From an uncultured Actinomycetota bacterium (lineage in GTDB: Bacteria > Actinomycetota > Actinomycetes > Streptomycetales > Streptomycetaceae): a DNA stretch of 32,000 nucleotides. The notes beneath the pieces are model-generated. The model was not told the DNA's origin. It did no database searches and was given only the letters and a program-made list of their open reading frames with translations. The stretch lies in the NCBI GenBank assembly GCA_963761325.1, contig CAVXGZ010000001.1, forward strand, positions 1,859,020 through 1,891,019. The letters run 5' to 3'. A program made the translations under genes and the position numbers. This document shows positions 1 to 32,000 of this stretch, piece by piece; position 1 is the first letter of the stretch, and each line of letters begins with the position of its first letter.

Positions 1-1026
1 ACGCCCTGCGCCAGCACGCCCACGCCGATCAGCAGCAGCCCGCCGCCCACCGTGAACCTCGCCTGCACCCCGTGCATCAGCCGACCGCTCAGCGCGGCCA
101 CCACGAACGCCGCCGCGGCCAGCGGCACCAGCACCAGGCCGCCCTTGAGCGGGCTGAAGCCGAGCACGGTCTGCAACCAGATCGAGGTGTAGGGCAGCAC
201 GCCGAAGGCCGCCGCGTTCATCGCGAACGACGCCAGCATCACCACGTCGAACGACGCCCCGCGAAACAGCCGCGGGTCCAGCATCGGGTGCGTGGTGCGC
301 CGCTCGATCAGCAGGAACGCCGCCAGCGCCACCACCGCGAGCGCGAACATGCCCAGCGTGCGCACCGCGCCCCAGCCCACCACGTTCGCCCGGATCACCG
401 CGTACGTCGCCGACCCGGCGAACACCGTCCAGGTCAACGTGCCCCACACGTCGATCCGCTGGCCCTTCGCCCCGCGCGACTCGGTGACGAACCGCAGGGT
501 CAGCACCACGGCCGCCACGCTGACCGGCACGTTGACGAAGAAGATCCACCGCCAGTCCAGGTTCTGCGTCAGCAGCCCGCCGATGACCGGGCCGAGCGCC
601 GCCGCCGCGCCGGCGACCGAGCCCCACACGCCGAACGCGATCCCGCGCTCGCGCCCCCGGTACGCCGCGCCCAGCAGCGACAGCGTCGTGGCGAACATCG
701 CCGCCCCGCCGATGCCCTGCACGCAGCGCATCGCCACCAGCATCCCCGAGCCGGTGCTCAGCCCGCACGCCATCGAGGCGGCGGCGAACAGCACGGTCCC
801 GAACGCGTACACCTTGCGGCGGCCCAGCGTGTCGGCGGCGGAACCCGCGCCCAGCAGCAGCGCGGCCAGGGCCAGCGCGTAGATGTCGATGACCCACTGC
901 AGGTCGGACAGCGAGGCCTTCAGCGCACCGGCCATCGCGGGCAGGGCCACCGTCACGATCGTGACGTCCAGCAGCAGCATGAAGGTGCCCATGCAGACCG
1001 CTATCAGCGGCCCCCACTTGCGCATC
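1..1026 (-). CDS. MFS transporter, DHA2 (EmrB/QacA-like) family; the C-terminal part lies beyond the left window edge
   Basis: Absent from the ORF track because it runs off the edge. Reverse-complement translation from the ATG (complement of 1024-1026) reads MRKWGPLIAVCMGTFMLLLDVTIVTVALPAM..DLQWVIDIYALALAALLLGAGSAADTLGRRKVY..MRCVQGIGGAAMFATTLSLLG. This is the typical TM1-TM5 pattern of 14-TMS drug:H+ antiporters. A GAGGAA Shine-Dalgarno-like motif lies just upstream. The + strand ORF 72..1088 is an R/H/Q-rich shadow. Confidence 0.8.
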
Positions 1027-1146
1027 GCAGTTCCTCGTCTCTTTCGTTGCTTTCGGTGATCCGACGGATCACTCGTACGATGACCTGACAGGTCTGATCG
1101 CCACCAGCCGGCACGGGCAGCTCGCCGGAATCCGACATCGGGAGGG

Positions 1147-2130
1147 GTGCGACCGGTGAAATCCCTCGTCATGGACGCCCTCGACCGCCAACTGCTGCAC
1201 GCCCTGCAGATCGACGGCCGGGCACCCTTCAGCAGGATCGCCACGGTACTCGGCGTCTCCGACCAGACCGTGGCCCGCCGCTACCGCAGGCTCCGCGACC
1301 TCGGCGGCCTGCGCGTCCTCGGCGTGGCGGACCAGGAACGGCTCGGCCAGACCAGCTGGTTCGTCCGCCTCACCTGCACCCCGGACGCCGCGGAACCGCT
1401 GGCCGCCGCGCTCGCCCGGCGCGAGGACACCTCCTGGGTCGGCCTCGCCTCCGGCGGCACCGAGGTCATCTGCACCATGCGGGCCCGCGACCGCCAGGAG
1501 CGCGACACCCTGCTGCTGGACAAGCTCCAGCGCACCCCGCGCGTCGTGTCGGTCAGCGCCCACCTGCTGCTGCACAGCTTCTACGGCGGGCCGCTCGGCT
1601 GGTTCACCAAGTCCGACGCGCTCGATCCGGCCCAGTCCGCGGCGCTGGCCCCGCCGCCGGTCGAACCGGCCGGCTCCTGCGTCACCCTGGAACCGACCGA
1701 CGAGGCGCTGCTCGCCGTGCTCGGCCGCGACGGCCGCGCCACGCTCGCCGACCTGCAGGCGGCCACCCACCTGTCGGAGACCGCCGTCAAACGCCGCCTC
1801 GAAGCGCTGCGCCGCGCCGGCGTCGTCTACATCGACGTGCAGTTCGACCTCACGATCCTCGGCTTCGACCTGCACGCCCTGCTCTGGCTGACCGTCGAGC
1901 CCGCCGCGCTGTCCGCCGCCGGCACCGCGCTCGCCGGACACCGCGAGGTCGTCTTCGCCTCCGCCGTCACCGGCCGCTCCAACCTGTTCGCGGTCGCCTT
2001 CTTCCGCGAGACCGGCGACCTCTACCGCTACCTCAGCGAGCGGATCGGCGTCCTGGAGGGCGTCCAGCACGTGGAGACCGCGCCGGTGCTGCGCCAGATC
2101 AAGCAGCTCGCCCACGACTTCCCCCGCTGA
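1147..2130 (+). CDS. Lrp/AsnC family transcriptional regulator (tandem double-domain type)
   Basis: LDRQLLHALQIDGRAPFSRIATVLGVSDQTVARRYRRL is an AsnC-type HTH. A second HTH-like segment follows (DEALLAVLGRDGRATLADLQAATHLSETAVKRRLEAL), each followed by an RAM-like region. The gene is divergent from the MFS gene. Alternative starts are GTG 1156 (GGAGGGG 8 nt upstream) or ATG 1171. Confidence 0.85.
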   Translation: MRPVKSLVMDALDRQLLHALQIDGRAPFSRIATVLGVSDQTVARRYRRLRDLGGLRVLGVADQERLGQTSWFVRLTCTPDAAEPLAAALARREDTSWVGLASGGTEVICTMRARDRQERDTLLLDKLQRTPRVVSVSAHLLLHSFYGGPLGWFTKSDALDPAQSAALAPPPVEPAGSCVTLEPTDEALLAVLGRDGRATLADLQAATHLSETAVKRRLEALRRAGVVYIDVQFDLTILGFDLHALLWLTVEPAALSAAGTALAGHREVVFASAVTGRSNLFAVAFFRETGDLYRYLSERIGVLEGVQHVETAPVLRQIKQLAHDFPR

Positions 2131-2148
2131 ACGCGCCGCCCGCCGCGC

Positions 2149-3045
2149 TCACATGGCCCGGTGCAGCCGGTCGCCCGCCGCCAGGATCGCCCGGGCCAGC
2201 GCGTCCGCCGACTCCCGGGCCGCCGCCCGCACCCGCCGCCCGCGCAGCAGCACGAAGTCCACGTCGCCCAGCTCCGGCAACCCCAGGGTGCGCGGCGGCA
2301 GTTGGCGCAGCCCGGCCGGGATCAGCCCGTGCGCGTGCGGCACCACGCCGAGCCCGGCCAGCGCGGCGGCCCGTACCCCGCTCAGGCTGCCGCTGGTGCA
2401 GGCGATCCGCCACGGCAGCCCGGCGCGCTCCAGCACCTCCAGCGCGCGGGCCCTGGTGATGCTCGGCGGCGGATAGACGATCAACGGCACCGGGCGGTCC
2501 TGGCCGATCCGCAGCCGCTCGCCGGCGATCCACACCAGCCGGTCCCGCCACACCAGCCGCCCGTGCGTCTCGCCGACGTTCCGCTTGCCGAGCACCAGGT
2601 CGAGCCGCCCGTCGGCCAGTTGGCGGTGCAGGTTGCCGGACAGCTCCACCGTCAGTTCCAGATCGACCTCCGGGTGGTCGATCCGGAAGCCCTCCAGGAT
2701 CTCCGGCAGCCGGGTCTGCACGAAGTCCTCCGAGGCGCCGAACCGCAACTGCCCGCGCAGCCGCGTGCCGGTGAAGTACGCCGCCGCCCGCTCGTTCGCC
2801 TGCAGGATCGTGCCGGCGAACCCGAGCATCGCCTCACCGGCCTCGGTCAGCTCCACGCCGTGGGTGTCGCGGACGAACAACTGCCGCCCGGCCGCCGCCT
2901 CCAGCCGGCGCACGTGCTGGCTCACCGTGGACTGCCCCAGGCCCAGCCGGCGCCCGGCCTGCGTGAAGCTCAGCGTCTGGGCGACCGCCAGGAAGGTCCG
3001 CAGCTGCGTCGGATCGAACACACCGCCCAGGCTACCGCCGGCCAT
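2149..3045 (-). CDS. LysR family transcriptional regulator
   Basis: The N-terminus reads FDPTQLRTFLAVAQTLSFTQAGRRLGLGQSTVSQHVRRLEAAAGRQLFVRD, the canonical LysR HTH. At 298 aa it has typical LysR length with a substrate-binding-type C-terminal region. Confidence 0.9.
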   Translation of the reverse strand: MAGGSLGGVFDPTQLRTFLAVAQTLSFTQAGRRLGLGQSTVSQHVRRLEAAAGRQLFVRDTHGVELTEAGEAMLGFAGTILQANERAAAYFTGTRLRGQLRFGASEDFVQTRLPEILEGFRIDHPEVDLELTVELSGNLHRQLADGRLDLVLGKRNVGETHGRLVWRDRLVWIAGERLRIGQDRPVPLIVYPPPSITRARALEVLERAGLPWRIACTSGSLSGVRAAALAGLGVVPHAHGLIPAGLRQLPPRTLGLPELGDVDFVLLRGRRVRAAARESADALARAILAAGDRLHRAM

Positions 3046-3117
3046 CGTGAACCGTGATGACAGTCAGTGCGGCCAGTACGCTTCACAATCACCCTGGCCG
3101 ACGGCACGCTGAAGACC

Positions 3118-4152
3118 ATGCGCCGCATCGCCCTGCCCTCCTGGCTGCCCGTCGACCCCTACATCCTGGTGCTGGTGGCGACCGTCGGGCTGGCCGCCCT
3201 GCTGCCGGCCCGCGGGGACGCCGCGACCGGGGCGAGCGCCGCGTCGTCCGTGGCGATCGGCCTGCTGTTCTTCCTCTACGGCGCCCGGCTGTCGACCCGC
3301 GAGGCGGTCGCGGGCCTCGCCCACTGGCGGCTGCACCTCATCGTGGTGCTCAGCACCTTCGTGCTCTTCCCGCTGCTCGGCCTGGCCGCCCGCTCGCTGG
3401 TGCCGGCCGTGCTGACCCCGCAGCTCTACACCGGCCTGCTCTACCTGTGCATCCTGCCGTCCACCATCCAGTCCTCGATCGCCTTCACCTCGATCGCCCG
3501 GGGCAACGTGTCGGCCGCGATCTGCGCCGGCACCTACTCCAGCCTGATCGGGATGCTCCTCACCCCGGCGTTCGCCGCCCTGCTGCTGGGCTCGACCGGC
3601 GCCGGCTTCTCCGCCGACGGCCTGGTCGGCATCATCGGCCAGCTGTTCGCGCCGTTCCTCGCCGGCCAGCTGCTGCGGCGGTGGATCGGCCCGTTCATCA
3701 CCCGGCACAAGAAGGTGCTCGGCCTGGTGGACCGCGGCTCGATCCTGCTGGTCGTCTACACCGCGTTCAGCGAGGGCATGGTCAACGGCATCTGGCACCA
3801 GGTGACCGCCGTGCGGCTGCTCGCCCTGCTGGGCGTCGAGGCGTGCCTGCTCGGGCTGGTGCTCACCGCGACCTCGGTGGCCGCCCGCCGGCTGGGCTTC
3901 GGGCGCGACGACCGGATCGCGATCGTCTTCTGCGGCTCGAAGAAGAGCCTGGCCAACGGGCTGCCGATGGCCAGCGTGCTCTTCGGCCCGGCCGCCGGGC
4001 TGATCATCCTTCCGCTGATGCTCTTCCACCAGATGCAGCTGATGGTCTGCGCGGTGATAGCGAAACGCTGGTCCCACGACGCCGAGCGCGACTCCGGCGC
4101 CACCGGCTCCGCCACCGCACCGACGGCCGCCGCCCCGGCGGGGTCGTCCTGA
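3118..4152 (+). CDS. bile acid:sodium symporter (BASS/SBF-like) family transporter
   Basis: Polytopic membrane protein with LFFLYGARLS, LCILPSTIQSSIAFTSIARGN and FCGSKKSLANGLPMA segments typical of the YfeH/SBF-like family. The ORF opens at 3067, but ATG 3118 (MRRIALPSWLPVDPY) is the more plausible start. It is divergent from the LysR gene. Confidence 0.8.
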   Translation: MRRIALPSWLPVDPYILVLVATVGLAALLPARGDAATGASAASSVAIGLLFFLYGARLSTREAVAGLAHWRLHLIVVLSTFVLFPLLGLAARSLVPAVLTPQLYTGLLYLCILPSTIQSSIAFTSIARGNVSAAICAGTYSSLIGMLLTPAFAALLLGSTGAGFSADGLVGIIGQLFAPFLAGQLLRRWIGPFITRHKKVLGLVDRGSILLVVYTAFSEGMVNGIWHQVTAVRLLALLGVEACLLGLVLTATSVAARRLGFGRDDRIAIVFCGSKKSLANGLPMASVLFGPAAGLIILPLMLFHQMQLMVCAVIAKRWSHDAERDSGATGSATAPTAAAPAGSS

Positions 4153-4165
4153 CGGGACGCGGCGG

Positions 4166-4999
4166 TCAGTCCTGCAGCGCGACGCGGTGCTCACCGGCGT
4201 AGACGTTCATCGACGGCCCGCGCAGGAAGCCGACGAGCGTCAGACCGGTCTCGACGGCGAGGTCCACCGCGAGCGAGGACGGCGCGGAGACGGCCGCCAG
4301 CACCGGGATGCCGGCCATCACGGCCTTCTGGGCCAGCTCGAACGACGCCCGGCCGGACACCAGCAGCACGCTGCGTGACAGCGGCAGCCCGCCCTGCCGC
4401 AGGGCGCGGCCGATCAGCTTGTCCACCGCGTTGTGCCGGCCGACGTCCTCGCGGACGTCCACCAGCTCGCCCTCGGGCGTGAACAGCGCGGCGGCGTGCA
4501 GCCCGCCGGTGCGTTCGAAGACCTGCTGCGCCGCCCGCAGCCGGTCGGGCAGCGCGGCGAGCGTCGCCGTGGTCACCCGCACCGGCGGGGAGTCGTCGAT
4601 CGGCTGCCGGGCGGTGGTGCGCACCGCGTCCAGGCTGGCCTTGCCGCACAGGCCGCAGGAGGACGTCGTGTAGACGTTGCGCTCCAGGGTGATGTCCGGC
4701 ACCTCGACGCCCGGGGAGGTGGTCAGGTCGACCACGTTGTAGGTGTTGGAGCCGTCCGCGACGGCGCCCGCGCAGTAGACGATGTTCGCCACGTCGGAGG
4801 CCGAGAAGAGGACCCCCTCGCTGACCAGGAACCCGGCGGCCAGCGCGAAGTCGTCGCCCGGGGTGCGCATGGTGATCGCCAGCGGCTTGCCGTTGAGCCG
4901 GATCTCCAGCGGCTCCTCGGCGACCAGGGTGTCCGCCCGGTGCCCCGAGCCGCTCTCCCTGACCCGCAGCACCCGGCGGCGTTCGGTGACCCGTCCCAT
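4166..4999 (-). CDS. fdhD: formate dehydrogenase accessory sulfurtransferase FdhD
   Basis: Matches the FdhD family pattern as I remember it: EEPLEIRLNG..LAITMRTPGDDFALAAGFL, the SSCGLCGK cysteine motif, GGLHAAALF, and EDVGRHNAVDKLIG. The track ORF extends to 5200, but that extension is R/G-rich junk. The start was trimmed to the in-frame ATG at 4999 (MGRVTERRR). Confidence 0.9.
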   Translation of the reverse strand: MGRVTERRRVLRVRESGSGHRADTLVAEEPLEIRLNGKPLAITMRTPGDDFALAAGFLVSEGVLFSASDVANIVYCAGAVADGSNTYNVVDLTTSPGVEVPDITLERNVYTTSSCGLCGKASLDAVRTTARQPIDDSPPVRVTTATLAALPDRLRAAQQVFERTGGLHAAALFTPEGELVDVREDVGRHNAVDKLIGRALRQGGLPLSRSVLLVSGRASFELAQKAVMAGIPVLAAVSAPSSLAVDLAVETGLTLVGFLRGPSMNVYAGEHRVALQD

Positions 5000-5203
5000 G
5001 GCGATCCCGTCCCGTCCCAGCTCGTCGCCGCGCCGAAACGGCCCGACCCGCCGATGATGGCACCCCCTCGCCACCCCCGGAACCACCCCCCGTGCCCGCC
5101 CGGCCCCCGTCCGCGACCGCCCCCCCGGTACGCAGGTGAAACGCACCCCCAATCCTTGGTATCGTTTACCCGTCGCCGCGGCCCACCAGCCGCGACTCAC
5201 CCC

Positions 5204-5288
5204 GTCCGGGTGGCGGAATGGCAGACGCGCTAGCTTGAGGTGCTAGTGCCCTTTATCGGGCGTGGGGGTTCAAGTCCCCCCTCGGACA
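5204..5288 (+). tRNA. tRNA-Leu (anticodon GAG), class II with long variable arm
   Basis: Folded by hand. The acceptor stem GTCCGGG pairs with CTCGGAC (one G-U), with discriminator A. The anticodon stem-loop is CTAGC-TTGAGGT-GCTAG, giving anticodon GAG. The variable arm is GCCC-TTTATC-GGGC. The T arm is GGGGG-TTCAAGT-CCCCC. Confidence 0.9.
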
Positions 5289-5305
5289 CGCACACTACGC
5301 CTACG

Positions 5306-5344
5306 GGTGCTGGCTGAACTTCGGCCAGCACCTTTTGCGTTTCG
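5306..5344 (+). terminator. rho-independent terminator downstream of tRNA-Leu
   Basis: A perfect 9-bp stem, GGTGCTGGC (5306-5314) with GCCAGCACC (5324-5332), encloses a 9-nt loop. It is followed by the T-rich tract TTTTGCGTTTCG. Confidence 0.6.
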
Positions 5345-5818
5345 TGGTCGTAGGTGAGGGTGAGCCCGGCTACCGCTGCACCTCGGCGTGTTCCCCGGTT
5401 GTGCGGCGTAAGCCGCCCGGGGGCGATCGGTCGGCCGTCTTCCCGGCAGGTCACTGGCCCCTGTGGGCGCTGTGAGTTCGGCCGCGTGCCGCCCATCGTG
5501 TTGCTGCCGGAAGGTCTCGCTCGACCCCGCGGATGACGGTGTGGCCGCTACGCCGTACGGTAGGCGAGCGACCACCTTCCGTCGCAGTGGCCGACTGCCA
5601 GTCCCCACCGCACGATGCGGTTCACGCTCCGGCGGGACGACGGCCGGCAGGCGCACGAGCGGGCCATGCCGCCGGTCCACCAGCCGCCGGTGCGCAGAAC
5701 GCGCGTCGCGATCCCGCCGTGCGCGCCTGGCCGGGATTCGGCTCTGCCGGGCCCCGGCGGCAGTCCGCGCCCATAGGCTGTGCAGCTCATGGGCCGGGCT
5801 GATCCCCGGAGGTGGCGG

Positions 5819-6556
5819 ATGACGGGCGGCGCGAGCAGGGGGACGGTGGGCCCGCCCGACGATTCCCCGCCCGGCGGGACGGCTGCGGCGCAGACCCCGG
5901 CCAGGTTCGACGACCACGTGCCGTTCCTGGCACGCCTCGAACACCAGGAGCGGGTCGCCCTGCTGGAGTTGGGCCGCCCGATCGGATACGCGCCCAAATC
6001 CGTTCTGGTGCACCAAGACGACGCCTCCGACCACGTGATCGTCATCCTCGACGGCTGGACGAAGGTGACGCGGTCCGCAGCGACGGGCTACGAAGCGTTG
6101 CTCGCCCTGCGCGGGCCCGGCAACATCGTCGGGGAGGCCTCCGCGGTGAGCGGGCGGCCCCGGTCCGCGACGGTGACCGCGCTCGGCGAGGTGGAGGCCG
6201 TCACCATCCAGCGCGACCGCTTCGTCGCCCATCTCCAGTCGTTCCCGGCCACCGCCCTCGGGAGCGCTGAACGCTGCCTCCGGACACCGGCCCACGCCTT
6301 CGCGGTCACCCCCGTCGGGGTGCTCGCGGCGGCGTGGGGTGGTGGCGGGGCCAGGTCACAGGCTCGGCGAGAGGAGCAGGTTGATAACGACGAAGTAGGC
6401 GCCGGTGAAGGCGTACGTCTGGAGGGGATCGCCGGAGAACTGGGAGTCGGATCCCCTCCGTGGTACGGGATCACCGGCGGCGCGATCCGGCTTGATCGCT
6501 CAGGACGGCTGCGGTGCATCGGTGAGAATCCACTACCGCGGGCTTGCTGCCCGTAG
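5819..6556 (+). pseudogene. Crp/Fnr-family cyclic-nucleotide-binding regulator, apparently truncated after the cNMP-binding barrel
   Basis: Residues ~35-143 from ATG 5819 form a cNMP-binding beta-barrel: FLARLEHQERVALLELG..VLVHQDDASDHVIVILDGWTKV..LALRGPGNIVGEASAVSGRPRSATVTALGEVEAVTIQRDRF. After about nt 6250 the frame loses coding character. In 6359-6448 only 17 of 30 codons end in G/C, and no convincing HTH follows. The ORF stays open to 6556 only by chance. Confidence 0.5.
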
Positions 6557-6606
6557 CAGAATTGACTCCTGAGGGATACGCAGTGTGACGCATTCGGGGG
6601 GATGTT

Positions 6607-6918
6607 GTGGCGGATCTGAAAACTGAGGGTGCGTCGTTGAATGCGGCGTCGTCGAAGATGTCGCATGCGTCGGATCCGTTGACGGGGCCGTTGCGGGAGT
6701 TCACGGCGGCGTCGCATGACCTGTCGGCGTTCGGGGTGTTGGGGTCGTTGCTGAAGGCGACGGGTGAGATCCGGGACGGGATGGAGAAGCTGTCCGGGAT
6801 CGTGGGTTCGCTGGGTGCGGAGTACGACGCGGAGGCCACCGGGCTGGGCGATGTGGCGAAGGTCTTCGACGAGATCGACACCGCGTTGGCCAAGGCCGCT
6901 TCCACGCGGCGGGGGTGA
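6607..6918 (+). CDS. small (103 aa) alpha-helical protein encoded directly upstream of the Rhs toxin; candidate WXG100-size secretion partner or chaperone
   Basis: GTG start with GGGGGGA 5 nt upstream. The stop lies 7 nt before the Rhs start. There is no signal peptide and no Cys or Trp. Two predicted helical halves are separated by SAFGVLG. Its size class and position match small helical partners of T7SS toxins. No family was recognised. Confidence 0.6.
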   Translation: MADLKTEGASLNAASSKMSHASDPLTGPLREFTAASHDLSAFGVLGSLLKATGEIRDGMEKLSGIVGSLGAEYDAEATGLGDVAKVFDEIDTALAKAASTRRG

Positions 6919-6925
6919 GCGGGTC

Positions 6926-9900
6926 GTGGATTTCAACCCGTTGCATCTGATCAACGAGTTGAACAACGCGATCGGGCATTCCACGGCGAGTGTGCTGGAG
7001 TTCCTCCACCTGACCGATCCGGCGGTGAGTCCGGCGGGGGTGCGCGAGGTCGCGAAGAAGTGGCGTGCGTTGGCCGGCGCGGTGGAGGACGCGGACCGCG
7101 CCGCGCAGCACGCGTTGCACGGGATCGTGTGGGAGGGCAAGGCCGCCGATGCGTTCGCGCACCGCGCCGGGCAGGTCCACCAGGAGGCCGGGAAGATCGC
7201 GGGCACGCTGCACCAGGGTGCCACCGCGATCGACAAGTTCGCGACGGAAGCGGACGATCTGATCTCGCAGATCGGGAACATCTGCGCGCAGATCGAGGAG
7301 ATGGAGGCTGCCGGACTCGCTCTGGACGTCCTGACCGAGGGGTTCGCCTCCTGCGCGGCGACCATCGCGGCCGGCGAACGCGCCACGCAGGTGGTGGCGT
7401 TGATCACCCGGATCGAGGAGTCCGGTTCGACGCTGGGGTCCGTGATCCGCACGATCGCCGAGGCCATCCGCTCCCTGGACCGCGTCCTGGAGGCGCTCAA
7501 GGACATCAAGGGCGTCGCCACGGTGGCCAAGTGGGCGGGCGAGGGGATGAAGTTCGCCGCCCTGGGCGATCTGTTGCAGGACCCGTCCGCCTTCACCCAC
7601 CCGGGCAAGCTGATGGACAGCCTCGCCGAGGGCGCGTTGATGGGGATCGGGTTCGGCGCGGCGGGCAAGGGCTTGGGCAAGGCGCTGGACGCGTTGTCCC
7701 CGGCCGCGTTGGGCGCGTTGAGCAAGACGCTGTGCAAGCTGGACGACCTGATACCCGAGGGATCCAAGCTGCGCCCCGGTGAGGACGACGGGATCCGCTC
7801 CAGCATCGCCAACGCCCTCAAACGCTTCAAGCAGGATCCGATCGACGTGGTCACCGGCGAGATGATGATCGCCCAGACCGACGCCGCCCTCCCCGGCATC
7901 CTCCCCCTGGTCCTGGAACGCACCCACCTGTCGTCGTACCGCACCGGCGGCTGGTTCGGCCCGTCGTGGGCCTCCACGCTCGACCAGCGTCTGCAACTCG
8001 ACGCCGACGGCGTGGTGTTGGCCACCGCCGACGGACTGCGCCTGTGCTACCAGCGCCCCGAACCGGGCGTCGCGACGTTCCCCGAACGCGGCCCGCGCCG
8101 GCCCCTGTTGTGGGACGGCCGCCCGGGCAGCCGCATGCGGGTCACCAACCCCGCCACCGGCCACACCCTGGTCTTCGCCCACCCCACCGGCGCCGGCCGG
8201 GACGGCGTCCTCGACCTGCCGCTGCAGGCGATCGAGGACCGCAACGGCAACTGGATCCGCATCCACCACAGCGTCATCGGCGTCCCCATCGAGATCGAAC
8301 ACCACGGCGGCTACCGCATAGCCGTCGACCGCCACCCCGACCGGCCCCGAATCACCGCCTACCGCCTCCTCGACGCCGACGGACCCGGCACCAGCACACC
8401 CCTGATGCGCTTCGGCTACGACGACCTCGGCCACCTCACCGAAGTCGTCAACTCCTCCGGCTTACCGCTGCGTTACACCTACGACCACGCCGGCCGCATC
8501 ACCTCCTGGACCGACCGCAACCACACCTCCTACCACTACACCTACGACACCGAAGGCCGCTGCGTCCGCGGCGAGGGCAGCGGCGGCTTCCAGTCCGGCA
8601 CCTTCGTCTACGACACCGCCCACCGCACCACCCGCGTCACCGACGCCCTCAGCCACACCTTCATCACCCAGTACAACGAAGCGCTACGGCCCGTCCGGGA
8701 GACCGACCCACTCGGCAACGTCACGATCACCGAATGGGACGACACCAATGAACACGTCGTCGCGGTGACCGATCCGCTCGGACGGATCACGCGGTACGAG
8801 TACGACGAGACGGGCAATGTCACCGCCGTTGAACGGCCGGACGGGACCGCCAAGACAGCGGCGTACAACGAGCTGAATCTCCCTGTGACGGTCACCGAGC
8901 CCGATGGCGGTATCTGGCGGTACACCTATGACTTCGGCGGCAATCGCCTGTCGGCCACTGACCCCGACGGATCCCGAACCGAATACGCCTATGACGCCGC
9001 GGGCGGCCTCGTCGCGGTCGTCAACGCGCTCGGTCACACCTGGCAGATGGAGAACAACTCTGCACGCCTCCCAGTTCTGTTCACCGACCCCCTGGGTCAT
9101 CGGACCGTGGTCGAACGGGATCGCTTCGGCAGGCATGCCGTACTGACCGACGCGCTCGAGAACACCACCAGGATCGGCTGGTCCGTTGAGGGACATCCGC
9201 TGTGGCGGGAACGTTCCGACGGCACGCGGGAGAGCTGGCGGTGGGACGGTGAGGGCAACCTCGCCGCGTACGCGGACCCGACCGGGAACACCACGATCTA
9301 CCGCGCGGGCCCGTTCGACCTTCCGGTATCCCGCACCAGTTCCGACGGGTCGACGCATTCTTTCGAGTACGACGGCGAGCTCAACCTCACCAAGGTCACC
9401 AACTCCCAGGGACTGAGCTGGACCTACGAGTACGACCCCGTCGGACGCCTGACGTCAGAGACCGATTTCGACGGCCGGACCCTGAACTACACCCGGGACG
9501 CTGCGGGCCGACTCGTCACCCGCACCAACGCACTCGGCCAGACCGTCACCTACCAACGCGACGCACTCGGCCAGGTCTCCGGCAAAGACGCCGACGGCCT
9601 CGTCACGACCTACACCCACGACCCGGTCGGCCGCCTCCTGCAAGCGGCCGGTCCGGACGCCGCCGTCACCTACCGGCACGACCGGCTCGGCCGAGTCGTG
9701 TCCGAGACCTGCAACGACCGCACCATGGCCTTCACCTACGACCCCCTGGGCAACCTCGTCCGTCGCACCACGCCCGCCGGCCACACGAGCACGTGGACCT
9801 ACGATTCCGCCGGCCGCCCCACGACACTGGCCACCGCCGGTCGCACAGTCGACTTCGAGCACGATCCCGTCGGCCGGGAGAGCACCCGCCGCTTCGGTGA

Positions 9901-11329
9901 GGACCTGACCCTGACCCAGGCATGGGACCCCATCGACCGGCTCACCGCCCAGACACTCATCGGCCGGGACTCCCGCACCATCCAACGCCGCGCCTACACC
10001 TACCGTGCCGACGAGTGTCTCGCCGCCCTCGACGACCACCTCAACGGCCCTCATACCTACGACCTTGACGCCACTGGCCGGGTCACCGCCGTCCACGCCG
10101 GCGACTGGGCCGAGCGCTACGCCTATGACGAAGCCGGCAACCAGACCACCGCCCAGTGGCCGCTCACCCACGCCGAGCCGGAAGCTATCGGTGATCGCGC
10201 CTACACCGGCACCCGCCTCACCCGTGCGGGCTCCATCCGCTACGAACACGATGCGCAGGGCCGCATCGTCCTCCGCCAGAAGAGCCGGCTGTCCCGCAAG
10301 CCGGACACCTGGCGTTATACCTGGGACGCCGAAGACCGGCTCACGGCGGTGACCACCCCGGACGGCACGGTCTGGCGTTACCTCTACGATCCGCTCGGCC
10401 GCCGCATCGCGAAACAGCGACTCGGTGACGACGGCGCCGTCCTCGAACACACCGACTTCGCCTGGGACGGAGTCACCCTCGCGGAAGAAGCTACCGCGAC
10501 GGCCTCCCGTTCCCAGCCGGTCATCCTGACCTGGGACCACATCGGTTCGCGCCCCATCGCGCAGACCGAGAGCAGGTCCGCCGCCGATGCCTCCCAGGAC
10601 GATGTGGACCGGCGCTTCTACGCCATCGTCACCGACCTCGTCGGCACGCCCAGCGAACTCGTCGACGAGCAAGGCGGCATAGCCTGGCGCACGCGCTCGA
10701 CGCTGTGGGGAAACGCCGCCTCGGCGACGGACGGATCCACGTCCACCCCCTTGCGTTTCCCGGGCCAGTACTTCGATCCCGAATCAGGACTGCACTACAA
10801 CGTCTACCGCTACTACGACCCGGCGACGGGCCGGTACGTCACGGCCGATCCCTTGGGACTGGAGCCCTCGCCGAACCCGCGCGGTTATGTGACGAACCCG
10901 CACCGCGAGATCGACCCGTTGGGGCTCATGTCGTGTGTGCCGCGGGTCTTCGCCGTTGATTCCGGCGGAGAAGCAGCCTCCCTCCCCGTGCATGAGATCG
11001 ACTCCGCCGTCCACGGGCCACAAGCGGCCAACTTCCTCAGAGCCGTGAACGACGGTGCTCCGGCGCTTGTTACGAGGAGGGCCGGAGGCGAGGCGGCAAC
11101 CAGGGCCGTGAGGCGTCAGGCACAAGCCCATGCGCCTCGGCCCACCTTGTTCGCCCCCAATGGAACCTGGGAGGAGTATCCTTTCGCTTCAACAGTCGAG
11201 GGCGGAAAGGGTGCGACGCTCACACTTTCCCCGAGGTCGGTTAATTCCAGTCATGGTTGGACTCTCAAGGAGTTTTACAAGGCGGCTGGCCTGAAAGTCG
11301 GCGATCAATACGTGGTCAGGATTGTCTGA
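6926..11329 (+). CDS. Rhs/YD-repeat polymorphic toxin (1467 aa): WXG-type helical N-terminal head, DUF6531-like plug, YD-repeat shell, RHS core with DPLGL, and a NucA/NucB-like DNase C-terminal tip
   Basis: The start is set at in-frame GTG 6926, because the track start 6764 overlaps the upstream gene with junk translation. A WEG motif lies at 7130-7138 inside a helical region (GIVWEGKAADAFAHRAG). DPIDVVTGEMM..LPLVLERTHLSS looks like a DUF6531-type domain. There are many YD repeats (YTYDxxGRL/V, e.g. YTYDHAGRITSWTD, YEYDPVGRLTSETD). The RHS core reads FPGQYFDPESGLHYNVYRYYDPATGRYVTADPLGL..NPHREIDPLGL. Confidence 0.9.
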   Translation: MDFNPLHLINELNNAIGHSTASVLEFLHLTDPAVSPAGVREVAKKWRALAGAVEDADRAAQHALHGIVWEGKAADAFAHRAGQVHQEAGKIAGTLHQGATAIDKFATEADDLISQIGNICAQIEEMEAAGLALDVLTEGFASCAATIAAGERATQVVALITRIEESGSTLGSVIRTIAEAIRSLDRVLEALKDIKGVATVAKWAGEGMKFAALGDLLQDPSAFTHPGKLMDSLAEGALMGIGFGAAGKGLGKALDALSPAALGALSKTLCKLDDLIPEGSKLRPGEDDGIRSSIANALKRFKQDPIDVVTGEMMIAQTDAALPGILPLVLERTHLSSYRTGGWFGPSWASTLDQRLQLDADGVVLATADGLRLCYQRPEPGVATFPERGPRRPLLWDGRPGSRMRVTNPATGHTLVFAHPTGAGRDGVLDLPLQAIEDRNGNWIRIHHSVIGVPIEIEHHGGYRIAVDRHPDRPRITAYRLLDADGPGTSTPLMRFGYDDLGHLTEVVNSSGLPLRYTYDHAGRITSWTDRNHTSYHYTYDTEGRCVRGEGSGGFQSGTFVYDTAHRTTRVTDALSHTFITQYNEALRPVRETDPLGNVTITEWDDTNEHVVAVTDPLGRITRYEYDETGNVTAVERPDGTAKTAAYNELNLPVTVTEPDGGIWRYTYDFGGNRLSATDPDGSRTEYAYDAAGGLVAVVNALGHTWQMENNSARLPVLFTDPLGHRTVVERDRFGRHAVLTDALENTTRIGWSVEGHPLWRERSDGTRESWRWDGEGNLAAYADPTGNTTIYRAGPFDLPVSRTSSDGSTHSFEYDGELNLTKVTNSQGLSWTYEYDPVGRLTSETDFDGRTLNYTRDAAGRLVTRTNALGQTVTYQRDALGQVSGKDADGLVTTYTHDPVGRLLQAAGPDAAVTYRHDRLGRVVSETCNDRTMAFTYDPLGNLVRRTTPAGHTSTWTYDSAGRPTTLATAGRTVDFEHDPVGRESTRRFGEDLTLTQAWDPIDRLTAQTLIGRDSRTIQRRAYTYRADECLAALDDHLNGPHTYDLDATGRVTAVHAGDWAERYAYDEAGNQTTAQWPLTHAEPEAIGDRAYTGTRLTRAGSIRYEHDAQGRIVLRQKSRLSRKPDTWRYTWDAEDRLTAVTTPDGTVWRYLYDPLGRRIAKQRLGDDGAVLEHTDFAWDGVTLAEEATATASRSQPVILTWDHIGSRPIAQTESRSAADASQDDVDRRFYAIVTDLVGTPSELVDEQGGIAWRTRSTLWGNAASATDGSTSTPLRFPGQYFDPESGLHYNVYRYYDPATGRYVTADPLGLEPSPNPRGYVTNPHREIDPLGLMSCVPRVFAVDSGGEAASLPVHEIDSAVHGPQAANFLRAVNDGAPALVTRRAGGEAATRAVRRQAQAHAPRPTLFAPNGTWEEYPFASTVEGGKGATLTLSPRSVNSSHGWTLKEFYKAAGLKVGDQYVVRIV
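10928..11326 (+). other. C-terminal toxin tip of the Rhs protein (aa 1335-1467), NucA/NucB-type deoxyribonuclease-like
   Basis: It begins immediately after DPLGL (10913-10927). WEEYPFASTVEGGKGATLTLSPRSVNSSHGW..GDQYVVRIV aligns by eye with the Bacillus NucA/NucB signature as I remember it (DEWPMA.C.EGG.GA.V.YV.PSDNRGAGSW..GT.VLF.I). By hand count, 11161-11280 has 63 G+C in 120 nt (about 52 percent), against 41 of 60 (68 percent) at 8521-8580 in the shell. Confidence 0.65.
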
Positions 11330-11342
11330 GGAGGATGGTCAG

Positions 11343-11894
11343 GTGCTTGAGGAGCGGATCGGGGAACTCTGGGAGGAAGCGGCGCGACTCGCCCTTCCGG
11401 TCGTGGCGCATAGGAAACCAGGCGTCCCGGCGGACTTCTTGGAGCGCGCTTTCGACCAGCGGATTCCTTCGGAGGTCGCAACCTGGTTCGCATCCTGCGA
11501 TGGCGTCGATCAGTACCCGGGGCAGACCCAGAATGACGCCGCTCTCGTTCCCGGCTATGAACCGCTCTCCGTCGACCAGTCGGTGGCGATACAGCGTGAA
11601 CAGATGTCGGAACCTCTCCTTCGTCCCACATTCTTTCCGCTGATCGGTGCCGGCGGCGGCGACTTCTACGCAGTGTCGTACGATCCGGAGACACAACGGT
11701 CGTCTGTCGTCAGCGTGGTGATCGGAGAGGAAACGAGGATCGCCTACCGAAGCGTCGATCAAATGGTAGAGACACTTGTTCAGTGCTACCGGGAGGGCAT
11801 CTTCTTCGTCGATGACGATGGCGTACTCCAAGCGGACGATGAACTCTGGATCCAGAAGGAGTACGACGCGCTCGGCATCTCGGCCGAGGAGTAG
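11343..11894 (+). CDS. SMI1/KNR4 (SUKH superfamily) immunity protein cognate to the Rhs toxin tip
   Basis: SUKH-like features are IPSEVATWFASCDG, EPLSVDQ and FFPLIGAGGGDFYAVSYDP. It lies immediately downstream of the toxin stop (11327-11329). GAGGAGGA at 11328-11335 sits 7 nt before GTG 11343; the track start TTG 11322 is the alternative. GC is visibly lower than in neighbouring genes. Confidence 0.8.
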   Translation: MLEERIGELWEEAARLALPVVAHRKPGVPADFLERAFDQRIPSEVATWFASCDGVDQYPGQTQNDAALVPGYEPLSVDQSVAIQREQMSEPLLRPTFFPLIGAGGGDFYAVSYDPETQRSSVVSVVIGEETRIAYRSVDQMVETLVQCYREGIFFVDDDGVLQADDELWIQKEYDALGISAEE

Positions 11895-12046
11895 TCGCCG
11901 GGGAGTTGGCGAACCACCCGGCTGATGTACGGAACGGCTGATGATGGAGCCGATCCGGTAGATACAGCCCCGCGCGGTGGTGGTCTGCCTGCGCCGAGGG
12001 GGCACTGGCCACCAACAGCGACGTCCGTCGCCCCGGTGACGTCGCG

Positions 12047-12749
12047 TGGTCGTTCTTCGTCACCGCTTCCCTGCCCGAGGAGCGGTGGCCCGACCGGGAC
12101 GACGAGGGACTGGCGCGGGAGTTGTCCCCGGTGCTCCGCGCCGACGTGCTGTACTCCCGTGGGATCCCTTGGCCGCCGTCCGTCGTGGACCTGATCCGGC
12201 CCCAACGGCGAGCACGTGTTCCGCGTCGACGACCTGGAGTTCGGCGACGAGCCGGGCGTGATCACCGGGGCGAGCGCCTCTCTGCCGGCGCTGCCGCACG
12301 TCCCCGTCGTCCGTTTCCCCGACGTCGCGTTGCAGGCCAGGATCCCGTCGCCGGTCACGGACGCGCTCTTCCCCCCGGACGACCACAAGCCCACCGCACC
12401 GCTGTACCCGCTGGTGCTCGCCATGGCCATGTGGGAGCAGTTGGTCGGGCGCATGGCGGCGGACTGGCCGCCGATGGGCTGGTTCGGCGCGGGACTCTAC
12501 GCGGACCGACTGGAGTACCGGGACGAGGTCATGGTGCGTCTGACCGATGCCCCCGAACCCCTCCGCAACGCGGTCCGGGAGGCTTTGGACCCGCTCGACG
12601 CCGCGTTCCGGGACGCCACCGTCGACGACGGAGGCGCCGCGCTCATCGCCTCCGGCGCGGCCACGGCCGAGGGCATCGCCGACAGCGCCTGGTACTGGCA
12701 CCGCCGCCCGCCGGTGCTGTCGTGGGAGCCGGGCGACATCCTCCGCTGA
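12047..12749 (+). pseudogene. hypothetical protein with an apparent frameshift at a C4 run (12200-12203); possible orphan immunity-type gene
   Basis: Frame 2 across 12047-12202 reads WSFFVTASLPEERWPDRDDEGLARELSPVLRADVLYSRGIPWPPSVVDLIRP, and 48 of 52 codons end in G/C, so it looks coding. The coding signal then continues in the frame of ORF 12216..12749 (NGEHVFRVDDLEFGDEPGV..). No canonical start codon lies in-frame between the upstream stop at 11942 and TTG 12122, so the protein-like stretch from 12047 has no start of its own. GTG 12216 (177 aa) is the alternative intact reading. Confidence 0.4.
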
Positions 12750-12875
12750 ACGGGCCCGTCGACACCTGCCGCTACACCGAGTTCGTCCGGTGCAGCGTCA
12801 TGACGAAGGCACCCCGGAAGAATTGACGTCATACAACGCCCGCACGGGGGCGGCGTACCGCATCCCCTGTTCGCC

Positions 12876-12900
12876 GCCGGCCTCCCACCGGGAGGCCGGC
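12876..12900. terminator. GC-rich hairpin between convergent genes (candidate bidirectional terminator)
   Basis: A perfect 11-bp stem, GCCGGCCTCCC (12876-12886) with GGGAGGCCGGC (12890-12900), encloses a 3-nt loop. It lies 10 nt from the GH43 stop codon. There is no obvious U-tract. Confidence 0.5.
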
Positions 12901-12910
12901 AGCCGCCGGG

Positions 12911-13981
12911 CTACTCGAAGAACTTCAGGCTCCAGCCCGTGTCGCTGGTGGGGCCGGGGACGTTGGCTCGGGTGTACGTGGTGTTGCCCCACCAGCAGAA
13001 CGTGCCGGTGAACCAGTAGCGGTTGGCCCAGGAGTACGTGGTGCCCTTGGGGACCGCGGTGTACATCATGGGGAACTTCGGGCCGGCCGGGGGACTGGTG
13101 TTGATGTCGCCGTTGAGCAGGACGAAGCTGTGGCTGCCGGGGCCGTTGACGTAGAGGGTCGGGTCCCAGCCGGGCATCATGTTGGCGGCGTTGGAGCCGA
13201 ACAGGCAGCCGTTCGACTTGTACCAGTCCCAGACGTAGGTCGGGTCGCCGCCGGACCGCAGCCGCAGATCGGCCATGCAGTACTGGTCGCTCCAGCTTCC
13301 GTTGGCGGAGTACACGATGTGCAGCTGGCCGTTGGGGTCGATGATGGCCGCGGGCGCCTCGTTGATGTAGGGGTTGCCGACCACCCGCTCCCAGCTCTCG
13401 CGCGGCTGCGAGATGATGTACCGCGCGCCGGTCGGCGTGGTCGGGCTGCTCATCCGGGCGATGTAGAGGTCCTGTTCGACGTTGGTGTCGCCCTCCCAGC
13501 CCGACCAGACGAACCAGCGCTGCCCGTTGAAGGTGAACATGTTGCCGTCGATGGCCCACTTGTCGTCCGGCAGGGCCAGTTCGGTCTCGGCGCCGTATCC
13601 GCTGTTCGCGGTGGCGGAGCTGATCACGTACATCCGGTGGGCCGATCCGGCGCCGGCCGTGAAGTAGATGTAGTAGCGGCCGCTGTCCACCACGATCTCC
13701 GGGGCCCACACCTCACCGCGGCCCTGGGTGTCCGACCAGACCGTCTGCGGGGTCGCCGCGCCGAGGTCGTCCGGGGAGGACGCCTCCCGCACGGCGATAC
13801 CGCCGTTGGACGACTCCGCCGAGATGTAGGTGCTGCCGACCCTGATCACGCTCGGGTCCGCGTTGTTGATGGTGGTCTGGGACGCCTGGGCGGGCGTGGG
13901 GCACAACAGCGACAACACGGCGGTCAGGGCGCCGCACAGGGTGAGGGCCAGGGTGCCGTGGAGACTTCGCAGGAGCTTCAT
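12911..13981 (-). CDS. secreted glycoside hydrolase family 43 protein
   Basis: The signal peptide is MKLLRSLHGTLALTLCGALTAVLSLLCPTPAQA. GH43-type five-bladed propeller motifs are present: ADPSVIRVGSTY, VWAPEIVVDSGRYYIYFTAG, WAIDGNMFTFNGQRWFVWSGW and INEAPAAIIDPNGQLHIVYSAN. Confidence 0.85.
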   Translation of the reverse strand: MKLLRSLHGTLALTLCGALTAVLSLLCPTPAQASQTTINNADPSVIRVGSTYISAESSNGGIAVREASSPDDLGAATPQTVWSDTQGRGEVWAPEIVVDSGRYYIYFTAGAGSAHRMYVISSATANSGYGAETELALPDDKWAIDGNMFTFNGQRWFVWSGWEGDTNVEQDLYIARMSSPTTPTGARYIISQPRESWERVVGNPYINEAPAAIIDPNGQLHIVYSANGSWSDQYCMADLRLRSGGDPTYVWDWYKSNGCLFGSNAANMMPGWDPTLYVNGPGSHSFVLLNGDINTSPPAGPKFPMMYTAVPKGTTYSWANRYWFTGTFCWWGNTTYTRANVPGPTSDTGWSLKFFE

Positions 13982-14333
13982 AGTCCCGTTCCATGTCGGC
14001 CTCCGCTTCGACGCCGGGCCGACGCGGGAACGCCGACCGAGGAGCGACGTCCGGTCAGAATCGCGTCGGAGGGGGCGGCTGGGCGCTCTGACCGTCTGGA
14101 TTCCACCGCTTCCGCACCGAGGTCAACGGCGTGGGAAGGGCAGTCCAACAGCATCCCGAGCGGCCATGCCCATGTCAATCATGCCGGGAACCGTCCGCCC
14201 CGCGGCGACGGGGTCGCGCCGCGGGGCGGACGTGCCGCCGACGCCGCTGTGGTCCCGCACGGCCACCGCGCCGGCTGCCCGCCCCGGCCGTCAGCGACGA
14301 CGTCCCGCGTTCGCCGCCCGGCCCGGGCGGGGG

Positions 14334-14997
14334 TCAGCTGCCGACCGGGCTGATGAACGTACCGGGGTGGGTCGCCCCGTCCTGGAGCAGCACGTGGCCC
14401 CAGCGCCACGGAATGTCGTAGGACTTGGTCTCGTTCGGCAGTGTGATCACCAGGATGGTGGGCGCGAAGTCGTTGGCGGCGGAGTTGCCCTCGGCGCTCC
14501 ACGGCAGGAAGGTCACCGTGAACTGGGTGGAGTCGCCGGGGTCGAGGGCGATGGTGTGCGGGGGCTGGGAACTGCGGGTGAGCGGCCACTGCTTGCCGCT
14601 GTTGTCCAGGTCGGCTCCCGGGAAGCCGCGCAGCACGCAGGTGTGGCCGCTGGTGTTCTTGAGGATGACGAACGCGCTCTGCTGCTCCGTCGAGTGGGGG
14701 TCGGGGACGGCGTCGCCGCCGGTGGCCCAGGAGTAGCTGACGTCGTCGGCGTGGCAACGGCTGGACCCGGTGGTACCCGTCGCGCCGGTCGGGCCGGTGG
14801 TCGGGCGGTGGTCGGGCGGCGGTCGGGCCGGTTGAGGTGCCGCCGCCGGCCGGGGCGGTGGTGCCGCTGGGCGAGGCGGACACGGGCGGCGGCGAGGAGG
14901 CCGCGTCCGAGGTCCCGGTGTCGCCGTTGCAGGCGCCCAGGGTGAGGACTCCCAGCGCCGTCGCCGTCACGGCGACCACAGTGCGCGCGAAATGCAT
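14334..14997 (-). pseudogene. DUF4232-type lipoprotein gene, frameshifted within its Gly/Pro/Thr linker
   Basis: The N-terminus, in the frame starting at 14997, reads MHFARTVVAVTATALGVLTLGACNGD (lipobox LGAC) followed by a Ser/Pro/Thr linker. The DUF4232-like domain (CHADDVSYSW..HTCVLRGFPGADLDNSGKQWPL..FTVTFLPW..) is in a different frame ending at 14334. That frame has no start codon of its own upstream of the internal GTG 14636. The frames switch inside the repeat at 14787-14828. Confidence 0.65.
14787..14828. repeat. short tandem repeat (GGTCGGGC core, spacings of 12, 11 and 11 nt) in the lipoprotein linker
   Basis: GGTCGGGC occurs at 14787-14794, 14799-14806, 14810-14817 and 14821-14828. 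On the coding strand the units are GGCCCGACC, GCCCGACC, GCCCGACC and GGCCCGACC. The peptide RPPPDHRP is encoded twice, at 14791-14814 in one frame and at 14802-14825 in the other. Confidence 0.75.
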
Positions 14998-15464
14998 GAA
15001 TTCCCCCGTGGCAGTCGGATCACGGCGTGCGCCGCGGTCTGTTGATCGGTCTGATCCCTAGTCACGCGACGGCGGTGGCCAGGGGTTCTGCGCGGAGATC
15101 CTCTGTGACACGTCTGTGACGGCGGGCCGATCCGTCGCCCGCCGGCCAGGCGGAGTGGCGCTCACCGGCACCCGCCGCCGCGGCACCCTCCGCCGCGGCG
15201 CGCACCGCACCGGGCCGCACACCGGGAGAACGGAGAACGCCGGGAGAACCGGGAACGGGGGACACGGGACGCCTCCGTCATCCCACCGCGCTCCGCCGAA
15301 CGAGTCCCGTCCGGCGGGCCATCCGCGTGCATTCGCCGGGCACGGGCCGTGGAGAACCGTGGCGGACGGTCGTCGGCCACGGGCGGGCCGTCAGCATGAT
15401 GGCGGCGCCGCGCAGGCCGCGCCGCCGGCCTCCCCGGCCCACCGTTCCCGAGTTGGAGCTGCCC

Positions 15465-16202
15465 GTGAACGCCCCTGCGGCCGCCCAGGACACCCCGCCC
15501 GCGCGGTACGACGATCTGCGCGCCCTGTTCTTCAACTGCACGCTCAAGCGGTCGCCCGAGGTCAGCAACACCGAAGGGCTCGTCGACCGCAGCCGCCGCA
15601 TCATGGAGGCGCAGGGCGTGGCCGTCGAGGTCGTGCGGGCCGTCGACGAGGACATCGCGACCGGCGTCTGGCCGGACATGACCGAACACGGCTGGCCGTC
15701 CGACGCCTGGCCGGACCTCTACCGCAAGGTGCTGGCCGCCGACATCCTCGTCATCGCCGGACCCATCTGGCTTGGCGACAACGCCTCCGTCACCAAGCGG
15801 GTGACCGAGCGCCTGTACGCCTGCTCCAGCCTCCTCAACGAGCGGGGCCAGTACGCCTACTACGGCCGGGTCGGCGGCTGCCTGATCACCGGCAACGAGG
15901 ACGGCGTCAAGCACTGCGCGATGGACGTCCTCTACAGCCTCCAGCACATCGGGTACACGATCCCGCCGCAGGCCGACGCCGGCTGGATCGGCGAGGCCGG
16001 CCCCGGACCGTCCTACCTCGACGCGGGGTCGGGCGGCCCGGAGAACGAGTTCACCAAGCGCAACACCACGTTCATGACCTGGAACCTGCTCCACCTGGCC
16101 CGGCTCCTGAAGGACGCCGGCGGCGTCCCCGCCTACGGCAACCAGCGCACGGCCTGGGACGCCGGCTGCCACCACGACGCCGCCAACCCCGAACACCGCT
16201 GA
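15465..16202 (+). CDS. flavodoxin-like fold NAD(P)H-dependent FMN reductase family protein
   Basis: LRALFFNCTLKRSPEVSNTEGL..ADILVIAGPIWLGDNASVTKRVTERL..GRVGGCLITGNEDG matches the flavodoxin-like reductase pattern. The start is set at GTG 15465 (GGAG 6 nt upstream). The longer track ORF from 15327 adds an R/P-rich extension that is unlikely to be real. Confidence 0.8.
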   Translation: MNAPAAAQDTPPARYDDLRALFFNCTLKRSPEVSNTEGLVDRSRRIMEAQGVAVEVVRAVDEDIATGVWPDMTEHGWPSDAWPDLYRKVLAADILVIAGPIWLGDNASVTKRVTERLYACSSLLNERGQYAYYGRVGGCLITGNEDGVKHCAMDVLYSLQHIGYTIPPQADAGWIGEAGPGPSYLDAGSGGPENEFTKRNTTFMTWNLLHLARLLKDAGGVPAYGNQRTAWDAGCHHDAANPEHR

Positions 16203-16492
16203 ACCCGCCGGCGGGCGAGAACGGCGGCCGGGGCCGACGCGGCCGGAACGTCCGGAGGAAGCGCCCGCGCCTGGTGACCGGGTGGTCCCTGACCGTCATC
16301 ACCGCTGGTCGGAGACCGATCGGACATCCCGCGCGGTCGAAGCCGGCCGCAGAGCCGTGCCCGGTGGCCTCACGCCGCCGGAAGAGCGACCATGGAAGTC
16401 ACAGCAGATGCCGGTGCCGCCGGTCCGGGACAACCGTTTGCGCGATATCCGCCCCCAGGCACCGGCGAGATGTCCGCAAGTAGGCGATTGTC

Positions 16493-16903
16493 ATGACCGC
16501 AGCAGTGAACCTGGCGTACCAGTATCCGATACTCGGGGCCTTCTGGACGGTCTTCCTCTTCGCCCTGGCCGTACTCTGGCTCATCCTCCTCTTCCGGGTG
16601 ATCACCGACATCTTCCGGGACGACGTGATGAGCGGGGGCGTCAAGGCGGCGTGGCTCGTGTTCGTGATCCTCCTGCCCTTCCTCGGCGTGTTCGTCTACG
16701 TCGCGGCCCGCGGCAGGCGAATGGGGCAGCGCGAACAGGCCCAGGCCCAGGAACGGCAGGAGAAGCTCGACTCCTACATCCGCACCACCACCGGTATTCC
16801 GCCGACCCAGACGGAACAGCTCTCGACGCTCACCGAGATGCACGACAGCGGCACCCTCTCCGACGAGGAGTTCCGCCGCGCCAAGGAGAAGGTGCTGCAC
16901 TGA
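16493..16903 (+). CDS. small membrane protein with PLDc_N-type N-terminal transmembrane domain and C-terminal SHOCT domain
   Basis: Two TM helices surround the LILLFRVITDIFRDDVMSGGVKAAWLVFVILLPFLGVFVYV motif (PLD-nuclease N-terminal family). The C-terminal LSTLTEMHDSGTLSDEEFRRAKEKVL is a typical SHOCT motif. Confidence 0.8.
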   Translation: MTAAVNLAYQYPILGAFWTVFLFALAVLWLILLFRVITDIFRDDVMSGGVKAAWLVFVILLPFLGVFVYVAARGRRMGQREQAQAQERQEKLDSYIRTTTGIPPTQTEQLSTLTEMHDSGTLSDEEFRRAKEKVLH

Positions 16904-16957
16904 CGCGCGAGGGCCTGCGCCCCGCGCACCACCGGGTGTGCGGGGCGCGGCGGCGGG

Positions 16958-17914
16958 TCAGCCGATGACCTTCCAGTGGTCGTAGGCGCTGATCATCTGG
17001 TAGTTGCGGTCCGGGCAGTAGAAGGCGCTGTTCGGCTGGTCGTAGTGGGTGTCGGCGTTCGCCGAGCTGGCGGGGGACCAGACGCCGTTGTCGCGGACCG
17101 AGATGTTGCTGGACTCGAAGGTCAGGCCGGTCATGTCGTCACAGGAGTACGCGTTGCCGGAGGGGCCGACCGTGGAGTAGAGCTCCTCGATGTCCCAGCC
17201 GTCGGTGCGGCCGGACTGGTTGGTCCCGGACTGGGTGAACAGGGTGTCCCACTGGCCGGTCGCGTAGTCGTAGAGCTGCGCGGACCAGGTGTTGGAGGCC
17301 GAGGAGGTCATGATGACGCGTCCGGTGTACGCGCCGGAGCCGTCGGTGTAGGTGCTCAGGAAGGAGCTGTCGATGGGCACCGAGGCGGCGAAGTTGACGC
17401 TCTGGCACCAGTCCCAGGCGGAGACCGAGCGGACGGACTGCGTGTAGACGGTGACGAGTTCGACGCAGGAGCCGCCGGGCGGGTACATGGTCGGGGTGTA
17501 GATGGTGGTGTAGCCGTCCGAGACGTTGAGCTGGGTGGAGACCGACTGGGTGGCGCACGAGCCGTCCGCGCCGGACATCGCCTTGAACGAGGTGCCCTGC
17601 GCCGGATGGATGTCGACCAGTGGCCGCCGTGTGGAGTCACCGGCGGTCCCGAGCGGGCCCTTGGCGGGTATCCCGTACTGCGCGCGGTGCTGCGCGGTGA
17701 GGGACGAGAGCTGGCGGTGCACCTCCGCCGTGGGCAGCGCCCCGCGGACGGTGTGCCGGGATACGGCCGCGGAGCTGCAGACGTCCGCCGCGCGGGGGCT
17801 CGCGGCGGGGTGTGCGGCGTGCGCGGGGCTGGCGGCGGCGGCGCCCAGACCGCAGCCCAGGACCAGGGCTGCTGCGGCGGCGAAGACGGCCGCCGTGGAC
17901 TTCAGACTTCTCAC
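16958..17914 (-). CDS. secreted (possibly lipo-) protein of unknown function, Ser/Thr/Tyr-rich and probably beta-rich
   Basis: The start is set at GTG 17914 (GAGAGGA about 10 nt upstream); the track extension to 18220 is R/P-rich junk. The signal peptide VRSLKSTAAVFAAAAALVLGCGLGAAAA contains an LGC lipobox-like motif. The mature part has paired Cys residues and many aromatic residues. No family was recognised with confidence. Confidence 0.7.
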   Translation of the reverse strand: MRSLKSTAAVFAAAAALVLGCGLGAAAASPAHAAHPAASPRAADVCSSAAVSRHTVRGALPTAEVHRQLSSLTAQHRAQYGIPAKGPLGTAGDSTRRPLVDIHPAQGTSFKAMSGADGSCATQSVSTQLNVSDGYTTIYTPTMYPPGGSCVELVTVYTQSVRSVSAWDWCQSVNFAASVPIDSSFLSTYTDGSGAYTGRVIMTSSASNTWSAQLYDYATGQWDTLFTQSGTNQSGRTDGWDIEELYSTVGPSGNAYSCDDMTGLTFESSNISVRDNGVWSPASSANADTHYDQPNSAFYCPDRNYQMISAYDHWKVIG

Positions 17915-18475
17915 GCTGATGCGATCCTCTCGGGAGGGCCAAGGGATGTGCGCAAAACATGTCCATGACAAGGCATGTCGATCAAAAAGAGAAGCCTTCG
18001 GTCGACTGTTGTCCGTCCGGGGTCGAGAAAAGTCCGGTTCCGCAGGTCCCGGGCCGGCGCCGGCGGGCCCGCGCCCTCCGGGCGCCGATGGTCCGACGCG
18101 GCGCGCGGCGCCGGGAGTTGGGGGCGGCCGGGCCGGGCGGCCGGTTCGCCCGAGATCACCCTCGATGGTCATTGAGGGCGCCGGAAGAGCCAATGAGCAG
18201 GCAATTCGCTGATCATTCAAGCGCCTTGTAATGGTAAAGCAAAGGTATAGAACCTTTTGAAAGGGTTGTCGGGGTGGGCCTGCCGGGCTACTTTTCCCGA
18301 GGCCCGTCTCCGGACCGGAACGGCCAGATATCCACGCAAATCGCGCAAGCGGGTCGCCACCGGCAGCTCAAGTGCCCCCGGCGGCCCGTCCGTTCCACGG
18401 CTCCACGGTTCATCAACCAGCTCCAGGTTTTCCCCCGGACCCAGCTCAGGTTCATCAACCACAGGAGGCACCACC

Positions 18476-19699
18476 TTGCGCAGACCCGCGCCCGCGGCCT
18501 TACGCCGCACCGGGCTCTCAGTGATCGCCGCCGCCGGACTCGCCCTCGGCGGTTTCGCGGCTGCCCCCTCCGCCAGTGCCGCGCAGGCCGGCCCCGCCGT
18601 GCACGGCGTGACCGTGACCCACTCCTGCGCCGCCCCGCGCGCCGGTTACCTGGCCTGCAACGCCCTGAAGGTCACCAGCGGCACGCACACCTCCGTCATC
18701 TCGCCGCTGGCCACGCCTTCCGGCTACGGGCCCACCGACCTGCTGAGCGCGTACGCCCTGCCGGCCAACGGCGGCGCGGGCCAGACCGTCGCGATCGTCG
18801 ACGCCCAGGACAACCCCAACGCGGCCTCGGACCTCGCCGTGTACCGGTCCACCTACGGCCTGCCGGCCTGCACGGTGGCGAACGGCTGCTTCAAGAAGGT
18901 GAGCCAGACCGGCAGCACCACCTCGCTGCCCTCCCCCGACGCGGGCTGGGCGGAGGAGGAGTCGCTGGACGTCGACATGGTCTCGGCCATCGCGCCCAAC
19001 GCCCACATCATCCTGGTCGAGGCGAACTCCGCCACGATGGCCAACCTCGGCGCGTCGGTCAACGAGGCCGTCTCGCTGGGCGCCAAGTTCGTCTCCAACA
19101 GCTACGGCGGCGGTGAGTCGTCGTCCGACACCTCGTACGACTCCTCCTACTTCAACCACACCGGCGTCGCCATCACCGCCAGCTCCGGTGACAGCAGCTA
19201 CGGCGTGGAGTACCCGGCGGCCTCCCGCTACGTCACGGCGGTCGGCGGCACCACCCTCAACCGCGCCTCCAACAGCCGCGGTTGGAGCGAGACCGTGTGG
19301 TCCGGCGCCGGATCCGGCTGCTCGGCGTACGACGCCAAGCCGTCCTGGCAGAAGGACACCGGCTGCTCCCGGCGCACCGTGGCCGACGTCTCCGCGGTGG
19401 CCGACCCGAACACCGGTGTCGCGGTCTACGACACCTACGGCGGCGACCCGGGCTGGGAGGTCTTCGGCGGCACCTCGGTCGCGTCGCCGATCATCGCCTC
19501 GGTCTACGCCGACGCCGGCACCCCGTCGGCCGGCTCGACCCCGTCGTCGTTCCCCTACGCCCACACCGGGAACCTCAACGACGTGACGAGCGGCTCCAAC
19601 GGCTCGTGCAGCCCGGCCTACCTGTGCACCGGTGAGGTCGGCTACGACGGCCCGACCGGTCTCGGCACCCCGAACGGGCTCACCGCCTTCAAGGGCTGA
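18476..19699 (+). CDS. secreted S53 (sedolisin/kumamolisin-like) family serine peptidase
   Basis: YGPTDLLSAYALP, GQTVAIVDAQDNP, EESLDVDMVSAIAPNAHIILVE, ITASSGDSSYG and the nucleophile motif GGTSVASPIIAS are characteristic of S8/S53-clan sedolisins. The start is set at TTG 18476 (AGGAGG 7 nt upstream). The signal LRRPAPAALRRTGLSVIAAAGLALGGFAAAPSASA has a possible Tat-like RR. Confidence 0.85.
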   Translation: MRRPAPAALRRTGLSVIAAAGLALGGFAAAPSASAAQAGPAVHGVTVTHSCAAPRAGYLACNALKVTSGTHTSVISPLATPSGYGPTDLLSAYALPANGGAGQTVAIVDAQDNPNAASDLAVYRSTYGLPACTVANGCFKKVSQTGSTTSLPSPDAGWAEEESLDVDMVSAIAPNAHIILVEANSATMANLGASVNEAVSLGAKFVSNSYGGGESSSDTSYDSSYFNHTGVAITASSGDSSYGVEYPAASRYVTAVGGTTLNRASNSRGWSETVWSGAGSGCSAYDAKPSWQKDTGCSRRTVADVSAVADPNTGVAVYDTYGGDPGWEVFGGTSVASPIIASVYADAGTPSAGSTPSSFPYAHTGNLNDVTSGSNGSCSPAYLCTGEVGYDGPTGLGTPNGLTAFKG

Positions 19700-19714
19700 G
19701 CCGACCGCCCCGGC

Positions 19715-19733
19715 CCGCCCCGCATCGGGGCGG
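19715..19733. terminator. GC hairpin between the convergent S53 peptidase and SARP genes
   Basis: CCGCCCCG (19715-19722) pairs with CGGGGCGG (19726-19733) around a 3-nt loop. A second weaker hairpin is GTCCGG (19750-19755) with CCGGAC (19766-19771). Confidence 0.45.
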
Positions 19734-19773
19734 ACCGGGGCACCGGTGTGTCCGGACGCCCGCGCCCGGACGG

Positions 19774-22548
19774 TCAGTCGGCGCCCGCCAGGCCGGCGAG
19801 CTTGGTGTCGAGCCGGTCCGCGGTGGCGGTGTGGCCCAGTTCGACGAAGATGTCGAGGGCGTGCTGCCAGACCTCCCGGGCGGTGTCGGGATCGCCCGCG
19901 GCGTGTGCGGTGTCGCCGAGGTGGGCGAGCAGGGACGCCTCGTTGAACCGGTCGCCGCACTCGCGGTAGATGTCGCGGGCGCGTTCGTAGCAGGTGATGG
20001 CCTGCTGGTGCCGGCCGACGTTGTGGTGCACGAGGCCCAGGGTGTCCAGGGTGGAGCTCTCGCCGCTGTGGTCGCCGATCTCCCGCTGACGGGCGAGGGC
20101 GCTCTCGCAGAAGTCGACCGCCTCCGCGTACCGGCCGAGCTGCGTGTTGCACCAGCCGATGTTGTTGAGCGCCCTGGCCTCGCCGACCTGGTTGTTCGCC
20201 GCCTGGTACTTCCGCAGCGCCCGGGTGGCCTGGTCCAGCGCCCGGTGCAGGTCGTGTTGCCGTTCGAAGACGAGCGTCAGGTTGTTGTGGCAGTGCGCCT
20301 GGCCGAGCGGGTCGCCGAGTTCCCTGAAGAGCGCGACGGCTCGGTGCAGCAGGCGGTCGGCCTCGTCGTAGCGGCCCATCCTGGCGTTGGCCCGGCCCAG
20401 TTCGCTGTGCGCCGCCGCCTCCCCGGGCCGGTCGCCGAGCCGGTGGGCGGCTTCGAGGGCCGCGTGCTGGGTGGCGGCCCAGTCGTGCCAGTGGCCGCGC
20501 TGTTCGAGGTAGCTCGACATGGTGCGGGCCAGGTACCCGACCTGGGTGTCCGCGGCCGAGTCGACCGCGGCCAGCAGGGTCTGGTGCTCGGCGGCGAACC
20601 AGGCCAGCGCGCTGTCGCGGTCGGCGAAGGCCGCCGGCGGCACTCCGGGCCCGGGCGCGGGGAGTTCGATCGGGTCGCGGTGGCCCAGCATCGCGCCGGC
20701 GGCGTGTGCGGTGTGCAGGTAGTGGTCGACCAGCCGTTGCCGGGCGGTGGCCTGGTCCGCGGGCATGACGTCGTCGTGGGCGAGGGTGGTGGCGTAGGCC
20801 CGGAGCAGGTCGTGCATGCCGTAGCGGTCGGTGCCGGTCAGGTGGACCAGCTGCGCGCGGGTGAGCATGGTCAGGGCCGCGCGGGTGTGCTCCGGGGTGC
20901 GCCCGGCGAGGGCGGCGCAGGCGTTCAGCGAGATGTGCGGGCCCAACTGCAATCCCAGCAGCCGGAAGACGCGCGCCGCGGCGGCCGGCAGGTGCTGGTA
21001 GGACCAGGAGAAGACCGCGCTGACCGAGTAGCCGACCGAGTCCAGCATGCCCAGCCGCCGCCGGCGGTCGGTCAGTTCCGACACCAGGTCGGGCAGCGGG
21101 GTGGTGCGCTCCGTGGCGGCGAGCTCCGCCGCCACCCGCAGCGCCAGCGGCAGCCCCACGCACTGGTTGACCAGCGCCTCGCCGACCGCCGGCTCGCGGT
21201 CGACGCGGTCGCCGATCAGCCTGCGTAACAGGTCCAGCGAGTCGTCCATCGGCAGCAGGCCGAGGCCGACCCGCCGGGCGCCGTGCCGGGCGACCAGCCC
21301 GCCCAGGGTGTCGCGGCTGGTCACCGCGACCGCGCAGGACCCGGTGCCGGGCAGCATCGGCCGGACCTGCTCCACCGAGGAGGCGTTGTCCAGCACGACG
21401 AGGATCCGGCGGCCGCTGACCTCGGTGCGGTACCGGGCGATCCGGTCGGCCGCCTCCAACGGGATCTCGTGGGCGGGCAGTCCCAGCGCGGACAGCAGCC
21501 TGGCCAGTGCCTCGGTGCCGGACAGCGGCTGCTGCGGCGCGTAACCGTGCAGGTCGACGTAGAGCTGGCCGTCCGGGAAGCGGGCCCGCGCCTGGTGCGC
21601 CCAGTGCAGGACCAGCGTCGTCTTGCCGACCCCGGCCGTCCCGGACACCACCGCGATGGGCACCGCGGTGCCGTCGGTCCCGAGCAGGATCTGGTCCAGG
21701 TCGCCGAGTTCGCGCTGCCGGCCGACGAAGTCGGTCACGTCGCCGGGCAGGGTGGCGGGCACCATCCGGCGCGGTGACCGCCCGGCGCGGCGTCCGGTGT
21801 CCTTCGCCAGGAGCGCGCCGTAGGCGGAGACCAGCTCGGGACCCGGGTCGATGCCGAGCTCGTCGGCGAGCGTCCGCCGGGCCTGGTGGTAGGTGCCGAC
21901 CGCCGCCGCCCGCCGGCCGGCCGCGTCGTAGCCGCGGATGAGGCGTGCCAGGGCCGCCTCGTCCAACGGACGGGCGTGCGCGGCCTGTTCGAAGAGCACG
22001 ACGGCCTCGTCGACCGCTCCGGTGGCCAGCAGCATCTCACCCTTGGCCGCCGTCGCCGCGATCCGTTCCTCGATCAGCGCGAGGACCGGTGGATGAGCCG
22101 CCAGCGCGGGCACGTCGGTCAGCGGCGAGTCCGCCCGCCACAGGTCCAGCGCGGAGTCCAGCAGCGCGAGGGCGCCCGCGTGGTCGCCCGTCTGCTGGGC
22201 CGCCGCGGCCCGGCTCACCCGGGCGCGGAAGGAGAGGACGTCGAGTTCGCAGCTCTGGGTGCGCAGCACGTAGCCGTCGCCGACCGACGGAAGCAGCGAG
22301 CTGGGCGTGCGGGGCGTCCGGTCCGGTTCGAGCAGCCGGCGCAGGTGCTTGACGTGGGTCTGCAGGACGTTGACCGCGGAATGGGGCGGGCCGTCGGACC
22401 ACATGGCGTCGATGAGCTCCGCCCGGGAGACCGGCCTGCCCGCCGCCAGCCCGAGCAGGCCGAGGACCGCCCGCCGACCCGCCGTCGGCACGTCGAGGTG
22501 GACGCCGTCCCGTAAGACCCGCACCGGGCCGAGCAACTGGACCTGCAC
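19774..22548 (-). CDS. AfsR/SARP-family large transcriptional regulator (OmpR-type winged helix + BTAD + NB-ARC ATPase + TPR)
   Basis: The N-terminus VQLLGPVRVLRDGVHLDV..RAVLGLLGLAAGRPVSRAELIDAMW is the SARP DNA-binding domain. The BTAD region reads DVLSFRARV..ALALLDSALDLWRADSPL..RLIRGYDAAGRRAAAVGTYHQARRTLADELGIDPGPEL. The Walker A motif is VSGTAGVGKTTL. The C-terminus has TPR-like repeats (YAEAVDFCESALA.., HQQAITCYERARDIY..). GTG start at 22548 with GGGGGGA 7 nt upstream. Confidence 0.9.
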   Translation of the reverse strand: MQVQLLGPVRVLRDGVHLDVPTAGRRAVLGLLGLAAGRPVSRAELIDAMWSDGPPHSAVNVLQTHVKHLRRLLEPDRTPRTPSSLLPSVGDGYVLRTQSCELDVLSFRARVSRAAAAQQTGDHAGALALLDSALDLWRADSPLTDVPALAAHPPVLALIEERIAATAAKGEMLLATGAVDEAVVLFEQAAHARPLDEAALARLIRGYDAAGRRAAAVGTYHQARRTLADELGIDPGPELVSAYGALLAKDTGRRAGRSPRRMVPATLPGDVTDFVGRQRELGDLDQILLGTDGTAVPIAVVSGTAGVGKTTLVLHWAHQARARFPDGQLYVDLHGYAPQQPLSGTEALARLLSALGLPAHEIPLEAADRIARYRTEVSGRRILVVLDNASSVEQVRPMLPGTGSCAVAVTSRDTLGGLVARHGARRVGLGLLPMDDSLDLLRRLIGDRVDREPAVGEALVNQCVGLPLALRVAAELAATERTTPLPDLVSELTDRRRRLGMLDSVGYSVSAVFSWSYQHLPAAAARVFRLLGLQLGPHISLNACAALAGRTPEHTRAALTMLTRAQLVHLTGTDRYGMHDLLRAYATTLAHDDVMPADQATARQRLVDHYLHTAHAAGAMLGHRDPIELPAPGPGVPPAAFADRDSALAWFAAEHQTLLAAVDSAADTQVGYLARTMSSYLEQRGHWHDWAATQHAALEAAHRLGDRPGEAAAHSELGRANARMGRYDEADRLLHRAVALFRELGDPLGQAHCHNNLTLVFERQHDLHRALDQATRALRKYQAANNQVGEARALNNIGWCNTQLGRYAEAVDFCESALARQREIGDHSGESSTLDTLGLVHHNVGRHQQAITCYERARDIYRECGDRFNEASLLAHLGDTAHAAGDPDTAREVWQHALDIFVELGHTATADRLDTKLAGLAGAD

Positions 22549-22646
22549 GTCTGGATCCCCCCGCGCTCTCCCCGGACCCTTCGACGCACGCGAAGGATGA
22601 CTCGTCGTCCAGTCGCCATCCAGTGGTGCTTCATAGCTTAATCGAG

Positions 22647-22671
22647 GAACTCAACCGGGGGAGAACTCAAC
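22647..22671 (+). promoter_or_regulatory. direct repeat GAACTCAAC x2 in the SARP/operon divergent intergenic region (candidate activator-binding site)
   Basis: GAACTCAAC occurs at 22647-22655 and again at 22663-22671 (16-nt register). It lies in the lower-GC part of the 140-nt intergenic region, just upstream of the first operon gene. No clear -10 hexamer was seen. Confidence 0.3.
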
Positions 22672-22688
22672 GTGATCGGCGATGACGC

Positions 22689-23729
22689 ATGTCCGGGTCC
22701 GGACGTGCCGGCGGTGCTGGTGGGCGGCTCGTGACGCTGCGTCTGCACGCCAACGAACACCCGCAGGGCCCGCCCGCCGGCATCGTCGACGCCCTGCACG
22801 CGCTCATCCCGCAGCTGCACCGGTACCCGGCTCCGTCCAGCGCCCTGCAGACCGCGATAGCGGAGCTGCACGACGTCCCGCTGAACCGGGTCCTGGTCGG
22901 CGCGGGCAGCGCCGAGATCATCAGCCTGGCCTGGCGGGCGTTCACCGGCCCGGCCAAGGCGGTCTTCTTCCACGAGCCCGAGTTCGAGTTCTACCGGATG
23001 CTGAGCGCCCAGTGCGGCTCCCCGACGCTCACCCGGCCGTGGCCGCTCGGCGAGGACCTGGCCGCACACCTGGCGGGTGAGCGGGTCGGACTGGTGGCCC
23101 TGTCCAACCCGCACAATCCCACCGGCGCCCGGCGGCCCAGGCAGGAGATCGCGGAGCTGGCGCGCGGCCTGCCCGACTCGACGGTCCTGCTCAACGACGA
23201 GGCGTACCACGACTTCGCGGACGTGGACGACGCCGAACCCTCGCTGCGGGCCATGTCCGAGCTGCCCAACGTGCTGACCACCAGGACCTTCTCCAAGATC
23301 CACGGGCTGGCCGGCCTGCGGATCGGCTACGGGGTCGGCGACGCCCGCCTGATCAACGCGCTGCGAACGCTGCAGACGCCGTTCAGCGTGAGCACGGCCG
23401 CCGGCACCGCCGCACTCGCCGCGCTCGCCGACCCGGCCGCCCTGGTGGAGCGTCGCGCGCGCAACCGGGAGCAACGGGAGGCGCTGGCGGCGCAGTTGAC
23501 CCGGCGCGGCTTCGAGGTGTCGCCGAGCCAGGCCAACTTCCTGTTCGTCCGGCCGCCGCACGGCCGCTCCACCTGGGCCACCGATCTGCTCGACCACGGT
23601 GTCCGCGTCCAACCGTTCGATGCCGACCTGCGGGTGACCGTGGGCTCCGCCACCGAGGTCGCCGCTCTCATCGAGGCGGTCGACCACCTTCTGTCGTCCG
23701 TTCAGCCGAGCACCCTGGGGGAATCATGA
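22689..23729 (+). CDS. histidinol-phosphate aminotransferase family (class II PLP-dependent) aminotransferase
   Basis: LHANEHPQGPP is an LNENP-like N-terminal motif. LSNPHNPTG, LNDEAYHDF and the PLP-lysine motif RTFSKIHGLAGLRIGYG are also present. The alternative start is GTG 22731. Confidence 0.85.
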   Translation: MSGSGRAGGAGGRLVTLRLHANEHPQGPPAGIVDALHALIPQLHRYPAPSSALQTAIAELHDVPLNRVLVGAGSAEIISLAWRAFTGPAKAVFFHEPEFEFYRMLSAQCGSPTLTRPWPLGEDLAAHLAGERVGLVALSNPHNPTGARRPRQEIAELARGLPDSTVLLNDEAYHDFADVDDAEPSLRAMSELPNVLTTRTFSKIHGLAGLRIGYGVGDARLINALRTLQTPFSVSTAAGTAALAALADPAALVERRARNREQREALAAQLTRRGFEVSPSQANFLFVRPPHGRSTWATDLLDHGVRVQPFDADLRVTVGSATEVAALIEAVDHLLSSVQPSTLGES

Positions 23730-24724
23730 CCGAGCACACCATCGACGACGTCTTCAACAACACGCTCTCGGCATACGCGATATCGGCGGCGTGGGAACTC
23801 GGCCTGCTGGAGCGGCTGGAGCGGTCCGAGCCGGTGGACCTGGCGGAGTTCGCCCGGGAACAGGACCTGCACGCACCCTCGCTGGAGGCCATCGCCCGGG
23901 GGCTGGCGCTCGCCGGGACCATCGTCCTCACCCCGGACCGCGCGATCGCCTCGCCCGGCCCGCTCTTCGGCGAGACCATGGCCAAGAAGGGCTTCTTCTA
24001 CTGGCTCACCCGCGGCTGCGGCGAACTGTTCACCACCATGCCGCAGGCGGTCAGGAACGCCAACCGCACCGGGGACTTCGTGGTCCGCGACTACAAGGCG
24101 ATCGGCCTGGCCGCACGCGACGCGGGCTTCTCCTACGTGGACCCGGCGTTCTACAAGATCATCGCGGACCGCGGCCTCACCTTCGGCGCGGACCTCGGCT
24201 GCGGCAGCGGCGAGCGGCTGATCAAGCTCGCCTCCCGGGACCCGCGCTTCCGCGGCATCGGTGTGGACGTCGCCCCGGGCGCGCTGGCGCTGGCCACCGA
24301 GTCGGTCGCCGAGGCCGGGTTCAGCGACCGGGTCTCGGTGGTGCGCGGCGACGCCAAGCAGATGGCCTACCGCCCGGAGTTCGGCCAGGTCGACTTCGTC
24401 TGCTCCTTCATGATGGGACACGACCTGTGGCCGCGCGAGGAGTGCGTGGCGAGCCTGAAGCTGATCGGCGAGGCGTTCCCGGCCGCCACCGACCTGATCA
24501 TCTGCGACACCTACCGCTCCGACCTCGCGCCCACCGCGACGCATCCGGTCTTCACCCTGGGCTTCGAGACCGCGCACGCCGTCATGGGCCAGCTGATCCC
24601 CTCGCTGGACGAGTGGACCGATGTGCTGGCCGAGGCGGGCTGGCACCGGGCCGACGTCGTCGACTTCGACCTGCCGCCGTACACCGCGCTGATGCACCTC
24701 ACCCGGGAGCTGTCGCAGGCATGA
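23726..24724 (+). CDS. class I SAM-dependent methyltransferase with OMT-type N-terminal winged-helix/dimerisation domain
   Basis: The N-terminal LSAYAISAAWELGLLERLERSEPVDLAEFA resembles the dimerisation/wHTH domain of family-2 O-methyltransferases. The SAM motif I is FGADLGCGSGERL, followed by GIGVDVAP. An ATGA start/stop overlap with the upstream gene lies at 23726-23729. Confidence 0.8.
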   Translation: MTEHTIDDVFNNTLSAYAISAAWELGLLERLERSEPVDLAEFAREQDLHAPSLEAIARGLALAGTIVLTPDRAIASPGPLFGETMAKKGFFYWLTRGCGELFTTMPQAVRNANRTGDFVVRDYKAIGLAARDAGFSYVDPAFYKIIADRGLTFGADLGCGSGERLIKLASRDPRFRGIGVDVAPGALALATESVAEAGFSDRVSVVRGDAKQMAYRPEFGQVDFVCSFMMGHDLWPREECVASLKLIGEAFPAATDLIICDTYRSDLAPTATHPVFTLGFETAHAVMGQLIPSLDEWTDVLAEAGWHRADVVDFDLPPYTALMHLTRELSQA

Positions 24725-26025
24725 ACGAGCGGGCCACCCCGGGCAGGCACATCCTCATCCTGAACCGGTTCGACCAGGAGGTGGGCTGCCGCTACACCGA
24801 GTACATCGACCACACCGCCGACCGGGTCGCCTACCTCACCTCCGAGAAGGGGCGCAGCGGCGTCGACCCCGGACCGGCCGAGACCGTGGCCGTCGTTCAC
24901 GACCTCGCGGACTGGGCGGCGGTCTCGCGGCTGGCCCAGGACGTCGTGCGGCGGTTCGGGCCGCTGGACCACGTCGTCGCGCTGTTCGAGCGCGACCTCG
25001 AAGTCGCGGCCGCGCTGCGCGAGTTGCTGGGGGTGGCCGGGCCCCGCCCGGCCGACGTCGACCGGGTGCGCGACAAGGTGACGATGAAACGCCTGGTCGC
25101 CGCCGCGGGCCTGCGGGTGCCGCGTTTCGTCGACGCCGACGATCCCGCGCGGGTGCGCCGGTTCGCCGACGAGACCGGCTTCCCGCTGGTGATCAAACCC
25201 CGCGACGGCTCGGGGAGCCAGGGCATCTACCTGGTCAACTCCGCCGCCTCGCTGGAGGAGACGCTCGCCTCGCCGCTGGAGAACTACGAGTGCGAGGAGT
25301 TCGTCACCGGGACGATGTACCAGGTCGACGGCGTGGTGCAGGACGGGACCGTGCGGGTGCTGCGCGCGTTCCGGCTGCTCAACACCTGCCTGGACTACGC
25401 CCTGGGCGACTCGTTCGGCTCGGTCGCCAGCGACGACAGGCAGTTGGAGAAGGTGCTCGTCGGGTACGCGGAGCTGGTGCTGGCCGCCCTCGGCGTGCGC
25501 AGCAGCGTCTTCCACCTCGAGGTCTTCACCGTCGACCCGGCCGGGCCGGGGGAGTACGGCGGGCTGGTCTTCCTGGAGGTGGCCGCGCGGGCCGGCGGCG
25601 CGGAACTGCCGCACCTGTGGCGCGAGGTCTACGGGCTCGACCTGCTGGAGGTCGCCGCCCGGCTGGCGCTGGGGGAGTCGCCGTCCTGGGGTCCGCTCGA
25701 TCCCGAGGGCAAGGCCGGCGGCTACCTGCTGATGCCGGAACCGCCGGTCAGGCCGTGCCGCGTGCTGTCGACGACCTCGCTCATCGACGCGGTACCCGCG
25801 ATGTACGCGGAGATCCTGCCCGAGCCGGGCGAGATCCTCAACGGCACGGGCGGCGCGAAGGAGACCGGCGGGCGCTACCGGTTCCGGGCGGACAGCGGGG
25901 CGGAGATCGAGCTCGCCATCCGGCAGGTACTCGCCGGCTACCACCTGGTCTCGGAACCGGTCTCCGAACACGACGTCGAGGTCTTCCGGGTGGCCGGCCG
26001 CAGGCAGTCCGTGGCGCGTCCGTGA
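24721..26025 (+). CDS. ATP-grasp domain ligase (L-amino-acid-ligase-like)
   Basis: DKVTMKRLVAAAGLRVPRF..FPLVIKPRDGSGSQGIYLV..CEEFVTGTMYQVDG..FHLEVF..FLEVAARAGGAEL follows the ATP-grasp pattern. The real start is ATG 24721, with an ATGA overlap onto the methyltransferase stop. The 744-aa track ORF from 23791 is an off-frame read-through artefact. Confidence 0.8.
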   Translation: MNERATPGRHILILNRFDQEVGCRYTEYIDHTADRVAYLTSEKGRSGVDPGPAETVAVVHDLADWAAVSRLAQDVVRRFGPLDHVVALFERDLEVAAALRELLGVAGPRPADVDRVRDKVTMKRLVAAAGLRVPRFVDADDPARVRRFADETGFPLVIKPRDGSGSQGIYLVNSAASLEETLASPLENYECEEFVTGTMYQVDGVVQDGTVRVLRAFRLLNTCLDYALGDSFGSVASDDRQLEKVLVGYAELVLAALGVRSSVFHLEVFTVDPAGPGEYGGLVFLEVAARAGGAELPHLWREVYGLDLLEVAARLALGESPSWGPLDPEGKAGGYLLMPEPPVRPCRVLSTTSLIDAVPAMYAEILPEPGEILNGTGGAKETGGRYRFRADSGAEIELAIRQVLAGYHLVSEPVSEHDVEVFRVAGRRQSVARP

Positions 26026-27269
26026 GCCTCCCGTCGTCGCCGCGGTTCGGCCAGGCGCTGGCCGTCCGAGAGTTCCGCGTGCTGTGGCTGGCCCAGCTGA
26101 CGTCGGTCGGCGGCGACCAGCTCGCCAGGGTGGCGCTGACCCTGCTGGTGTTCACCCGCAGCGCGTCGGCGGGTCTGGCCGCGCTGACCTACGCCCTCAC
26201 CCTGCTGCCCGACCTGCTCAGCGGTCCGCTGCTGTCCTGGCTGGCGGACCGCTACCCGCGGCGCGGCCTGATGATGGTGTGCGACCTGACCCGCACGGGC
26301 CTGGTCGCCGCCATGGCCGTGCCCGGCACCCCGCTGTGGCTGCTGTGCGTCCTGCTGGTCGTCGTGCAGCTGCTGCAGTCGCCGTACATGTCCGCACGCT
26401 CGGCGCTGCTGGCGACGATGATGCGCGGCGAGCGCTACCTGGCCGCCGCCGCGGTCGTCAACGTGACCGCCCAACTCGGCCAGGTCGCCGGGTTCGCGGT
26501 GGGCGGAGTGGTGGTCGCGCTGCTGGGCCCCTCGCAGGCGCTGCTGATCGACGCCGGCACGTTCCTGGCGTCGGCGGTCCTGACCTGGTTCGGCATCGCG
26601 CGGCGCCCGAGGCCGACCGGCCCCGCGCCCGGCGGCGGCAGGTGGAGCGCGATCACCGGGGGAGCCGGCCTGGTCCGGGCCGACCGCAGGCTGCGTCTGC
26701 TGGTGGTGTTCGGCTGCCTGTCGGGCTTCTACGTGTGCACGAACGGGCTGGCGATTCCCTACGCCCACGCCCTGGGCAACAGCGCGGCCGCGGCCGGACT
26801 CCTGCTCGCGGCGGCCCCCACCGGCACGGTCCTCGGGGTGTTCGTCGTGACCCGCTGGGTGCGCCCGGACCGCAACCTGTGGCTGCTCGGCCCGCTGGCG
26901 ATCGCCGCCTGTCTGGTGCTGGTGTTCACCGTGCTGTCCCCGGGCATCGCCGTCACCTGCGCGCTGTGGGGGATATCCGGGCTGTTCTCCGCCTTCCAGG
27001 TCCCCGCGAACACCGCGTACGGCACCTGGGTCCCCGACGCCGTCCGCGGCCAGGCGTTCGGACTCGCCTCCACCGCGGTGCGGGGAGCCCAGGGGCTCGG
27101 TATCGCGCTCGCCGGCTTCGCCGCCGAATTCGCCCCGGTGCCGATCGTCATCGCGGTGTTCGGGCTGCTGGGGGTGGCGGCCTCCGGGGTGCTCACGATC
27201 AGTTGGTCGAAGATCTGCCGGGTGCCCGTCGAGGTGCCGCGTGAACCCGTGCTCCATCCCATTCCCTGA
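26022..27269 (+). CDS. MFS transporter (EntS/MFS_3-like putative exporter)
   Basis: FRVLWLAQLTSVGGDQLARVALTLLVF..LSGPLLSWLADRYPRRGLMM is typical of EntS-like MFS exporters, with about 12 predicted TM segments. GTG 26022 overlaps the ATP-grasp stop (GTGA at 26022-26025). The track ORF from 25290 is an artefactual extension. Confidence 0.85.
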   Translation: MSLPSSPRFGQALAVREFRVLWLAQLTSVGGDQLARVALTLLVFTRSASAGLAALTYALTLLPDLLSGPLLSWLADRYPRRGLMMVCDLTRTGLVAAMAVPGTPLWLLCVLLVVVQLLQSPYMSARSALLATMMRGERYLAAAAVVNVTAQLGQVAGFAVGGVVVALLGPSQALLIDAGTFLASAVLTWFGIARRPRPTGPAPGGGRWSAITGGAGLVRADRRLRLLVVFGCLSGFYVCTNGLAIPYAHALGNSAAAAGLLLAAAPTGTVLGVFVVTRWVRPDRNLWLLGPLAIAACLVLVFTVLSPGIAVTCALWGISGLFSAFQVPANTAYGTWVPDAVRGQAFGLASTAVRGAQGLGIALAGFAAEFAPVPIVIAVFGLLGVAASGVLTISWSKICRVPVEVPREPVLHPIP

Positions 27270-27299
27270 CCCTGCCGACCTTCCAGCCGAGGACGCCGA

Positions 27300-28667
27300 A
27301 TGACCGCGCCCGTTCTGACCTCCACCACCGTCGAACCACCGCCGCAACTGCACGGCACCATGCGTCCGCGCCACCTCACCATGCTCGCGATGGGCGGTGT
27401 GATCGGGTCCGGCCTCTTCGTCGGATCCGGCGCGGGCATCGCGGCGGCCGGGCCGGGCATCGTGGTGTCGTTCGTGGCCGCGGGCGCGCTCACCATGGTG
27501 GTGATGCTCATGCTGGCGGAGATGGCCGCCGCGTTCCCGTCCAGCGGCTCGTTCTCCGCGCACGCGGAACGGGCGTTCGGCCCGTGGGCCGGGTTCACCA
27601 TCGGCTGGCTGTACTGGGTGACCCTCGTCGTGGTCCTCGCCCTGGAGTCGACCGCGGCGGCGATCATCGTCAACGGCTGGCTGCCCGCGGTCCCGCAGTG
27701 GCTGCTGATGCTGCTGTTCATGGCGGTCTTCACCGCGGTCAACCTCACCGAGGTCGCGAACTTCGGCGAGTTCGAGTTCTGGTTCGCCCTCATCAAGGTC
27801 GCGGCGATCGTCGGCTTCCTGGTGCTGGGCGTGCTGGCGATCGTCGGCGTGCTTCCCGGCGGCAGCACCCGGGCCCTGACCGGCGGCCTGCTTCCGCACG
27901 GCTGGTCCGGCGTGGGACTGGGCCTCATCACCGCCGTCTCGGCCTTCGGCGGGCTGGAGATCGTCACCATCGCCGCCGCCGAGTCCGAGGACCCGGCCCG
28001 GGCCACCGTCCAGGCGGTCCGCAGCGCGGTGTGGCGCATATCGGTCTTCTACATCGGCTCGATGGCCGTCATGGCGAGCCTGCTGCCGTGGAACGACTCG
28101 CGCCTCGGCTCCAGCCCGTTCGTCGCGGTCCTCGACGACATCGGCGTGCCCGCCGCCGGGCGGATCATGAACGTCATCGTCCTGATCGCCCTGCTGTCCG
28201 CCCTCAACGCCAACACCTACGCGGCCGCCCGGATGGTCTTCTCCCTGGCCCAGCGCCGCCAGGCTCCCAGGTTCCTGACCCGGCTGAACCGGATGGGCGT
28301 CCCCTACGCGGCCGTTCTGGCGTCCGCCTCGTTCGGCTTCGTCGGCGTCGTCCTGAACCTGCTGTGGCCGCGCACGATCTTCCTGCACCTGCTCGACGCG
28401 ATCGGCACGGTGCTCCTGCTGGTCTGGATCCTGGTGGCCGCCTCCCAACTCCGGCTTCGCCGCAGCCTGCCCGTCTCGGCGCCGGTCAGGATGTGGGGGT
28501 ACCCGTATCTGAGCTGGGCCGCCCTGACCGCCATGGTCGCGCTGCTCGGGTACATGTTCGTCGAGCCCGGCACCCGGATCCAGCTGATCAGCTCGGCGGT
28601 CCTCGCGGTGGTCGTGCTGTCCGTCGCGCTGGTCCGCTCCCGCCGGATCGCCGCCCGCCGGGGCTGA
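27300..28667 (+). CDS. amino acid permease (APC superfamily, AAT family)
   Basis: MRPRHLTMLAMGGVIGSGLFVGSGAGIAAAGPGIVVSF..AEMAAAFPSSGSF..FEFWFALIKVAAIVGF is the classical amino-acid permease signature. The protein is 455 aa with about 12 TM segments. Confidence 0.9.
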   Translation: MTAPVLTSTTVEPPPQLHGTMRPRHLTMLAMGGVIGSGLFVGSGAGIAAAGPGIVVSFVAAGALTMVVMLMLAEMAAAFPSSGSFSAHAERAFGPWAGFTIGWLYWVTLVVVLALESTAAAIIVNGWLPAVPQWLLMLLFMAVFTAVNLTEVANFGEFEFWFALIKVAAIVGFLVLGVLAIVGVLPGGSTRALTGGLLPHGWSGVGLGLITAVSAFGGLEIVTIAAAESEDPARATVQAVRSAVWRISVFYIGSMAVMASLLPWNDSRLGSSPFVAVLDDIGVPAAGRIMNVIVLIALLSALNANTYAAARMVFSLAQRRQAPRFLTRLNRMGVPYAAVLASASFGFVGVVLNLLWPRTIFLHLLDAIGTVLLLVWILVAASQLRLRRSLPVSAPVRMWGYPYLSWAALTAMVALLGYMFVEPGTRIQLISSAVLAVVVLSVALVRSRRIAARRG

Positions 28668-28724
28668 ACCGGCGCCGCCCGGCCACCACTCCCACGGAAA
28701 CCACCGCACAGTGAAGAGGTTCAG

Positions 28725-30086
28725 ATGGATGGCGTGTCCCTGACGCAGGAGTACCTGGACGAGGTGGCCCGAAGCGGCGCCAAGGCCGGTGAGTTGACGG
28801 GCCGTCAGCCGGAGTCCGACCTGCTCAACACGTTCTACGCGGGCAAGTACCTCTCGCGCCCGCTGTTCATCGGGCACGCCGAGCGGGTCCGGCTCCACGC
28901 CGACCTGGAGAACCTGCGGACCGCGCTGGCCGGCCTGCCCGACCGGCTGTTCGGCGGCGACTTCGCGGCGTTCGCCCGCGCGGTGGGCCTGTCCGAGGTC
29001 CAGGTCTCCGCCGTCATGCGCGGCAGGGGCGCCTCGATGACCCGGCAGACCCGGGCCGATCTGTACCTCGACGCGACCGGGTTCAAGCTGCTGGAACTCA
29101 ACATAGGCAGCGCGGTCGGCGGAATGGACAACGCCGACATGTGCCGCGCGCTGCTCGAACACCCGGTGCTCGCCGACTTCGCCAGGAGCCGCGGGCTGGG
29201 CTACGTGGACTCGCTGCGCGAGCAGGTGAACAACATCATCGCGGAGTGCGGCTTCGAGCCCGGCGACCGTCCGATGGTCGCGCTGACGGACTCCCCGCAC
29301 AGCTACGTCGAGATGATTCCGTACATGCGGCTGCTGTGCGAGCGCTGGGCGGAGCTGGGCCTGGACGCCCACCCGTGCCACCTGGGGCAGTTGGAGGCGC
29401 GCGACGGCCGGGTCTGGCTCGGCGACCGGCCGGTGGACGTCGTCTTCCGGACGTTCCTGATCGGGGACCTGGTGAAGTACCCGCAGATGCCGGCGCTGAT
29501 GGATCCGGTCCTCGACGCGGCGGAGCGCGGCGAGGTCAGGATCTTCACGCCGATGGACTCCGCCGCGTACGCCAGCAAGGGCGCCCTCGCGCTGCTGTCG
29601 GACGAGCGCAACCGGGAGCTGTTCAGCGCCGAGGAACTGGCCAGCCTGGACCGCATCCTGCCGTGGACGCGGATGGTCCGGCGCGGTCCGGTCACCCTGG
29701 AGGACGGCGAGCGCGTCGACCTCGTCGAGTACGCCCTCGCGCACCAGCGGGACCTGACGCTCAAGCCGACCTCGCTGGCCGCCGGCGACGGCGTGCTGCT
29801 CGGCTGGGCGGACGGCCTGACCGCGCGGCAGTGGCGCGAGCAGGTGCTCGCCGCGCTCGACGGCCCGTTCATCCTCCAGCGCCGGATCCGCCCGACCCCC
29901 GAGCTGTTCCCCGACGAGAACGGCGAACTGCGGCCGTGGACCACCCTGTGGGGGGTCTTCACCGTGGTCAACGGCTACGGGGGCGCTTTCATCCGGGCCA
30001 CCCCCGCCGCCTCCGGCGAGGTCGTGGTGAACATCGCGAACGGAGCGCACGGCGGCGCCCTGCTCCAGGAGATGGCCGAACGCTGA
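28725..30086 (+). CDS. ATP-grasp-fold-like ligase of uncertain family (glutathionylspermidine-synthase / circularly-permuted ATP-grasp-like signature)
   Basis: RADLYLDATGFKLLELNIGSAVGG resembles the R-x-D-x..G-x-K-LLE-x-N strand-loop of GSP-synthetase-like and permuted ATP-grasp proteins. The protein is cytoplasmic, 453 aa, with no TM segment. The assignment rests on motif memory only. Confidence 0.5.
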   Translation: MDGVSLTQEYLDEVARSGAKAGELTGRQPESDLLNTFYAGKYLSRPLFIGHAERVRLHADLENLRTALAGLPDRLFGGDFAAFARAVGLSEVQVSAVMRGRGASMTRQTRADLYLDATGFKLLELNIGSAVGGMDNADMCRALLEHPVLADFARSRGLGYVDSLREQVNNIIAECGFEPGDRPMVALTDSPHSYVEMIPYMRLLCERWAELGLDAHPCHLGQLEARDGRVWLGDRPVDVVFRTFLIGDLVKYPQMPALMDPVLDAAERGEVRIFTPMDSAAYASKGALALLSDERNRELFSAEELASLDRILPWTRMVRRGPVTLEDGERVDLVEYALAHQRDLTLKPTSLAAGDGVLLGWADGLTARQWREQVLAALDGPFILQRRIRPTPELFPDENGELRPWTTLWGVFTVVNGYGGAFIRATPAASGEVVVNIANGAHGGALLQEMAER

Positions 30087-30161
30087 CGCCGCCGCGCCGC
30101 CGGGACCGTCCGACCGACTGCGCATGTCCGCGCCAAGAAGCGGTCGGGTAGATTCGGCGGT

Positions 30162-30626
30162 ATGACGATCACCGCTGTCGATGCCGGACCCCGCAGGATC
30201 AGCCGGTCGGTGGACGTGGACAAGTCCGCGTCCGCGCTGTTCGACGTCGTGGCGGATCCACACCGGCACGGTGAACTCGACGGGTCGGGCACCGTGCAGG
30301 ACACCGTCAGCGGGCCGCACCGGCTCGCGCGGGGCGAGAGGTTCTCGGTGCGGATGCGGATGTTCGGCCTGCCGTACAAGATCACCAGCACGGTCACCGC
30401 GTTCGAGGACGGACGCGTCGTGGAGTGGCAGCACCCGAACGGGCACCGCTGGCGCTGGGAGTTCCAGCCGGTCTCCGAGAACACCACGCGCGTGACCGAG
30501 ACCTTCGACTACAGCGTCATCGGTCCCGTCAAGGCCCGCACCCTCGAACTCCTCGGCATGCCCGGGAAGAACGCCGCGGGCATCGAGGCCACCTTGCGCC
30601 AACTGCGCGAGCGGCACACGAACTGA
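30162..30626 (+). CDS. SRPBCC (START/Bet v1/polyketide-cyclase-like) family protein
   Basis: A 154-aa protein reading ISRSVDVDKSASALFDVVADPHRHGELDGSG..WRWEFQPVSENTTRVTETFDYS, typical of actinobacterial SRPBCC ligand-binding proteins. Confidence 0.8.
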   Translation: MTITAVDAGPRRISRSVDVDKSASALFDVVADPHRHGELDGSGTVQDTVSGPHRLARGERFSVRMRMFGLPYKITSTVTAFEDGRVVEWQHPNGHRWRWEFQPVSENTTRVTETFDYSVIGPVKARTLELLGMPGKNAAGIEATLRQLRERHTN

Positions 30627-30803
30627 CCCCCGGCCGCCGCCGGATCACCGGGCCGCGCGGGCGCCGCGCGGCGCCCGGACGCCGGGGCCCGGGGCGGCCA
30701 CGGAGAGGTGGGCGGCGGCCGCTTCGCCGCGCCGAAGTGAACTCCGCGCCGATCGCGTCGAGTTGCGTTCTCGCGGCGGCATGCGCCGAAAGGTCCGGAC
30801 CCA

Positions 30804-30832
30804 TTGACCGGCTTGGTCTAGGCCAATACGCT
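30804..30832 (+). promoter_or_regulatory. candidate sigma-70 (HrdB)-type promoter for the 3D-domain protein gene
   Basis: TTGACC (30804-30809), a 17-nt spacer, then TACGCT (30827-30832). The site lies about 80 nt upstream of ATG 30912. Confidence 0.35.
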
Positions 30833-30911
30833 CGCGAGACGGGCCCCGACCGGTCTGTTACCGCCGGATCGCCCGCCTTCGTCCGGATCGGCACTCAGAG
30901 GTGACCGCCCC

Positions 30912-31685
30912 ATGGGAAGTTCCCGAAGGACCGGATCCATCGCCGCGGTGTGCGCGACCGTGCTGGCCGCCACCGTCGCCCTTCAACCGCACGCGTCCGC
31001 CGCGCCGGCCGGCCCCGCCGACCTGCCGGCCTGCCAGCACTTCTACACCGGCCCCATCCCCGACCGGCCGCTCTCCCCGGGCGTGGGGCCCAGCCCGGAG
31101 ATCGCCCCGGTCGACGTCGGCGGCCGGCTGCCCGCGCCCGGCGGGGTGTCCGGCGGGCTCAACGCGGACGGCACCGTGACCTTCACCTTCGACCGGGTGC
31201 CGGGCGCGGTGGCCTACCGGGCGTTCCGCAACGGCCAGGCGCTGCAGTGGATCGACGACTGGGGGCAGCCGACCCTCACCGTCACCGACTCCACGCCGTG
31301 CGAGAACGCCAACTACCAGATCTACGCGATGTCCGACACCTCAGGCGACGACAGCGGCATCGGGCAGATCTCCACCGCCTACCGGGTCGGCCCCGACGAC
31401 ACGCTCGCCGCCTGGTCCATCCCGTCCGGCACCACGTTCACCTACAAGGTCACCTCCTACAACGACACCGGCCAGACCGCGCTCGGCTACGACGCCGGTC
31501 CGGGCTTCTGCGCCGTCGACGCCCGCAACATCCCCTGGGGCACCCGCTTCTACGTCCCCGGATACGGCTACTGCTACGCGGCCGACATCGGCGACTGGAT
31601 CAAGGACGACATCGTCGACGTCTGGCTGCCGGGCACCGAGGCCGACGACTGGGGAGTCCAGCAGCGCACCCTCGTCGTGCAGTGA
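30912..31685 (+). CDS. secreted protein with C-terminal 3D (MltA/RlpA-like double-psi beta-barrel) domain
   Basis: The signal peptide is MGSSRRTGSIAAVCATVLAATVALQPHASA. The middle FN3-like segment reads TVTFTFDRVPGAVAYRAFRNG. The C-terminal CAVDARNIPWGTRFYVPGYGYCYAADIGDWIKDDIVDVWLPGTEADDWG matches the three-Asp 3D domain pattern. Confidence 0.75.
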   Translation: MGSSRRTGSIAAVCATVLAATVALQPHASAAPAGPADLPACQHFYTGPIPDRPLSPGVGPSPEIAPVDVGGRLPAPGGVSGGLNADGTVTFTFDRVPGAVAYRAFRNGQALQWIDDWGQPTLTVTDSTPCENANYQIYAMSDTSGDDSGIGQISTAYRVGPDDTLAAWSIPSGTTFTYKVTSYNDTGQTALGYDAGPGFCAVDARNIPWGTRFYVPGYGYCYAADIGDWIKDDIVDVWLPGTEADDWGVQQRTLVVQ

Positions 31686-31700
31686 CCGGCCCCGCCCGGG

Positions 31701-32000
31701 TCAGCGCACGTCGACGTAGTCGCCGAGCGGGGTCACCGCCGGGGTGGTGGCCGTGCCGGCGAAGCTGTAGCGCCAGTAGCCGTCCACGGTGGCCTTGGAG
31801 GTCGTCTTCAGGTCGCCGTGGCTGTCGGTGGTGACCGTCTTGAGCGTGGTGTAGGTGCTGCTGGTCTTCGGGCGGAACTGCAGCTTGACCGGCTGCACGG
31901 TGTAGCCGGCGTACTTGTGGGTGTACCAGTTCGCCCGGGTCAGCGCGCCCACGATGGTGATCGTCTTGCCCTTGGTGACCGGCTCCGGCGAGGCGTTGAC
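31701..32000 (-). CDS. secreted protein, C-terminal Ig-like domain only (the gene continues beyond the right window edge)
   Basis: The frame stays open to the window end: [92 protein letters not shown]. This is a C-terminal module commonly seen on Streptomyces extracellular proteins. The track start at 31952 is an internal GTG. Confidence 0.6.

Follow-up and report, generated by a model that had tools for sequence, protein, structure and literature searches.

Gene organization of the locus

The window, by which we mean the whole 32-kb stretch of DNA that was analysed, contains an Rhs polymorphic toxin gene with a small partner gene directly upstream and a candidate immunity gene overlapping its end. 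The features are listed below with the evidence that defines them.

6607..6918, + strand: partner gene, coding for a 103-aa all-helical protein, candidate T7SS targeting factor (ORF and translation)
6718..6750, + strand: partner turn motif D-L-S-A-[FL]-G-[AV]-L-G-S-L, aa 38-48 (turn and start of the long helix)
6865..6879, + strand: partner F87-D88-E-I-D91, candidate export arm of the FxxxD type (motif conservation)
6926..11329, + strand: Rhs polymorphic toxin gene, 1467 aa (Pfam RHS_repeat, E=4.5e-83, DUF6531, RHS and DNase_NucA_NucB; NCBIfam YD_repeat_2x and Rhs_assc_core)
6926..7834, + strand: helical head, aa 1-303, family-conserved part aa 1-~275 (AF2 and homologue coverage)
7019..7276, + strand: WXG100-like hairpin, aa 32-117 (family profile, Pfam matches of homologues)
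7130..7138, + strand: W69-E70-G71 in the hairpin loop, between helices 36-65 and 72-137
7835..8044, + strand: DUF6531 plug, aa 304-373, preceding the Rhs shell (Pfam PF20148, E=4.3e-23)
8045..10846, + strand: Rhs/YD-repeat shell, aa ~374-1307 (13 RHS_repeat stretches, TEN_YD-shell, NF041261 RHS_core)
10847..10927, + strand: autoproteolysis motif DPLG-(18 aa)-DPLGL, aa 1308-1334 (regex; TIGR03696 Rhs_assc_core, E=6.4e-21)
10928..11329, + strand: C-terminal toxin, NucA/NucB-type DNase of 133 aa, aa 1335-1467 plus stop (PF14040)
11322..11894, + strand: candidate immunity gene, 190 aa, TTG start, overlapping the Rhs stop by 8 nt (weak SUKH-1 match)

The partner ORF runs from a GTG at 6607 to a TGA stop at 6916-6918 and is separated from the Rhs GTG at 6926 by 7 nt (6919-6925), which is the spacing that an earlier note on this DNA had given. 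An identical partner sequence has been called in a public collection as an 86-aa protein starting at the internal Met18 (P0006). We rejected this annotated start in favour of GTG 6607 because homologues keep the first 17 residues (MADLKTE..) and because a Shine-Dalgarno-like run, GGGGGGA, lies 5' of 6607. The possibility that the 103-aa frame is a chance ORF was also rejected in view of its GC3 of 0.865, its conservation at 49 loci and its invariant motifs. A second 103-aa ORF (14425-14736) was considered as a paralogue of the partner and discarded, its translation being Cys/Trp-rich and having no family match. In public data, a protein identical to the 1467-aa Rhs product has been called. Scans of positions 5200-12800 for promoters, terminators and inverted repeats returned nothing useful.

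The Rhs toxin and its C-terminal cassette

The toxin is modular and consists of a WXG100-type head, a DUF6531 plug, an Rhs shell, an aspartyl self-cleavage motif and a 133-aa DNase. The repeats of the shell are matched by PF05593 (E=4.5e-83) and TIGR01643 (E=2.7e-71). The cleavage motif at aa 1308-1334 reads DPLGLEPSPNPRGYVTNPHREIDPLGL, and a regex search found the DPxG-18-DPxGL pattern at the same position in 33 related Rhs proteins. The residues that follow match PF14040 (DNase_NucA_NucB) with E=8.2e-21 and 74.8 bits against a cut-off of 23.8. In this toxin tip GC drops to 0.619 and GC3 to 0.66, with the break falling exactly at the cleavage motif. After the conserved motif the family carries 20 unrelated C-terminal clusters, among which the NucA/NucB type is unique.

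The 190-aa ORF has a GC of 0.607, as low as that of the toxin cassette, and no signal peptide is evident in its translation. SMI1_KNR4/SUKH-1 matches it weakly, with E=1.1e-3 and 20.1 bits where the cut-off is 25.4, and we assign it to the SUKH-type immunity proteins tentatively; at the related locus L003, the Rhs gene is followed downstream by a clear SUKH gene. The DNase and the SUKH-like gene form a low-GC cassette that is swapped among relatives. With its repeats, its core with the cleavage motif, and its variable tip followed by an immunity candidate, the protein has the features that characterize Rhs polymorphic toxins.

The N-terminus of the Rhs protein, VDFNPLHLINELNN, is non-hydrophobic; within the head, the Kyte-Doolittle mean over 19 residues peaks (1.4) away from it, at aa 131-149. 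No Sec-related, PAAR or anchor families were present among all Pfam matches at E<=1. The earlier note had claimed that the protein lacks a hydrophobic signal peptide, and that a WXG-type head together with a partner stands in place of a Sec, PAAR or wall-anchor module; both statements held up.

Family-level assignment of the head to WXG100-type domains

The head was predicted by AF2 to be all-helical, as had been proposed, with confident helices at residues 5-26, 36-65, 72-137 and 140-192 and low confidence beyond residue 195. W-E-G at residues 69-71 was found where the note had placed it (7130-7138), in the loop of the hairpin made by helices 36-65 and 72-137, which was modelled with a pLDDT of roughly 85-95. 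The description of the head as Ala/Gly/Glu-rich is right for Ala (18%) and Gly (10%), but slightly overstated for Glu (6.6%); Leu makes up a further 11% and Ile 6.6%. Residues 200-300 of the head are conserved and Gly-rich.

Homologues of the head amounted to 47 cluster representatives among 1.84 billion proteins, most of them toxins of 340-530 aa that share residues 1-~275. This part of the head belongs to a small actinobacterial family. WxG is present in 41 of 41 related heads, and among more distant members W69 is kept in 26 of 29 and G71 in 28 of 29. The window's head alone is below threshold for Pfam WXG100 (PF06013, 19.7 bits against a cut-off of 27.3), for TIGR03930 (22.6 against 44.85, E=9e-5) and for WXG100_2. 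Its homologues (n=29) match WXG100_2 in 24 cases (best 1e-15), WXG100 in 20 (best 1e-12), PPE in 13 (best E=3.3e-9) and T7SS_signal in 9. The profile of the head family matches the solved S. aureus EsxA (2vs0, E=3e-9, head positions 39-116) and also solved EsxB, and distant relatives of the head are named "WXG100 family type VII secretion target" by NCBI. PPE41 was matched with a profile E of ~0.4 and a Foldseek probability of 0.91 (E~0.2), the window's head itself having no PPE match, and the fold search was non-specific, with BAR domains ranking top. By homology, then, the head can be classed as a WXG100-type domain at the level of its family, which agrees with the earlier assignment even though the window's own head is sub-threshold. 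LXG (PF04740) was absent from all Pfam matches at E<=1 for both the full protein and the head, and no YxxxD/E-like export motif was evident by eye in the WXG100-like region of the head.

A small helical partner genetically locked to the head

The AF2 model of the partner (mean pLDDT 78.9) has helices at residues 2-19, 26-35 and 40-102 and is all-helical, in line with the earlier description, and its modelled fold is the helical hairpin that the idea of a partner called for. Two motifs are conserved in the 42 partner sequences. In the turn, D38, L39, S40, A41, G43 and G46 are invariant (42/42). The other motif, FDxxD, lies in the long helix 40-102, close to its C-terminus; position 87 is F in 37 and L in 4 of the 42 sequences, D88 is kept in 41, and position 91 is D in 40 and E in 2.

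Neither Pfam nor NCBIfam gave a family match for the partner in the window. When its profile was compared with the PDB, only designed coiled coils were returned, and Foldseek with the partner model found nothing. Pfam searches with 35 partner homologues gave WXG100 in just 2 (E=0.007, non-significant) and EspB_PE in just 1 (E=0.085), the window's partner having no PE match; DUF3130 (Lap1) and DUF3958 (Lap2) matched neither the partner nor the 35 homologues at E<=0.1. Profile alignment with hhalign gave a probability of 2.7% for the partner against the head family, and a non-significant 3.6% for the partner family against the 107-aa proteins found beside distant head relatives. These searches do not place the partner among the WXG100 proteins, and its turn reads DLSA[FL]G instead of WxG. 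Members of its family are mostly "hypothetical protein" or nameless, with one UniRef entry (P0010) named "WXG100 family type VII secre…". The family is currently unannotated and has no Pfam or NCBIfam model. Of the profile matches that the earlier note had proposed to look for, those of the head to WXG100 families were obtained at family level, whereas the partner matched no known family.

The genomic context of the partner is uniform. At 49 of 49 related loci the next gene downstream of it encodes a head-bearing toxin, with gaps of -1 to 70 nt. Most of these toxins are Rhs proteins, and their C-terminal toxins include 20 unrelated types; small toxins of the ADP-ribosyltransferase and Ntox24 kinds occur as well. 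When the flanking ORFs of 42 loci were clustered, just one small helical gene was conserved. Distances between partners correlate with those between heads (r=0.93) more strongly than with those between shells (0.64), the head-shell correlation being 0.69. Genetically, partner and head are locked together, and they co-evolve. The earlier proposal that the partner is dedicated to the head is borne out by this adjacency at every locus found, by the co-diversification and by the conserved FDxxD.

Export route and proposed mechanism

Pfam searches of 23 ORFs of the window, the three genes described here among them, revealed no eccB, eccC, eccD or mycP in the 32-kb window. The 10-kb surroundings of the 42 related genome loci showed no evident apparatus gene either, nor any recurrent family that looks apparatus-like or any large ORF with multiple Walker A motifs. 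The homology of the head is therefore the one link between this toxin and the T7SS, and from it we infer T7SS routing of the Rhs protein. ESX loci have been documented in Streptomyces (Fyans et al. 2013, as cited in PMC13492133). Since no export motif is evident in the head and FDxxD is conserved in the partner, a signal supplied in trans is the simplest reading.

We consider it probable that the locus is a three-gene Streptomyces-type polymorphic-toxin operon (partner, Rhs toxin and immunity gene), in which FDxxD of the partner and WxG of the head together signal ESX export. In the mechanism we propose, the partner hairpin would pack on the WXG hairpin of the head to form a four-helix bundle, as in the EsxA-EsxB, PE-PPE and Lap1-LXG pairs, which would set the FDxxD export arm of the partner beside the WxG loop of the head. 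EccC, the ATPase in the ESX (T7SSa) machine of this genome, would then recognise the two motifs as one bipartite signal, and this machine would export the toxin. Cleavage after DPLGL (residue 1334) would free the DNase from the Rhs shell, either outside the cell or in the target cell, and the freed DNase would degrade DNA, while the cytoplasmic SUKH-type protein would shield the producer and its kin. We know of no clear route for a folded ~160-kDa Rhs protein through the T7SS channel, which counts against the export reading.

A different explanation, which we regard as unlikely, is that the helical complex of partner and head is real but serves oligomerisation, envelope attachment or the binding and entry of target cells, with the toxin leaving by lysis, in vesicles or through another pathway. 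An apparatus gene is linked to 0 of 43 loci, as this explanation would have it, although T7SS substrate modules are commonly encoded at a distance from the apparatus locus (PMC13492133). Just upstream of the partner, about half of the related loci have a lipoprotein gene and a gene for a signal-peptide protein, which hints at an envelope-side function independent of ESX, and the conserved, Gly-rich residues 200-300 of the head have no assigned role. Secretion of WXG-headed toxins by the T7SSb also lacks experimental demonstration, according to a 2026 paper (PMC13483458). Against this, WXG100/PPE is the only family recognisable in the head, and the known proteins of that family are T7SS substrates; the partner also carries the export-arm-like FDxxD.

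Somewhat less probable again is that the T7SS does export the toxin, while the 103-aa protein either leaves with it as an EsxB-like substrate or stabilises it as a purely cytoplasmic chaperone, FDxxD being irrelevant to recognition. Several roles are documented for small WXG100-like proteins encoded beside T7SS toxins, those of co-secreted partner and chaperone included (PMC10327511, PMC11217815), and Lap1 was reported as not secreted (PMC9600955). Such roles fit poorly with the conservation of FDxxD (37-41 of 42 sequences) at the place where known export arms are found, and with the WXG100-like region of the head offering by eye no YxxxD/E-like motif of its own. It is very improbable that the Rhs protein stays inside its producer, where it might, for instance, form an abortive-infection or addiction module whose antitoxin is the SUKH-like protein. 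Its lack of a classical signal peptide would suit this reading, as would the cytoplasmic immunity candidate, whose gene overlaps that of the toxin, and the absence of a linked secretion apparatus. But a trafficking-type head, an Rhs shell with a self-cleavage site and 20 interchangeable tips are the signature of exported polymorphic toxins (PMC3482391), and an intracellular module has no evident use for a dedicated helical partner that bears an export-arm motif.

Comparison with known systems

The catalogue of Zhang, de Souza, Anantharaman, Iyer and Aravind (2012; PMC3482391) lists in its Table 1 WxG, LxG and LDxD heads for the T7SS/ESX route together with RHS repeats in Firmicutes and Actinobacteria, and in its Table 2 nuclease tips with Imm-SUKH immunity proteins. 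The WXG-headed RHS toxins of these tables have the architecture found in the window, i.e., a WXG-type head, Rhs, a nuclease and SUKH. The catalogue does not describe the head subfamily of the window nor, so far as we could see, the 103-aa partner family. Rhs proteins have further been said to be "genetically linked" to both T7SSa and T7SSb (PMC11217815).

The Listeria T7SSb-linked Rhs protein LrhA, predicted by its authors to be a T7SS substrate, has DUF6531 preceding its repeats (Bowran et al. 2023, PMC10327511). The LrhA/LxpABC system resembles the window in its large Rhs toxin with this DUF6531, its downstream immunity gene and its small all-helical upstream partners. It differs in adjoining essC8, whereas no apparatus is near the system of the window, and in having three small partners, of which one is a canonical WXG100 protein, compared with a single partner that has no family match. 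LrhA belongs to Bacillota and T7SSb, while the window comes from an actinobacterial host, with T7SSa, and the LrhA immunity protein is membrane-anchored with an extracellular domain, in contrast to the cytoplasmic SUKH-like candidate here.

In the LXG toxins of Streptococcus intermedius (TelA, TelC and TelD) with Lap1/Lap2 or LapA3/LapA4 (Klein et al. 2022, 2024), a helical head is likewise bound by small helical partners encoded upstream, and an FxxxD or acidic export arm, located towards the end of the second partner helix and close to the L/WxG turn of the head, is needed for export. For Lap1 this FxxxD was found to be essential for LXG toxin export and to overlay YxxxE of PE25 (PMC9600955). 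The partner in the window has FDxxD, which conforms to FxxxD, at the equivalent place. But the window's head has no LXG match and its partner no DUF3130 or DUF3958 match, and the LXG/Lap systems have two partners, LxG, T7SSb and a bare toxin domain, compared with one partner, WxG, T7SSa and an Rhs shell. The link to these Firmicute systems is thus one of analogy and not of membership, and a PE/PPE-like pairing would fit the pair at least as well.

PE-PPE pairs such as PE25-PPE41 also consist of a ~100-aa helical hairpin protein encoded directly upstream of a longer helical protein with WxG between two long helices, the small protein giving the export arm in trans; PPE is matched by 13 of the 29 head homologues, and PPE41 is among the fold and profile matches of the head. 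In contrast, the window's head falls short of the PPE model and no search identified its partner as a PE protein, the arm is FDxxD instead of YxxxD/E, no EspG chaperone was identified, and the cargo is an antibacterial-type Rhs toxin instead of a PE/PPE-type extension. By analogy, the partner may be a functional analogue of PE and Lap1. With the T6SS PAAR-Rhs and Sec-dependent WapA-type proteins the toxin shares its Rhs shell, the DPxG-18-DPxGL motif, a swappable C-terminal toxin and an adjacent immunity gene, but it has no PAAR, prePAAR, signal peptide or wall anchor, and a WXG100-type head with a partner instead.

Significance for Streptomyces

The earlier note had believed this combination to be computationally predicted but poorly characterised experimentally. 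The former agrees with the WXG/LXG-headed RHS toxins that the tables of PMC3482391 give for Actinobacteria, and the latter with the 2026 statement on T7SSb (PMC13483458). Because the class was predicted computationally in 2012, the locus is no conceptual surprise; it is a well-supported example of a computer-predicted class that has never been tested in Streptomyces, where the T7SS has so far been tied to development and not to warfare (Fyans et al. 2013, as cited in PMC13492133).

A bolder version of the ESX-export reading, which we put forward tentatively and with less confidence than the operon model itself, is that the 103-aa protein represents a family of single T7SSa targeting factors, so far undescribed and centred on Streptomycetaceae, that provide FDxxD in trans to a WXG/PPE-like head, and that ESX exports the whole ~160-kDa Rhs cage for interbacterial killing. 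If true, this would be the first antibacterial T7SSa effector class shown in Streptomyces, and would give direct evidence of a T7SS moving an Rhs cocoon, either unfolded or via a channel much wider than assumed.

The 42 loci could seed a family model for the unannotated partner family. Together with its ~40 Streptomyces relatives, the locus provides a compact three-gene test system (partner, head-Rhs toxin and immunity gene) with clear mutational targets in WxG, FDxxD and DPLGL. This system bears on whether actinobacterial ESX machines fire antibacterial toxins, on whether one small helical protein is sufficient as a targeting factor, and on how a large Rhs cage crosses the T7SS.

Gene models and modular architecture of the Rhs toxin

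The G+C content of the window (~71%) is typical of Streptomyces, and the genes studied here have close relatives only in Streptomyces or its neighbours. A gene for a small helical protein (the partner) lies directly upstream of the gene for an Rhs protein, which is in turn overlapped by a candidate immunity gene:

6607-6918, forward strand: partner gene, GTG start, 103 aa
6926-11329, forward strand: Rhs gene, GTG start at 6926, 1467 aa, N-terminus VDFNPLHLINELNN
11322-11894: candidate immunity gene, 190 aa, overlapping the Rhs stop by 8 nt, with a weak SUKH-1 (SMI1/KNR4) match (E=1e-3)

These models bear out an earlier note, which had described a 103-aa ORF ending 7 nt upstream of a 1467-aa Rhs ORF (the gap from the partner stop codon to the GTG at 6926) and W-E-G at Rhs residues 69-71 (W69-E70-G71, 7130-7138). 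Its claim that the Rhs protein carries neither a hydrophobic signal peptide nor a Sec, PAAR or wall-anchor module also held, the N-terminus being not hydrophobic and no Sec-related, PAAR or anchor family appearing among the Pfam matches at E<=1. In public data the same 1467-aa protein has been called, and at 90% identity it clusters with no other. The identical public sequence of the partner gene starts at Met18 and yields 86 aa; we favour the 103-aa form because residues 1-17 are kept in homologues, because the GC3 of the gene is 0.865, and because a G-rich, ribosome-binding-like run lies just 5' of 6607.

Pfam and NCBIfam searches gave the Rhs protein a modular architecture, in which an N-terminal head (residues 1-303) is followed by a shell of Rhs/YD repeats and a C-terminal toxin tip:

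aa 32-117: WXG100 and WXG100_2 (Pfam, sub-threshold)
aa 304-373: DUF6531 (E=4e-23)
after DUF6531: thirteen RHS repeats (E=4.5e-83)
after the repeats: Rhs-associated core (TIGR03696, E=6e-21)
aa 1308-1334, end of the Rhs core: self-cleavage motif DPLG-18 aa-DPLGL, in canonical form
last 133 residues: DNase_NucA_NucB (E=8e-21, 74.8 bits vs a cut-off of 23.8)

Head and shell have a GC of 0.685-0.687 and a GC3 of 0.87-0.93, the tip has 0.619 and 0.66, and the immunity gene has a GC of 0.607. The sharp drop, within 10847-11894 of the window, falls exactly at the DPLGL cleavage site and fits a recently swapped-in toxin/immunity cassette. The tips are polymorphic: 34 Rhs proteins that carry the cleavage motif have tips of 20 mutually unrelated clusters, among which the DNase tip of the window has no like.

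The head resembles WXG100/PPE-like trafficking domains

Residues 1-303, run in an exhaustive HMMER search against 1.84 billion cluster representatives, returned only 47 relatives at E<=1e-3, 18 of them at E<=1e-30. Most are proteins of 340-530 aa, alike over residues 1-~275 and divergent beyond. The head of the window itself scores just below the curated WXG100 thresholds; the affinity to WXG100 is seen at the level of the family, as in the 29 of the 47 relatives that were run against Pfam:

WXG100_2: 24/29 (best E 1e-15)
WXG100: 20/29 (best E 1.2e-12)
PPE: 13/29 (best E 3.3e-9)
T7SS_signal: 9/29 (best E 1.9e-5)

At their C-terminal ends, these 29 proteins match Cytotoxic, RNAse_A_bac, Ntox24, ART and ADPrib_exo_Tox domains. 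Against solved structures, the family profile matched over head positions 39-116, with S. aureus EsxA (2vs0, E=3e-9) as well as SAG1039, Geobacillus EsxA and B. anthracis EsxB, with marginal scores for PPE41, the PPE member of the mycobacterial PE25-PPE41 heterodimer. An AF2 model from the family alignment (mean pLDDT 70.6, roughly 85-95 at residues 30-190) has helices at 5-26, 36-65, 72-137 and 140-192; WEG sits in the 66-71 loop, and confidence is low past residue 195. WxG is kept in 41/41 close heads; among distant heads W is present in 26/29 and G in 28/29, the three exceptions being LxG. In NCBI the distant relatives go by the name 'WXG100 family type VII secretion target'. Because Pfam, profile, model, motif and naming evidence from the family agree, we read the head as a polymorphic-toxin trafficking domain of WXG100/PPE-like type. 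Head residues ~200-303 (window 7526-7834), which include DPxAFxxPxKL and a Gly-rich stretch EGALMGIGFGAAGKGLGKAL, are conserved yet of low confidence in the model; the small toxins of the family carry this region up to about residue 275, and it may serve as a linker or interact with a membrane.

The partner is a predicted helical hairpin

AF2 placed helices in the partner at 2-19, 26-35 and 40-102 (pLDDT 78.9). The protein is thus modelled as an asymmetric hairpin with arms of about 34 and 63 residues, which mirror those of the predicted head hairpin (30 and 66 residues). Across 42 sequences the motif D38-L-S-A-[FL]-G-x-L-G-S-L is invariant, and close to the C-terminal end of the long helix F87-D88-x-x-D91 is conserved (position 87, F in 37/42 and L in 4; position 88, D in 41/42; position 91, D in 40 and E in 2). 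At the equivalent position of Lap1 (DUF3130), a small helical partner of LXG toxins, FxxxD is essential for toxin export, is dispensable for complex formation, and overlays the YxxxE of PE25 (PMC9600955).

The family is unannotated, and the searches speak against its belonging to a known one. Its profile matched only designed coiled coils in the PDB, Pfam WXG100 was touched by only 2/35 members (E=0.007), Foldseek with the partner gave no match, and hhalign of the partner against the head family gave 2.7% probability. Of 12 relatives recovered by homologue search, most are nameless or 'hypothetical protein', while one UniRef entry bears the name of a WXG100 family type VII secretion target.

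Partner and head diversify together

In related loci of other genomes, the partner gene stands directly 5' of head-bearing toxins with differing payloads:

L003, Streptomyces RB6PN25: Rhs
L005, Streptomyces NBC_01283: Rhs
L004, Streptomyces SL13: ADP-ribosyltransferase
L001, metagenome-assembled genome: ADP-ribosyltransferase
L007, Kineococcus: Ntox24

Scanning 185,579 species genomes for DLSA[FL]G[AV]LGS yielded 42 loci, nearly all in Streptomyces. Among the genomes with relatives are complete ones such as CP108430.1. The synteny is obligate, with a head gene directly 3' of the partner in 49/49 loci examined; the gap is 7-70 nt in most (a few-base overlap in L007), and ~38 of the 49 toxins are Rhs proteins of 1350-1507 aa. 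Pairwise distances of partner and head co-vary (r=0.93) more closely than those of partner vs shell (0.64) or head vs shell (0.69), and therefore partner and head, by these sequence distances, behave as a single evolving unit.

Some genomes hold several modules. L024 (1063-5749, 10001-10430) has two, 9 kb apart, the second showing no more than a short head fragment, and Streptomyces sp. NPDC051320 has three loci (L014, L016 and L020), with the L016 head cut at 139 aa. In Streptomyces sp. NBC_01283 (L005 8001-12432, L006 2512-6943), the gene calls comprise two overlapping ORFs, a 333-aa head and an Rhs body of 1165 or 1149 aa; the complete genome and an independent read assembly agree. The toxin may truly be split, or the gene may carry a real frameshift or be a pseudogene.

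Distant head relatives (357-376 aa; L050 9681-12498, L052 9675-12498 and L053 9681-12579) match Pfam WXG100, WXG100_2 and PPE, and are followed 3' by a 450-477-aa gene. Because a 107-109-aa gene runs 4 nt into their start, the order of a small helical gene and then a WXG/PPE-like gene appears to be general in Streptomyces. The IHDGFGxL of these 107-109-aa proteins resembles SHDLSAFGxL of the partner, with an hhalign probability of only 3.6%. L053 (S. canus) also has a second pair at 16913-19196 (DUF6317, 104 aa, and a 433-aa protein weakly matching T7SS_signal, followed by a 223-aa protein) and a Peptidase_S8 gene ~8 kb 5' of the WXG/PPE-like gene.

The modules are probable orphan substrate loci

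The other window genes (MFS transporter, AsnC- and LysR-type regulators, SBF-like transporter, FdhD, cNMP-binding protein, GH43, FMN reductase-like protein, SARP-type regulator, aminotransferase, amino-acid permease and others) include no ESX component. The SARP-type regulator (19774-22650, reverse strand; 958 aa, with Trans_reg_C, BTAD, NB-ARC and TPR) adjoins the aminotransferase gene. Between 23700 and 27250 no ORF has the usual high-GC codon-position signature, and since candidates there have GC1 > GC3, gene calls are unclear.

When all ORFs flanking the related loci were clustered, only two recurrent families emerged besides partner and head, a ~215-aa lipoprotein (lipobox LSACGG) and a ~346-aa signal-peptide protein. 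Both lack a Pfam family, and the window has neither gene; they lie just 5' of the partner, co-oriented, in roughly half the related Streptomyces loci (L005, at 5939-7617, L013, L018-L022, L024-L026, L028-L032, L039 and L041). No flanking ORF of at least 600 aa has more than one Walker A motif, and therefore none is EccC-like. With no EccC-like or other ESX gene flanking them, the partner-head modules are probably orphan substrate loci, which are common for T7SS toxins (PMC13492133).

Proposed export route and comparison with known systems

The earlier note had proposed an ESX-routed Rhs toxin with a dedicated partner. We consider it fairly probable that the whole chain runs as follows. Partner and head would pair as a four-helix bundle, offering EccC both the WxG loop and the FDxxD arm; the toxin would be exported by the ESX machine; the DNase, freed after residue 1334, would degrade target-cell DNA; and the SUKH-like protein would shield the producer and its kin. 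The helical complex might have a non-secretory role, the toxin leaving by another route, which we judge unlikely. There is a rather slim chance that the partner is a co-substrate or plain chaperone and not the carrier of a signal. A purely intracellular module is very improbable.

Zhang et al. 2012 (PMC3482391) already describe a T7SS route for WxG/LxG/LDxD heads with RHS repeats in Actinobacteria and list SUKH immunity for nuclease tips. Garrett et al. 2024 (PMC11217815) describe Rhs toxins as genetically linked to T7SSa and T7SSb, small Lap-related partners being usual for the substrates. The closest described case is Listeria LrhA, with DUF6531, Rhs repeats and three helical partners, which adjoins essC8 (PMC10327511); the window system, in contrast, is actinobacterial, unlinked to any apparatus gene, and has a single partner from an unannotated family. 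By the membership tests applied, it falls outside both LXG/Lap and PE/PPE. It belongs to a known, computationally predicted class, and on present evidence it probably works like both LXG/Lap and PE/PPE.

Follow-up and report, generated by a model that had tools for sequence, protein, structure and literature searches.

A SARP-linked actinomycete operon combining an MppJ-type methyltransferase with an L-amino-acid ligase and a second, predicted amide ligase: a candidate route to a small NRPS-independent peptide

The supply of β-methylphenylalanine is described for the mannopeptimycin and jomthonic acid pathways. MppJ is a phenylpyruvate β-C-methyltransferase, after which an aminotransferase completes β-methylphenylalanine, and HisC-type enzymes interconvert phenylalanine and phenylpyruvate (PMC11496134); JomM, which likewise makes β-methylphenylalanine, is 55% identical to MppJ (PMC6117699). 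In both pathways an NRPS receives the residue, and transamination falls to a housekeeping enzyme encoded outside the cluster. Dipeptides are instead built by L-amino-acid ligases in bacilysin (BacD, together with the aminotransferase BacF and the MFS transporter BacE), rhizocticin (RizA), tabtoxin and dapdiamide. A further precedent is provided by the 3-methylarginine genes mrsABC of Pseudomonas syringae and by ArgM/ArgN of arginomycin, cassettes of an aminotransferase and a 2-oxo-acid methyltransferase, at times with an exporter, whose product is either released as the free amino acid or channelled into a nucleoside pathway.

Here we describe an actinomycete locus that brings together elements of these systems. 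It lies within a 32-kb window (the whole stretch of DNA that was analysed) and comprises the following features:

19774..22548, minus strand: SARP gene, 924 aa, divergent from the operon
22607..22624, plus strand: candidate SARP box, heptamers GTCCAGT and ATCCAGT with starts 11 nt apart
22634..22639, plus strand: -10-like hexamer TAGCTT, starting 16 nt past the start of the proximal heptamer
22672..22734, plus strand: upstream ORF (uORF) of 20 codons (VIGDDACPGPDVPAVLVGGS), GTG start 8 nt after the ribosome-binding site GGGGGAG
22731..23729, plus strand: gene 1, HisC-type (histidinol-phosphate/aromatic) aminotransferase of PLP-dependent class I/II, 332 aa
23726..24724, plus strand: gene 2, MppJ-type SAM-dependent α-keto-acid β-C-methyltransferase, 332 aa
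24721..26025, plus strand: gene 3, ATP-grasp L-amino-acid ligase, 434 aa
26022..27269, plus strand: gene 4, MFS efflux-type transporter (MFS_3/EntS-like, DHA3), 415 aa
27300..28667, plus strand: gene 5, APC-family amino-acid permease, nearest GABA permeases, 455 aa
28725..30086, plus strand: gene 6 (G6), second amide ligase by its predicted fold, a circularly permuted ATP-grasp, 453 aa
30162..30626, plus strand: gene 7, SRPBCC protein (Pfam Polyketide_cyc2, 1.6e-12)

Each of the seven plus-strand genes that the initial annotation placed divergent from the SARP gene was confirmed as an ORF, with GC3 values of 0.92-0.96. A 140-nt spacer separates the SARP gene from the ATG at 22689, originally taken as the start of gene 1; alignment of orthologues indicates that the GTG at 22731 is the likely start instead. 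The claimed junctions matched exactly on re-checking: ATGA overlaps join genes 1/2 (23726-23729) and genes 2/3 (24721-24724), GTGA joins genes 3/4 (26022-26025), and the gaps after gene 4 are 30, 57 and 75 nt. Pfam detected no NRPS or PKS domain across the 32-kb window, in agreement with what had been noted. It would not be strictly true to say that no small ORF is present, since a conserved 20-codon uORF precedes gene 1, though one that is not a recognisable RiPP precursor. As a separate observation, the sole very large ORF of the window (6764-11329) is an RHS toxin.

The unit recurs at 65-87% identity in eight loci, which come from at least seven assemblies and three genera (Streptomyces, Kitasatospora and Actinokineospora). 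It reads as a SARP gene divergent from an optional 20-codon uORF, the aminotransferase, the methyltransferase, the ATP-grasp ligase, the MFS transporter, an optional APC permease and the 453-aa protein G6. Because the gene order is the same at all of these independent loci, we conclude that the arrangement is not due to chance. In the relatives, neighbouring genes overlap or lie no more than 14 nt apart. Compared with the seven-gene operon first proposed, the conserved unit is smaller and more sharply defined: gene 7 has no homologue beside the cassette in any other orthologous locus and is a neighbour outside the unit. A search for a terminator separating gene 6 from gene 7 found none, so gene 7 may be co-transcribed with gene 6 in this strain.

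The first two enzymes point to the building block. Gene 1 matched Pfam Aminotran_1_2 (2e-46) and scored 236 bits with the hisC model TIGR01141, under the cut-off of 277; in the PDB its sequence matched HisC enzymes as well as 4r2n, a putative phenylalanine aminotransferase. Gene 2 had been annotated correctly as a methyltransferase, but its MppJ-type α-keto-acid β-C specificity had been missed. A phmmer search of the PDB returned MppJ at E 2.7e-82 (280 bits), with all others at 56 bits or less; the runners-up were an unnamed methyltransferase (8ftv/8ftr, ~4e-14) and a 2-ketoarginine methyltransferase (8r4z, 4e-9), and TIGR04543 matched weakly at 53 bits. The protein is a full-length MppJ homologue (46% identity over 302 columns) that keeps MppJ residues W99, R127, H243, D244 and H295; the presumed metal and carboxylate ligands are conserved. 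The MppJ type of gene 2 thus sets the building block and accounts for the coupling to an aminotransferase, the common need being for transamination to frame methylation of a 2-oxo acid. Unlike in the MppJ and JomM pathways, the aminotransferase here is dedicated and translationally coupled to the methyltransferase, and ATP-grasp ligases follow rather than an NRPS. With mrsABC and ArgM/ArgN the locus shares the small-operon logic of aminotransferase, keto-acid C-methyltransferase and exporter; however, arginine substrates are used there and aromatic ones would be used here, this cassette adds two ligases, and gene 2 resembles the ketoarginine enzymes far more weakly than it does MppJ.

The pocket of gene 2 differs from that of MppJ at several positions (V300 to Q, F245 to L, D296 to A and Q102 to R), and its keto-acid substrate may therefore be something other than phenylpyruvate. 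The methyltransferase family also includes enzymes for 2-ketoarginine and further α-keto substrates, and the identity of gene 2 to MppJ is below that of the proven β-methylphenylalanine enzyme JomM. The same pathway logic might consequently serve another building block, such as β-methyltyrosine, β-methyltryptophan or a β-methyl amino acid with an aliphatic or basic side chain. We consider this a real but rather unlikely prospect, since MppJ is by far the nearest solved relative, the presumed ligand residues are retained and gene 2 is paired with a HisC/aromatic-type aminotransferase.

The assignment of gene 3 as an ATP-grasp L-amino-acid ligase is supported by its predicted structure. The six best Foldseek matches in the PDB to an AF2 model (pLDDT 88.6) are all L-amino-acid ligases, among them RizA (4e-29, TMt 0.82), BL00235 and BacD/YwfE, and RizA is also the best phmmer PDB match (4wd3, 4e-13). 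Identity to RizA, BL00235 and BacD is just 15-18%; the Pfam ATP-grasp_4 score of 28.1 is barely over the cut-off of 27, and Pfam detected no LAL_C2 domain. Relatives outside the cassette share less than 50% identity; they are found in other small cassettes, alongside additional ATP-grasp ligases and exporters of the MFS_3 type. The locus therefore has the same ligase fold as the bacilysin, rhizocticin, tabtoxin and dapdiamide systems, and it matches the bacilysin trio of ligase, building-block aminotransferase and MFS exporter. The bacilysin analogy drawn earlier holds as logic but not in gene content, as Pfam found neither the anticapsin genes (BacA/B/C/G) nor phosphonate genes in the window. 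Unlike the L-amino-acid-ligase dipeptide systems, moreover, this locus has a second ligase of different fold, a SARP and an actinomycete host.

That second ligase, G6, had been left unnamed, and it gave no sequence match in Pfam, NCBIfam or the PDB. Its AF2 model (pLDDT 90.7) matched human, plant and yeast glutathione synthetase (5e-17 to 1e-13), as well as the putative glutathionylspermidine synthetase (GspS) 3n6x, E. coli GspS and YgiC/YjfC, with E values overall from ~1e-17 to 1e-12; some homologues show weak CP_ATPgrasp_1/2 and GSP_synth matches. Modelling thus identifies G6 as a predicted amide ligase with the circularly permuted ATP-grasp fold of glutathione synthetase, GspS and YgiC/YjfC, at 13-18% identity to enzymes of this kind. 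It is part of the conserved unit, kept in eight of eight loci as the last cistron of a tightly packed operon, and belongs to an unstudied enzyme family that matches no curated family. Enzymes of the glutathione synthetase/GspS fold phosphorylate the C-terminal carboxylate of a peptide, which is then attacked by an amine (PMC11117183), and by analogy G6 would form an acyl-phosphate on a peptide carboxylate in the same way. In contrast to glutathione synthetase and GspS, the G6 family sits in secondary-metabolite cassettes: it is met again in many other cassettes of amino-acid origin, where close homologues (62-70% identity) are the terminal genes, and G6-like domains occur as fusions with an L-amino-acid ligase, C-PCP-TE, a KS-AT module or an M20 peptidase.

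The 62-70% identity of G6 is maintained among cassettes whose other enzymes are unrelated, whereas relatives of the first ligase fall below 50%, and so the target of G6 could differ from the variable product. The end product would then be just the gene 3 dipeptide, with G6 a constant accessory shared by many cassettes that, for example, makes a common co-substrate, protects the producer by conjugating the free toxic amino acid or modifies a cellular target; some G6 loci (L097 and L101) in which no classical ATP-grasp gene was detected within 10 kb would fit this arrangement. It seems to us unlikely, because the one-polypeptide fusions with L-amino-acid ligase, NRPS and PKS modules suggest that G6 works on the product of the pathway, the G6 gene is the final cistron of a tight operon in every locus and the known enzymes of its fold are ligases on peptide carboxylates.

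The predicted role of gene 4 as an exporter agrees with its sequence, which is of the DHA3/EntS-like efflux type (Pfam MFS_1 and MFS_3; TIGR00900 H+ antiporter, 135 bits; EntS, 55 bits), and the gene is kept in all eight loci. Gene 5 matched Pfam AA_permease (5e-107) and, at 476 bits, fell under the cut-off of 678 for TIGR01773 GabP. Its proposed place in the operon was upheld in seven of the eight loci, with gene overlaps in L003 and L090, but it is absent from Actinokineospora alba; the APC permease is an accessory, dispensable member.

The SARP is AfsR-like, with a winged-helix DNA-binding domain, BTAD, an NB-ARC/AAA ATPase and TPR repeats (Pfam Trans_reg_C, BTAD, NB-ARC and TPR_12), the winged-helix and BTAD architecture (with or without NB-ARC/TPR) of ActII-ORF4, DnrI and AfsR-type large SARPs. 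An AfsR orthologue it is not, scoring 496 bits with the NCBIfam AfsR model against a cut-off of 1430. Every locus has an orthologue of it, at 72-80% identity, beside the cassette. Although described as TTA-free, the gene contains TTA in frame twice, as codons 12 and 441. The heptamer-pair pattern of the candidate box occurs only once in the window (100 shuffles gave an expectation of 0), a seven-locus alignment shows no variation in CGTCCAGTC..TCCAGT, and L004, L008 and L090 carry the heptamer in three copies. The spacing of the candidate box agrees with the 11-bp geometry of classical SARP sites (PMC10972967). The -10-like hexamer lies 9 nt beyond the proximal heptamer, and TAGGTT, TAGGCT or TAGCTT is found at the identical +16 offset in the window, L003, L004, L008, L009 and L172; a consensus sigma-70 scan found no promoter, and conservation is the only basis for the -10-like call. 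Heptamer direct repeats of 11-bp period just upstream of a -10 region are common to SARP-activated promoters, whereas the GTCCAGT heptamer of this candidate site is cassette-specific.

The TGA of the uORF overlaps the GTG of gene 1. A uORF of 19-21 codons with the same GTGA coupling is present in six of eight loci (missing in L090 and L052), and the Streptomyces and Kitasatospora copies have in common the N-terminal motif xGxDA(C/Y)PGP. Its strong ribosome-binding site, the higher GC3 in its own frame (16/20 codons versus 9/14, by hand count), the constant length and small C-terminal residues of the six copies, and the shared N-terminal motif could suggest that the peptide is an acceptor or scaffold for a ligase, a pheganomycin-like hybrid or pearlin-like scaffold extended at its C-terminus and later cleaved; G6-fold enzymes do work on peptide C-termini. 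We judge such a function highly improbable, as L090 and L052 dispense with the uORF while keeping all enzymes intact, the Actinokineospora copy has no sequence motif in common, PGM1 is not among the sequence matches or listed top 50 fold matches of gene 3, G6 has no LanB/PEARL Pfam match, and the stop/start overlap is the expected look of a translational-coupling leader.

The initial annotation had named conservation in primary-metabolic contexts without a SARP as evidence against its reading; we found the cassette to be uncommon and patchily distributed, with about 40 clusters of proteins at ≥55% identity, unrelated flanks in each genome and a SARP present every time. While HisC-like, GabP-like and glutathione-synthetase-like components have primary-metabolic relatives, this distribution over three genera, the constant link to a SARP of the pathway type that has a conserved box of its own, the HisC and GabP scores under equivalog cut-offs and the fact that natural-product pathways are the sole known source of MppJ-type methyltransferases leave hardly any room for an operon of amino-acid salvage, catabolism or stress that combines transamination, methylation, synthesis of a glutathione-like thiol or peptide, and transport.

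Taken together, the evidence leads us to favour, if by no means with certainty, an orphan SARP-activated operon for a small NRPS-independent peptide with a β-methylated aromatic amino acid. The earlier proposal of a small, exported, modified amino-acid conjugate made without an NRPS under SARP control is supported in its core by all computational tests run here, among them the ligase fold, the efflux type of the MFS protein and the SARP linkage; it had overlooked the MppJ type, the second ligase, the place of gene 7 outside the unit, the dispensable nature of the permease, the uORF and the SARP box. As then suspected, our searches found no characterised cluster with exactly this gene set.

From the gene content, homologies, folds, synteny and cis elements we infer substrates, an order of steps and a product. 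The SARP, whose TTA codons would make its translation dependent on the bldA tRNA, would bind the GTCCAGT heptamer pair overlapping the -35 position and activate the operon promoter, giving a transcript that opens with the short uORF translationally coupled to gene 1. The HisC-type aminotransferase would turn L-phenylalanine, or an aromatic amino acid closely similar to it, into the arylpyruvate, the MppJ-type enzyme would methylate C-3, and the same aminotransferase would re-aminate the methylated keto acid to β-methylphenylalanine. Gene 3 would then couple this residue to a partner amino acid via an acyl-phosphate, and G6 would phosphorylate a free carboxylate of the gene 3 product and add a further amine, yielding a tripeptide or peptide-amine conjugate. 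The EntS-like MFS protein would export the end product, and the GabP-like permease, where present, may import substrate or re-import product. The most likely product of this operon is thus an exported di- or tripeptide containing β-methylphenylalanine or a close analogue.

The initial annotation had proposed seven forward-strand genes divergent from the SARP gene (19774-22548, reverse strand), and GC3 frame analysis and translation bore this out in window DNA that has the composition of an actinomycete (72% G+C). The genes encode an aminotransferase (gene 1), a methyltransferase (gene 2), an ATP-grasp ligase (gene 3), an MFS protein (gene 4), an APC permease (gene 5), a protein of an uncurated family (gene 6) and an SRPBCC protein (gene 7). 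Their junctions are tight as described, with overlaps at 23726-23729 (ATGA), 24721-24724 (ATGA) and 26022-26025 (GTGA) followed by gaps of 30, 57 and 75 nt. The proposed absence of NRPS and PKS genes also held, since no condensation, adenylation, PCP or KS domain was detected in the 32-kb window. The accompanying claim that there is no RiPP precursor ORF stood in part: none recognisable together with maturases was found in the 32-kb window, but a small ORF of 20 codons (the uORF; 22672-22734, forward strand) does exist ahead of gene 1.

Database look-ups and a tblastn table established a conserved gene order with amino-acid identities of 65-87%, the SARP gene standing divergent from aminotransferase-methyltransferase-ligase-MFS-(APC)-gene 6. 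The cassette was found in the following genomes:

Two Kitasatospora assemblies with an identical gene 6 protein, one being K. gansuensis
Kitasatospora sp. DSM 101779
Streptomyces spp. NPDC091268, NPDC058674 and NPDC056224
Streptomyces sp. (GenBank CP108509)
Actinokineospora alba

Among named relatives, Streptomyces sp. NPDC strains are the nearest. The SARP gene is present in every genome compared and the flanks of the cassette are dissimilar in all of them; genes 4-5-6 of the relatives overlap or sit no more than 14 nt apart, and the APC permease is missing from the cassette of A. alba. Eight independent genomic contexts thus define the limits of the cassette, and the conserved order, with overlaps or short gaps between unrelated flanks, sets them at six structural genes plus the regulator. 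An NRPS near the cassette of locus L090 is part of a neighbouring, non-conserved cluster. The cassette is rare (∼40 protein clusters at ≥55% identity to the gene 3 ligase), and no primary-metabolic, SARP-less context, which the initial annotation had named as counter-evidence, was found for it.

Gene 7 had been counted as an operon member; we exclude it, because none of the orthologous loci has an SRPBCC gene. An intrinsic terminator scan detected no terminator between genes 6 and 7. A TAGATT hexamer lies 9 nt ahead of the SRPBCC ATG (30146-30164) and may serve that gene as a separate promoter, from which the transcript would be almost leaderless. The genes upstream of the SARP gene were likewise rejected as parts of the cassette, none being biosynthetic and none being conserved beside it. 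The features of this upstream region are:

1-19.7 kb: genes for MFS, AsnC- and LysR-type regulators, SBF transporter, FdhD, cNMP-binding protein, RHS toxin, GH43 hydrolase, FMN reductase and SHOCT protein; also two ORFs that matched nothing
5204-5288, forward strand: tRNA gene (Rfam), between the FdhD-like and cNMP-binding protein genes
6764-11329, forward strand: RHS-repeat toxin of 1521 aa with DUF6531, an RHS core and, at the C-terminus, a NucA/NucB DNase domain
16958-18220, reverse strand: coding region with GC3 > 0.9 and no Pfam match
18257-19699, forward strand: coding region with GC3 > 0.9 and no Pfam match

The RHS toxin gene is the sole very large ORF of the window, and the small hitless ORFs 3' of it (e.g. 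11322-11894) could encode immunity proteins. The last two coding regions, which separate the PLDc_N/SHOCT gene from the 3' end of the SARP gene, are not at the equivalent position in orthologous loci.

The first two genes of the cassette appear to supply a building block. Gene 1 encodes a HisC-type class I/II aminotransferase (Pfam 2e-46) that scores below the cut-off of the hisC equivalog (236 bits versus 277) and has HisC enzymes and a putative phenylalanine aminotransferase as PDB neighbours. In a PDB sequence search, gene 2 matched MppJ with 280 bits (E 2.7e-82, residues 4-307; 46% identity over 302 columns), while the families that followed reached at most 56 bits (methyltransferase 8ftv/8ftr, ∼4e-14; 2-ketoarginine methyltransferase, 4e-9). 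With MppJ numbered on the assumption of a 20-residue tag in 4kib, its residues W99, R127, H243, D244 and H295, which we take to be iron and substrate ligands, align with identical residues of gene 2 (W93, R121, H232, D233 and H284, respectively). Judged by sequence, gene 2 is a putative MppJ-type α-keto-acid β-C-methyltransferase and not a generic methyltransferase. The counterparts of this methylation part of the cassette are MppJ, the phenylpyruvate C-3 methyltransferase of the mannopeptimycin pathway, after which an aminotransferase yields β-methyl-Phe (PMC11496134), and JomM, which is 55% identical to MppJ and has the same role in jomthonic acid biosynthesis (PMC6117699). The building block is therefore probably a β-methyl aryl amino acid. 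Several pocket positions are unlike those of MppJ (V300Q, F245L and D296A), so that the exact keto-acid substrate is among the main uncertainties.

Gene 3 finds its counterparts in the BacD and RizA ligases. The six best PDB fold matches of its AlphaFold model (pLDDT 88.6; Foldseek) were RizA, BL00235 and BacD/YwfE (E 4e-29 to 4e-23, TMt 0.68-0.82), and RizA was also the top PDB sequence match. Pfam ATP-grasp_4 was matched just above its cut-off (28.1 bits versus 27); LAL_C2 and ATPgrasp_N were not detected by Pfam in gene 3, and both are carried by neighbours of its relatives. The modelled fold identifies gene 3 as an L-amino-acid ligase of the ATP-grasp superfamily, with ligation itself predicted. 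Relatives outside the cassette share <50% identity with it and likewise occur in multi-ligase/MFS_3 cassettes. The suggestion of a PGM1-type ligase was not upheld, as PGM1 appears neither among the PDB sequence matches listed nor among the top 50 fold matches listed; together with the absence of the sole small ORF from two of eight loci, this argues against a pheganomycin-like hybrid. For transport, gene 4 encodes an EntS/DHA3-like MFS protein, by sequence of the efflux type, and gene 5 an APC permease to which GABA permeases are closest.

No sequence match to gene 6 was found in Pfam, NCBIfam or PDB. Its structural model (pLDDT 90.7) adopts the circularly permuted ATP-grasp fold known from eukaryotic glutathione synthetase (GS), glutathionylspermidine synthetase (GspS) and YgiC/YjfC, and all 40 PDB fold matches at E≤1e-3 were GS, homo-GS, GspS, YgiC/YjfC or 3n6x. 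Because the Pfam families GSP_synth and CP_ATPgrasp_1/2 were not matched by the window protein even at E≤1, and just 3-6 of 28 homologues showed weak GSP_synth or CP_ATPgrasp matches (best 4e-6), we regard gene 6 as a separate, uncurated family of this superfamily. The residues E124-x-N126, K285, K347, R386/R387 and E393 are invariant in the 28 homologues and, we presume, agree with the set of ExN and lysines of glutathione synthetase. With this modelled GS/GspS fold, the cassette would encode two amide ligases of different folds. In the GS/GspS chemistry to which gene 6 is the counterpart, an acyl-phosphate forms at a peptide C-terminus and an amine attacks next (PMC11117183). Kinship with PEARL/LanB enzymes was rejected, there being no Lant_dehydr match and no LanB-type structure among the top 50 fold matches listed; the likeness to PEARL is one of mechanism, by analogy only.

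Beyond the cassette, an all-against-library HMMER search placed 2,066 clusters (50% identity) in the gene 6 family at E≤1e-3 and 219 at 1e-30, and the family has no characterised member. It turns up in many further amino-acid-derived cassettes: close homologues (62-70% identity) stand last in otherwise dissimilar cassettes, and some members are fused to other domains.

Cassettes with gene 6 homologues at other genomic loci (L) and gene 6-family fusion proteins (P)
L006, 711-11377, and L091, 12951-20854, recurring set: DAHP synthase, AMP-binding and chorismate-binding (chorismate-utilising) enzymes, PurE/LarB-like protein, LarC-like protein (Ni_insertion) and ferredoxin-reductase-like flavoprotein
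L091: SfmD-type peroxidase and ATP-grasp
L092, 1827-11359, Actinomadura gamaensis: two haem-oxygenase-like proteins, Rieske protein, PRMT-like methyltransferase, two ATP-grasp ligases and MFS
L097 and L101: TauD dioxygenases, glutamate-mutase E subunit and truncated class II aaRS-like proteins
P0270, and an 869-aa protein of L089 (11317-13926): fusions with an L-amino-acid ligase
P0329, 3684 aa: C-PCP-TE (NRPS) followed by about five tandem copies
P0378, 1933 aa: fusion with a KS-AT (PKS) module

Further fusions involve an M20 peptidase and an ABC-2 membrane domain (P0250 and P0313 are also among the fusion proteins). The A. gamaensis cassette is reminiscent, we believe, of streptozotocin-type N-methyl-arginine / N-N bond chemistry. 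On metagenome contigs, members of the family are frequently found as tandem copies or beside ATP-grasp genes; seven such loci (L106, L107, L110, L115, L119, L122 and L126) have 2-4 tandem gene 6 paralogues, often with a divergent MFS gene adjoining. A portable homologous pair of MFS and gene 6 was rejected, because the MFS genes beside gene 6 homologues of other cassettes show no detectable relationship to gene 4. The sole recurrent element across these cassettes is the gene 6 family itself, and its unusually high conservation in unrelated surroundings could reflect a constant accessory function. Through its fusions the family is linked to the formation of natural-product amides on free carboxylates, and the fused domains look like a thiotemplate-free extension module. 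The role of gene 6 in the cassette is, beside the keto-acid substrate, one of the two main uncertainties.

The SARP combines Trans_reg_C (1.9e-9) and BTAD (9e-31) domains with NB-ARC and TPR (Pfam). The divergent spacer contains the heptamer pair GTCCAGTcgccATCCAGT, that is GTCCAGT(N4)ATCCAGT, at 22607-22624, which is unique in the window where none is expected by chance. Across the aligned orthologous loci CGTCCAGTC..TCCAGT is invariant, and three of the loci (L004, L008 and L090) have three heptamers each. A -10-like hexamer (TAGCTT, TAGGTT or TAGGCT) was found in six loci, with the start of the proximal heptamer exactly 16 nt ahead in all six. The 11-bp period of the heptamers is the classical geometry of SARP sites (PMC10972967), and the pair, whose counterpart is the known SARP boxes, is from its sequence a candidate SARP operator. 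Scans of the window for consensus sigma-70 promoters and intrinsic terminators yielded nothing useful, and in a search for riboswitches or leader RNAs the Rfam match in the window was limited to the tRNA at 5204-5288.

A strong RBS (GGGGGAG) precedes the uORF rather than gene 1, and the uORF TGA overlaps the GTG at 22731 (GTGA). Orthologues of gene 1 begin at this GTG; the ATG at 22689 that had been taken as its start lies in a stretch not conserved as coding. The uORF is found in six of eight loci (the window, L003, L004, L008, L009 and L172) with 19-21 codons and a partly conserved N-terminus, the motif being xGxDA(C/Y)PGP in the Streptomyces and Kitasatospora copies. As it is absent from L090 and L052, both otherwise intact, our interpretation is a leader or coupling device, not a substrate. 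The SARP gene had been described as TTA-free; it contains two in-frame TTA codons, for residues 12 and 441 (22513-22515 and 21226-21228, reverse strand). Of eight SARP genes compared, six carry at least one TTA codon (five of seven orthologues, at varying positions), making dependence on bldA likely.

In summary, we consider it highly probable that the cassette is a small NRPS-independent peptide cluster. From homology, folds, synteny and cis elements we infer the substrates, the order of steps and the product as follows. The SARP would switch on the operon, and the aminotransferase and MppJ-type enzyme would convert an aromatic amino acid via its 2-oxo acid to a β-methyl amino acid. The L-amino-acid ligase (gene 3) would then form a dipeptide, the glutathione-synthetase-like ligase (gene 6) would add a further amine, and the MFS protein (gene 4) would export the product, with the permease (gene 5) as an optional route of supply or re-uptake. 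As a whole, this chain from SARP to exported product is the account that we favour by a small measure. A broader proposal is more tentative: gene 6 may represent a widespread, unrecognised family of stand-alone carboxylate-amine ligases with a GS fold. Actinomycetes would recruit its members, as single or tandem copies or in fusion with NRPS, PKS or L-amino-acid-ligase modules, for extending small natural products at their free carboxylate. This would amount to a modular, thiotemplate-free C-terminal extension system; within the cassette, gene 6 and a classical L-amino-acid ligase would together build an exported tripeptide-like antimetabolite from a β-methyl amino acid. A more daring version, in which the conserved uORF peptide is the scaffold for gene 6 chemistry, is less likely.

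The comparison with bacilysin drawn in the initial annotation holds for the logic, but not for the anticapsin genes: the window contains no gene for a prephenate decarboxylase, an isomerase or an SDR (BacA/B/C/G). The cassette also resembles mrsABC and ArgM/ArgN in logic. A search of the published literature found no characterised counterpart of this gene combination, in agreement with the earlier expectation. Within ligase-built small-peptide clusters, its distinctive features are the dedicated β-methylation pair and the second ligase, whose family has a GS fold and is uncharacterised.

Looking forward, peptide antimetabolites made by ATP-grasp enzymes, such as bacilysin, rhizocticin, tabtoxin and the dapdiamides, are potent "Trojan-horse" antibiotics, and their clusters may escape mining centred on NRPS, PKS and RiPP signatures. 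The cassette offers a clean and tractable six-gene example, with a dedicated putative activator, an identifiable candidate operator and one predictable building block, a β-methyl aromatic amino acid. If the substrate of gene 6 were established here, a family of ∼2,000 sequence clusters would become open to annotation, and a new amide-forming biocatalyst could be gained.
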